Position numbers and translations under genes: made by a program. 64,000 bases of DNA, taken from NCBI GenBank assembly GCA_002269645.1, contig NIVC01000776.1, forward strand, positions 1 to 64,000, read 5' to 3'. Shown here one piece after another: positions 1 to 64,000 of this stretch. This stretch comes from Macrostomum lignano. Its lineage: Eukaryota. The notes beneath the pieces were generated by a model. The model ran no database searches and was not told the DNA's origin. It worked only from the letters and a program-made list of their open reading frames with translations. Position 1 is the first letter of the stretch; every line of letters begins with the position of its first letter.

Positions 1-800
1 GACCGCAGTAGTGTGACCGCAGTAGTGTGACCCTGCAGTAGTGTGACTCCAGTAGTGTGACCGCAGTAGTGTGACTCCAGTAGTGTGACCCTGCAGTAGT
101 GTGACTCCAGTAGTGTGACCCCAGTAGTGTGACCCTGCAGTAGTGTGACTCCAGTAGTGTGACCCCAGTAGTGTGACCCCAGTAGTGTGACCGCAGTAGT
201 GACCGCAGTAGTGTGACCGCAGTAGTGTGACCGCAGTAGTGTGACCCTGCAGTAGTGTGACGCAGTAGTGTGACCTGCAGTAGTGTGACCGCAGTAGTGT
301 GACCGCAGTAGTGTGACCGCAGTAGTGTGACCCTGCAGTAGTGTGACCCTGCAGTAGTGTGACCCTGCAGTAGTGTGACCGCAGTAGTGTGACCCTGCAG
401 TAGTGTGACCGCAGTAGTGTGACCCTGCAGTAGTGTGACTCCAGTAGTGTGACCGCAGTAGTGTGACCGCAGTAGTGTGACTCCAGTAGTGTGACCCTGC
501 AGTAGTGTGACTCCAGTAGTGTGACCCCAGTAGTGTGACCCTGCAGTAGTGTGACTCCAGTAGTGTGACCCCAGTAGTGTGACCAGTAGTGTGACCCAGT
601 AGTGTGACCCCAGTAGTGTGACCCAGTAGTGTGACCCAGTAGTGTGACCAGTAGTGTGACCCAGTAGTGTGACCCAGTAGTGTGACCCCAGTAGTGACCC
701 CAGTAGTGTGACCCCAGTAGTGTGACCCCAGTAGTGTGACCCCAGTAGTGGTCCCAGTAGTGTCAACCCAGTAGTGACCCCAGTAGTGTTACCCAGTAGC
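1..800. repeat. Minisatellite, 14-16 nt unit CAGTAGTGTGACC(C/G); probably intronic in the anoctamin gene
   Basis: Tandem copies visible from the window start; coordinates approximate. Confidence 0.95.
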
Positions 801-1217
801 CAGAAAATTCAAGACTCCTGACCCTTTATAGAGTCAATTCATACCCTAGTAGTACTTTATAGCACGGACCCTCTGAGTCTTGCGCTATAGTTCCATGGGT
901 TCGATTCCGCGCTCACGGCCGCATCAGCTATTTGGCTAGGAGCTTACATTTAAGTGTGATTCTTGCCTATCAGGTGGCCGCTGTACATGCGTGCATGATT
1001 AAGGTTTTGTGATGGGACTAATTGAAAACAGAATATTTTTACTCTTAACAGGATTTATGTGCGCTAATTTCATTATTTAATGTACTTTGCCTGTATTTCT
1101 ACTATAAATAGAGTAGCGAAAACATTCTTTGATAAATAATTTCTCTTAACAGCGAAAATCAACGCAATTAGTATGGCTGTTTTTGCCTCCTCGCTGGCTG
1201 CCAGTAGCGACCGACTA

Positions 1218-1220
<3 letters not shown>

Positions 1221-1282
<62 letters not shown>
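1221..1282. repeat. (TG)n microsatellite
   Basis: About 30 TG dinucleotides just upstream of the splice acceptor at 1346. Confidence 0.97.
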
Positions 1283-1285
<3 letters not shown>

Positions 1286-1346
1286 ATGTATGCGTGTGAG
1301 TGAGGTTGAATTCGCAGTCCGTTTCATTTTCCCGCACCGTTCGCAG

Positions 1347-2301
1347 GTGGAGCTGGTGATCCAGATGCTGGTGGTCTTCGTGGTCAAGCAGCTGCTGAGC
1401 ATGGCCACCGAGATGGGCCTGCCGACGGTCAAGCGCCTCATCGTTCAGCGGATGCGGGCTAAAAATCTGTAGGCAGCCGAGCTGCAAGCCGGCAAGCAGC
1501 GGCCGCCGCAGCCGCAGTGGGAGGAGGACTGGGCCCTCGCGCCCAGTAGAAAGCTGCACCTGTTTGACGAGTACCTGGAGATGGTGCTGCAGTTCGGCTT
1601 CCTCACCCTGTTCATGGCCGCCATGCCGTTGGCGCCAATGTTTGCACTGCTGAATAATGTGATGGTGAGCTCGTTAGGGCCTCAGGGATGCTCAGGGGGT
1701 CAGTGGAATCCCTCGACTAATTATCGGGTCCTGGCCGGTGTTCAACCCGCAGGAACTGCGTCTCGACGCCTGGAAGATGCTCCGCCTGATGCGCCGTCCG
1801 CTGGCCCGCCGCGCCAGCGACATCGGAGCCTGGGAGCAGATCCTGTCCTCCCTCGGTGCCCTATCGCTGGTCACCAATGCCGTGGTGGTCGGGTTCACCT
1901 CTGAGCAGGTGCCGCGCCTCGTCTACCGGCTGACGGCCAGCAACGGCAGCTTCGACGGCTACATCGAGTGGCGCCTGTCCAGCTTCAACACCGCCGACTT
2001 TGAGGCCGCCTCGCAGGTGGCGAACTCCAGCGAGGCCATCTGCTACTACCGCGACTTCCGCCAGCCGGAGCCGCCGTACAACTGGCGACCGGAGCACTGG
2101 CACGTGCTGGCCGCCCGGCTGTCCTTCGTGCTGGTGTTTGAACATCTGGTGCTGGCGCTGCGAGCTCTGGTCATGCGCCTGGTGCCCAGGGTGCCGGCCG
2201 GCGTGCGGCGTGAAATTCGGCGCGAGCGGCGTTTCCTACGAAAAGCGCTGTTCCGCCAGATGCACCAGGCGGAGAGTAAGGAGGCAGAGGCTGCAGTTTG
2301 A
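1347..2301 (+). CDS. Anoctamin/TMEM16 family protein, last two exons (1347-1664, 1753-2301); in-frame TAG at 1470-1472
   Basis: Acceptor TCGCAG at 1346, donor GTGAG at 1665, acceptor CCGCAG at 1752. Translation shows anoctamin motifs [48 protein letters not shown] and [14 protein letters not shown]. The 5' exons lie outside the window. Confidence 0.9.
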
Positions 2302-2359
2302 GCTGTGGACTGTTTTAAAATCATAACTACGAGCTATTTTGATTCGCTGAGTACTTTAG

Positions 2360-2705
2360 AGCTTAAACCATAGACTTTTGAGCCATAGTCTATTTTGAGC
2401 CATATATAATATCTTGACCCATAGAGTATCTTGAGCCATAGAGTATCTTAAACCATTGATTATTTTGAGGCATAGAAAAACTTGAGCCATTGTCTATTTT
2501 GGGCCATAGACTATTTTGAGCCATAGAGTATCTTGGGCCATAGAGTATCTTGAGCCATGCATAGAGTATCTTGGGCCATATAGACTATTTTGAGCCATAA
2601 AGTATCTTGAGCCATTGACTATCTTGAACCATAGATTATTTTGAGCTATCCCGGGACTACATGTATTTTGAGCCATATTTTTTGAGTCACAATCTTCAGC
2701 CATAG
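2360..2705. repeat. Degenerate ~17-18 nt tandem repeat (TCTTGAGCCATAGA core)
   Basis: Repeated TTGAGCCATAGA motif downstream of the anoctamin stop. Confidence 0.85.
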
Positions 2706-4954
2706 GCTACGAGTATTTCAAACTAAACTTGCACAGTGGATCAGTTGCCTACGCCATAGAAATGTTCATCGTGTATTTTGATTTGGCTGCCAAAAAGTTA
2801 GTAATTTGCCACTGTTCCTTGTGCATTTATAATTGACTGATTCTGATTGATATAATGCTCCTAGAAGAAATCTATCCTGCATTCTGATATGAGCGGCGCA
2901 GAAGCAAAAGATTTTCGTTAAATAATTACTGATTTGTTTTTGTATATAACAGGTGTACCTGTGCGCGAATTGCCAAATTATTGAAAGCAACATGCATCAA
3001 GCTGCTTGCTTATGCTTTCTGTGTCTAAGCGCATGTTCTCTTTAGGAACCTGAGCTTATTGCACAATGCCCAGTAGTGAATCCAACTGCGTGCCATTGTA
3101 CTAACACAGCTTTGCCTTTTACAAGCCATTATTTTTATAGAATTTAACTTCCATTTTATCTCAAAAATTGTTGCTCAGATTTTTGCAAGTTTTGCCACAA
3201 CAGCTTTAGCTTTATTTTATTTATCCACATTTCATATCTAATAACTGTTTTTCATTTTACAAATTTAACTGTGATATGTAGATCAGGGCCGCTGTTATAC
3301 TTAGGCTCAGGGGTCAGCTGGAAGTACTAAGAATCATATTTTTGCCAATCATTAAATACACTGACACTTGTGCTTATAGCCATTCAAAATTTACATTGAT
3401 ATATTATACCGCATACTCGTATGTAGGCTCTTAAAATGACGATTTTATCGCTTGTTTTTGTTTAAACATTAATCAAGACAATTTTTTGGCATTACGCTCG
3501 TGTTTTAGCGAATTTAGTAGAGAAATCAGCACGTAGCAAATCTGCCAGAAACTTTCTCAATCTACTTTATCAGACTGGCACCCCTTGGTAGTTCAAATTT
3601 TAACCATCTGGTGGTTATCTGGTGTCACCCTTAAAGGTGCCGATGGCGTCGGGTGATGACAGAATGCTTGAAAGACTATAACTTAAAAGGTGATCGTTTG
3701 CCTACTGCCGAGGCTTGATCAGAAACATTAGAAACATTCGCAACAGGGTTCCATGGTCACTTGGTGTCACCTGTTGAAGGTCGAGAAGTTCCGACAGGGT
3801 GAATATACCAGCGACCAACGAAGTCAGAGCTGATGCAGACACACGTGGTCGACCTTATAAATTTGGAGGCTTGGCAAGGCCGCACTGAGGCGCAGTGCTG
3901 ATTGCCGCACAGGGGTGTACTGAATACACTGGCGCTTATGGGAAAAATCCGACCTTTTAGCAGAATCGTTGAATACCTCGACGGTCCGCAGGGTTGACGA
4001 CTTGATTCTTGCTTGAGAAGATGAGCAACAAAAAGTCAGTCCGTGTTCTTGAATTTCGTGCGCCTGCGTTGCTCTGTTCCGGCGCAGCAAAAACTTTTCA
4101 GAAGGGGAGGGGAATCCCCGCCCTCCAGTACTTCAAGTACATGTAGTTCGAAAGGCGGAACTCATGGTCACGGAATACATACGCTCGTACAGAAATCTAA
4201 ATTAGAATCTGTAGATATTCGGCATTGCAGAGTCGCAGCTCTAAAAGAGGAAAAGCATCGAACTAAGCACTACTGGCAAAGTTTCAGGGGTGCCTCGAGA
4301 AGCAGCACGAAAGCACGGTCTGTGCAGTTGATGTACTTGAGCATCAATCTGTGACAGCAATAACCAAAGCAATTGAAATGCAGCACAATCCACTGTAGCA
4401 TAACAGCAATAGAGAGCAGGAGAATGGAGGGAATCCACTGTTAAAATCGACCTAGAAGCGAATCCCTTCAACATAGTACTTAAAGTAATATAGTTGCAAT
4501 AAAATTGGATAAATTTGTTCGAATTAAAGCCAGCGCGAAACAGTCGGGTTCATATATAAACTGGTATATAAACAGGTTAAAGGCACAATCAGCATTAAGA
4601 AGACAACTCAATTAAAAATGCACAATCGGATAGCTCGCCTATCAACTCAGCCTTGTTCGATAATAAATCACAAAAAACTAAACACATCAGCACCACCGAC
4701 AAAGGGGCAGACATTGATAGGGCTGTGGCAACGAAATAAAAGTACAAAACGAACAAAACGCTGGAAGGATAAGGGGAGAGTAGTGAGAAAGGGGTGAGGG
4801 GAGGAGGGAGAGGCGATGGAGAGCAGGAGAGGTAGAGGGGCCCACATTACGGCTCCACTGGCACCAAGACTTTAAATTCCAAGAGAATGAAAGATTTTGA
4901 GCACAGCTGCAGTTGGCACAGAGTTTCGTTAGAGAACAGAGACTGAGCAAGCAG

Positions 4955-5377
4955 TCAGACATTGGCGGCAGCGGCTACGGCGGCGGCATAGTTCGGCGGT
5001 GGCTGGTCGTCATCGTCTGGATGGCCGCCGCTGCCGCCTCTGTCGCCGACAATCTCGCTGTAGGCGGGCGGCAGGTAGGCGGGGTGCAGCTGAGACACGT
5101 GAGGCGCGGCGAGCTCAGTCTGCGCCGCCTGATTGGCAATCCGGCTGTGCCGCTCGCCCATCCGGGCCTGGTAAGTCCGGTCCGCGAATATCACGTGACT
5201 GTAGAGGTGGCCGGTCTGGTCCGGCTGGTAGTCGCTGAACGGAGCTGGCGGACGGCGGCGGCGGCGGCGGCGGCGGGTGTGGCGGGAGCAGAGGCTGCAC
5301 AAGACGAGACAGGTGAGCACAGCCATGGCGGCCAGGATGGCGAGCATGCAGAGGATCCAGGTCCAGGCGGACGCCAT
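4955..5377 (-). CDS. 140-aa single-pass membrane protein with two PPxY motifs (candidate WW-domain/Nedd4 adaptor)
   Basis: ATG-initiated GC-rich ORF: N-terminal hydrophobic helix (WILCMLAILAAMAVLTCLVLCSLC), then a poly-Arg run, then LPPAY and PPPNY. Confidence 0.7.
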   Translation of the reverse strand: MASAWTWILCMLAILAAMAVLTCLVLCSLCSRHTRRRRRRRRPPAPFSDYQPDQTGHLYSHVIFADRTYQARMGERHSRIANQAAQTELAAPHVSQLHPAYLPPAYSEIVGDRGGSGGHPDDDDQPPPNYAAAVAAAANV

Positions 5378-5787
5378 GAAACGGAACCGCCCGGCAGTTC
5401 GGCTTCAAAAAGCAGCAACGGATCTCTGCTTCTATGCTTTAATTCTGCGGGCTGCGAGGCTGTCGAAAGACGATGGGTGCCGGATAAGCAAGCAAATTTC
5501 TTGCTCCATATGCTTAGCTTGCTACTCGTTAGTAGGCGATCTTCTCCATATAATTTGGGGTTTTAAACGTCAAATAACAACTGATAGAAGTCTTGAAACC
5601 CCTCAGACTCAAATAGCTCTCAGATATGTTAAATTAAAATGAAGTCAGTAACAAAGCTGGATGCCTGAAGCAGCAGTGCCTGAGCACTTAGCAAAATATT
5701 TATTTATTATGAAATAAGCCTTAATGGCCTGCATTTCTCACGTATAAAAATTACTAAGCTACGTCAAGAATCAAGCCAGAACCGGAA

Positions 5788-7660
5788 CTAGGAGGCCAGC
5801 CGCAGCATGAACGGCTGCTTCCAGCAGCGCAGCACAATCCTGTAGCTGCCAGTCGGCAGCACCCGACCGTGCAGCAGCCGCACCTGCTTCACCATCGCCA
5901 GGTCGTCTTGAAAGCTCATCGCTATAGACACCGAGTCGCCTATGCCGCAGGCGGCGCCTTTCTTTATAGTCTTCTGCCCGTTGATGTACATGCGGCCCAG
6001 CAGGCAGAGCTGGTCCACCTTGGACTTGGACAGGCCGGTGCCTAAGCTGGCCAGCTTGGCTGCGCGCAGGCTTTTGCAGGTGAAAGACTGCACCTGCGGA
6101 GTGGTGCAACGGGCCATTTAGTATGAGGGATTTAGGGCTGCTAAACATAGACCGTTGCGTGTTTGTACACACCGAAGCACTCTCTCAGGCCCCTCAGAGT
6201 GCAGATACCCCAGTACCTGCACACTGCAGAGCATGACATGAGAGCAGGGGTATCCGCACACTGCAGAGCATGTCATGAGAGCAGGGGCATCCGCACACTG
6301 CAGAGCATGACATGAGAGCAGGGGCATCCGAACACTGCAGAGCATGACATGAGAGCAGGGGCATCCGAACACTGCAGAGCATGACATGAGAGCAGGGGTA
6401 TCCGCACACTGCAGAGCATGACATGAGAGCAGGGGCATCCGCACACTGCAGAGCATGACATGAGAGCAGGGGCATCCGCACACTGCAGAGCATGACATGA
6501 GAGCAGGGGCATCCGAACACTGCAGAGCATGACATGAGAGCAGGGGCATCCGAACACTGCAGAGCATGACATGAGAGCAGGGGCATCCGAACACTGCAGA
6601 GCATGACATGAGAGCAGGGGCATCCGAACACTGCAGAGCATGACATGAGAGCAGGGGCATCCGAACACTGCAGAGCATGACATGAGAGCAGGGGCATCCG
6701 AACACTGCAGAGCATGACATGAGAGCAGGGGCATCCGAACACTGCAGAGCATGACATGAGAGCAGGGGCATCCGAACACTGCAGAGCATGACATGAGAGC
6801 AGGGGCATCCGAACACTGCAGAGCATGACATGAGAGCAGGGGCATCCGAACACTGCAGAGCATGACATGAGAGCAGGGGCATCCGAACACTGCAGAGCAT
6901 GACATGAGAGCAGGGGCATCCGAACACTGCAGAGCATGACATGAGAGCAGGGGCATCCGAACACTGCAGAGCATGACATGAGAGCAGGGGCATCCGCACA
7001 CTGCAGAGCATATCATGAGAGCAGGGGCATCCGAACACTGCAGAGCATGACATGAGAGCAGGGGCATCCGCACACTGCAGAGCATATCATGAGAGCAGGG
7101 GCATCCGCACACTGCAGAGCATGACATGAGAGCAGGGGCATCCGCACATTAAAGTCGGTCTAATGCTAAGGTGCAGTTCAGATCCCAATCGATGGTGAGT
7201 GACGCCACCAAGCCGCTGTCCCAATCCCAACTCCACAGACATGCTGCGCACACCTTGAATTTGTCGCACAGGCTGACATCGCTGGCATAGAACGGATCGC
7301 TCAGTTCGTCAAACTCCGTGTCGGCATCGCTGCCAGCCTCATCCTCATCATCAGATTCCTCATCATCATCTGTTGCTGCTTGACTGGAAGGCGAGTGGCC
7401 AGCCCGGCCCTTTGTTGAGGAGTGCCTGGACTTCAAGCGGCACTGCTGCCAACGCAGCGGCTGTAGAGGCAGTGACGAAGGTCCAGGCAGAGGGTGCTGA
7501 AGCAATGGCGGCAGGGCCAGTGAGTGCAGCTGTTGCTGGGCTCTTGAAGCAGCAATGGCAGTGGCAGGCTGGCCACGAGCAGCCAATGTGGGCAGCAGAC
7601 GGCCCAGATAGCAAAAGCAAAGCAGCAGTTGGAGTTGACCATTGAAGACAAAATCAATAT
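5788..7660 (-). CDS. MTRES1: MTRES1 (C6orf203)-like mitochondrial S4-domain RNA-binding protein; exons 7660-7254 and 6093-5788; start codon unresolved
   Basis: Donor GTGTGC at 7253 and acceptor CCGCAG at 6094 join in frame (..DKFK|VQSF..). Order is: basic targeting-like peptide ending RLKS, acidic tract (DDDEESDDEDE), S4-like domain (GTGLSKSKVD..GRMYING-K..K..GD) and terminal YRIVLRCWK. This is the architecture I recall for MTRES1. Confidence 0.75.
6215..7148. repeat. 38-nt minisatellite in the MTRES1-like intron (~24 copies)
   Basis: Unit GCATCCGAACACTGCAGAGCATGACATGAGAGCAGGGG; explains the Cys-rich repetitive ORFs in the track. Confidence 0.97.
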
Positions 7661-8168
7661 CTGACAATAATAAATTAATTAGGTCATTATGAGTAGGGCA
7701 AACAGTGTTGCAATGGCAGTGAAGTCTGCAATTAACATTAATTCAACACTAGTCTTTAATAGCCAACAGGCTCTAGCAGAACACAGCTAGTCAGTGGCAG
7801 TTCCAGTGGACAAGTGGGTCATGGCCTCACCCTCAGCTGGGGCAAAAAGTTTTTTATAACTTTTTACTTCTAATACTACTGCTAGAAAGGCTTATGAGTA
7901 GTATAGATTGGCACCTAAAATATTTTAAATTTATATCTATACTACAGCTTATTTAAAAAATCTTGAGGATATTAACAATTAATAATGAAGCTTAATATAA
8001 TAAATTTGCTGATTTCATCTTAATTTTTTTATATTAAAGTCAATGGTTATTGGGATATATTGATTGCCACATTGCTTTATTGTTGCCACATTGGTAGCAA
8101 AAGCATTTATAAAATGGCATATAAGATAAAGTACTAGCAATCTTCGCCCCCCGATGGGGGACATCTGG

Positions 8169-8567
8169 ATAGAATCTCTGTTCTCTACACGGATCAAAAA
8201 GACAGCCAAATAAAGCCTTCACAAAGACAATAGACAAACTGCTCAAATGAAGAGCAATGCGAAAAGAAAACATCCCAAGACAGCATGCAAGCATCCCCCC
8301 CAGATAGCAAGCACCCCCAGATAGCAAGCATCCACCTAATAGCAAGCACCCCCAGATAGCAGGCACCCCCAGATAGCAAGCATCCACCTAATAGCAAGCA
8401 CCCCCAGATAGCAGGCACCCCCAGATAGCAAGCATCCACCTAATAGCAAGTATCGATCCTTATAGCAAGCATCCACCAGACAATAAGTAGCTAGTGCAAC
8501 AATTTCCTTAGCTATAGTGGCTCCTTTATGATTGGCATGACGCTTCTTTTTACGTTTGAAATGGTGT
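8169..8567. repeat. Composite satellite, left part (unique segment plus 17-18 nt CCCCAGATAGCAAGCAC repeats), interrupted by the LTR element
   Basis: 8169-8560 aligns by eye with about 13704-14155, with scattered substitutions. Confidence 0.85.
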
Positions 8568-8843
8568 TGTGATGAATTAAGATTGAGACGAAGCGATTGA
8601 ATTGGCTTGAGCCGCAAGTTGTAAACAGCGTTTCTTAACTGACGCGTTGGTCCTTTATATTGTATTATAGAACTGAGTACATGTAGTTAGGACGAACGAT
8701 GTACATTGCGAAGAAGTACTGTACGTATAAACAGAAATCGATCAGTTCAGTGGAGGGGGAGGGTCTATAGTGGTAAGCTAAAATTGAGCAGCCAAACGCA
8801 CAAAGCAGTATAGTTCAAATCGGTATAAGACAGCCAATTCACA
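8568..8843 (-). repeat. 3' LTR (276 bp)
   Basis: Identical by eye to 13134-13409; preceded on the minus strand by the PPT. Confidence 0.95.
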
Positions 8844-9155
8844 CTTCCTCCCCCAAGGGGAAGTGGGATCAATGAGATGAATTTTTACGAAAAGCGAATC
8901 GACGAAAGCGTACATGTAGTATTGTAGTATTGGAAAACAATCGAATTAGCAAACACCATTGCAGAGCAGATAAAAAGTAAGGAAATAAAATTGTGTCGAA
9001 CAAAATAGCGAAATATTGCATTGTCGAAAACTAGAATTAGTAGTGAATCAATAATTTGTATTGGAGAAACATACGTAATAATGGGTTGCATGAAAGACAG
9101 GAGAATTTGCGAAAAGTCAGTTCAAGATCATTGTCAGCTTCCGCACAGTCACTTA

Positions 9156-12100
9156 TCACACCCCCACTTGAAGTCGCTCTGGACATGACCGAATTCGAGG
9201 CGGGTATCGTCGGGTCGCACCCTCTGGCAACTGGTCAGGTACGTCCGCGTCCGCGGCTGCCGCCTTGTCTGCCGGGCCTGTGGGGACCGCGGCTCTTTCC
9301 TCCGATGGTGGCTGGATAGCGGGCTCGGAGACAGCCGCGGGGCTCAGAACATCTAGAGCCGGAGGCGCCGACGATGGAGTCGAGATGCTGGTGCCGAGGT
9401 GTTGAGAGTCAGCGGCGGATGGCGGAGGCTGCGCCGAATCAGGCAGCATCTGGTCAACGTGCCGCCGGACGATGCTGGTGCCAACTCGAACATCGTAGTT
9501 CCGTTGCGACGCCGCGACGACCACTCCAGGCAGCCAGCCGGATTCCTTGCCGAATCCTTTCACTCGAACATTGTCGCCGATCCCGAAGAACCGGGTGCGG
9601 CGCTGGGACTCAGCGGCAGCCTCTTGCCGATCGCGCACTTGGTCTACTAGAGATGGCCGCAGAAGGTCCAGTCTGGAGCGCAGCCGACGTCCCAGAAGCA
9701 GTTCGCTGGGAGAGGTGCCTGTAGTCGAATGCGGCGTTACCCTGTAGGCGAAGAGAAAGCGTTGCAAAGCAGCGGCGGAGTGACCGGATTTCCTGATGTG
9801 CAGCTTCAGTGTTTGTACAAATCTTTCAGCTTGACCGTTCGTAGCAGGATGGTAAGGCGCTGACGTGACATGCCGAATGCCGTTGCTGCGTGTAAAGCTT
9901 GCGAATTCCCTGGAAATGAATTGAGGCCCGTTGTCGGAGACAATAATTCTTGGTAGGCCCAGACGGCTGAAGATTTCACAGAGATGTGCGATGGTGCTGT
10001 CTGCTGAAGTATCCTTGACTAGACGAACCTCGGGCCATTTGCTGTGAGCGTCCATGATGACCAGGTAGACTCGCCCATTAACAGGACCAGCAAAGTCCAA
10101 GTGAATTCTGCTCCAAGGTTCGCTGGGAAATATCCAAGGATGCACCGGAGCTTTGGCTGGATCAGACTGGTGAGCCTTGCAGGTTTCGCAGGTTCTAGCC
10201 AACTGCTCCAAGTCCTTGTCCAGCCCTGGCCACCAAACAAAACTGCGTGCCAGGGCTTTCATGCGACTGGCACCGGTGTGAGCCAAATGGAGTTCCTGTA
10301 GGACGGCCTTGCGCAGGGACTCCGGGATTATAACGCGAGTCCCCCAGAGTAAGCAGCCGGCTTCGATGGTCATCTCGTTTTGCTGATGAGCGAACTCTGG
10401 AAATTCTTTGCCGGATAGTCGCTCTCCGGATTGCAGAAGGCGAAGCAGCTTGGACAGTATAGGGTCAGCCAGAGTTGCTTTGGCGACCAAAGCCGCAGTC
10501 ACAGCAATGGAAGAGTCCTCCTCGAGCGTGAGCGAGTGCACCGCCTCTTCTTCAATAAAGTTTCCTTTTAGAGGCAATCGAGAAAGAGAGTCGCAATTGC
10601 TGTGCTTCTGGGTGGGCCTGAACTCCATGGCGTACCGGTATCCAGATAGACGGATGGCCCATCGCTGCATCCTGGCAGCCGCACGTGTCGGAATCTCTTT
10701 GTCTGGGCCCAGCAATCCCAGCAGAGGCTGATGGTCAGTGACAATCGTAAAGTGCCGCCCATAGAGGAATTGGTGGAAGCGTTGGACACCGTAGATTATG
10801 GCTAGTGCCTCCTTATCTAGCTGAGAATAGTTTCGCTGGGCTGAAGTCAGCGACTTGCTAGCAAATGCGATCGCGTGATCCTGACCGCCCACCCGGTGAC
10901 TGAGAACCACGCCAATGCCGTACGCGGAAGCGTCGCACTCGAGACGAATCGGCAGATTTGGGTCAAAGTGCATCAGAGCTTTTGATTCGAGCAGCATTCG
11001 CTTCGATGCTTGGAAGGCTTCGTTCTCGCGGTCGCTCCAAAGCCAGCTGACGCCCTTCGACAAGAGCTGATTAAGCGGCGCCACGACTGATGCCAAATTG
11101 GGAAGAAACTTGGCGTAATGCGTCAGCATTCCCAGATAGGATCGCAGCTGAGATACGTCTTTCGGAGCCGGCGCGTTCTGAACGGCGTCGACCTTGCTCT
11201 CGAGCGGCCGCAGCCCGTGTTGGTCAATTCGGTGGCCCAGATAGTCGATGGAGTCTTGGAAGAAAGCACACTTGGCGACGTTGAGACGCAGTCCGGCCTC
11301 TTGAAGCTTGTGCAGGACTTGCAGCAGATTTTCTTTGTGAGCCGCCTGTGAAGACCCGGTAACCAGGATGTCGTCCTGATAAACCTGGACGCCGTTGAGA
11401 TGCCCGAGCAGACTGTCAAGGAGGCGTTGAAAAATTGCACTGGCCGAGCAGATACCGAATGGCAGGCGGTTCACCTTGAACAGTCCACGTTGAGTGTTGA
11501 TAACGAGGTACTGTTTGCTGTCTTCTGATATTGGGAGCTGCAGAAATGCCTTTGCCAGGTCGAGTTTGCTCCATTTGTGGCCGCCACCCAGTCTCGCAAA
11601 TAAATCTTCGATCCTCGGCAGCGGGTAGTGCTCTTGCTTTGCGACCTGATTGAATGTGCACTTGTAATCTCCGCAGATTCGTACAGACCCGTTCTTCTTT
11701 ACTACTGGCACAATCGGGGCAGCCCATTGAGAAGTCGCTATTGGAGTGATGACCCCTTCTGATTCCATGCGCTGAAGCTCTAAATCGACGGTCTCACGCA
11801 GAGCATAGGGAATCGGTCGCGCCTTGTAAAACCTTGGCGTAGCATTTTCTTGTAAATGAAGGTCGACTTCACTGAGGCGATACTTACCGAGACCCTCGGC
11901 GAAGACATCCGGAAACTGACGGACCAGCTCAGTAGCCATATCGTTAGGTGCTGCGATCAACGAGTTGACGGGTGCTGTCAAGCGAGGCCAGTCTAGGCGG
12001 ATGACGGTTAGCCAGTTGCGTCCCAGGAGTCGAGCGCTGCCTTCAGACACCACGAGTAGCGGCAGAGAAGCTTCCTGCCCTTCGTAAGTGACCTTCACTG

Positions 12101-13133
12101 TTACTTCTCCGATCGGAGAGAACTCCTGGTCCGTGTAGGTTCGCAGAGTCGTCTTGGACGGATGCAGTCGCAGATGAGACAGATGGCTATCATAAAATGC
12201 CTTAGGAACGAGACTTACAGCAGATCCTGTGTCCAGCTCAAAATGAGATTGCACTTCCTCGATTTGCAGAGGCACCAGAATCGGGGACTTGGAAGTCATT
12301 GAGACATGAAATATTGGCTCTTCCTCGTAGTTTTCTTCGTCGTACTGAGACCCGGTTTCATTCTCCTCCAGGAGTTTCACAGATTTTGCTGACCTGCAAA
12401 CCTTCTTAATGTGGCCAACCTTCCCGCAAGCATGGCATTTCGAGTTACGGAATTTACAGTTCTGACGCGAATGTGGACCTCCACAGCTGTCGCAGGTGCC
12501 TGGCTTGGATGCTGATCTAGCGGGACCAGAGTATTGGCTGATGTTGTACTGTGCTCTCGGGCGTGCCACTGATGGATTCGCGCTGACTCGATTGGTTGCT
12601 GAAGTGTGCGCCATCTCGCTTGAAGATTTGTGAGCAGCTTCGAGGTCCAAGGCCAGTTTGATCAGCCCAGCGTACGAATGATCCGAACTCTCGAGTAGCT
12701 TAGAGCGGAAAGTGTCGCTTCTCATTCCGAACAAAAACTGATCTCGAAGTCGCTCCTGAAGGGACTCGCCAAACTTGCAATGGTTTGCAGCGTTTTTCAG
12801 CCCTGCCAAGAAGTTAGCGAAAGATTCACCATCTTGCTGAAGACGTTGCTGAAATTTGAAACGTGCGGCGATCTCCGAAGGTTCGGGCGAGCAATGCTTC
12901 TTTAGTATGTCCTGCAGATCTTCGTAGGATTTTTCAGTCAGTTTCTGTGGCTGACACAAGTCGCGAAGCAATTTGTAGTACTTCTCACCAATGGCAGTAA
13001 GAAAGATAGCACGCTTGGCCTCGGCAGTCTCAACTTTGTTGCATATGAAATATTGGTTCATGCGCTCAGCGTAGATTTCAAGGTCTGATTCAGCAGAAAG
13101 TTCTGGAATTTGGCCAAAAGTCCTCGTCGCCAT
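9156..13133 (-). CDS. Gag-Pol polyprotein (1325 aa): Gag, zinc knuckles, aspartic protease, RT, RNase H, integrase
   Basis: CxxCxxxHxxxxC and CxxCxxxxHxxxxC knuckles, LDTGS protease, YQDD RT, ECDAS RNase H, H..H..C..C integrase zinc finger, SDNG and YHPATNG core. Domain order PR-RT-RH-IN is that of Gypsy; no env. Confidence 0.97.
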   Translation of the reverse strand: MATRTFGQIPELSAESDLEIYAERMNQYFICNKVETAEAKRAIFLTAIGEKYYKLLRDLCQPQKLTEKSYEDLQDILKKHCSPEPSEIAARFKFQQRLQQDGESFANFLAGLKNAANHCKFGESLQERLRDQFLFGMRSDTFRSKLLESSDHSYAGLIKLALDLEAAHKSSSEMAHTSATNRVSANPSVARPRAQYNISQYSGPARSASKPGTCDSCGGPHSRQNCKFRNSKCHACGKVGHIKKVCRSAKSVKLLEENETGSQYDEENYEEEPIFHVSMTSKSPILVPLQIEEVQSHFELDTGSAVSLVPKAFYDSHLSHLRLHPSKTTLRTYTDQEFSPIGEVTVKVTYEGQEASLPLLVVSEGSARLLGRNWLTVIRLDWPRLTAPVNSLIAAPNDMATELVRQFPDVFAEGLGKYRLSEVDLHLQENATPRFYKARPIPYALRETVDLELQRMESEGVITPIATSQWAAPIVPVVKKNGSVRICGDYKCTFNQVAKQEHYPLPRIEDLFARLGGGHKWSKLDLAKAFLQLPISEDSKQYLVINTQRGLFKVNRLPFGICSASAIFQRLLDSLLGHLNGVQVYQDDILVTGSSQAAHKENLLQVLHKLQEAGLRLNVAKCAFFQDSIDYLGHRIDQHGLRPLESKVDAVQNAPAPKDVSQLRSYLGMLTHYAKFLPNLASVVAPLNQLLSKGVSWLWSDRENEAFQASKRMLLESKALMHFDPNLPIRLECDASAYGIGVVLSHRVGGQDHAIAFASKSLTSAQRNYSQLDKEALAIIYGVQRFHQFLYGRHFTIVTDHQPLLGLLGPDKEIPTRAAARMQRWAIRLSGYRYAMEFRPTQKHSNCDSLSRLPLKGNFIEEEAVHSLTLEEDSSIAVTAALVAKATLADPILSKLLRLLQSGERLSGKEFPEFAHQQNEMTIEAGCLLWGTRVIIPESLRKAVLQELHLAHTGASRMKALARSFVWWPGLDKDLEQLARTCETCKAHQSDPAKAPVHPWIFPSEPWSRIHLDFAGPVNGRVYLVIMDAHSKWPEVRLVKDTSADSTIAHLCEIFSRLGLPRIIVSDNGPQFISREFASFTRSNGIRHVTSAPYHPATNGQAERFVQTLKLHIRKSGHSAAALQRFLFAYRVTPHSTTGTSPSELLLGRRLRSRLDLLRPSLVDQVRDRQEAAAESQRRTRFFGIGDNVRVKGFGKESGWLPGVVVAASQRNYDVRVGTSIVRRHVDQMLPDSAQPPPSAADSQHLGTSISTPSSAPPALDVLSPAAVSEPAIQPPSEERAAVPTGPADKAAAADADVPDQLPEGATRRYPPRIRSCPERLQVGV
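13121..13132 (-). promoter_or_regulatory. Primer-binding site complementary to the tRNA-Ser(GCU) 3' end
   Basis: Minus strand TGGCGACGAGGA matches the ..CCUCGUCG-CCA end of animal tRNA-Ser(GCU), recalled rather than searched. Confidence 0.75.
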
Positions 13134-13409
13134 TGTGATGAATTAAGATTGAGACGAAGCGATTGAATTGGCTTGAGCCGCAAGTTGTAAACAGCGTTTC
13201 TTAACTGACGCGTTGGTCCTTTATATTGTATTATAGAACTGAGTACATGTAGTTAGGACGAACGATGTACATTGCGAAGAAGTACTGTACGTATAAACAG
13301 AAATCGATCAGTTCAGTGGAGGGGGAGGGTCTATAGTGGTAAGCTAAAATTGAGCAGCCAAACGCACAAAGCAGTATAGTTCAAATCGGTATAAGACAGC
13401 CAATTCACA
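13134..13409 (-). repeat. 5' LTR (276 bp)
   Basis: Identical by eye to 8568-8843; followed on the minus strand by the PBS. Confidence 0.95.
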
Positions 13410-13414
13410 GGTGT

Positions 13415-15055
13415 CTCTTATGTTTGCCATGGTGGCTCTTTTATGCTAGACATGGTGGCTCTTTAATGTTTGCCATGGTGGCTCCTAAATGTTTGACATG
13501 GTGGCTTTTTTATGTCCTACATGGTGGCTCTTCTATGTTTGACGTGGTGGCTCTTTTATGTTCGACATGGTGGCTCTTTAATGTTAGGCATGGTGGCTCT
13601 TTAATGTTTGAACGGTGGCTCTTTATGTTTGACATGGTGGCTCTTAAATATTTGCCATGGTGGGTCTTTTATGTTAGGCATGGAGTCACATATATGTTTC
13701 TCAATAGAATCTCTGTTCTCTACAAGTAACAAAAAGACAGCCAAATAGAGCTTTCACAAAGACAACAGAAAAACTGCTCAAATGAAGTGCAACGCAAAAA
13801 GAAAACATCCCAAGACAACAAGCATTGCCCCCAGGGGATAGCATGAAAAGCAACCCCCAGATAGCAAGCACCTCCCAGATAGCAAGTACCCCCAGATAGC
13901 AAGCACCCCCAGATAGCCAGAACCCCCAAGATAGCAAGCATCCCCCAGATAGCAAGCACCCCCAGATAGCAAAAACCCCCAAGATAGCAAGCATTCCCCA
14001 GATAGCAGGCACCCCCAGATAGCAAGCATCCAATTGATAGCAAGTATCTATCCTTAAATAGCAAGCATCCACCCGACAATAAGTATCTAGTGCAACAATT
14101 TCCTTAGCTTTATGGTGGCTTCTTTATGATTGACATGACGCTTCTTTTTACGTTTGTAATTGTCTCTTTTATGCTTGACATGGTGGCTCTTTAATTTTCG
14201 ACATGGTGGCTCTTTTATGTTCGACATGGTGGCTCTTTAATGTTTGACATGGTGGCTCTTTAATGTTTGACCTGGTGGCACTTTACTGTCTGCAATTATG
14301 GCTCTTTAATGTTTGACATGGTGGCTCTTTAATGTTTGACATGGTGGCTCTTTAATGTTTTACATGGTGGCTCTTTTATGTTCGACATGGTGGCTCTTTA
14401 ACGTTCGACATGGTGGCTCTTTAATGTTAGACATGGTGGCTCTTTAATGTTCGACATAGTGGCACTTTAATGTCTGAAATGGAGTCATGTATAAGCTTGA
14501 CATGGTGACTCGTTAATGTTTGACATGGTGGCTCTTTAATGTTCTACATGGTGGCTCTTTTATGTTCGATATGGTGGCTCTTTAATATTTGGCATGATGG
14601 CTCTTTAATGTTCTACATGGTGGCTCTTTTATGTTCGACATGGTGGCTCTTTAATGTTTGGCATGATGGCTCTTTAATGTTTGACATGGAGTCACGAATA
14701 TGCTTGATATGGTGACTCGTTAATGTTTGACATGGTGGCTCTTTGATGTTCTACATGATGGCTCTTTAATGTTTGACATGGAGTCACGAATATACTTGAC
14801 ATGGATACTCGTTAATGTTAGACATGGTGGCTCTTTAATGTTCGACATGGTGGTCCTTTTATGTTTGACATGATGGCTCTTTAATGTTTGACATGGAGTC
14901 ACATATATGTTGGACATGGTGGCTCTTTAATGTTCGACATGGTGGCTCTTTAATGTTCGACATGGTGGCTCTTTAATGTTCGACATGGTGGCTCTTTAAT
15001 GTTCGACATGGTGGCTCTTTAATGTTAGACATGGTGGCTCTTTAATGTTTGACAT
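13415..15055. repeat. Composite satellite: 23-nt GACATGGTGGCTCTTTAATGTTT arrays plus a second copy of the CCCCAGATAGCAAG block (~13850-14075)
   Basis: Tandem copies directly visible. Confidence 0.93.
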
Positions 15056-15114
15056 TGTGCTTCATTTGTGTTTAGCATTTTGCATTTTTAAGGTTTTTGA
15101 ATAAAAATATCTTT

Positions 15115-15190
15115 TTGCACTACTAAGATTTGAACCCAGGTCGCTGCATTAGCAGTCCAGTCTGTTCGCATCTATGCTATCTCTTGTCAA
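15115..15190 (-). pseudogene. Degenerate tRNA-like sequence (tRNA pseudogene or SINE head) with a GCT anticodon-like loop
   Basis: Minus strand TAGCATAGATG (A-box-like), CTGGA-CTGCTAA-TGCAG (anticodon arm), CTGGG-TTCAAAT-CTTAG (T-arm/B-box). No convincing acceptor stem. Confidence 0.4.
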
Positions 15191-17932
15191 TTGGAGAACA
15201 TGAATTTTTGCCCTTATAATTCAATTCTTATAGCAAATCGGTTAGAGTAAAAAGTTATGACATAATCGATTTCTCAGTCAGCCAGTATCAGTCCCAATTT
15301 AAATTAGCAATATGGTTACGCAATTTCAATCAAGTCGGGTGTGCATTTCTTCGACACTGTTTTCAACTTGTTGTGATGCAATCTTTATCACAATTGGAAT
15401 TCAGTCAGTCAGTGTTTTTTCTAGCATTCTTCCAATACATTTCAAGTCGAAAATTTAGCTTGACCTTTGCAAAAAGCATGTTTTTCGAATATTTAATCTC
15501 TTTAACATTGAGCAATTTCTTAGCCAAGACGCATGTACCGTCCCAGGAAAATTTCTGATCGAATGGTGCAAATTTGAAGAAAATCGGTTGAGCCAATTTT
15601 TCTGAAATCAATCGCATACCCACACACAACTCATTTTTAGTATATGGGATAATATGAAAAGTATCTCAAAAATTTCTAGACTAAGGTACCATTTTTACAG
15701 GAATGCTAAAGCTAGTGGAAATTTTAGATATATATTCATAAATAAATATGCTTAATAGTATCATGACATAAAGTATTTAATTTAAACCATTTGTCAAACA
15801 GATGAAAGTAGCCTATAACATTTATGATTTATATTTTCAATATTGTAATAAAATAGATAAATTTAAAAACAGTAAATTAAATTCAAATTATATTTTTTTA
15901 TATCATTGATACCATATTCATAGTAATAAAAATATATTACTAAAAAGCCATGAAGGCTATTCAAATATTAAAATGGTTAATCCCTAGGCTAAATAGTTAA
16001 CTACGAAGGTTGGAATCTATTTAATTTTTATTATATTACTGTATGTAATAGGCTTCGCTAATAACAGCCAGTGAGCCAGGTCCAGGCCTAGTTTTTTTCC
16101 AAACTTTCATTCCTGTCTAATATTAGTAATAATAATATTGACAAGTAATATACTCATTGTTATATTGACCTAGGCCTACTATATAAAGCAAATCAAGCCT
16201 ATTATTATTGGAGTTTATCATTTTAGTTTTGTAAAGTGTTTATACTATTATTAAGCTTATAAGCTATTATAATGAAGGATTGAATGCAGGATAGGATAGG
16301 AGTAAAATACTGAAAACAAGGCCTACTAGCCGCCTAGCCCTAGGCCCAGGTTGTATTGTATGTTAGGCGAGACCCTCCCTAATCATGAAAATAGATCACA
16401 ACACTAGCTACCGCCTACAAATCATTGATTTACGATTGTTCATAAGAAAAGAGCAAAAGTAAAGTATCCTCCTATGTGCATAAACGAGTGATAAAAACCT
16501 CAATGCAACTTTTTACACTTTACCCATCATTGTGCCAATTCTTGGTTTCGGCGAAAATATGTAACATATCTGCGTATGTAATTTAAAAGTAAATAATTTC
16601 GTATTTACTCTTATCAGGTTGTATTGGTATTATAGTATTTATATTGTATTTATCTCACTGTACTTTTTACTGTATGTAATTTATGTTATTTTGCAAGATA
16701 ATTTTATAATGAAACTTTTGTTTTAATGACTGATAAGTAACCAATATAAATATAAATCATCGATTGTTAATAAGAGTTCGCGCTCTGACTTGGCACTCTC
16801 GACGGCTGAAAGTTCAAGTGTTAGTATCGGCGATTCATTTCGTTACAAATAATAAATTTAACTTTTTTTAAATTTACGCATCGAGCGCACGCGAAAAACG
16901 TAATTAAGCAGCAAACTAGTCTCTTGCTTCAAGTCTAATTAAAAAAATGGCAATTAGGAATTTGAAGCCTCTTTGATCTCCTATTAAAAACCTTAGATAC
17001 GACCTCCCATTGTAAGTTCCATGGAATGCTGATAATGGCCAATATGATGACACTAGTGTCACAGACACTGAGACATGCAATCTGACACTTAAGACTGAAA
17101 CTGATATTCAAGCGGTATTTATGCACGATTTCTGGATGTTGGGACCATATGCTTCCAAGTAGCACCGTGATTTTAGGGCACCCAGTACTCGTCGTATCTT
17201 TGCAAATTACAATTGAATGAACCAAACTTCGTGCGGTTTTCTGACATTAACTAGAATTTGACACTGTTCCTGACATTGTTAACCTTCCCCAGCTGGTGCA
17301 GATGGCACGTACACAACGCTTGTTTGCGAAATTCCCAGATGGGCGGCTAGAGTGCGAGTTCTGGGAGACCGATCTGCTCCAGCAGTCTCTCACAGAGCGT
17401 CTGAGTCTCCGGTTGAAGGTCGGTCGGCCGACTGTTGGCCCAACTTCGATCAAGACTCGTATCGCTGCTTGAAAAACATTTCTGTGCTGCTCTCTAAAAG
17501 GCATCCTGTCGTTCATTTCAGCTTCCAGTAGCGCGCAGTAGTTCGTATAGCGAGACTGTTGCAGTTGATGGCACGATCATTTTTTAGCAGCGCTGACAGC
17601 TGTGACTGGATCAAGCATTCATTTGATCGAAGAAATAAGTGATTTTGGTTCGTCCAAATATGCTCTTTCATATTTCCCGAATAGCAAAATTACGTATCCA
17701 ATAGAAAGTGAAACGTCTCCAAGACGTAATTTTTTGGCTGCAGTGACGTATCCTATATATTTATGATCCTCCAAAGAAGCTTGGTCCGACCGGGCGTAGC
17801 TTGGTTGGGTGTTAAACCAGTGGGGCGTGGCTCTTGTGCGTTGGTGCGGGGGGTGGTGGGCCGGGCCTTGGTCACGTGCCCGCGGCCTGGGTGGCCCCAG
17901 ACCAGTCGTGGACAGATTCGCTGTTGCAGAAC

Positions 17933-18895
17933 ATGGAGCAATCTGAGCAAGAAGCCGAAGCAGACGACAACATCAGTACGGAGGCGGCTCGGGAGTCGGC
18001 GGCGGGCCTGGACGAGGACATCGCGAAGGCGGAGAAGGAGATCAGACTGTTGCAGCTACGCAAGGAAGCCGCTCAACTCAAGAGGGAGATCGGAGATCTG
18101 CAGCGCGAGTGTCCATCCACGCGTCCTATGAATCGCGGTGAGTGTGCCAAGCCTGCTGGCCCCAGTTACTTTCCTGATGGGTGTGATGATGCTGAATTAG
18201 ACCAAGCAGATAATGGCAATGAGCTGCTTGACAGATTGTTGTCACAGAACAGGGCCAATGAACGGATGGAGTGTTCTGGTAGACGTAAGGCTCTCCTGGT
18301 TCGTGATTTCCTCGACGGCTTTGAGCAGGAAGAGGTGCTGGCTAATGGTTCTGGTGGCCGAATCACTTACAAGAGCAGAAAACCTAATCCAGATAGCATC
18401 ACGGCAGCGCAGTATTTGGTAGGCAATTGCAGGCTGATGATGCAGATGATCAAGGATGGTGCCCTGGTGACTAGTAGAAATGGAACTGCCGACACGACTG
18501 ATTTGATGAATTACTTACGCTACTCAATACAGATTGGCGAGCTGTTTGACGCGGGCTTCGGCCTTGCGCAGGTGAATCGTTTTGACGAGGACTACCGCAC
18601 TAGGCAAGCTGAAACTGGCATGCGATGGGGCAAGGAGTCTTTCCAACTCGTTGCTAAGCACTTAATCAGAACTGGAACTCCAGCAAACCATGGAGTCAGC
18701 AAGTCATTGCCCCAGCCACGGCAGCAGCGTTTTCAAAAACCAATAGACCCCAAGAGCCTCAGAACGCCAGACGGGGAAGAGATCTGCTTGCACTTTATTC
18801 GCCGGGGGTGCTTCCGGTCGAGCTGCAAATTCCGGCACGTATGCCGCATCTGTTTCGAGGCCCACCCTGAGGCCAACCATTCGACAAAAAACTGA
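17933..18895 (+). CDS. Gag-like ORF1 (320 aa from ATG 17933) with an N-terminal coiled coil and a C-terminal Cys/His zinc finger
   Basis: First in-frame ATG at 17933; EDIAKAEKEIRLLQLRKEAAQLKREIGDL coiled coil; CLHFIRRGCFRSSCKFRHVCRICFEAH finger. Confidence 0.85.
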   Translation: MEQSEQEAEADDNISTEAARESAAGLDEDIAKAEKEIRLLQLRKEAAQLKREIGDLQRECPSTRPMNRGECAKPAGPSYFPDGCDDAELDQADNGNELLDRLLSQNRANERMECSGRRKALLVRDFLDGFEQEEVLANGSGGRITYKSRKPNPDSITAAQYLVGNCRLMMQMIKDGALVTSRNGTADTTDLMNYLRYSIQIGELFDAGFGLAQVNRFDEDYRTRQAETGMRWGKESFQLVAKHLIRTGTPANHGVSKSLPQPRQQRFQKPIDPKSLRTPDGEEICLHFIRRGCFRSSCKFRHVCRICFEAHPEANHSTKN

Positions 18896-18903
18896 AGTCT
18901 GCG

Positions 18904-20043
18904 ATGCTCTGTTTTAATCCTAAAATTTTGCCTAATGCTCAGCCTGCTTTAAATTTTAACAATCCTGTCGTTGGCAGTGCAGGGGGTCGCCTGTGTTTTT
19001 GTTCGTGGGATTCTGAGCTTGAGAATGACCCTGATCGGAATTTTATCCTAGACGGCATCGCAAATGGTTTTCGCATTACTGATGGCAAAGGGCTTTGTGA
19101 GACTTTTAATGCCAATTACATGTCTACTTCTACTTTTCATCGCGCTGTTGAGCTGCAAATTAAAGAAGAGATTGAGAATGGCAGGTATTTGATTGTGCCT
19201 AAGAAGCCTACGATGGTCAGCCCTCTGGGAGCAATTCCCAAGGATAACGGGAAGGTTCGACTTATTCATGACTGCAGCACGCCTCCGGGCTACTCGGTAA
19301 ATGACAACTATACGAAGAAGCTGAGCCCCAGGTTTGAGTCCGTCAAGAAGGTTGCAGCCTCTATCGGCAAGGGCTGGTTCATGGCAAAGCTTGATTTGTC
19401 GCAAGCTTACAGAAGCGTGGCGATCCATCCGGATGATTACCAGGCGACCGGCATTGGTTGGCGCTTTAAAGGCAACCGTGATCTGACATGGCTTGTCGAC
19501 ACCCGGCTACCCTTTGGTAGCTGCGCCTCGGTCGAGATTTTCTACCGGCTTACTCAAGCGGTCAAGAGGATGATGGTGCGACGCGGCGTGGCCAATATTT
19601 CGGTTTACCTGGATGATTTTCTGGTTGCGGCCGAGAGTGAGAAAGAGTGTATGGATGCTCTGAAAGAGCTGATTAAGCTGGTTCGCCAGTTAGGTTTTGG
19701 TGTCAATTGGAACAAAGTGGTTGAACCTACGCAATGCTTGGTGTATCTCGGTGTGCAGATTGATACTGTCCGTGGAGTTCTTAGTGTGCCGGCGGAAAAG
19801 TGTGAGGAAATGCGCACCACACTGCTTAACTTTTCGCAGCGCAGGCGTCTCTCGAAACGACAGCTTTCGTCGCTTTGTGGCAAGCTCAGCTGGGTCGTCC
19901 AGGTGGTGCACGCTGGGAGTTGCTTCCTAAGACCCCTGTTCGACCTGCTTAATGCCCTGGAAAAGCCACATCACAAAGTGCGTGTGTCCGCTGACACTGC
20001 GTATTTTACTCTGGTGGCGAGGTGCCCTTCTGAAGCTGCCTGA
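18904..20043 (+). CDS. Reverse transcriptase (DIRS-type)
   Basis: SPLGAIPKDNGKVRLIHDCS, KLDLSQAYR, LPFG, YLDD, YLG motifs. The conserved reading continues in the +1 frame near 19995. Confidence 0.93.
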   Translation: MLCFNPKILPNAQPALNFNNPVVGSAGGRLCFCSWDSELENDPDRNFILDGIANGFRITDGKGLCETFNANYMSTSTFHRAVELQIKEEIENGRYLIVPKKPTMVSPLGAIPKDNGKVRLIHDCSTPPGYSVNDNYTKKLSPRFESVKKVAASIGKGWFMAKLDLSQAYRSVAIHPDDYQATGIGWRFKGNRDLTWLVDTRLPFGSCASVEIFYRLTQAVKRMMVRRGVANISVYLDDFLVAAESEKECMDALKELIKLVRQLGFGVNWNKVVEPTQCLVYLGVQIDTVRGVLSVPAEKCEEMRTTLLNFSQRRRLSKRQLSSLCGKLSWVVQVVHAGSCFLRPLFDLLNALEKPHHKVRVSADTAYFTLVARCPSEAA

Positions 20044-20713
20044 TTTTCAGCTTTGGAGAAGTTGCACAAACGGCTGGATCATCGAAACCGATGCGAGCAG
20101 TGCTGGTGGCGGAGCCATTTTGCGCAATGGTAGCGGTATGGTGGATTGGCTGTACGTCAATTGGGATCTGGATGCTGGAGGAAAGTTTAAAGACAAGCAT
20201 ATCACGTACAAAGAAGCTATTGTTCCGCTGCTGGCTATGGTTCGCTGGGGTGCCTTTTTAAATGAGAGTTCGGTCGTGGTCTACTCCGACTCTAGTGCGG
20301 CTGTTGGCATGATTAACAGAGGTTGCTGTCGGCAGCCTGAGTTGCAGCCGCTGTTCCAGACTGCCATGCTCATTGCTGTTAGGCGTGGGGTTGAGGTGCG
20401 CGCTTTTCATGTGCCTGGCTGGTACCATGTCTTTGCGGACCCGTGCTCTAGGCTGCACGCCGTGGACAAAATGCGCGATTTTTTATTTCGGGTGTATGGC
20501 TCTGTTGACTGCTGTTTTAACGAGATCGCTAGCCATGCTTTCTGCCCTGCTGCCTCCGTTTTTCTCATTTTACAGGCCCTCCGCGCCAGACTCCCGACCG
20601 CCTCAGCAAGCGTTGCGCGTTTATCCTGGGCAATGCCTACGCGCCCCGCACGAAGCGGAGTTACCGGTCGCAGCTCGCGTCTTGGCTGCGATTTTGCAAT
20701 TCCCGGCACCTGA
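19952..20713 (+). CDS. RNase H domain (DIRS-type), in the +1 frame relative to RT
   Basis: LLWW, IETDAS-GGG, HITYKEA, YSDSS, HVPG...ADPCSR motifs. Confidence 0.85.
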   Translation: MPWKSHITKCVCPLTLRILLWWRGALLKLPDFQLWRSCTNGWIIETDASSAGGGAILRNGSGMVDWLYVNWDLDAGGKFKDKHITYKEAIVPLLAMVRWGAFLNESSVVVYSDSSAAVGMINRGCCRQPELQPLFQTAMLIAVRRGVEVRAFHVPGWYHVFADPCSRLHAVDKMRDFLFRVYGSVDCCFNEIASHAFCPAASVFLILQALRARLPTASASVARLSWAMPTRPARSGVTGRSSRLGCDFAIPGT

Positions 20714-21576
20714 CGCCGCTGCGGGCAGAGCCTGTGCACGTGGCTGAATACCTGGCCGAGCTGTCCACCCGGCTGTCAGCCTTTCGGAGTTGCCAGGCGT
20801 ATGCTAACGCGGTCTCGCTGTACTTCAGAGCTCTCGGCCGGTCGGACCCGTGCGAGTCGCCGATGGTTAAGCTGGTGCTTCGTGGTCTTCGCCGGTGTCT
20901 CAGTCGGCAGCAGCGCTCAAGGGAGCCATTCAGAGTCGCGGATCTCCTCAAGCTACACGCCCACCTGGACCAACGTCTGAAGAGTGACATCGCGTTCTGG
21001 GCAGCAGTTCTGGCAGCCTGGTGGGGTATGCTGCGAAAAGCGAATGTGACGACGCAATCGGGGCAGCTCGATCTGTGGTGCGACCTGGCAGCATCGAGCA
21101 TCGTCTTCTCAGAGTACGACTGTGAGCTCACTGTGCGGCATTCGAAGACCAACCAGTTTGGCGATCGAGTTCAGCGAGTGTTTCTTCCGAAACTGCCTGA
21201 TGGAAGCTTGGGTGTCCTGTGCCCGTTCCGTGCGCTCGAGCGGCAGCTACGGACAAACCGAATCGGCCAGGCGCCGCGTCCGGTTCACCTGTTCTCCACG
21301 TGGTCGTCCGCGGGATGGTTGCCTCTGACGGCTAGCAGGTTTGATAGCCGGCTTCGTTCGCTCTGCACATCGGCGGGTTTGTCGCCACGCGAGTTCACTG
21401 GCCACGGGCTGCGGCGTGGCGGCGCTACGGCAGCCATGCAGCTCGGTGTTCCACTGCCGATGATCAAGAAGCTGGGCGACTGGAAGGGCAACTCAGTGTT
21501 TCGCTATCTATCTGTTCGGGACTCGGATGCCAGGGCGGCGGTGCATGGCTTGGCTCGTCGGGTTGGCGCGCTCTAA
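20576..21576 (+). CDS. Tyrosine recombinase; the frame is open upstream of the GTG called in the track and has no ATG before the catalytic core
   Basis: N-terminal AYAPRTKRSY...WLRFC binding domain; catalytic motifs LRKAN, HSKTNQ, GHGLRRGGAT, LGDWKG-SVFRY. Confidence 0.92.
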
Positions 21577-22917
21577 CTCTCTCTCTCTCTTTGTCGAACT
21601 TTCTGGTTTGGGTTGGGCCAGGCTCGAACCTGCGCCTCTCGTGCCAACTGCCTTGACTTCGTCTCACTGGTTTAATGGTCCGACCGGGCGTAGCTTGGTT
21701 GGGTGTTAAACCAGTGGGGCGTGGCTCTTGTGCGTTGGTGCGGGGGGTGGTGGGCCTGGCCTTGGTCACGTGCCCGCGGCCTGGGTGGCGTTTATTTAAT
21801 ACGGTGCGGGCTGTCGCTGACCCGCCAAGCGCGTATTGATTTTTTTTCTCGCTTTTAAGTCTCCAAGGTTTTTATTTGGCTTTTAAGTCCGGTAAATTAA
21901 AGTTAATAAATACGCTCGAATACTCGTGCAATAGGGCCAGGCTCGAACCTGCGCCTCTCGTGCCAACTGCCTTGACTTCGTCTCACTGGTTTAACGTTTC
22001 TACAAAAATGGTAAATAAATAATAAATAATAATAGAACCATTTTTTATTCACCATCTTTGTAGAAATTCGAGATTCTGGAGGAGGAGGATCGTAGCATTC
22101 ATCAGATTGAAGAAATAAGTGGTTTTGGTTCGTCGAAATATGCTCTATATAAGCTTTCATCTTTTATATGAAATAAGATGAGTCTACAGGAATGACTGAT
22201 CCGATTTTTGCCTAATTATAGATACTAACTAAATGGAATTGAACTCATTTGAACTTTGAAGATCCCGGGATCCTTTTGGCCCTAATAACCCTAGCTAAAC
22301 AACCTGAGGGGCTGATCAGCCCCTTGCTTTTAGCGCAACAGGCCAAATGCAGTATATTGCAAGAAAAGAAAAGCGTAGCTATAGCTGACTTCATCGCATC
22401 GGTCGGGGAGAGCGTATGCGTGCGTGTGTGTGGGGGATCTGCTTAAAAATGCCTCAACTAGAAAAATCCGGTTTGGGGTGGCGAGGGCCGTATATCGCAC
22501 ACATACACGGATATCCTTCCCTCCTGGGAGAAGGCGATGTTGAATAGGTCCGCCGAGCGGAGCTGGGTGCCTCCCAGGCTGGGGTCACTGCGCCCTCTAC
22601 TTCCGGATCTGTCCATTCGGAGCGACTGGAAGTAGGAAAACCGATGGAGGTTGACGAGCGCTCGAACCATTTGAAGGCTTCTACGGGGTAAGGAAAACCG
22701 GCCCTGTGCCCGGCCCGGCCATCCTGCCAAGCCCATGCATGCGGCTGTTCTCCCTGAAAACGCGTGCATCAGGGGGGGGAGATGCAAATGAATGGAGGAT
22801 AGGAAAAAGAAATAGCCGCCGCCGACTTGAAAAACTGATAAGCCAGCGAGCTGGTTTATCCCGGTCCCGAAGGAGCGAATTGAATTCAGCCGCCAAGCTA
22901 CCAGCCCGAGCCAAGTC

Positions 22918-23430
22918 ATGGTGGATCAGCAGCAGAAGCCGTCGGAAGCCACAGTCGAGGAGGTGGAGAGTCGGCAGAACCAGTGTTCGCCCGTGGTGTG
23001 CATCCTCAGCGTCTGCCTCTGCCTGGTGCTGGTGGCGCTGATCGTGGTCACCGGCCTACACACGCACACGAAGCTGCAGGCTTCCGATGACGATGACAAC
23101 AGCCCGTTCGGCTGCCCGCTGGTCCCCGGCCGGTCTGCTGGCCTGCGCGGCCCCTGCCAGGCGCTGCGGAACCGCACCTTCCCCGTCACAGTCGGCCTCG
23201 GAGGCGGCGGCGGTGGCGGTGGCGGCGCCTGCGCCGACTTTTTCGGCTTCGCCTGCCCGCCGGGCGCCTCCTCGAAGCAGGCGAACGTGAGCTTCTCGCA
23301 GCTGCTGCTGCTCAGCGTGGCCCAGACCGCCTGCTCTCGCGGCCAGGCCGATGTGAACTCAGTTGTCGCCGCCTTCTTCAGCGTCACCGACGTCAACGCC
23401 GAGCTGGTGAAGCCGATATTCAAGTGCTGA
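22918..23430 (+). CDS. 170-aa type II membrane protein resembling a collapsed neprilysin/M13 peptidase (no HExxH)
   Basis: Short N-tail, hydrophobic helix, CADFFGFAC (cf. M13 PC-DF--FAC), QLLLLSVAQTAC (cf. QLFFL-FAQ-WC) and a terminal FKC. GC-rich coding-like composition. Confidence 0.6.
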   Translation: MVDQQQKPSEATVEEVESRQNQCSPVVCILSVCLCLVLVALIVVTGLHTHTKLQASDDDDNSPFGCPLVPGRSAGLRGPCQALRNRTFPVTVGLGGGGGGGGGACADFFGFACPPGASSKQANVSFSQLLLLSVAQTACSRGQADVNSVVAAFFSVTDVNAELVKPIFKC

Positions 23431-24419
23431 GGATCGAGCGCAGGCTGCACTCGGCTTTCTAGGAAAAACACCAGAGATTTAAACAAAAGTGGGTCGAAAA
23501 GCGCTCCAGACATTTTCGAAAGCGGCACGCAGTTCACCCAACACTGAGACTGAATTCAAGCCCCGAGTGTAAAGTGATAAAAGTAGAACCGATCAGGATG
23601 CACTTCCGTTATCAGCGCAGGGCCTTGACTACCGTACAAATAATGCAATAAATCTTTAATCCGCCCCCACTACTGCCGCAGTGTAAGCTTCTAATCAATA
23701 TCGACCCTTAGTTTTAATCGAATGTCGAAACGGTGCAATGCGACACTGTAATTATTAGATATTGCTCGATTGCCTTCTGTAGCTTCTTTGAGTTAATATT
23801 GCAGGCTTATTGGTGGACTTAGTGCTCTTTTCACCTTTGTTATTAGTACTAAAGTTTCAATAACTATTAATTAGTGTCCTTTACTGCTGTATGAAAATGA
23901 TGTTTTCTTGTACTTTTGATCAAATAAATAAAAACTATATAAGTCAATATGCTTCATATACTTCATACACCATATACTTTAAACTTGAAATTTTATCGGA
24001 TGTCTTGCGTGCCTGCCGCCAACCGCCCATTTCCCGGTCGCATCTGTCTTCCGCTGCCTGTTGTTGTTCTTCTTCAGGACTTTCCCAGCCCCGCGACAGG
24101 CGCGGGGAGGCGGCTGTGCAGAAATTTCGTCAGCTTGTTCTTCAGGGCCGGCATCCGCTGTTTTGTCTGGTTCGCAGAACTTCCAGACAAAAGCCTATTT
24201 TACACTGCGCTATGAAGTATTGCGCACAATCTGCGATGAAAACAGAATTGATTGCGCCCAGTGCGACTGCATGCAGTGTCAGAGAGGCCTTCGCAATCAA
24301 AAACACGAGCGTTAGTGATGAATGGATGGTCAGAAAGGATTGAATAGCCGGGGATGAAATGAATGCATCAGCAAGGAATCAATGCAAGGAGTTTCAAGCA
24401 TAAGTGAATAAAGTGAGCA

Positions 24420-24820
24420 GGAATGAGTGAAATTGTCAGAAAGGAATGAAATTGTCAGAAAGGAATGAAATTGTCAGGTAGGAATGAAATTGTCAGGAAG
24501 CAATGAAATTGTCAGAAAGGAATGAAATTGTCAGGAAGGAATGAGATTGTCAGAAAGGAATGAAATTGTCAGGGAGGAATGAGATTGTCAGGAAGGAATG
24601 AAATTGTCAGGAAGGAATGAAATTGTCAGAAAGGAATGAAATTGTCAGTGAGGAATGAAATTGTCAGGAAGGAATGAAATTGTCAGGAAGCAATGAGATT
24701 GTCAGGAAGCAATGAGATTGTCAGGAAGCAATGAGATTGTCAGGAAGCAATGAGATTGTCAGGAAGCAATGAAATTGTCAGGAAGCAATGAGATTGTCAG
24801 GAAGGAATGAGATTGTCAGG
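24420..24820. repeat. 19-nt minisatellite GAATGAAATTGTCAGGAAG
   Basis: Tandem copies visible. Confidence 0.93.
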
Positions 24821-25269
24821 AAAGACGCAATGAAGGAAGGAAGGGTTGGGAAGAAAGGAGCTGGACAGTCCTTCCTTCTTGTAAGGAAGGAATCAGGGAA
24901 GAGAGGGGATTAGATAAAGGAATAATGGGATTTAGGAGGTAGCGCACTGACCCCACACAGTTCAATGGCTTCATAAAGCAGCTGGCAGTACAGAAAGCTG
25001 TAGCGCAGAAAGCCCAAGTATCCGGCAATGGACAGCAATAAAGCGGTGCAGCAAGATGGTTGCAGAATTTCTGCGAGTTGCAATAAACACAGCTAGCTTT
25101 CCTCGTGCACTTTCCAGCACTTGATGTGCACAGCGAGCAATTGCTTCCGAAATAAAACTTGTACGAACTTCCAATTAGCCTTTTTGTTTTGCTGTTTTTG
25201 GTATACAAAGCCTAACTGATTATGGATTGTGTGCTCATATATCGAGTGTTCAGAGTAGATATATATTGT

Positions 25270-25540
25270 TCATATCGTTCTGTTCAGTGCTCATATATCA
25301 TTCTGCTCAGTGTTCACATGTCATTCTGCTCAGTTTTCACATGTCATTCTGCTCAGTGTTCACATGTCATTCTGCTCAGTGTTCACATGTCATTCTGCTC
25401 AGTTTTCACATGTCATTCTGCTCAGTGCTCATATATCACTCTACTCAGTGCTTATATATCACTCTGCTCAGTGCTCATATATCACTCTGCTCAGTGCTCA
25501 TGTATCATTCCGCTCAGTGCTCATATATCATTCTGCTCAG
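25270..25540. repeat. 23-nt minisatellite CATTCTGCTCAGTGTTCACATGT
   Basis: Tandem copies visible. Confidence 0.9.
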
Positions 25541-25844
25541 AGCTCATTAGTGCTAATACTGCTCAAAATATCATAAAAATCGGCAAGAAAAACTCAGTTA
25601 TGCACAGCCTAAAAAGCGCAAGTTCAACCCAGGGCCCCCATTCGTTGCATTTCTGCACTCGCCCGGTAGAGTCTAATCTCTGCATGTATGTTCGTGGCCA
25701 GAGCTACGAGTAGATAGCAGCCAGGCTGCTATAACTGAGCTGTTTTGTGTCAGAGCAGCTGGTAAGCGCAAAAACTCAGATCAGCGTTGACCAGTTTACA
25801 TAGGCAGAGCTCTATAACAGAAAATCTTCAGTAAGCAATACTGG

Positions 25845-28800
25845 ATGAGGCGTCACTGGTTGCTAAGCGGAGTCTGCGTCACGCTGGCCGTAGCCGCCGC
25901 TCTTTCGGCGCCACTGCGGTTTCAAAGTGGCCGCGCCGTCAGCATCAACCTCGAGTGCGACGTCTGCAAGACCGGCGTGGCTCTGGCGCGTCGGCTGTTG
26001 GATGAAGGGAGTGAGTTGGAGAGCTCAGCTGCTCGACCCGCCTCACCTTCAATCAGTTCACTGCATAAGTCTTCACAACACTACTCCAGAGCCTACCACA
26101 GCCTCCACTACACGCCCTACCACATACTCTACTCCCAGAGCCTACCACAGCCTCCACTGCACGCCCTACCACATACTCTACTCCCAGAGCCTACCACAGC
26201 CTCCACTGCACGCCCTACCACATACTCTACTCCCAGAGCCTACCTCAGCCTCCACTGCACGCCCTACCACGTACTCTACTCCCAGAGCCTACCTCAGCCT
26301 CCACTGCACGCCCTACCACATACTCTACTCCCAGAGCCTACCTCAGCCTCCACTGCACGCCCTACCACATACTCTACTCCCAGAGCCTACCACAGCCTCC
26401 ACTGCACGCCCTACCACATACTCTACTCCCAGAGCCTACCTCAGCCTCCACTGCACGCCCTACCACATACTCTACTCCCAGAGCCTACCTCAGCCTCCAC
26501 TGCACGCCCTACCACATACTCTACTCCCAGAGCCTACCTCAGCCTCCACTGCACGCCCTACCACATACTCTACTCCCAGAGCCTATCTCAGCCTCCACTG
26601 CACGCCCTACCACATACTCTACTCCCAGAGCCTACCACAGCCTCCACTGCACGCCCTACCACATACTCTACTCCCAGAGCCTACCACAGCCTCCACTGCA
26701 CGCCCTACCACATACTCTACTCCCAGAGCCTACCTCAGCCTCCACCTCAGCCTCCACTCCAAGGACTACACCAGACTCCATTCCTCAGGCTACCCAAGAC
26801 TCATTCTCCATAACTCGCCACTGTTTTAGAGAACAGCCTCGTGCCAGAAGTGGCTCGAATAATCTGCCTATACAGCTACAAAGAGGCGCCTCAGGTGTGC
26901 GACGGAGTCGTGAAATTGTGGCAGGTGAGCCCCGAACCTCACTGACTGACTCACTCTCACTGACTGACTGACTCACTCTCACTGACTGACTGACTCATTC
27001 TCACTGACTCACTCTCACTGACTCACTCTCACTGACTGACTCACTCTCACTGACTGACTGACTCACTCTCACTGACTCACTCTCACTGACTGACTCACTC
27101 TCACTGACTCACTCTCACTGACTGACTCACTCTCACTGACTGACTGACTCACTCTCACTGACTCACTCTCACTGACTGACTCACTCTCACTGACTGACTG
27201 ACTCACTCTCACTGACTCACTCTCACTGACTGACTCACTCTCACTGACTGACTGACTCACTCTCACTGACTGACTCACTTTCACTGACTGACTCACTCTC
27301 ACTTACTGACTCACTCTCACTGACTGACTCACTCTCACTGACTAGCTCACTCTCACTGACTGACTCACTCTCACTGACTGACTGACTCACTCTCACTGAC
27401 TCACTGACTGACTCACTCTCACTGACTGACTCACTGACTGACTCACTCTCACTGACTGACTCACTGACTGACTCACTCTCACTGACTGACTCACTGACTA
27501 ACTCACTCTCACTGACACCCCAGCCGATGTTCATGTATGCCCTGGATCATGTCTACCTGGACCCCGATGATGTCTGCGGCCAGTACTTGGGCGCCGGCTG
27601 CTCCAACGCTTCAATTCCGCAGTTCGACTACTTCTGGAACATCAGCCTGCCGCCAAATCCCAAGCCGCCAGTGAAGCCGATTTCGCCACCAAAGTCGGGT
27701 GCGCCAAGGCTTCGAATTTTGCACCTCAGCGACGTCCATATCGACGCCTTGTACAGCGTGGGCGCCAGCGCCGACTGCGGCCTCCCCACCTGCTGCAGAA
27801 GGAGCGACGGGATGCCGCGTGAGATGCTGGAGTCTGGGACTGGATGATGCTGGAGTCTGGGACTGGATGATGCTGGAGTCTGGGACAGGATGATGCTGGA
27901 GTCTGGGACTGGATGATGCTGGAGTCTGGGACAGGATGATGCTGGAGTCTAGAACTGGATGATGCTGGAGTCTGGGACAGTATGATGCTGGATTCTGGGA
28001 CTGGATGATGCTGGAGTCTGGGACAGGATGATGCTGGATTCTGGGACAGGATGATGCTGGAGTCTGGGACAGGATGATGCTGGAGTCTGAGACAGGATGA
28101 TGCTGGAGTCTGGGACAGGATGATGCTGGAGTCTGAGACAGGATGATGCTTGTGTCTGAGACAGGATGATGGTGGAGTCTGGGACAGGATGATGCTGGAG
28201 TCTAGCAAAGCAGTATGAAGCTAGAATGGGCTTATTATCCATGGTCTGTGGATGCAGCTGTGTAAACTCGGTGAACTCGGTAGCTGCAGAAGCTTTAGGT
28301 GGCTTCGCGGCCTCCCCATTCCGTCAGTGGCATAAGCAGCGGCATAGGCAGTGGCATAGGCAGTGGCATAGGCAGTGGCATAGGCAGTGGCATAGGCAGT
28401 GGCATAGGCAGTGGCATAGGCAGTGGCATAGGCAGTGGCATAGGCAGTGGCATAGGCAGTGGCATAGGCAGTGGCATAGGCAGTGGCATAGGCAGTGGCA
28501 TAGGCAGTGGCATAGGCAGTGGCATAGGCAGCGGCATAGGCAGTGGCATAGGCAGTGGCATAGGCAGTGGCATAGGCAGTGGCATAGGCAGTGGCATAGG
28601 CAGTGGCATAGGCAGCGGCATAGGCAGTGGCATAGGCAGTGGCATAGGCAGTGGCATAGGCAGTGGCATAGGCAGCGGCATAGGCAGTGGCATAGGCAGT
28701 GGCATAGGCAGTGGCATAGGCAGTGGCATAGGCAGTGGCATAGGCAGTGGCATAGGCAGTGGCACAGGCAGTGGCATAGGCAGTGGCATAGGCAGTGGCA

Positions 28801-31800
28801 TAGGCAGTGGCATAGGCAGTGGCATAGGCAGTGGCATAGGCAGTGGCATAGGCAGTGGCATAGGCAGTGGCATAGGCAGTGGCATAGGCAGTGGCATAGG
28901 CAGTGGCATAGGCAGTGGCATAGGCAGTGGCATAGGCAGTGGCATAGGCAGTGGCATAGGCAGTGGCATAGGCAGTGGCATAGGCAGTGGCATAGGCAGT
29001 GGCATAGGCAGTGGCATAGGCAGTGGCATAGGCAGTGGCATAGGCAGTGGCATAGGCAGTGGCATAGGCAGTGGCATAGGCAGTGGCATAGGCAGTGGCA
29101 TAGGCAGTGGCATAGGCAGTGGCATAGGCAGTGGCATAGGCAGTGGCATAGGCAGTGGCATAGGCAGTGGCATAGGCAGTGGCATAGGCAGTGGCATAGG
29201 CAGTGGCATAGGCAGTGGCATAGGCAGTGGCATAGGCAGTGGCATAGGCAGTGGCATAGGCAGCGGCATAGGCAGTGGCATAGGCAGTGGCATAGGCAGT
29301 GGCATAGGCAGTGGCATAGGCAGTGGCATAGGCAGTGGCATAGGCAGTGGCACAGGCAGTGGCATAGGCAGTGGCATAGGCAGTGGCATAGGCAGTGGCA
29401 TAGGCAGTGGCATAGGCAGTGGCATAGGCAGTGGCATAGGCAGTGGCATAGGCAGTGGCATAGGCAGTGGCATAGGCAGTGGCATAGGCAGTGGCATAGG
29501 CAGTGGCATAGGCAGTGGCATAGGCAGTGGCATAGGCAGTGGCATAGGCAGTGGCATAGGCAGTGGCATAGGCAGTGGCATAGGCAGTGACATAGGCAGT
29601 GGCATAGGCAGTGGCACAGGCAGTGGCATAGGCAGTGGCATAGGCAGTGGCATAGGCAGTGGCATAGGCAGTGGCATAGGCAGTGGCATACCGTAGGCAG
29701 TGGCATAGGCAGTGGCATAGGCAGTGGCATAGGCAGTGGCATAGGCAGTGGCATAGGCAGAAGCATAGGCAGTTATCCTCTAACCGGCTTGTTGCAGAAA
29801 TGGTTCAGACTAATCTGATTGATGAATCCGATGTAGGTCAGACAAGTGCATGCACACTGGGATGTCTTTTTGCGCCCACTTAATCGCATAATTTACTACG
29901 CTTGTAGTGCAATACACGCCAAACTTTCTATTGCTACTGATACTACTGATAAGAGTAGAAAAGCGAGAATATTTTGCACCGACGTCAATTTTGCAGCATC
30001 GTCGAAGCGCCGAGCCGCCTACTGGGGCGACTACAACTGCGACCTGCCCTGGTGGACCGCCGACAACTCCTTCAAGCAGATCGCCAGGGATCGACAGGTG
30101 GGCGCAGAAAATAGCTGCAAGATTTTTGCATTTTCCTACTGTCAGTAATGAAGTTAGCATATTCAGTGGGACTCAGCAGCCTCTCAAACTCATTCAGTGG
30201 GACACAGCAGCCTCTCAAACTCATTCAGTGGGACACTACAGCCTCTCAAACTCATTCAGTGGGAGGACACAGCAGCCTCTCAAACTCATTCAGTGGGACA
30301 CAGCAGCCTCTCAAACTCATTCAGTGGGAGGACACAGCAGCCTCTCAAACTCATTCAGTGGGAGGACACAGCAGCCTCTCAAACTCATTCAGTGGGAGGA
30401 CACAGCAGCCTCTCAAACTCATTCAGTGGGACACTACAGCCTCTCAAACTCATTCAGTGGGAGGACACAGCAGCCTCTCAAACTCATTCAGTGGGACACA
30501 GCAGCCTCTCAACTCATTCAGTGGGAGGACACAGCAGCCTCTCAAACTCATTCAGTGGGAGGACACAGCAGCCTCTCAAACTCATTCAGTGGGAGGACAC
30601 AGCAGCCTCTCAAACTCATTCAGTGGGAGGACACAGCAGCCTCTCAAACTCACTCAGTGGGAGGACACAGCACCACTTGACCACTTGACCCAGTCACCAT
30701 AAAACTACTCAATTTCCATCAAGTTCAATACAAAATCTGCACCCGTCGATCACCTGTTGACTCCCCACTCGAGCAGTTCGACCTGATCTACTTCACCGGT
30801 GACCTGCCGGACCACCACGTGTGGGAGCAGACCCGGCAGGAGGAGATCGCCCTGTACAGCGGCTTCACTCAGCTGGTGCAGAAGTACTTTCCTGGCGTGC
30901 CTCTGGTGGTTGCTATGGGCAACCATGAGAGCGTGCCAGTGAATAGGTTTGTTTGGTGTAATGCATTGCAAATTTGTTGGAATAAAAAATTATAAAAAGA
31001 AGCTAAATTTGATGCTTGCCAATCCAGCTTCCCTCCGCGGTACATAGTGGGCAACGATTCAATGGACTGGCTGTACACCAAGGTGTGGCAGCTCCTGTCC
31101 CCCTGGATTCCGGCTGATCAGAAGGCGAACGTGCTCAGGTATTCGGCGCTTTCTGCATTGGCTGAATTGCTCAGGGACTTGACAGATGGCAGCGTCTGTC
31201 TGACTCACCCTTTCCTATACTCTCAACTTCCTCTAAGTTTCTGACTCTCACCTCTCCGACTCTCACATCTCTGACTCTCACCTCCCCGACTCTCATCTCT
31301 CTGACTCTCACCTCTCCGACTCTCATCTCTCTGACTCTCACCTCTCCGACTCTCACCTCTCCGACTCTCACCTCTCTGACTCTCACCTCTCTAATTCCTC
31401 ACCTCTCTGATTCTCATCTCTCTAATTCTCACCTCCCCAACTCTCACCTCTCTGATTCTCACCTCTCCGACTCTCACCTCTCCGATTCTCACCTCTCCGA
31501 TTCTCACCTCTCCGACTCTCACCTCTCCGACTCTCACCTCTCCGACTCTCACCTCTCCGATTCTTACCTCTCCGATTCTCACCTCTCCGACTCTCACATC
31601 TCTGACTCTCACCTCCCCGACTCTCATCTCTCTGACTCTCACCTCTCCGACTCTCATCTCTCTGACTCTCACCTCTCCGACTCTCACCTCTCCGACTCTT
31701 ACCTCTCTGACTCTCACCTCTCTGACTCTCACCTCTCCGACTCTCACCTCTCCGACTCTCACCTCTCCGACTCTCACCTCTCCGACTCTCACCTCTCCGA

Positions 31801-34800
31801 CTCTCACCTCTCCAACTCTCACCTCTCCGACTCTAACCTCTTAGACTCTCACCTCTCTAATTCCTCACCTCTCTGATTCTCACCTCTCTGATTCTCACCC
31901 CTCTAATTCTCACCTCTCTGACTCTCACCTCTCTAATTCTTCACCTCTCTGACTCTCACCTCTCTAATTCCTCACCTCTCTGATTCTCACCTCTCTAATT
32001 CTCACCTCTCCGACTCTTACCTCTCCGACTCTCACCTCTCTGACTCTCACCTCACCGACTCTCACCTCTCCGACTCTCACCTCTCCGACTCTCACCTCCC
32101 CGACTCTCACCTCTCTGATTCTCACTTCACGACTCTCACCTCTCCGAATCTCACCTCTCCGACTCTCACCTCCCCGACTCTCACCTCCCCGACTCTCACC
32201 TCTCTGACTCTCACACTCTGATTTCACACTTTCAGAGGCGGCTACTACACGCAGCTGCTCAGGCCCGGCCTGCGCGTCGTGTCGCTTAACATGAACTATG
32301 GCGGCGATTTGAACTGGTGCGTTTTTCTTGGAAATCGATCGATCCACCCTTCCCAGATTAGCGCTTGAAGTTAAATAGGTATTCTTCATTAAAACAAACC
32401 GCAGGTGGCTGCTAGGCAACCTGACCGATCCGGACGGCCAGTACCAGTGGTTCATCGACGTTCTGCAGCGGGCTGAGGACAGCGGCGAGAAAGTGCACGT
32501 ACTGGGCCACATCCCGCCGAATGGCGTGATCAAGGGCTACTCGTGGAATTATTTTAAAATTGCTGAGCGGTAAAGAGGGGGTTAAATGGCAGGGGTTGCT
32601 GCCATAGACATCAGCTGTGTATTTGGGTATACTGCATGGATTCCCCAAGGCATGGATTCCCTAAGGCGTGAATTCCCCAAGGCATGGATTCCCTCAAGGC
32701 ATGGATTCTCCAAGGCATGGATTCCCCAAGGCATGGATTCCCCAAGGCATGGATTCCCCAAAGGCATGGATTCTTCAAGGAATGGATTCCCCAAGGCATG
32801 GATTCCCCAAGGCATGGATTCCCCAAGGTATGGATTCCCCAAGGCATGGATTCCCCAAGGCATGGATTCCCCAAGGCATGGATTCCCCAAGGCATGGATT
32901 CCCCAAGGCATGGATTCCTCAAGGCATGGATTCCCCAAGGCATGGATTCCCCAAGGCATGGATTCCCCAAGGCATGGATTCCCCAAGGCATGGATTCCCC
33001 AAGGCATGGATTCCCCAAGGCATGGATTCCCCAAGGCATGGATTCCCCAAGGCATGGATTCCCCAAGGCATGGATTCCCTGAGGCATGGATTCCCCAAGG
33101 CATGGATTCCCTGAGGCATGGATTCCCCAAGGCATGGATTCCCCAAGGCATGGATTCCCCAAGGCATTTATTCCCCAAGGCATTTATTCCCCAAGGCATG
33201 GATTCCCCAAGGCATGGATTCCCCAAGGCATTTATTCCCCAAGGCATGGATTCCCCAAGGCATGGATTCCCCAAGGCATGGATTCCCTAACGCACAGACA
33301 AGACACAGTCTGTTCTCTCACACACTCGCAGATACGAGTCGACAATCGCCGGTCACTTTTTCGGCCACACCCACCTGGACAACTTCGCCGTGATGCTGGA
33401 CCCAGCCAACCAGACCCGAGCCTTCGGCACCATCTATGTGTCCGGTAGCCTGAAGACTTCGCAGAACCCGTCATACCGGATCTACGAAGTTGATGGAAAT
33501 TACTCTGGGGCGTCATTTGTGAGTGACATCACCAGCTGCACTCACTAGGAATGTAAACTGAGCAAATAAACAAGCTGCTCTACTGATTTCTTGGAACATT
33601 GTGACAGCTTAATTTGACTATGACTTCATAACCTATGAATGCTGACCCAAGCAACCCTCACCCACCCTGACCCAAGCAATCCTCACCCAGCCTGACCCAA
33701 GCAATCCTCACCCACCCTGACCCAAGCAACTCTCACCCACCCTGACCCAAGCAACCCTCACCCACCCTGACCCAAGCAACCCTCACCCACCCTGACCCAA
33801 GCAACCCTCACCCACCCAGCTGACCCAAGCAACCCTCACCCACCCTGACCCAAGCAACCCTCACTCACCCTGACCCAAGCAACCCTCACCCACCCAGCTG
33901 ACCCAAGCAACCCTCACCCACCCTGACCCAAGCAACTCGCATCCACTCTGACCCAAGCAACCCTCACCCACCCTGACCCAAGCAACCCTCACCCACCCTG
34001 ACCCAAGCAACCCTCACCCACCCTGACCCAAGCAACCCTCACCCACCCAGCTGACCCAAGCAACCCTCACCCACCCTGACCCAAGCAACCCTCACCCACC
34101 CTGACCCAAGCAACCCTCACCCACCTTGACCCAAGCAACCCTCATCCACCCTGACCCAAGCAACCCTCACCCACCCAGCTGACCCAAGCAACCCTCACCC
34201 ACCCTGACCCAAGCAACCCTCACTCACCCTGACCCAAGCAACCCTCACCCACCCAGCTGACCCAAGCAACCCTCACCCACCCTGACCCAAGCAACTCGCA
34301 TCCACTCTGACCCAAGCAACCCTCACCCACCCTGACCCAAGCAACCCTCACCCACCCTGACCCAAGCAACCCTCACCCACCCTGACCCAAGCAACCCTCA
34401 CCCACCCAGCTGACCCAAGCAACCCTCACCCACCCTGACCCAAGCAACCCTCACCCACCCTGACCCAAGCAACCCTCACCCACCTTGACCCAAGCAACCC
34501 TCATCCACCCTGACCCAAGCAACCCTCACCCACCTTGACCCAAGCAACCCTCACCCACCTTGACCCAAGCAACCCTCACCCACCTTGACCCAAGCAACCC
34601 TCACCCACCTTGACCCAAGCAACCCTCACCCACCCTGACCCAAGCAACCCTCACCCACCTTGACCCAAGCAACCCTCACCCACCCTGACCCAAGCAACCC
34701 TCACCCACCTTGACCCAAGCAACCCTCACCCACCTTGACCCAAGCAACCCTCAGCCACCCTGACCCAAGCAACCCTCACCCACCCTGACCCAAGCAACCC

Positions 34801-35357
34801 TCACCCACCCTGACCCAAGCAATCCTCGCCTACCCTGACCCAAGCAACTCTCACCCACCTTGACCCAAGCAGCTCACCCACCCACCCACTGCAGCAAGTG
34901 CTCAGCTACAGCAACTACATATTCAACCTCACGGAAGCCAACTTGGCAGGGCAGGGCAGGGAGCCAGTCTGGTTCCTTGAGTACAACACCACGGTGAGTA
35001 GTTGGGCTAATTAGTTTAAATTTACAAGCCACTCATTTCCCCAACAATGAAACTCATTCCTGACGATTGCCAGTCCGCCTACGACATGCAACTCGCCTTC
35101 CCACAAAGCTGGGCCGACCTGGTCCGGCGGTTCGAATCCGATGACAGCCTGTTTCAGAAATTCTACCGGTGAGTCGCTTTTTAGCTCTGAATTGCACTTC
35201 CCGAGCACATTCTCACAGAACCTTTCAAACATTCAGGTTTCACTACAAGCTGAATGTTCCCAGCGACCAGCCCTCTGTGTGTACCGGAAACTGCAAGCGG
35301 AAATTCATTTGTCATTTCCGGAATGCGCGCAAACATGACAAGACTTTTCCTTGTTAA
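25845..35357 (+). CDS. SMPD1: Acid sphingomyelinase, complete 12-exon gene (561 aa)
   Basis: Exons 25845-26010, 26830-26924, 27524-27818, 29997-30097, 30777-30946, 31028-31138, 32236-32316, 32405-32569, 33332-33518, 34895-34993, 35074-35168, 35237-35357. All GT-AG and phase-consistent (1686 nt). Signal peptide, saposin-B cysteines, proline-rich linker and metallophosphoesterase motifs SDVH, TGD, GNHE, GHIPP, GHTH. Confidence 0.95.
26080..26760. repeat. 49-nt minisatellite in SMPD1 intron 1
   Basis: Unit CCTACCACAGCCTCCACTGCACGCCCTACCACATACTCTACTCCCAGAG. Confidence 0.95.
26938..27516. repeat. 14-18 nt ACTGACTCACTCTC array filling SMPD1 intron 2
   Basis: Tandem copies run up to the acceptor at 27523. 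Confidence 0.95.
27820..28202. repeat. 23-nt GATGATGCTGGAGTCTGGGACAG array in SMPD1 intron 3
   Basis: Starts immediately at the donor GTGAG (27819). Confidence 0.93.
28325..29772. repeat. 12-nt GGCATAGGCAGT array (~120 copies) in SMPD1 intron 3
   Basis: Highly homogeneous; source of the IGSG, RQWH, PLPM and CHCL pseudo-ORFs. Confidence 0.98.
30160..30670. repeat. 31-34 nt minisatellite in SMPD1 intron 4
   Basis: Unit CAGCAGCCTCTCAAACTCATTCAGTGG(GAG)GACA. Confidence 0.95.
31240..32222. repeat. 15-nt CTCTCACCTCTCCGA pyrimidine-rich array in SMPD1 intron 6
   Basis: Tandem copies visible up to the acceptor. Confidence 0.95.
32632..33290. repeat. 16-nt GGCATGGATTCCCCAA array in SMPD1 intron 8
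   Basis: Tandem copies visible. Confidence 0.96.
33642..34888. repeat. 25-nt CCCTGACCCAAGCAACCCTCACCCA array in SMPD1 intron 9
   Basis: Tandem copies run to the acceptor at 34894. Confidence 0.96.
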
Positions 35358-35466
35358 AGCGGAACGACTTTACATTAATTTGCTTCATGGCTTAATTGCT
35401 CATAATTTTTGGAACAAATAAAATCATGCTTGAAAAATAGTAAAATGCTTCTTTTTTACAACTATC

Positions 35467-35969
<503 letters not shown>

Positions 35970-36282
35970 TCATCATCATCTTCTTTTTCTTCATCCCGTT
36001 CTCGCCCGAAGGGCATGGGACACCGATAGCTACGTTCCCCTGCACGTTTGTCTGTGTCTTGCCATATTAGTTTTGGACAAGTCTCGACCACAGCCTTCAC
36101 ACTTTGCTGTCTCTGCACGATACTTTCTAGCAGCTGTCCGACCCGATCATCTCCTTTCTTCACTATCTGTGTGTTTGGCCTTGTGTTTTTCGACGTCCGG
36201 GTCGGCTACTTCCGTCAGTCGTTTAGAAAAAGGGCCGGTGCGACAGTCCGGGGTTTCTCTCGTGGCTGTCGTCCGACCCGAT

Positions 36283-36320
36283 CATCATCGTCATCATCGT
36301 CATCATCATCATCAACATCC

Positions 36321-36394
<74 letters not shown>

Positions 36395-36421
36395 TTCTTC
36401 TTCTTCTTCTTCTTCTTCTTC
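36283..36421. repeat. (CAT)n(CTT)n compound microsatellite
   Basis: Directly visible. Confidence 0.95.
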
Positions 36422-37363
36422 TAACACGGTGCTATCAGGACCCACAAGTGCTTCAGTGTTTCTCTCAATTATGACAATAAAGTGCATTAATATTTTTATT
36501 TAAAAGGGCAAAATTTTTAATAAGTAGAAAAAAATTGCAAAAATTCCTGAGCAACAATAAACACGAGTGCCACCTCCTTATGCACCGATAGCTTCTAGTG
36601 GTCCCTGAGTAGTACTTGTTTCACTTCTCAGTCAGACCTCAGCCTCTCTCCTGCATCAACCAAGCGGCCCAGCTTCCCAGAGCAGTTTCAGTTATCATTT
36701 AGCTGCTCAGCCTGAGTCTATCGGTCACTGGGGACACGCACCTGATCCACTCTGATTCACCAATCTCATTATCTGCTGCACCTCATCGTCCCCTCCTCGT
36801 TGCCGGCGGCAACACGGCCTCCTGCTTCCAGAAGCCGAATTATTGCCTGGCGTTCATTTCCCGCCCAGCCTCCCGAACTTGCTAGTCCTGGGAAAACTGA
36901 TTAAATCTGCCTCCATAAGCTGCTCTTGCCATGGGGATTCTCGGCTTCCATTGGGAATTGGCGACTGCCGCTCTTCCGGGAGCATTGGCTGAGCAGCTCT
37001 GAGCCCTGAGCTTAAGTCCTTTTCTTCTAAAAGACGACAGAATCGCTAAGAACCCTAATAATGGCGGCTTTAAAGTTAACTTTTAAAGTTTTGATGGACT
37101 TCAAACTCTGCTCAAACTTTTCCGCAGAATAAACAGCTGGGACTCATGTATCCCGATCTATTTTTAGTACGATAGGCAACATCTAGCACGTAATTTGGCC
37201 CTGGGATAATTTATAAGCGCTTGCCCGGGCTGCAGCAACTGTTCCATGTAGAAGGCCTTTGGCAAAGCTCTGTGCTCCAGCCAATCAAAACGTGCCGGAG
37301 ATGCCAGGCTGGGCTGCATAAATCAGTCAGCGAAATTCAGCTCAGCTGAGTTCCCAGACTGCA

Positions 37364-40300
37364 ATGGCGGACACGTGCAGTGAGGGAATTCTATTGGAGG
37401 TGAGCAGCCTGCTTCTCTAATTGTCCAGCTAATAGCTTCCCTCATAGCCTATCTAGTAGCTTCCCTCATAGCCTATCTAGTAGCTTCCCTCATAGCCTAT
37501 CTAGTAGCTTCCCTCATAGCCGATCTAGTAGCTCCCCTCATAGCCTTTCTAGTAGCTCCCCTCATAACCTATCTAGTAGCTTCCCTAATAGCCTATCTAG
37601 TAGCTCCCCTCATAGCCGATCTAGTAGCTCCCCTCATAGCCTATCTAGTAGCTTCCTCATAGCCTATCTAGTAGCTCCCCTCATAGCCGATGTAGCTAGT
37701 AGCTTCCCTCATAGCCGATCTAGTAGCTTCCCTCATAGCCTATCTAGTAGCTTCCCTCATAGCCTATCTAGTAGCTCCCCTCATAGCCTATCTAGTAGCT
37801 CCCCTCATAGCCTATCTAGTAGCTCCCCTCATAGCCTATCTAGTAGCTTCCCTCATAGCCTATCTAGTAGCTTCCCTCATAGCCTATCTAGTAGCTCCCC
37901 TCATAGCCTATCTAGTAGCTTCCCTCATAGCCTATCTAGTAGCTCCCCTCATAGCCGATCTAGTAGCTTCCCTCATAGCCTATCTAGTAGCTCCCCTCAT
38001 AGCCGATCTAGTAGCTTCTCTCATAGCCGATCTAGCTAGTAGCTTCCCTCATAGCCTATCTAGTAGCTTCCCTCATAGCCTATCTAGTAGCTCCCCTCAT
38101 AGCCGATGTAGCTAGTAGCTTCCCTCATAGCCGATCTAGTAGCTTCCCTCATAGCCTATCTAGTAGCTTCCCTCATAGCCTATCTAGTAGCTCCCCTCAT
38201 AGCCTATCTAGTAGCTTCCCTCATAGCCTATCTAGTAGCTCCCCTCATAGCCTATCTAGTAGCTTCCCTCATAGCCGATCTAGCTAGTAGCTTCCCTCAT
38301 AGCCTATCTAGTAGCTTCCCTCATAGCCTATCTAGTAGCTTCCCTCATAGCCTATCTAGTAGCTTCCCTCATAGCCGATCTAGTAGCTCCCCTCATAGCC
38401 TATCTAGTAGCTCCCCTCATAGCCTGTCTAGTAGCTCCCCACATAGCCTATCTAGTCGCTCCCCTCATAGCCTATCTAGTAGCTCCCCTCATAGCCGATC
38501 TAGTAGCTCCCCTCATAGCCTATCTAGTAGCTTCCCTCATAGCCTATCTAGTAGCTTCCCTCATAGCCGATCTAGTAGCTTCCCTCATAGCCTATCTAGT
38601 AGCTCCCCTCATAGCCTATCTAGTAGCTTCCCTCATAGCCTATCTAGTAGCTTCCTCATAGCCTATCTAGTAGCTTCCCTCATAGCCTATCTAGTAGCTC
38701 CCCTCATAGCCGATCTAGTAGCTTCCCTCATAGCCTATCTAGTAGCTCCCCTCATAGCCGATCTAGTAGCTTCCCTCATAGCCGATCTAGCTAGTAGCTT
38801 CCCTCATAGCCTATCTAGTAGCTTCCCTCATAGCCGATCTAGCTAGTAGCTTCCCTCATAGCCTATCTAGTAGCTCCCCTCATAGCCTATCTAGTAGCTT
38901 CCCTCATAGCCTATCTAGTAGCTCCCCTCATAGCCGATCTAGTAGCTTCCCTCATAGCCTATCTAGTAGCTCCCCTCATAGCCGATCTAGTAGCTTCCCT
39001 CATAGCCGATCTAGCTAGTAGCTTCCCTCATAGCCTATCGAGTAGCTCCCCTCATAGCCGATCTAGTAGCTTCCCTCATAGCCTATCTAGTAGCTTCCCT
39101 CATAGCCGATCTAGTAGCTCCCCTCATAGCCTATCTAGTAGCTCCCCTCATAGCCTGTCTAGTAGCTCCCCACATAGCCTATCTAGTAGCTCCCCTCATA
39201 GCCTATCTAGTAGCTCCCCTCATAGCCGATCTAGTAGCTCCCCTCATAGCCTATCTAGTAGCTTCCCTCATAGCCTATCTAGTAGCTTCCCTCATAGCCG
39301 ATCTAGTAGCTTCCCTCATAGCCTATCTAGTAGCTTCCCTCATAGCCTATCTAGTAGCTCCCCTCATAGCCTATCTAGTAGCTTCCCTCATAGCCTATCT
39401 AGTAGCTTCCTCATAGCCTATCTAGTAGCTTCCCTCATAGCCTATCTAGTAGCTCCCCTCATAGCCGATCTAGTAGCTTCCCTCATAGCCTATCTAGTAG
39501 CTCCCCTCATAGCCGATCTAGTAGCTTCCCTCATAGCCGATCTAGCTAGTAGCTTCCCTCATAGCCTATCTAGTAGCTTCCCTCATAGCCGATCTAGCTA
39601 GTAGCTTCTCTCATAGCCTATCTAGTAGCTCCCCTCATAGCCTATCTAGTAGCTTCCCTCATAGCCTATCTAGTAGCTTCCTCATAGCCTATCTAGTAGC
39701 TTCCCTCATAGCCTATCTAGTAGCTCCCCTCATAGCCGATCTAGTAGCTTCCCTCATAGCCTATCTAGTAGCTCCCCTCATAGCCGATCTAGTAGCTTCC
39801 CTCATAGCCGATCTAGCTAGTAGCTTCCCTCATAGCCTATCTAGTAGCTTCCCTCATAGCCGATCTAGCTAGTAGCTTCCCTCATAGCCTATCTAGTAGC
39901 TTCCCTCATAGCCTATCTAGTAGCTTCCCTCATAGCCTATCTAGTAGCTCCCCTCATAGCCTATCTAGTAGCTTCCCTCATAGCCTATCTAGTAGCTCCC
40001 CTCATAGCCGATCTAGTAGCTTCCCTCATAGCCTATCTAGTAGCTCCCCTCATAGCCGATCTAGTAGCTTCCCTCATAGCCGATCTAGCTAGTAGCTTCC
40101 CTCATAGCCTATCGAGTAGCTCCCCTCATAGCCGATCTAGTAGCTTCCCTCATAGCCGATCTAGCTAGTAGCTTCTCTCATAGCCTATCGAGTAGCTCCC
40201 CTCATAGCCTATCTAATAAACAGTTTCTTTTTAAGAACAAAGATTCTCCGTTTACATGGAACAAAACATTTCAGTGTTTTTTGCCTGATTGCAAAATATT

Positions 40301-43300
40301 TTTCTGTTTTGAATGTTTACAAAAACTACAGCCCAACAGTCAGACACCAACCCCCGCCAGTACTCAGCTCAAAAATTTATTAGCATTCCTGCCAACCCTG
40401 CTAGTGTTGGCTCGTATCAATTTCCGTGCCAGATTTTGTTTCATGCCGGCACGAAGGCTGCAGTAATAATACACAGCAAGAGCAGCAGGTCCCGCAGCCC
40501 CATCGCATTAATTACAGCTCTGCCCAGGTGGGGGGGGGGGTTGCACCTCTGAGAGCTGGAAGCATTCGAACCGGCCAGAAGCCAAACAGAGGCTCAACTG
40601 TTTAGCAACTCGGCTTTTCCTGTTTAAGGGGACAAGAAATGTGATGCTGAAATCGAAGCTCGCTTAATGGAAGTTCCGACACCTGTAGGATAAAATCATA
40701 CGGGAGCTGGGGCTGAGCCTGGCAGAGTGGGATCGGCCAATGTTCTTTTGTGTCGGCTGGCAAGCAAGCAAAGGTCACAGCTGAGGACGCAAAGACAGAG
40801 TAGGTCGGCGGTAGCACTCAAGCCGAAATACCTCTCAGGCTCGCCTGAGGCTGAGGAACCCCCCCCCCCCAAGTACAGAAAGTCAGGGCCGCGGCACACC
40901 CTCTGAGAAGTGTACCCGCGTTCTCAGGCACGTATGCTCTTGCCTCCATTTCTGGCTGCGGGTCGCCTGTCGCCCAGGTACAAGAAAGGGGCTGTCAACT
41001 TAGTCCCGAAATAAAAGCGATGTATCAGAGCGGCGCTTCTCAACCTTCTCGGGCAATGAAGCGTTGGAAGTTCCGACAGGAAGATCTGCCTGGAAATTTG
41101 ACTGGCAAGTCTGGAGCTTGGACACCTGCATGGGTCTACGTGGCCGCCGTATTTTCTCTACGCGCCGCTCTGATGCATCGCTTCCACTTCGGGACTAAGT
41201 TTTGACACCCCTTTGCACGCGACAACAGGACCAAGGTCCGCGTCAGTGTGTGTCCACGCAGTCCAGAAGGTCCAGCAGGTTTGTCTGACGCTGCTTCAGA
41301 TGACATTCTTTCCTTCCACCTCTTTCGCAGCCGCTGACAAGCTCCGCACCCGCCCGCTGCCGCAACGGGTCCGAGGTTGCCGACACGATGCCGCCGCCGC
41401 CGCCGCCGCCGCCGATTTCAAATGCACTCTCGTCGACGGCGCCATCCGGCTCGACGACTCGCCTTGGAGCTCAGGGCAGCGAGCTGGGCCGCCTGTTCTG
41501 CAAGAACAGCTCGCTTCGCGGCGTCTCCAAAGTGGCACACAGCGGCTCGAGGTTCCTCCGCGCCCTCTGGCTGGTGTTCGTGCTCACGATGTTCCTCCTG
41601 CTGCTGTACTCCAGCTGCCGCATCATCAGCAACTACTGGGACTACGATGTGGCCATCCAGACCTCCATGCTGTTCAACAATGCCAGCGCCTTCCCCACCG
41701 TCACTCTGTGCAGCCACTACCCATTCTCGCATGGCGCTCACCGCCTGTGGCGCCGCGGCGGAGTCCTCTCGCCCAGCGACTTCAACCGGATGCTGCGCAA
41801 TCTCACCGGCCGGCTGTTGCTAGGCAACAGCGACTACCTGGCGCACAAGCTGACCCAGTACGACAAGCTGAGCGTGTACTACCAGAACCTGGAACCGGAG
41901 CTGGCCACTGAGATGGGGCACAAGGCCGGCGAGCTGCTGCTGCACTGCCTCATCATTCAGGGCAGCTACTCCTTTGTTGGCAAGGCCAGGGACTGCGGCC
42001 TCACCTTCAGCCTGGTGTCCAGCCCCAGGTACTTCAACTGCTACTCAGTCAGCCCGGCAGCGGACAGCCGCCAGGTGTCGGCCATGTACCTCATCCTGAG
42101 GCTGAACTCGCCGAGGAAACCCGGCCCGGATGAGGAGGCCTTCATCATGGACGTCTTCGACCAGGCGACTGGACTGCGCCTGCTGCTGCACGAGGAAGGC
42201 ATCTTCCCGGATGTGGAGCGCTCTGGGGTGCACGTGGAGCCAGGTGGGTTACTGCCAACACAGCCATGTAGTTGCAGTACACACATTTGGAATCTGCCAG
42301 CAATCTGCAATCTCAATCTGCAGCAGGATTGAGGATTGAGCTCTGTGTTACGTGTAGAATCTGCCAGCAGCTCTGTGTTACGTGTAGAATCTGCCAGCAA
42401 CTCTGTGTTGCAGTAGGAATCTCACAGCAGTTCTGTGTTGCAGTAGGAATCTCACAGCAGTTCTGTGTTGCAGTAGGAATCTGCCAACAGCTCTGTGTTG
42501 CAGTGGAAATCTACCAGCAGCTCTGTGTTGCAGTGGGAATCTGCCAGCAGCTCTGTGTTGCAGTGGGAATCTGCCAGCAGCTCTGTGTTGCAGTGGGAAT
42601 CTGCCAGCAGCTCTGTGCATAATTGATGAAGATTAAACAGTTTGCTATTCATCAATAGATGTTTCCTGAGTAACCCAACTCAACCGCGCAGGCAAAATGA
42701 CGGAGATTGCCTTCGACACGGTGTTTTGGAGTGAGGCCAACGATTCCCCAAACGATCGCTGCCAGGAGTCTGGGCTGCCCGTCATCACTGACCTGGGGGT
42801 GAACTACACCTACTCCTATGCGGCCTGCATTGACCAGCAGCTGAACGAGCGCATCATGGCCGAGTGCGGCTGCGTGCTGTCCCGGCTGCCCCGGCCGGTG
42901 CCGCGGCCCACCACCGCGCTGCCCTACTGCGGCCGCATCGACTACAACAATACCGCCGCCTTCTTCAAGTGAGTGCCATCGCCAGTGCGGGTGCTCAGCT
43001 GATGAGTGTCAGGGATTGCCAGTGCGGGTGCTCAGCTGATGAGTGTCAGGGATTGCCAGTGCGGGTGCTCAGCTGATGAGTGTCAGGGATTGCCAGTGCG
43101 GGTGCTCAGCTGATGAGTGTCAGGGATTGCCAGTGCGGGTGCTCAGCTGATGAGTGTCAGGGATTGCCAGTGCGGGTGCTCAGCTGAGTGTCAGGGATTG
43201 CCAGTGCGGGTGCTCAGCTGAGTGTCAGGGATTGCCAGTAGTGCGGGTGCTCAGCTGATGAGTGTCAGGGATTGCCAGTGCGGGTGCTCAGCTGAGTGTC

Positions 43301-44624
43301 AGGGATTGCCAGTGCGGGTGCTCAGCTGAGTGTCAGGGATTGCCAGTGCGGGTGCTCAGCTGAGTGTCAGGGATTGCCAGTGCGGGTGCTCAGCTGAGTG
43401 TCAGGGATTGCCAGTGCGGGTGCTCAGCTGAGTGTCAGGGATTGCCAGTGCGGGTGCTCAGCTGATGAGTGTCAGGGATTGCCAGTACGGGTGCTCAGCT
43501 GATGGGTGTCGGGGATTGCCAGTGCGGGTGCTCAGCTTATGAGTGTCAGGGATTGCCAGTGCGGGTGCTCAGCTGATGAGTGTCAGGGATTGCCAGTGCG
43601 GGTGCTCAGCTGATGAGTGTCAGGGATTGCCAGTAGTGCGGGTGCTCAGCTGAGATCAAGGATGTAAAGTGGAGAACTTGCCGGGAAATTAAAGAGAGCA
43701 TTTCACTCTGCTCAGCCTAGCCAGAAGGTAGGCATAGTTGCTCAATATCCCTGCCCCAGCCTGTTCCACTTGCCCAGTTGAGTAGTTTGGAGTGTCGCTG
43801 GCACTCGCCGTTCTATTTTGGAAAGGGAAAATGAAAAACTCGATCACTTATTACTTTACGTACAGCTCATCCGACACTCATCTGAGCACCCGCACTGGCA
43901 ATGACCTTCAAACCGTCCGGTCCAATTCCCGATCACATCTCGAAAATGCTGACGGAAATATTCCTGTAGCCAACATTTAGCAGCAAAATGACGAAATGAC
44001 TCATGATGGACTGGATTATTGAAGGCATTGGATTTCTCACAGCTTTCTCACGTGTTGCTGCTCACCTCTCGCCGATCGTGCAGCCGCCTGTACTGCCTGG
44101 AGCAGCTGGACGTCGGTGCCATCCGTCAGGCTGCCGACGGCGCCGTGTGCCGAAAGCGCTGCCAGAGGTTACTCTACGAGCAGGCGGCATCAATCACGGG
44201 CTGGCGCTACTCGGAGTTCCAGCTCCGCTGGCTGCTCAACCAGTCGCACAGCTGGGCCGGTCTTCTCAAAGCTGCAGCGATGGGTGACGCCGAAGAGCGC
44301 GAGCTGATGAGACGTCAAGTGATGGCCTACGTGCACGCCAACAGCCTGCGAGACGGCGCGCACCCGGGTGCCTCTCTCGACGCCAATAAAGACGACGACA
44401 AGCAGTTTGCGTTCATTGTGATTCGACGGAAAAGCGTGGACACCATCCAGAAGGAGGAGAAGCTGACTGTCACTTTTCAGGCGCTAGTGAGCCGCATCGG
44501 TGGCCTCTGCTCGCTGTACCTGGGTCTCACTATGGCCTTCTTTGTGGAACTGCTGGAGTTTGCCTATCTGGCATTTCGCCATTTAAGTAATCGCGTCTAT
44601 CTGGAGGCACCTGACTGCAGTTGA
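37364..44624 (+). CDS. DEG/ENaC (ASIC/FaNaC superfamily) channel subunit; predicted exons 37364-37399, 41331-42243, 42692-42968, 44084-44624 (588 aa)
   Basis: Phase-consistent GT-AG joins. N-terminal F-KNSSLRG, TM1 RALWLVFVL, FPTVTLC, FNCY, GLRLLLH, Cys-rich thumb (CIDQQL...ECGC; CRKRC) and TM2 IGGLCSLYLGLT..FVE. The 12-codon first exon is less certain; ATG 41388 is an alternative start. Confidence 0.88.
37430..40215. repeat. 24-nt TAGTAGCTTCCCTCATAGCCTATC satellite (~2.8 kb) in the predicted DEG/ENaC intron 1
   Basis: About 115 copies with recurring variant units. Confidence 0.97.
42345..42620. repeat. 30-nt minisatellite in DEG/ENaC intron 2
   Basis: Unit GAATCTGCCAGCAGCTCTGTGTTGCAGTGG. 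Confidence 0.93.
42980..43655. repeat. 34-37 nt minisatellite in DEG/ENaC intron 3
   Basis: Unit CCAGTGCGGGTGCTCAGCTG(ATG)AGTGTCAGGGATTG, starting about 10 nt after the donor. Confidence 0.95.
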
Positions 44625-45678
44625 AGCAAAATACACTGCATCTGAATCGCACACGACCTGTCGGAAAAATGATAATGCCTCAATACGAGCATAAGAGGCG
44701 CTTCAAGCGTGGCTCTGTGACATCCTTTTCCACGAGTAGTAAAGTCGTTTTTTGTCGTAATACTAAAATAGATCGTATATACTGATACTGATTGATTCGA
44801 CGGGTAAACTACGGCCGGGAGTGTCTCAAAATTTTCCTCACTGAGGTGACCATTTTTACAGGAATGCTCAAAGCTATTCATCATACTTAGCAATTTCAGA
44901 TCCATCATACACCTAGCTATTACTGTGTTAGAACAAATTGGTCAAATATTAAGAGTTTATGCACTCGTACATGTATGAGCTTACGTCCCAGGACCAGAAT
45001 CATTACTAATCATCCATGGAGCATGATCCATGGTTGATTCATAGATGGCCATGCAACAATCATACATGGATCATTTGTCCGCGTCCATGTTGAAATCATC
45101 CATGGATGCCTAAAGTGAAAAAATCTAGTTAACGTAACTAATAAGTTTTATTTAATTAAAAATTTTCTTTAAATGTATAAAGATGATGCTGATTTTATTG
45201 ATTTGTAAATCTTGAGTATATATTTGTTGTACTTTAGTTTACGCCATTTTTATTTTACGTTTTTAAACCATTAATTTTCTACGCCCCGGCCCGCTGCATG
45301 CATGCTCTTAACCTCATTACCTCAACTTTAAGCTCGAAATTTAACATTTGAGGTTGAGGCTTGTGCAAATAGCCAATTAGGTTAATCTAATATCTAATTA
45401 ATAGTTATTATTTCTTAGTTATTTGTATTAGTAAGACCAAGGCCTAGAGTCTGGCCTAAGGGCAAGGCAAATGACAATAGACGATATGTACTCAGTTTTA
45501 TTCATCTTTTTATAGCCTAACTTATAATTTAGCCAGTCTATTATTTTTACTGGCTAGGCGACCTAGCCTGTGGCCAAACCTATTTACTATATGTAATAAT
45601 TAATAGGCCTAACCCTAACCCTAATAAGAGTAAGACAAGCCTACTGCTGCCCTATTCTAGCCCTAGCCTAGGCATAGC

Positions 45679-46254
45679 CCAGGTTGCGGATGGTATGCAT
45701 GTACGCCGGAAAAGTTCCGGCGTACAAAACGGCCACCCTAAGTCCTTGGCGTACACAATCGGCGTACACAAACCCTGGCGCACTTAGTTGGCGTACACTA
45801 TTGGTGTACACAAGTAATACAGCCACGTATACTTTTTTGGCATACAAATTTTGGTGAATAAATTCATGCCGTGCATGAGAATTGTAATGTAAATTAATGT
45901 TTTTACGTAAAGTAAAGGAAAATTTCTATCGTCAGTGATAAACATTTTGCTTCTTTTAAGTTAAAATAAATAAAATTAGTGTAAAATTTTGCTGGAAGTA
46001 TTAATTTTGCATGATATTTTTTGTAGTTATAATTTAAGTTTGTTTAAATTGAAAATATTCGTAATATTTTAAAAACACTTTTCATGCGAAAGCCTTTCTT
46101 AGAAAACTCTACTCGTGAAAACCGAATGACCTTTTTTTAGGAATTTTTGGTGTACATTTTAGTGCAACTTTTTGTTTTTGGCGTACACTGGCGTACAAAG
46201 TCCTTGATGCCCAAATTTTTTCCGGCGTACACGGGTACATGATCCGCACACTGG
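45679..46254. mobile_element. Non-autonomous DNA transposon (MITE, hAT-like), 576 bp
   Basis: CCAG..CTGG termini with imperfect TIRs (GCGGAT..TGTACGCCGGAAAA at both ends), subterminal GGCGTACAC repeats, and an 8-bp TSD GGCATAGC at 45671-45678 and 46255-46262. Confidence 0.75.
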
Positions 46255-49200
46255 GGCATAGCCACCTAATCAGTCTAATGTCATGATGTAAATCATTTAT
46301 CTGAAGATAGGGCCAGGTGGGCTAAATGACCAATTTTTAACTATGAAATTTATTAGGCCTACTTTATATAATAAGAGTGAAAATATAACCTAATTGGTAA
46401 GCTGGGTGCTGGGATTATTTAACTTTTTCCTTAGCTTTACTCCTTTAGGTTAGGCCTAGGATAAATAGATGCTAGGCCAATATAGCAATTTTCAATTAAA
46501 AACTTCAAAGAGTATTAAACCACAATGAAAGTATTTAATTTCTTTGTTCTTTTGATATTGGCCTAAAATATTGTAGGGCCTATGGCTAGATATTACTATT
46601 TAGAAAACAGTCAAAATTAGTCAAAAATTGAATAAAATTTCTAGTATGTAGATATGAAGATATCCAAGAGCTTTTTATATCTATTCCTATTTCAATATTA
46701 ATAAAGCTACAAAAAATGTTTAATTTGTTAAGTTCATTAAAAGTTAACTGATTATCATTAAGCTTTATTCCAATAATATTGATATATACCATATAGAAAT
46801 TTTGACTTTTTTGTTACAAAAATACTATAAATAATATATTGTTTGCTTTCCATCTTTTCAGCCAACATGGTCACGGGCCATCCAAGTGATTTACAATTCG
46901 TTACCAGAGGCAATGAAACAATCATCCCAATTGTTTTTCTGTTATTGCATTTCTAGTTATTGTGTATTGCTATTTTTGTTTTATTGCAATGAAAACTATT
47001 ATTTTAATTTATTTTAATGTATTGTTTTTATTTTATTTTAGTGATTTTATTGCTGTTTTTTAATTCAATAAAAACTGTTGTATTATCCTAATATATGGTT
47101 TTTCTTCTGAATGCTGCATTCTGTTATTGTGTAATGTGTATTGTAATTTTTGTTTAAATTCAATCAAAACTTAATTTTAATGTATTGTCTGTCTTCTGAA
47201 TGCTGAATTTTAGTTCTTGTGTATTTGGCTACTATTTTTGTTTTATAAAATGAATATAATTAAAACTATTGTGTTATCCTAATGTATAGTTTTCTTCATA
47301 TTTAACATTAACATTCTACTGAATATTACACTATAGAATCAAATGTGCTGTAAAGAATTATTTGCAATTAAAAAAACGTTTTTACTTTAGAAGAAAAATT
47401 AAGTCAGTCGAAGTCTGTCTTAAAAGTATAGAAAATAAATAGTGCCAATGGTTGATTCTAAGTTATACCTTAAAGTAGTGCCTGAAGTATTATTGTGGTG
47501 GTACTTTGTATGTTGCAGGTCTTGTTCTGAAATTTGAACTATAGTTCTTTGGGGTATATTTTTTTAAAACTCAAATGTGCCTTAACGAGTAGTATATACA
47601 GCCAGAATTAACAATCATACATGTCCATGTGTGGAAAGTAATACATCGATGATCATGTATGGCTATTCCGCCATCCATGGAATGAGCATGAAACCATCTA
47701 TGAACATGGATCGGTCCATAGATGATCAGGGATGATGCATGGATGGGCGCATGCATGGATCATGCATGATCTGGCCATGATTCCGGCCCTGGGGTGCGAT
47801 CTCATGGCAAAGTCCAGATTTTTAATAAGATTTTGATAGCATATATTGTCCATGGCATCATGTGTTAGTCTAATCAAACCAAATGGTATTATTAATATCA
47901 TGCATACCAATAAGCTGAAGAATTGAATTTCTAGCTACTCAAGTCTACTCTTAATAAGGACTTTAAGACCATGCAGCCAGCAGTACAATTGACATACTGA
48001 AGGTAAATCGGTGAAGGAGTTTCTGAACAAGAAATATCGATTTAGTGCGCCATTTACGAGATTGCATTCTAAAGCTAGAGAGTACGAGCTCCTAAAGCAG
48101 AGCAGCTGTGACTAATGGCGCTATGGCTATATATATGATGGTGGTACATGTACGTGTAATGAATGGCAGTGTTGTGTGTTGACCTCAGTAGTAGCGCAAA
48201 AACAGAAATTCGATGGTGGGCAGATTCTGAAGGTAAAGACCAAAAGGGAGAGGCGGGCCTGCATCTTGACAAAAATTTGCTTTGTCCTCCCTTCCGGGTC
48301 TCCATGCATCCGGTTGCGCCACTGGGATGCAGTGCTAACTGCATGAGTATTTTTGCTCATCGTAACAATATCATAAATGATTAGTAATTATTCAGAATTT
48401 TAAATACAATGCAGAAAAATTCAATGCATTGGCAAAAAAGAATTAAGTGAACTTGCCTTAGTTCACATATTTTTACATGCTTTGGTGACTTCGTTTAATT
48501 GTCACGTGGTTGTCTTCGAAGAAATTTCATAATTTCAAAATTTTTAAAGCATTACTTTCCAAGAAACACTTCAAAATTAATGTTACTAGGATTTGTTAGG
48601 AAGTTTATTGCAAGCTATGATATAAAACTTTTTGAAATTTTAAGGTGAATAATTTTGCTTTCGCTATGCTGATGGTATGCTGATACTTAAGTCTACCTGT
48701 CGATTAAAATCATATAATGCAATTAGAAGGCAAATGAAATGCTTAAATTTACCTTGCGACTAAAATTAGCTTCAAATAAAAGTTCGAAACTAATTATCTG
48801 GAGGATACATAAATCATTTATGTTTAGAAGTGGTTAACTTAAGATTATTTAAGAAAACTACAAAAACAATTAGCAAAATGCAATGATAGCCATGTATATT
48901 CATTTTTTATAATTCAGTGTCATGATTCAAAAAGTGAAAGTTTTTTCTGTAGCCTACTATTGACATTGTAGTCATAGGCCTAATATGTGAACTTTAAATT
49001 ATAATGTTCTGGCATAAATTATGTCTTTTGGAGTATAGCCAAGGAGTTCAAGTTAGCTATCCTTTTTTAAAGAGACTAAGCAAATTCAAATTCATCTAAA
49101 ATATAGGTTTTACCCTTGGCCATTGATATCTATCTTATTTATTTTATTTCTAGTTACACGGAATATACAATTAAAAAAGAAGACAAAATTTTTTGTGTTC

Positions 49201-50157
49201 AACTTAACTATTATATAACTATTATATAACTATATATATTAACTTTAAATATTTAGGCCTATAATTATAATATTTTATTTTATAAAGTTTTATATATTCT
49301 CTAGAATAAATTTACAATCTCCTAAGTTTTACCTAGTTAATAGTATTAGTTTTCCACAAAAATGTTCTATATCTAGAAAGCCTTTTTGCAATAGCTCTTT
49401 GCTTTTGCAATTTTAATATTTTCTCAGTGTGACTATTTAATGCTCTTTTTTCTTTTAGTTTACTTTTTTAATCATTTATATTATATATTTCTTTTCTATT
49501 TTCTATGCTTTCATATTGTTATTTGTTTCATTTTTCAATTTTGCTTTGTATATTTGTCACATGTTATTTTTGTTACTTAGTTGATCCTGAATTAGACTTT
49601 AATAATGAGACTTATTAATAAATATATCAAACTTGAAAATCTTGCCTGCCTATTTGAAATATGATTATTATATATAAGATTATGATTGTTAATTTTAATA
49701 ATAGTCCTGTTGGCAAAAGCAGATAACTTGAAAGCAAAAGCAAAAGCAGATCTTTTTTATTAATTGGTCTGTATACTTTAATAAGTCTGTATCGTAGATA
49801 GCATAGGCCTACTAGGCTAATACTTACAAGTAGCAGCTTACTAACTATTTTAGTTGTTTTTAAATATAATTTACCAATTGTTACATATAATGAATAGATC
49901 TACATGATCACCTGGGAGCTTCACTGTCCTAGTTGGTATGATAACTTGCATAGCAGTGCCTTGCCTAGTCATGGTATTCAAAGACAACTGACTTGAACAT
50001 CTGGAAATTTAAAAAAAAATTTTAAAACTGAAAGGCATCCAAAGCTCTAACTAAAAGATCTTGCCAAATGAATTTTTTTTAAATATCGGCAGTAAGTGAT
50101 ATTTGTTTACTCTACTTAAAGTAGCATTATGCAAAATTAATTTTTTCAAAAAATCGC

Positions 50158-51899
50158 ATGATACTCGCTCGCAGCATCTCAGCAGCCAGTGCATTGTGCT
50201 GTCCGCGAGCCTTCACTCGCTGCATCAACACCCGTGTCCTCTACGACCACTATGCGCGCGACTTCTCACCGACCCTGGCCCCCGACTATCCGCCAGAGGC
50301 GCTGCTCGCCGATCCCGAGGCTCTGGCTGGCAGCATTGATGCCCGGGGCGGCTGCGGCGGCGACCGGGCCGGCTGGGCGACGGTCCGAGCCGCTGCCGAG
50401 GCGCTGGCGGCTGCTCGGAATGCGGCGGGCAGGCTGCGGGAGCCCGGCAGGCGACTGGAGGGTTCTGAGGCGAAGCTGCTGAAGGATGAGTACCGGTGTG
50501 TTTCTCATGGCACTGAATGATGAGTACTGGTGTGTTTCTCATGGCACTGAATGATGAGTACCGGTGTGTTTCTCATGGCACTGAAGGATGAGTACCGGTG
50601 TGTTTCTCATGGCACTGAAGGATGAGTACCGGTGTGTTTCTCATGGCACTGAAGGATGAGTACCGGTGTGTTTCTCATGGCACTGAATGATGAGTACTGG
50701 TGTGTTTCTCATGGCACTGAAGGATGAGTACCGGTGTGTTTCTCATGGCACTGAAGGATGAGTACCGGTGTGTTTCTCATGGCACTGAATGATGAGTACT
50801 GGTGTGTTTCTCATGGCACTGAAGGATGAGTACCGGTGTGTTTCTCATGGCACTGAAGGATGAGTACCGGTGTGTTTCTCATGGCACTGAATGATGAGTA
50901 CTGGTGTGTTTCTCATGGCACTGAAGGATGAGTACCCATGGCACTGAGCCAAAAGTACAAATTCGCACGCAACCCGCGCCACCATCGCCGAACTCCCCCA
51001 GGAGGCTGCACGACGCCTTTTGGGACCGCGCTCTCGGACTGCCTAACCGGCTGCACCCGGACTCTGCCGCGGCTCCGGACTTCTCCGTCGACATGGCAGC
51101 CGAAGAGACGCCGTCACCGCCCGGTCTGCGCCGCCTCCGCCTGGCCGGCCGGCAGCTTGAATTCGTAGAGCCGGCCGGCCTCCGCCTGCAGAGCCGCGCG
51201 ATGGACGCCGCCGCCAGCTTGACGGCCGAGGCCGTCAACTCCGCCGGCCACGGCTGGCTGCTGACCCGCGGCCCAGACTGGGTCACCGCGCCGGTGCTCG
51301 CCGCCTGCGGCTGGTCGGAAGCCGACGCCATCGACCTGCCGGCCGATAAGCGGGACAGCGCCGACTCGGCCGACAACCCGCACCTGCGGCTCTTCCTGGT
51401 TGGCGCCGCCTCCCTGCCCGCCATGGCCGCCCAGCTGGGCCGTCGCCAGGCAGCCACCGCCAGCCTGCCGATCCGCCTGGCCTGTCGGGGCCGCCTGCAC
51501 GCGCCGGGCCGCCAGTCCGCCGAGGCCCTCTCGCTGCTGCACGGCTCCGTCTCGGCCGCCGCCTGCGACGCCGCCTTCGCCGAGACTGTCGAACTTGCCA
51601 GTGCTGTCTGGCGCCGCCTGGCCAATGAGCTGCCGCTTCCGGGCCGCCAGCGTCGCATCGTCGCCCGGACGGTGCCGCCGGAGCGCCTGCGACTTGGCGA
51701 GTCACGTCGCATCGACTGGACGCTGGAGAGCCGCGACTCGGACAGCCTGGCGCCGGTCCCGGTGGCCAGCGCGGCCCAGCTGGATGAGTTTGTGGGCCGC
51801 AGGCTGATGTGCCTGAACCCGCGCGGCCAGCCGCTCAGCCTGGTGCACACCTGCCTGCTGGACTGCGGCTCCCTGCTGCGCACGGTGTGGCCGGAGTGA
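50158..51899 (+). CDS. SLIMP: SLIMP-like mitochondrial seryl-tRNA synthetase paralogue, probably non-catalytic; exons 50158-50495 and 51002-51899 (411 aa)
   Basis: In-frame join CG|G. Arg/Ala-rich targeting-like N-terminus, L-P..L..SI-ARG, coiled coil, SerRS hallmark ALGLPNRLHPD, then LFLVGAAS, LPIRLACRGR, L--GES and DEFVGRRL. Motif 2 and motif 3 are degenerate. Confidence 0.72.
50479..50940 (+). repeat. 34-nt array that contains the exon end and 5' splice site (13 donor copies)
   Basis: Unit GATGAGTACCGGTGTGTTTCTCATGGCACTGAAG; GAGTAC(C/T)G|GTGTGT recurs every 34 nt from 50488 to 50896. Confidence 0.96.
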
Positions 51900-52199
51900 C
51901 AGCAGGCTGTTTAAATGCATTTTATTATTATTGAGTTTGTGGAGCTGCTCAAGCTTTAAAATACACATGCCGCATACAATAGTATTGATGGCCACGCAAT
52001 TTTGCAAAACAAAAACAAATCGATTTCAGATTTTATTTGCTTTAGTAGCAGCTCGGAATGCAGTTATTTCTGACGGCGGCACTTCAGACCTCAGCCGGTC
52101 AAATGACTGACTCTAAACATATTTTTTATATCTTCATGTACATGCGGGTATGTGCTCTGTGTGACCAAAATTATAGTAGTTTCACAAGTAATACGAGTC

Positions 52200-53240
52200 C
52201 ACTCAGACATGACCCACCCCGACATATGATCAAGCATACATCCGACAGACGAGCCCACTCGGACTTGACCCACTCAGACACAGAGCCCACTCAGACACAG
52301 AGCCCACTCAGACACAGAGCCCACTCAGACACAGAGCCCACTCAGACACATGACCCACTCAGACACAGAGCCCACTCAGACACATGAGCCCACTCAGACA
52401 AATGACCCACTCAGACAAATGACCCACTCAGACAAATGACCCACTCAGACAAATGACGCACTCAGACAAATGACCACTCAGACACATGAGCCCACCCAGA
52501 CTTGACCCACTCAGACACATGAGCCCACTCAGACTTGACCCACTCAGACACATGAGCCCACTCAGACAAATGACCCACTCAGACATGACCCCACTCAGAC
52601 ACACAACCCCACCCAGACACAACCCCACTCAGACACACAACCCCACCCAGACACAACCCCACTCAGACACACAACCCCACTTAGACACATGACACCACTC
52701 AGATACATGACCCATTCAGAAACACAACCCACTCAGACACATAACCCCACTCAGAAACACAACCCACTCAGACACATAACCCCACTCAGAAACACAACCC
52801 ACTCAGACACATAACCCCACTCAGACACACAACCCCACTCAGACACATAACCCCACTCAGACACACAACCCCACTCAGACACATAACCCCACTCAGACAC
52901 ACAACCCCACTCAGACACATAACCCCACTCAGACACACAACCCCACTCAGACACATAACCCCACTCAGACACATAACCCCACCCAGACACAACCCCACTC
53001 AGACACACAACCCCACTTAGACACATGACACCACTCAGATACATGACCCATTCAGAAACACAACCCACTCAGACACATAACCCCACTCAGAAACACAACC
53101 CACTCAGACACATAACCCCACTCAGAAACACAACCCCACTCAGACACATAACCCCACTCAGACACAACCCCACTTAGACATATAACCCCACTCAGACACA
53201 CGACCACACTCAGACATACAACGCCACTCAGACAAGCCGC
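52200..53240. repeat. Compound minisatellite based on CCCACTCAGACAC
   Basis: Variable 18-21 nt units; source of the CLSG and VSEW pseudo-ORFs. Confidence 0.93.
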
Positions 53241-54311
53241 AATCCCAAAAAAGAGCGGAGGCGGAAGCAGCAGTTGAGGTATTAGTGGAATAGTTCCGGG
53301 CATAGCCGCAGTCGCATACAGTGTATTGTGTTTAAGTTCATGCCCTGCTAGCCAGTTGAATGCAAAACAAAAACAAAGGCAGTCAGAGAGTTTTTGAACA
53401 CCTGCCGATGAGCACGCAGTAGAAAAAGGGGTCGGGAGCTAGCAAAACGCAGCAGAAGAAGTACATGTAGAGCAACAAAGACTATGCAGCAGGAAAACAA
53501 AGAGCCCAGAGAGAAATGAAAACAAACAAATTGGACTGCATTGTCGCGCCAGCGAATGAGAGACAGAAGGTCCGTGCCGAGCCTCCAGCAGTTAGGATCA
53601 GAAATCAACGCGCTCTGCTAAGGGGAAAGTTGATCTCGCTAGACGAAAAGGAAATTAAATATTGCAGGTAAATCATGGAGTCAAGCGGTTACAAAACTTT
53701 GCTATTCTGGTGCGGGAGGACGGTGCCTGGGGATTTTTCCATTCACAAAAAATCAATTCCTATAAATTATCTGATCAGGCAAGAAAGCGAAAAAAATTTG
53801 GGCAGAGAAAAGCAAACAGGAACAACGCCGAAGAAAGTCGCAACGCTAAAGAGGCAACATTTTAAAAAAATCACCAACCGCTTAGCAACAATAATAGTGA
53901 AGCTTTTTTGTAGATAAGAATTTTCTTAACCTTTTGAATTGCACTTGCTCAGAAGTTAATAGAAATTATCTCCGATGAATTACATCTCTACTGGGAATCT
54001 CGTATCCAAAGGAACTCCCCGTTTTTAAGGGGAATCTCGTATCCAAGGGAAATCCCCGTCTTTAAAGGGAATTTCGTATGCAAGGGAAATCTCGTATCCA
54101 AGACAAATCCTTGTATCTAAGGGGAATTTCGTATCCAAGGGAAATCCGCGTATCTAAGGGGAATCTCGTATCCAAGGGAAATCCCAGTATCTAAGGCAAC
54201 ATCTGTTCACAAAGCGGCGGAAGCGTACGGTTAAAGAAACGTCAATGAAAATAGCGCAATGAAGCCCGAGGGCCGGCACTGTGACCCGGAATGACCCTGC
54301 GACGAAGAAGA

Positions 54312-57300
54312 TCAGGAAAAGTTCACCCGCGTCTGCTGCCCCGGCTCGGCTGCCACCCGCCCAGACAGGCTGCCGAGGTAGGTCTCCACCCTGGCCCGCT
54401 CCTCAGGAGCCATCGTGCCCAGCGCGTGCACCACGGCGTCCATAGCAACACTGGGATTGCTGCTTAGCAACGATTGCATCTGGGCAAGCGCATGGTCGCG
54501 GCGGCATTGGGCAATGTGGCCCGCCAGGGAGCCTGAGGACTGGCCGGACTCGAACTCGGCCAGCTGCTCGGACAGCCAGTCGGCCACTGCGGCGTTGTCT
54601 GAGTCGTAGTGGGCGGAGGCCGCCGAACCCGTCTGCGCGTCCAGGAACAGCCGGCGCAGCGAGGACAGGCAGGCGGCGCGCGACTGTCCGGTTGGCACCT
54701 GGATGACGCGGAGTGCGCGCTCCTCTGCTAGGCGCCGGCGAAGGCGGTGGTAAAAAAATGGGCGCGCCGACTCCCAGCGGATGACTGCCGAGATGCAGCC
54801 CTGCGGGTAGAGAACGGCGGTTGCGCGAATTTGCGGAAGCAGCAGGCTAAGACCAACAGTGACACAATCTGCTCAACCTTGGACCTTATCATCTCAGCCT
54901 TGACCCAGTTTGTTAGTTCTTGACCTAAACTTTGATTTTGATAAACCTTTACTCAATTTGCCCAAATTTGACCTACCTAATCTTAATCTTGACCTGGTTT
55001 CCCCAAGTTACACAATATGCTCCAACTTGACCCAATCTGCTCCAACGTGACTTAATCTTGACCCAATCTGCTCCAATCTTGACCCAATATGCTTCAACTT
55101 GACCCAATCTGCTCCAACGTGACCTAATCTTGACCCAATCTGCTCCAATCTTGACCCAATATGCTCCAACTTGACCCAATCTGCTCCAACGTGAACTAAT
55201 CTTGACCCAATCTGCTCCAATCTTGACCCAATATGCTCCAACTTGACCCAATCTTGACTCAACTTCCAAAAACCCACAGCCCACCTTCTCCAGCATCCGG
55301 CCAGGCGTGTCGTGCAGGTCGGCGAAGCGCAGCGCCACCTGCGTGTAGGCCGGCAGCAGCTCTTTCTGCCTGGCCAGCAGGGCCCGCTCAGCCGACCTGG
55401 CCGCCTCGGCGTCGCCGCCAGTTGACACGGCTTTGAGCAGGGCGGCGCAGCGGTCGTCCAGCCGTTGAATGGTCTTGACCAGCTCCCGCTCCCTGTAGCG
55501 AATCTCGATGGTGCCCTCGGGCTCCAGCACCCCGCCGCGGCAGTCGGCGTCAGCGTACATCTCCATCATGTCCGGGTTGATTGACGGGTCGATGACAACC
55601 CAGGCGCCACCGCGCAGCTCAGCCTGCGGCGGTATGTAGACCATCACGGGGCTGGGGTACTTGCACAGGGCGTCCACTATCATGGCGCCGAACTTCAGGA
55701 TCTGCGCGGAATCGGCAATGGGAGCTGGCGTTAATAAGAGTGAATAGCAGAAAAAATATTTTATGCAAAAAATCTGTTTTGTCCGATATTTCTCAAAGCA
55801 AACTATCGAAAAAGGCACCGCCATCAGCTACAGGACCTAAAAAGAGCAGCTACTGACACATACTCATATCAGCTACTGACACATACTCATATCAGCTACT
55901 GACACATACTCATATCAGCTACTGACACATACTCATATCAGCTACTGACACATACTCATATCAGCTACTGACACATACTCATATCAGCTACTGACACATA
56001 CTCATATCAGCTACTGACACATACTCATATCAGCTACTGACACATACTCATATCAGCTACTGACACATACTCATATCAGCTACTGACACATACTCATATC
56101 AGCTACTGACACATACTCATATCAGCTACTGACACACGCGCATAGCTTGTGCAAGTCACACAAAGCAGCGCACAGGCCAGCAGCCAATTACCTGGTCGTG
56201 CATGTCCTTCATGCCGCCGGAGAAGCCCCTCCAGTTGGCGAACACCATCAGCGGGAGGCCCTCGCGGCCGAAGTCGCGAATAGCAGCGGCGGTTTTAAAC
56301 GCGCTGTCCGGGAACCAGACCTGGCCGGCCTGCGAGGTGGTGCGAGCGTCCGACTCGGGATTGGCCGGGTCAGCCGGCATTTGCACCTCCACTGTGCGAG
56401 TCTCCACGGCCACAGCGCCGCAGGGGATGCCGCCGAGGCGGGCGCGGCCGCAGACCACGGTGGCGCCCCAGTGCTCAAGGATCTCGTTGAACGAGCCGGC
56501 GTCAAAGAAGGCGCGCAGCATCAGGCGGGGATCGTAGGGCGTCGGGGAGGGATCGAATCCCACCGGCCGCTCGATGGGGTCGGGCGGGCTGGCCAGGTAG
56601 ACAGGCAGCGGTGAGTCCTTGGTGGCCGGGATGTAGGAGAGCCACTTGAGCAGGGTGCGAACTCCGTCCAGGTCGCTGGAGACCACCTGGTGACTGACGC
56701 CGTTGGTGCCCATAATCTGGGGGCCGCCCAGCTGGTCGGACGAGGTGTACACCTGCGAAATCGGGTTTTGCAATGTCATTATGCAATTCTACATGATAAA
56801 TTTGACTATTTAGGTGAAATTTGAAAAAATAAGTGATCTGGATTTCGTGGCGCTCAGCTGCTCAGTGGAATACGAACTATTCAGTGACCCCAAATCTTTC
56901 AGTGACCCCGAATCTTTCAGTGACCCCAAATATTTCAGTGACCCCAAATACTTCAGTGACTCCGAATCTTACAGTGACCCCAAATCTTACAGTGACCTCA
57001 AATATTTCAGTGACCCCGAATCTCTCAGTGACCCCAAATCTTACAGTGACCCCAAATATTTCAGTGAACCCAAATATTTCAGTGACCCCAAATATTTCAG
57101 TGATCCCGAATCTCTCAGTGACCCCAAATCTTACAGTGACCTCAAATATTTCAGTGACCCCGAATCTCTCAGTGACCCCAAATCTTACAGTGACCCCAAA
57201 TATTTCAGTGACCCTGAATCTCTCAGTGACCCCGAATCTTTCAGTGACTCCCAGTACTTCAGTGACACTGACGCAATGACCCAGCTTAGAACCATCTAGC

Positions 57301-60300
57301 CCATATTCAACCGCTGTTCTCATGGGACCCTTCTCCACTTCAGTCCCCTAGGACTCCAGTGAACCCAATCAAGTGACAGTGACCCCAGCGCTTGAGTTCT
57401 GCAAACAATTCAGAGAGCCCGATAGACGCACCTCCCGACCGAGCAGTTTGTTGAGCGCCTGCGCTCCAGTGAGAATGATGTGGGAATTCTCCCGCTGAAC
57501 GACCCGGTGGCCCAGACGGACAACGTAGGCGCCGATGCCAATGGAGCGGCAGGTGACCAGCGACATGGTCACCACTTCGTTGTAGGCGCGCGACGTCTCG
57601 CCGGCGATGAGACCGCTGCCGCGCAGGTTCTCAACGCCCAAGCCGGTCTCTTTGCCGTAGATGTCGGAGAGTCGGTAGCGACTCTCGCTGGCCTCTTCGA
57701 CCAACTGGCAAGCGACGTAGGGCGACAGGCGCTTGTAGTCCTCCGGAGTGAGGTACAGGTACCTGCAGGGTGGGAGTGGTTGCTATGTGACATTCGGGTA
57801 CCTGCAGGGTGGGAGTGGTTGCTATGTGACATTCGGGTACCTGCAGGGTGGGAGTGGTTGCTATGTGACATTCGGGTACCTGCAGGGTGGGAGTGGTTGC
57901 TATGTGACATTTGGGTACCTGCAGGGTGGGAGTGGTTGCTATGTGACATTCGGGTACCTGCAGGGTGGGAGTGGTTGCTATGTGACATTCAGGTACCTGC
58001 AGGGTGGGAGTGGTTGCTATGTGACATTCGGGTACCTGCAGGGTGGGAGTGGTTGCTATGTGACATTCGGGTACCTGCAGGGTGGGAGTGGTTGCTATGT
58101 GACATTCGGGTACCTGCAGGGTGGGAGTGGTTGCTATGTGACATTCGGGTACCTGCAGGGTGGGAGTGGTTGCTATGTGATCTGCCTGTAAAGTGAGGGG
58201 TTGTCGTGTGAACTTCAGTTATCTGGTACAGGTAGGTACCTGGCGAGGTGGCTGCTATGGCAGGTAGAGGGCGGTTGCTACGCGGCACAGAAACCGAAAT
58301 CTTACTTGACTCCGGAGTGCGGATCGGCGGGATCCTCCCAAGCCACTCGGAAGCTGCGCCGGACCTCCTCGGACAGGCCGATGCGAGCGCCGCTGTTGGC
58401 GGCCAGGTAAATCCGGGGCACACGCAGCCGGCGCGCCCGCTCAGACGCCCGGTGGTAAAGCTGGTCCTCCTTGACGCCGAAGCTGCCCACCAGATGGGTG
58501 ATGTCGTTGGCGATGACGATGAAGCGGCGGCCGTCCGGATACTGCGGCGTCTTGGCGCGCATCTCCCAGGCGACCATGCCGATGTCGTTGGAGCCGCGCG
58601 GCCGGTTCTGCTCGACCAGCTGGCTGTCGGTGCTGAGCACCAGCTCGCGGCACTGCAGCAGCTCCTGCGGCGGCGACAGGCCCGCCGACGTCCAGGCGGT
58701 TTGCAGCGCCTGCGGAAGGGATGGGTAAGAGATGCAGACTAGTGCACACACATGCTCAGAATCAGAATAGGAGTATTACATCATAGACTGCGACTTGCTC
58801 ACCTGCATAAACAGATCCGGAAAGTCGTACACATAGGTAGTGCCGAAGTTGTTAGCCAGGGACCGCTTCACCTGCATATGGTCCTTGGTCTGGTAGGGCG
58901 TGTTGAGCGACATGTTCTGCAGGGGGCCCGGCGAGCTGGCCGACTCGTGAGCGGAGAAAATCGTCTGGCCGGTCTTGGAGTCCGTCACCTCATTGTAGAC
59001 GTGGTAGGCCAGGCTGACGCCGGACTCGTTGGACAGCACGATGCGGATGGGGCTGCCGCGGCCGGTCGGCGACTCCCTGACGCACAACTTGATCTCGGCC
59101 TGCAGGATGCGCATCTTCCAGAACCTGTCGCCGTAGCGGTACACCATGCGCAGCACCGTGTCCTCCAGCTGCTTCATGTCCGTCAGGGTGAGGGTCGGCA
59201 CGAAGTTGATGAAGATGTGGTTGCAGTCGGTGCGCTGGGCGTCCGGATTCGTGCCGAAGGCCAGCTCGATGGAGTCCAAGGCCTCCAAAATGACTCTCTC
59301 GGCCTCGTGCTTCAAATAGTCGAACGAGGCCTCCTTGGTCACCAGGTCGGCGTGCCGGATGATGCAGCGGGCGAAGAACCGATAGTCGGTGACGGGGAAG
59401 GCGCTGGCCACCTGCTGGGCCTTGGCCAGGTACAGGTGCATCCGGTGGTTCGGCACGTCCAGCGTCTCCAGCTCGAAGTTGCGCAGCCTGTTGATCTCCA
59501 GCTGGAAGGCCAGGGCCGGCTCGAGGTGCCGGTACACCACGTCCTCCGCGTAGCCGTCGCGGCACCGGAATGTAAAGTACTTGGGGTAGTCGCGCTGCGG
59601 CCGGGTTTGGGGAATCAGTATTGTGCATTTGTAGGGCAGAATATACCCATAGCAAAGTAGAATATAACCACATCTGAGTAGAATATAACTAATATAGGGT
59701 AGAATATAGCTACAGTAGGGTAGAATATAACCTCAGTAGGGTAGAATATAACCTCAGTAGGGTAGAATATAACCTCAGTAGGGTAGAATACAACCACATT
59801 GGGTAGAATGTAACCACGGTAAGGCAGAATATAACCTCAGTGGTAGAATATAACCACAGTAGGGAAGAATATACAGTAGAATATAGTAGTGCCGCCAACT
59901 CCCATTCCAGGAAACTCACGTGCAGCACGCAGATGAAGGTGACCCGTCGAATTCCCCGCTCCTTCATCAAATCCGACCTGGACGAGATGGCGCGCTTCAG
60001 CTTGGCGCTCAGGTGGTTGTCCAGGCTGTGGCCGGACATGCCTTCAAAGTCCGACTGCGACAGCCGGATAGCCATGTTGATGATGTGGATCGGCTCCTCC
60101 AGCGGGTTGTCCTGCGCAGGGTGATGAGTGACAGCATCGGGTGCATGCGCGTTACACTACTGCTACGAGAAGTAATAAGTAAAAAGTGAGGCATTTTTCC
60201 TCGGAAAATTAAATCATTTTTCCTTAAACAGATACAAGCATCTCCACACAATAGAGAATTACCTTTGTAATTGGATAATCCCGTCAAACTAGAGAATTCT

Positions 60301-63300
60301 CCATCTCCATAGAGTTAACAGAGAATTCCTTGTTCCGGATAATTCCCCATCCAGCAGAGAATTCCCTATCCCTGATAATTCCCCACCCAGCAGAGAATTC
60401 CCTGTCCCGGATAATTCCACACCCAGCCGATAATTCTCTGTCCCGGATAATTCCCCACCCAGCAGAGAATTCTCTGTCCCTGATAATTCCCCACCCAGCA
60501 GAGAATTCCCTGTCCCGGATAATTCCACACCCAGCCGATAATTCCCTGTCCCGGATAATTCCCCACCTAGCAAAATTCCCTGTCCCTGATACGCTCGCAA
60601 TTCCCCATCCAGCAGAGAATTCCCTGTCCCTGATAATTCCCCACCCAGCAGAGAATTCCCTGTCCCGGATAATTCCACACCCAGCCGATAATTCTCTGTC
60701 CCGGATAATTCCCCACCCAGCAGAGAATTCCCTGTCCCTGATAATTTCCCATCCAGCAGAGAATTCCCTGTCCCTGACAATTCCCCACCTAGCAAAATTT
60801 CCTGTCCCTGATACGCTCGCAATTCCCCATCCAGCAGAGAATTCTCTGTCCCTGATAATTCCCCACCCAGCAGAAAATTCCCTGTCCCTGATAATTCCCC
60901 ACCTAGCAAAATTCCCTGTCCCTGATACGCTCGCAATTCCCCATCCAGCAGAGAATTCCCTGTCCCTGATAATTCCCCACCTAGCAGAAAATTCCCTGTC
61001 CCGGATAATTCCCCATCCAGCAGAGTTAACCTGTCCCGGATAATTCCCCATCCAGCAGAGTTAACCTGTCCCGGATAATTCCCCATCCAGCAGAGTTAAC
61101 CTGTCCCGGATAATTCCCCTGGCAAGCTGCACTCACAGTCTCGTATGGCGGGCCCTGGAAAGCAATGGGGGCGCTCTCCTGCGCTCCCGGATACGGACTC
61201 TGCGGCGGGCTGATCCTGAACCTGTCCAGCACTTCGTCAAAGCTGCCCTCGAACTCCTGCAGCGAGGCGAAGGCGGTCATCGCGCCCATCCGCTGGCAGG
61301 GCGGCGGGAACAGACACACATCCAGCAGGGCCAGGTTCTCCCCGTAGGAGCTGGTGGTTGAGTAGGCCTGCAGGCTGGTGGCCGAGCCGATTCGTTTCAT
61401 GTGGCCGCCGTCGGCCTGGTGCCGGGAGCCCGTGGACGGCGAGCGCCGGTGGCCGGTGGCCGCTACAGTTCCGGCCTGGGCGAAGGCGGACTCGGCGCCA
61501 TTCGGCACCTCCTGAGAGTCGGTGAGCGACTCGTAGCTGTCGTTGACGGGCTGCTCGATGGAAGCGATGGAGAACCGCTTGGTTGGCGTCTTGTGCCTGG
61601 CGGGAGTGGCGGGAAAGATTTGTGTGCTGATTGCTCTACTTACAGTAGCTCCCTAGCATTTTAGCAACAAGTATTAAAGTTCAAAGGCATTAGTCGAGTT
61701 ATAGATTTAGACAGCATTCCGGTCACTCCTTTATCCCCATTTACCTTCTGTCTCACCCTCTCCTGCGTCTCACCCTTCCCTCGCGTGTCCGTCTCACCCT
61801 TCCCTCACGTGTCCGTCTCACCCTTCCCTCACGTGTCCGTCTCACTCTTCCCTCACGTGTCCGTCTCACCATTCCCTCACGTGTCCGTCTCACCCTTCCC
61901 TCACGTGTCAGTCTCACCATTTCCTCACGTGTCCGTCTCACCCTTCCCTCGCGTGTCCGTCTCACCATTCCCTCACGTGTCAGTCTCACCATTTCCTCAC
62001 GTGTCCGTCTCACCATTCCCTCACGTGTCAGTCTCACCATTTCCTCACGTGTCCGTCTCACCATTCCCTCACGTGTCAGTCTCACCATTTCCTCACGTGT
62101 CCGTCTCACCATTCCCTCACGTGTCCGTCTCACCATTCCCTCACGTGTCCGTCTCACCCTTCCCTCACGTGTCAGTCTCACCATTTCCTCACGTGTCCGT
62201 CTCACCCTTCCCTCGCGTGTCCGTCTCACCATTCCCTCACGTGTCAGTCTCACCATTTCCTCACGTGTCCGTCTCACCCTTCCCTCGCGTGTCCGTCTCA
62301 CCATTCCCTCACGTGTCCGTCTCACCCTTCCCTCGCGACCGTCTCGCCCTTTATTAATAATCTTATCTCTCATCCTCTGCTCCTCTCATTTCCCTCGCCG
62401 CCCTACTATCTCAGATCCCTCTTCTATCAAAACCTGTTATAAGTTAAATAAGCTCGTATTTTAAGCTCGTATCGGATGCAAGCTTAAATACGCAGAACTA
62501 TTTAATTAATAAGTAGTGTGACAAGAATGGAATAACAAGTTCTTTGGCCTGCCTTTAGAAGCAAACTGTTAGCCAGATGAAAAGATTACCGAATAACACA
62601 TTACTGCGGCATGAACTACATAGTGGGTTGAGCAGCAGCCGCTTATTATTTCCAAACGGAAACCTCAAATACTCCTATGAATAAGAGTTACCAACAGAAC
62701 AATTTTACGTACACTTGAGCGGACAGGCAACTCAATCTGAAAAATAATAGATTTTTATCCACTTTGTTTATTACTCCTTAAGCACTACTACTGCCCAGTA
62801 TAAGTAGCAAAGCATGTAAATAATAGCTTGCTTCCAGACTGCTCCAGTAGCATAGGCTCACCTATTGGGATGCGACGAGGGCAGCAGGAAGCGAAAGTCC
62901 AGCACGAACTTGTTGCAGGACCTCAGCACGGAGTGCTGCACGCAGGTCAGGTCGTAGGCAATGTAGGCCCGCCGGATGTACACCTCGCAGGCGGCGATGC
63001 GGACCAGCGGGTCGTGATGAAAGAAGAAGTCCGGGATGAGGTCGAATATCGAAGTCTCGGCCTGGATGAGCTGCTCCAGGTAGCTGGAGTTGCCGGAGGA
63101 GATGTAGGACAGGAAGAAGCTCTCCACCTGATTGTGCCGCAGCTCGTAGGCGGGCGTCTGCGAGTAGATGAGCAGCTGGCGGGCTTTGAGCACCACGCTG
63201 GCGTTGTCGGCGCGGCGCAGGGTGGTCAGGCGGATCAGCGCCTCCCTGAGATCGTCCAGCAGGGTCTTGTCGGACTGCACGAATTTCTCCAGCAGACAGA

Positions 63301-63775
63301 CGACCAGGCGGTTCTTGAAGGCCACCCGGCTGTGCGAGAACACGTAGTTGGCCACGGTGGCGCGGCTCTTCTTGAACTGCTCCAGCAGCTCGGCGATGCA
63401 CTTGTCGATGTGGCCGCTTTGGAAGTGGCGCTCGATCTCGTAGTAAGCGTCCAGCAGCTCCATCAGCGTGTTTGCCAGGTTGCCCCGGGAGCCGCGCCGG
63501 TAGTGCTTGAGCAGGCCGCTGATTGGCTGGATGTTCAGGTAGAAGGCCTGCTTGTCCCCAGGCATGCAGCCGCCGAATGCGTCAATGATGTGCTCAATCT
63601 CTGCGGCCGGGAATCTGGAGAGCACGCTGGTGATGTTGCTGGCGTATTTGGCCATCTGCTCTCGAATTCGCTGCTCCAGCAGGGTGGGGATGCGGCCGGA
63701 CACCTGCGACATCATCTCCTTGAGCTCGACTAGCGGCAGCGCCGGGTCCTTCAGCGATACCAGCAGCGTCTCCAC
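54312..63775 (-). CDS. ACACA: Acetyl-CoA carboxylase, central and carboxyltransferase domains (last 9 exons; the 5' part is beyond the window)
   Basis: Exons 63775-62862, 61596-61137, 60111-59920, 59594-58803, 58709-58306, 57762-57432, 56752-56192, 55701-55285, 54800-54312, all phase-consistent. Motifs [91 protein letters not shown]. Confidence 0.97.
54900..55265. repeat. ~20-nt CTTGACCCAATCTGCTCCAA array in the last ACC intron
   Basis: Tandem copies visible. Confidence 0.9.
55845..56135. repeat. 23-nt CAGCTACTGACACATACTCATAT array in an ACC intron
   Basis: About 12 near-perfect copies. Confidence 0.96.
56880..57270. repeat. 18-nt CAGTGACCCCAAATATTT array in an ACC intron
   Basis: Tandem copies; source of the SDPK and VTPN pseudo-ORFs. 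Confidence 0.93.
57759..58182 (-). repeat. 39-nt array that contains the ACC 3' splice site (11 acceptor copies)
   Basis: Minus-strand unit ..CACTCCCACCCTGCAG|GTAC recurs every 39 nt from 58149 to 57759. Confidence 0.96.
59640..59875. repeat. Degenerate 21-nt GGGTAGAATATAACCTCAGTA array in an ACC intron
   Basis: Tandem copies visible. Confidence 0.85.
60320..61120. repeat. ~33-35 nt CCTGTCCCGGATAATTCCCCA.. array in an ACC intron
   Basis: Tandem copies with variant blocks. Confidence 0.93.
61755..62345. repeat. 24-nt GTGTCCGTCTCACCATTCCCTCAC array in an ACC intron
   Basis: Tandem copies visible. Confidence 0.95.
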
Positions 63776-64000
63776 CTGAGTGCGTTCCAGTTTATCATTG
63801 CTATTTTCTTAATGCACTACTAAACAAGCATAGTGAGTAGTATTAAGGACAAGATATTAGAATAGAAAAAGTTTCTTAGCACATTTTTTATGCAGCAAAA
63901 TGGAAAGGCACTAAAGCAAATCAATCGGATCTATAGGGCTCTATCGCCCAGTAAGCGGCTCTATCGGGTATTAAGCGGTTATATCGGGTATTAAGCGGTT

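What the first reader, a model, noticed from the sequence alone, without database searches (positions are those of the whole stretch)
22918..23430. Mini-neprilysin: N- and C-terminal staples retained, whole catalytic core absent
Seen: after the TM helix there are exactly six Cys (GCP, GPC, AC, FAC, TAC, FKC-stop). CADFFGFAC is followed after only about 14 residues by QLLLLSVAQTAC, and there is no HExxH. No M13-like coding sequence was recognisable in the 2.4 kb before SMPD1. Established (from memory of human neprilysin): disulfides 57-62, 80-735 and 88-695 tie the N-terminal PC-DF--FAC segment to the C-terminal FAQ-WC and AF-C segments, while the other pairs lie in the body. Inference: a clean internal deletion of over 500 aa that keeps just these three pairs, giving a small non-catalytic type II membrane module. 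Paired retention and an intact ORF argue for selection rather than decay.
Basis: partly seen in the sequence, partly recalled or inferred. Interest (0 to 1): 0.72.

Follow-up and report, generated by a model that had tools for sequence, protein, structure and literature searches.

The report
Orphan flatworm membrane protein, neprilysin ancestry unproven
This is a real, conserved, single-exon Macrostomum lignano gene for a small cysteine-rich membrane protein with no protease core; its likeness to the two ends of neprilysin sits where predicted but is too weak to show that it descends from that enzyme.

Summary
Window 22918-23430 (+) is an intact 170-aa ORF with one hydrophobic anchor, six later Cys, CADFFGFAC, then QLLLLSVAQTAC 14 residues on. 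It has no HExxH, and no M13 coding sequence occurs anywhere in the 64 kb.

The organism is the flatworm Macrostomum lignano. Two other genomic copies are annotated as hypothetical 170-aa proteins, in an annotation built from transcripts. Across the three copies, 9 of 11 variable sites are synonymous. There are no indels, while the flanks are 4-6% diverged with many indels. dN/dS is 0.04-0.11. So this is a selected, unspliced coding gene, and the tail after GTGAG is coding too.

M13 ancestry is not established.
- For: the best local matches of the two halves fall on neprilysin 80-106 and 679-707 (shuffle p about 0.004 and 0.013), and at the same places in ECE-1.
- Against: Pfam gives nothing and hhalign probabilities are 1-8%. 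Exhaustive HMMER over 1.84 billion proteins finds only the gene's own copies. A PDB-wide search never lists M13 and ranks unrelated families (transferrins, a plant thionin) higher.

Best reading: a lineage-restricted, non-enzymatic, signal-anchored glycoprotein. I put a mini-neprilysin relic at about 0.3.

The parts
22918..23430 (+). Complete single-exon CDS, 170 aa plus stop; window copy of the M. lignano gene annotated elsewhere as BOX15_Mlig009671g1 / BOX15_Mlig025205g1
   Evidence: Three copies differ at 11 nt: 9 synonymous, 2 conservative (A112V, I167L), no indels. NG86 omega 0.04-0.11.
22918..22986 (+). Residues 1-23: short acidic N-terminal tail, inferred to be cytosolic
   Evidence: Read from the sequence; hydropathy -1.3. 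The side of the membrane is inferred.
22987..23058 (+). Residues 24-47: the single hydrophobic segment, inferred to be an uncleaved signal anchor; four Cys lie in or beside it (23, 28, 33, 35)
   Evidence: Kyte-Doolittle 19-residue mean 3.16 at residues 25-43; AF2 helix 25-48.
23113..23160 (+). Residues 66-81: C66 to C80 segment with GRSAG.
   Evidence: The same stretch gives the chance-level transferrin and thionin matches.
23170..23178 (+). N-glycosylation sequon N85-R-T
   Evidence: pattern only.
23200..23226 (+). Run of nine Gly (residues 95-103), a flexible linker in front of the CADFFGFAC motif
   Evidence: pLDDT below 50 for residues 96-104.
23230..23256 (+). CADFFGFAC (residues 105-113), like neprilysin C80-TDFFKYA-C88, but followed by PPG instead of the family's GGW. 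One copy has V at residue 112.
23284..23292 (+). It is read through as coding.
23299..23334 (+). QLLLLSVAQTAC (residues 128-139), like neprilysin Q684-LFFLNFAQVW-C695; predicted helix
23395..23430 (+). C-terminal NAELVKPIFKC-stop (residues 160-170). No alignment tool reported this match.
   Evidence: not in any reported alignment.
23647..23652 (+). AATAAA, a candidate poly(A) signal 217 nt after the stop, identical in all three copies
   Evidence: Its function is inferred.

Best explanation
A real, transcribed, single-exon gene found only in Macrostomum lignano. It encodes a 170-aa single-pass membrane protein.

Its layout, read from the sequence:
- a 23-residue acidic N-terminal tail;
- one hydrophobic signal anchor;
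- a luminal or extracellular part of about 120 residues with two N-glycosylation sequons, a nine-glycine hinge and six Cys, enough for three disulfides.

It has no zinc-binding or other catalytic motif. It must therefore act, if at all, by binding or as a structural or tethered module, not as a peptidase.

Shown: the ORF, its conservation and purifying selection in three genomic copies, the absence of M13 core sequence, and the absence of detectable relatives. Inferred: N-in/C-out topology, disulfides, glycosylation and a binding function. The M13-like motifs at both ends are either a deep relic or coincidence, and current evidence cannot tell which.
For: The ORF is intact. Two further copies in GCA_002269645.1 encode 170-aa proteins differing by one residue each. 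Of 11 variable sites, 9 are synonymous and 2 conservative, with no indels; the flanks differ by 4-6% plus dozens of gap positions. omega is 0.04-0.11, and P(at most 2 nonsynonymous among 11 random changes) = 0.0005. Constraint stops at the + strand stop codon, not at the end of the antisense ORF. The Mlig_3_7 annotation derives only from a genome-guided transcriptome assembly plus TransDecoder (PMC5730564). AATAAA is conserved. No homologue appears in 5.8 billion or 1.84 billion representative proteins apart from its own copies and one repeat-driven artefact. There is no Pfam family.
Against: No direct expression data were seen here; expression is inferred from how the annotation was made. The positive-inside rule does not settle topology, because both flanks are net acidic. 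The AF2 model has low confidence (mean pLDDT 55), so fold and disulfides are untested. The colinear hits to the two neprilysin ends are not explained if the gene has no M13 history, except as coincidence.
Confidence: 0.6

Rival explanations
1. Mini-neprilysin. The gene descends from an M13 peptidase by loss of about 570 internal residues. The loss came either from a genomic deletion or from retroposition of an exon-skipped mRNA. It kept the N-terminal C...C and C-x-DFF-x-x-A-C segments and the C-terminal Q-L-x-x-L-x-x-A-Q-x-x-C ... F-x-C segments, whose Cys form pairs 57-62, 80-735 and 88-695 in neprilysin.
For: The best Smith-Waterman match of residues 57-123 against all 750 residues of neprilysin is 80-106 (score 42, shuffle p 0.004). 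The best match of residues 124-170 is 679-707 (score 38, p 0.013). ECE-1 gives the same places (p 0.004 and 0.02). The top two hhalign hits are the same two places, in colinear order. Among 978 control windows from all long stop-free stretches of the window, the summed targeted score is 80 for this ORF and at most 56 for any other. The N-half alignment ends and the C-half alignment begins at the same point, N123|V124. The protein ends exactly at the Cys that would match C735, and it lacks C747, whose partner C621 would have been deleted. One hydrophobic anchor precedes the motifs, as in M13. The A/V variation at residue 112 falls at a position that also varies among neprilysin orthologues, where it is A or S.
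Against: There is no Pfam M13 hit for the whole protein or either half. hhalign probabilities are only 3.9-7.7% and 1.2-2.6%. No M13 protein was found among 1.84 billion representatives or in PDB-wide searches at E up to 10. The same N half scores higher against unrelated families: duck ovotransferrin SW 55-61 versus 42, and PDB-wide E 0.18-0.9 for thionin, transferrin and saxiphilin. The family's GGW after the second Cys and the W of FAQxWC are missing. The C66-C80 spacing is 13, not 4. The third hhalign hit is to the NAFY motif and is out of order, which shows that chance hits to conserved M13 motifs occur. With the core gone there is no obvious reason to keep core-packing residues such as DFF. 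The hypothesis was framed after seeing both motifs, so the targeted p-values overstate the support.
Confidence: 0.3
2. First exon of an ordinary full-length M13 gene. The transcript splices at GTGAG (23287) into distant catalytic exons, and the last 47 codons are intron read-through.
For: GTGAG lies exactly where the neprilysin N-terminal alignment stops.
Against: There is no M13-like coding sequence in any frame of the 64 kb, including 40 kb downstream. An SMPD1-like gene on the same strand starts 2.4 kb downstream. Transcript-derived models at two loci give the unspliced 170-aa product. The tail has 3 synonymous changes, 1 conservative change and no indels (dN 0-0.010, dS 0.03-0.09). AATAAA lies 217 nt after the stop.
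Confidence: 0.03
3. Not a protein-coding gene on this strand. It is either a chance ORF in GC-rich DNA, or the 203-codon antisense ORF (22926-23537, -) is the real one.
For: The antisense ORF is intact in all three copies and shares its wobble positions with the + frame, so the third-position bias alone does not identify the strand.
Against: The antisense ORF starts with GTG, and its product is a proline-rich mirror image with no features. In its private 107 nt, 3 of 6 changes are nonsynonymous and divergence rises to 5.6%, so constraint ends at the + stop. The annotation and AATAAA are on the + strand. The deficit of nonsynonymous changes has P=0.0005.
Confidence: 0.03
4. Relic of a transferrin-lobe fragment. 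C-x4-GRSAG ... A-x-A-x-FF-x-x-x-C-x-PGA in residues 66-118 matches the anion-binding stretch of transferrins.
For: This is the best real-family hit in unbiased PDB searches: duck and hen ovotransferrin E 0.27-2.2 over 50 query residues, both lobes; saxiphilin and melanotransferrin E 0.3-0.95. SW is 55-61 against the duck segment.
Against: The E-values are at chance level. There is no Pfam Transferrin hit. Against human transferrin the score is only 34-41 (p 0.05-0.3), and the C half matches nothing.
Confidence: 0.03

Closest known systems
M13 zinc metallopeptidases (neprilysin, ECE-1; Pfam PF05649 + PF01431)
   Same: There is a short N-terminal tail, then one hydrophobic anchor, then a Cys-bearing ectodomain. 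C-x-DFF-x-[FY]-A-C occurs near its start. A Q-L-x-x-L-x-x-A-Q-x-x-C helix and a terminal F-x-C occur near its end, in the same order as in neprilysin.
   Different: It is 170 aa instead of about 750. It lacks HExxH, GENIADNGG/ExxxD and NAYY motifs, and the whole of domains 1 core, 2 and 3. GGW and the Trp of FAQxWC are missing. There is no profile or database-wide match.
Catalytically inactive M13 members such as Drosophila Nepl15 (PMC7822871)
   Same: Both are non-enzymatic proteins with M13-type conserved Cys, proposed to work by binding rather than cleavage.
   Different: Nepl15 keeps the full three-domain fold and only has substituted catalytic residues. Here the entire fold is absent, so even if the ancestry is real this would be a different kind of derivative.
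Taxonomically restricted (orphan) flatworm genes in the M. lignano transcript-based annotation (PMC5730564; PMC5816591)
   Same: It is known only from M. lignano and is annotated as a hypothetical protein from transcript evidence. It is present in several diverged copies, as expected from this genome's large-scale duplication.
   Different: Nothing separates it from this class except the M13-like end motifs.
Transferrin lobe anion-binding stretch (CHTGLGRSAGWNIP...FFSASCVPGA)
   Same: It shares an exact GRSAG and FF-x-x-x-C-x-PGA at similar spacing.
   Different: The E-values are at chance level. There is no Pfam hit and no match beyond 50 residues. It is used here as a yardstick for what coincidence produces.

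Membership tests
Peptidase M13 (neprilysin/ECE) | HExxH zinc-binding motif | tested here: not met
   No HE..H in the 170 aa.
Peptidase M13 (neprilysin/ECE) | Third zinc ligand / GENIADNGG (ExxxD) motif and NAYY substrate-binding motif | tested here: not met
   Absent from the translation. tblastn of neprilysin finds none in the 64 kb. The only NAFY-like hit, SVVAAFFS, is out of order with P 0.14-0.26.
Peptidase M13 (neprilysin/ECE) | Match to Pfam PF05649 (Peptidase_M13_N) or PF01431 (Peptidase_M13) | tested here: not met
   No hit at E up to 10 for the whole protein, the N half, the C half or the ectodomain with the Gly run trimmed.
Peptidase M13 (neprilysin/ECE) | Significant sequence similarity to family members in a database-wide search | tested here: not met
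   Exhaustive phmmer over 1.84 billion representatives returns only its own copy plus a repeat artefact. PDB-wide phmmer lists no M13 chain.
Peptidase M13 (neprilysin/ECE) | N-terminal ectodomain motif C-x-D-F-[FY]-x-[FY]-[AS]-C-G-x-W | tested here: inconclusive
   CADFFGFAC fits the first nine positions, but PPG replaces G-x-W. hhalign P 0.0045-0.011, probability 3.9-7.7%.
Peptidase M13 (neprilysin/ECE) | C-terminal motif Q-L-F-F-x-x-F-A-Q-x-W-C and a later F-x-C | tested here: inconclusive
   QLLLLSVAQTAC shares Q, L, L, A, Q and C. SW 38, p 0.013 against neprilysin; SW 32, p 0.02 against ECE-1; hhalign P 0.017-0.045, probability 1.2-2.6%. The terminal F-K-C was not aligned by any tool.
Peptidase M13 (neprilysin/ECE) | Disulfides linking the N- and C-terminal segments (80-735 and 88-695 in neprilysin) | not testable with these tools
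   The AF2 model has mean pLDDT 55 and no coordinates are returned. Foldseek finds nothing.
Peptidase M13 (neprilysin/ECE) | Type II topology (short cytosolic N-tail, signal anchor) | tested here: inconclusive
   There is one hydrophobic segment at residues 24-47 after a 23-residue tail, and the sequons and Cys lie on the C-terminal side. The charge distribution does not decide the orientation.
Transferrin (PF00405) | Profile match to the transferrin lobe | tested here: not met
   No Pfam hit. PDB phmmer E 0.27-2.2 only. Human transferrin p 0.05-0.3.
Taxonomically restricted protein-coding gene | No homologue outside the lineage, plus evidence that the frame is coding | tested here: met
   Only M. 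lignano copies were found. omega 0.04-0.11 with no indels. Other Macrostomum species could not be searched.

The most novel reading that the evidence does not exclude
The gene is a true 'mini-neprilysin': an M13 peptidase stripped of its whole catalytic body. Only the N- and C-terminal segments that are disulfide-stapled to each other survive, and purifying selection maintains them as a free-standing membrane-anchored module with a new, non-proteolytic role.
Probability: 0.3. Interest if true: 0.6.

Novelty: new member of a known kind. Interest (0 to 1): 0.33.

Why it matters
As verified, this is one more lineage-restricted small membrane protein in a flatworm genome rich in such genes. It is useful mainly as a clean example of an orphan ORF with direct evidence of purifying selection across duplicated copies.

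If the M13 ancestry were confirmed, it would show that the terminal 'staple' of a large peptidase fold can survive alone as a selected protein. That route of domain erosion has not been described for M13: the known inactive members keep the full fold (PMC7822871).

The case is also a caution. Two colinear motif matches at the predicted places looked persuasive, yet unbiased searches gave equal or better matches to unrelated Cys-rich families.

Tried and rejected
1. Pfam on the whole ORF and on three sub-sequences gave no M13 and no transferrin hit; the only output was a sub-threshold INV_N hit on the anchor.
2. Word-index search of 5.8 billion proteins and exhaustive phmmer of 1.84 billion representatives returned only the gene's own copies. 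P0002 is a 1620-aa repeat protein that scores by summing nine weak repeats, and BLASTP shows nothing real.
3. I tried to list weak word-sharing candidates with a very high E-value cut-off.
4. A neprilysin query returned only amniote neprilysins (78-93% identical). No flatworm M13 sequence or diverse M13 profile could be obtained.
5. Single-sequence AF2 gave mean pLDDT 55, and Foldseek against the PDB gave no match at E<=0.001 and no M13 chain among its 36 listed matches (E 2-10). I did not run AF2 with neprilysin rows in the alignment, because a good model would only reflect the assumed homology.
6. A search of the literature and supplements for Mlig009671 found nothing.
7. The codon-position test turned out not to be strand-specific, because the antisense ORF shares wobble positions. 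The strand was settled from where constraint ends.
8. tblastn of the ORF on the window and both loci found no further copies.

Full report
**What is there.** Window 22918-23430 (+) is an ATG-to-TGA ORF of 170 codons. It encodes a 23-residue acidic tail and one strongly hydrophobic segment (residues 24-47; 19-residue Kyte-Doolittle mean 3.16). A 123-residue C-terminal part follows, with exactly six Cys (66, 80, 105, 113, 139 and 170, the last residue). It also has two N-x-[ST] sequons (N85, N123) and a run of nine Gly (95-103). There is no HExxH. CADFFGFAC is residues 105-113 and QLLLLSVAQTAC follows 14 residues later.

**Organism and copies.** The only database match is a 170-aa hypothetical protein of the flatworm Macrostomum lignano (P0001, BOX15_Mlig009671g1, 99% identical). 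Its 90% cluster holds a second one (P0123, BOX15_Mlig025205g1). Both lie on long contigs of GCA_002269645.1 in the same setting as in the window, with an SMPD1-like gene (Metallophos + ASMase_C) 2.7-2.8 kb downstream on the same strand. The window's own product differs from each by one residue and is not itself in the collection. That assembly's gene models come only from a genome-guided transcriptome assembly (StringTie, TACO and TBONE, with ORFs called by TransDecoder; PMC5730564). The unspliced 170-aa CDS is therefore what assembled transcripts gave at two loci. This is an inference from how the annotation was made; I saw no reads.

**Selection.**
- The three copies are 4-6% diverged in the flanks and carry dozens of gap positions there. 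Inside the 513 nt there are 11 variable sites and no indel.
- Nine of the 11 are synonymous third-position changes. Two are conservative replacements (A112V, I167L).
- Nei-Gojobori omega is 0.04-0.11, and dS (0.02-0.06) is close to the flank divergence. Only 0.05% of simulations placing 11 random changes gave two or fewer replacements.
- The 47 codons after GTGAG (23287-23291) behave like the rest: 3 synonymous changes, 1 conservative change, no indels.
- One caveat: a 203-codon antisense ORF (22926-23537) shares its wobble positions with the + frame and is also intact, so codon-position bias alone does not identify the strand. However, in the 107 nt private to the antisense ORF, 3 of 6 changes are replacements and divergence rises to 5.6%. 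Constraint therefore ends at the + stop codon.
- A conserved AATAAA lies 217 nt after that stop.
- Conclusion: a real coding gene on the + strand, read through GTGAG.

**Not the first exon of a larger M13 gene.** tblastn of neprilysin against all six frames of the 64 kb finds no M13 exon. The only match to the ORF is CADFFGFAC itself, at E=5.1.

**Test of M13 ancestry: what speaks for it.**
- I split the ectodomain at N123|V124 and aligned each half against all 750 residues of a real neprilysin.
- The best local alignment of the N half is to residues 80-106 (score 42; 0.4% of shuffles reach it). The best alignment of the C half is to residues 679-707 (score 38; 1.3% of shuffles), with C139 on C695.
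- ECE-1 end segments, verified against PDB 3DWB, give the same two places (p 0.004 and 0.02).
- hhalign against an alignment of 83 neprilysin orthologues ranks the same two places first and second, in colinear order.
- Among 978 control windows cut from every long stop-free stretch of the window, the summed targeted score is 80 for this ORF and at most 56 for any other.

**Test of M13 ancestry: what speaks against it.**
- Pfam finds no M13 domain in the whole protein, in either half, or in the ectodomain with the Gly run trimmed.
- hhalign puts the probability of homology at 3.9-7.7% for the N motif and 1.2-2.6% for the C motif. Its third hit is to the conserved NAFY motif but in the wrong order, which shows that chance hits to M13 motifs occur.
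- An exhaustive HMMER scan of 1.84 billion representatives finds no M13 protein.
- Most telling are the unbiased searches of all PDB sequences. They never list neprilysin, ECE-1 or any other M13 chain.
- For the same N half they list a gamma-thionin (E 0.18). They list ovotransferrins over 50 residues (C-x4-GRSAG ... A-x-A-x-FF-x-x-x-C-x-PGA; E 0.27-2.2). They also list saxiphilin and melanotransferrin (E 0.3-0.95).
- The C half retrieves only a designed helical repeat.
- The N half scores 55-61 against the duck ovotransferrin segment, against 42 for neprilysin. Against human transferrin it falls to 34-41, p 0.05-0.3.
- These families cannot all be ancestors. Coincidences of this size are therefore normal for a Cys- and Gly-rich segment, and the M13 match is weaker than at least one of them.
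- Several details also differ from the family pattern. PPG replaces the invariant G-x-W. The Trp of FAQxWC is Ala. Thirteen residues separate C66 and C80, against four between neprilysin C57 and C62. No tool aligned the terminal F-K-C.
- The hypothesis was framed after both motifs had been seen, so the targeted p-values overstate the support.

**Structure.** Single-sequence AlphaFold2 gave mean pLDDT 55. It predicts helices at 126-140, 146-156 and 161-164, which would suit the helical neprilysin C-terminus but proves nothing. Foldseek against the PDB found nothing at E<=0.001 (best E 2.0). Disulfide geometry could not be tested.

**Verdict.** The gene is best described as a lineage-restricted, selectively maintained, non-enzymatic, signal-anchored glycoprotein with a disulfide-capable ectodomain (confidence about 0.6). 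Topology, glycosylation, disulfides and a binding role are inferences. I keep the mini-neprilysin relic as the main rival at about 0.3.
- For it: two colinear best matches at the predicted places, an anchor in front of them, and a protein that ends on the Cys that would pair with C105.
- Known inactive M13 proteins such as Drosophila Nepl15 keep the entire fold. A core-less derivative would therefore be new if proven.

**Limits.** No flatworm M13 sequence and no other Macrostomum species could be reached with these tools. A neprilysin query returned only amniote orthologues. Those two searches are the decisive missing steps.

Noticed in passing
window 9156-13133 (-), inside 8133-15649: A 1325-codon ORF carries RVT_1, RT_RNaseH, Integrase_H2C2 and rve domains (a Ty3/gypsy-type LTR retrotransposon pol). 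It lies in a 7.5-kb stretch that is absent from the corresponding place in locus L001. The sequence was neither extracted nor printed.
   Followed up: partly
window 17781-21995, ORFs 17834-21576 (+): A second insertion relative to L001 has a reverse-transcriptase ORF and an ORF with a weak tyrosine-recombinase (Phage_integrase) hit, i.e. DIRS-like. It ends about 920 bp upstream of the ORF's ATG. Alignment of L002 to the window also starts only at 21995.
   Followed up: partly
window 22926-23537 (-): A 203-codon antisense ORF (GTG start, proline-rich) is intact in all three copies because its wobble positions coincide with those of the + frame. It is a by-product, not a second gene: constraint is relaxed in its private 107 nt.
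   Followed up: yes
window 23113-23271 (residues 66-118): A transferrin-like pair of motifs (C-x4-GRSAG and FF-x-x-x-C-x-PGA) occurs at transferrin-like spacing, with a gamma-thionin-like RSAG-x-x-GPC. All are at chance-level E-values of 0.18-2.2.
   Followed up: yes
window 1-799, 6221-7148, 14164-15059, 24418-24822, 25272-25547, 26074-26745, 26938-27495, 27823-28203, 28325-29773, 30161-30672, 31243-32219, 32634-33287, 33642-34883, 35467-35969: There are many long minisatellite arrays (periods 12-49 nt, up to 120 copies, 80-99% matches, most of them at 87% or more). Most lie in and around the SMPD1-like gene, and their copy numbers differ between the window and L001/L002. This fits the 15% tandem-repeat content reported for this genome.
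   Followed up: partly
window about 25845 onward (+); L001 13173-20513: An SMPD1-like gene (Metallophos + ASMase_C, 561-aa product in the annotation) lies on the same strand 2.4 kb downstream. The '.g1' suffix of the small gene's name leaves open that both belong to one trans-spliced transcriptional unit.
   Followed up: no
window 41388-42332 (+) and 54973-55824 (-): One exon-sized ORF has an amiloride-sensitive sodium channel (ASC/DEG-ENaC) domain (E 6e-26). Another has a carboxyl-transferase domain (E 4e-29).
   Followed up: no
L001 3873-6583 (-), about window 5790-8130: The upstream neighbour on the opposite strand has a weak MTRES1_C hit. A 37-nt tandem array (window 6221-7148) lies within its span.
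   Followed up: no
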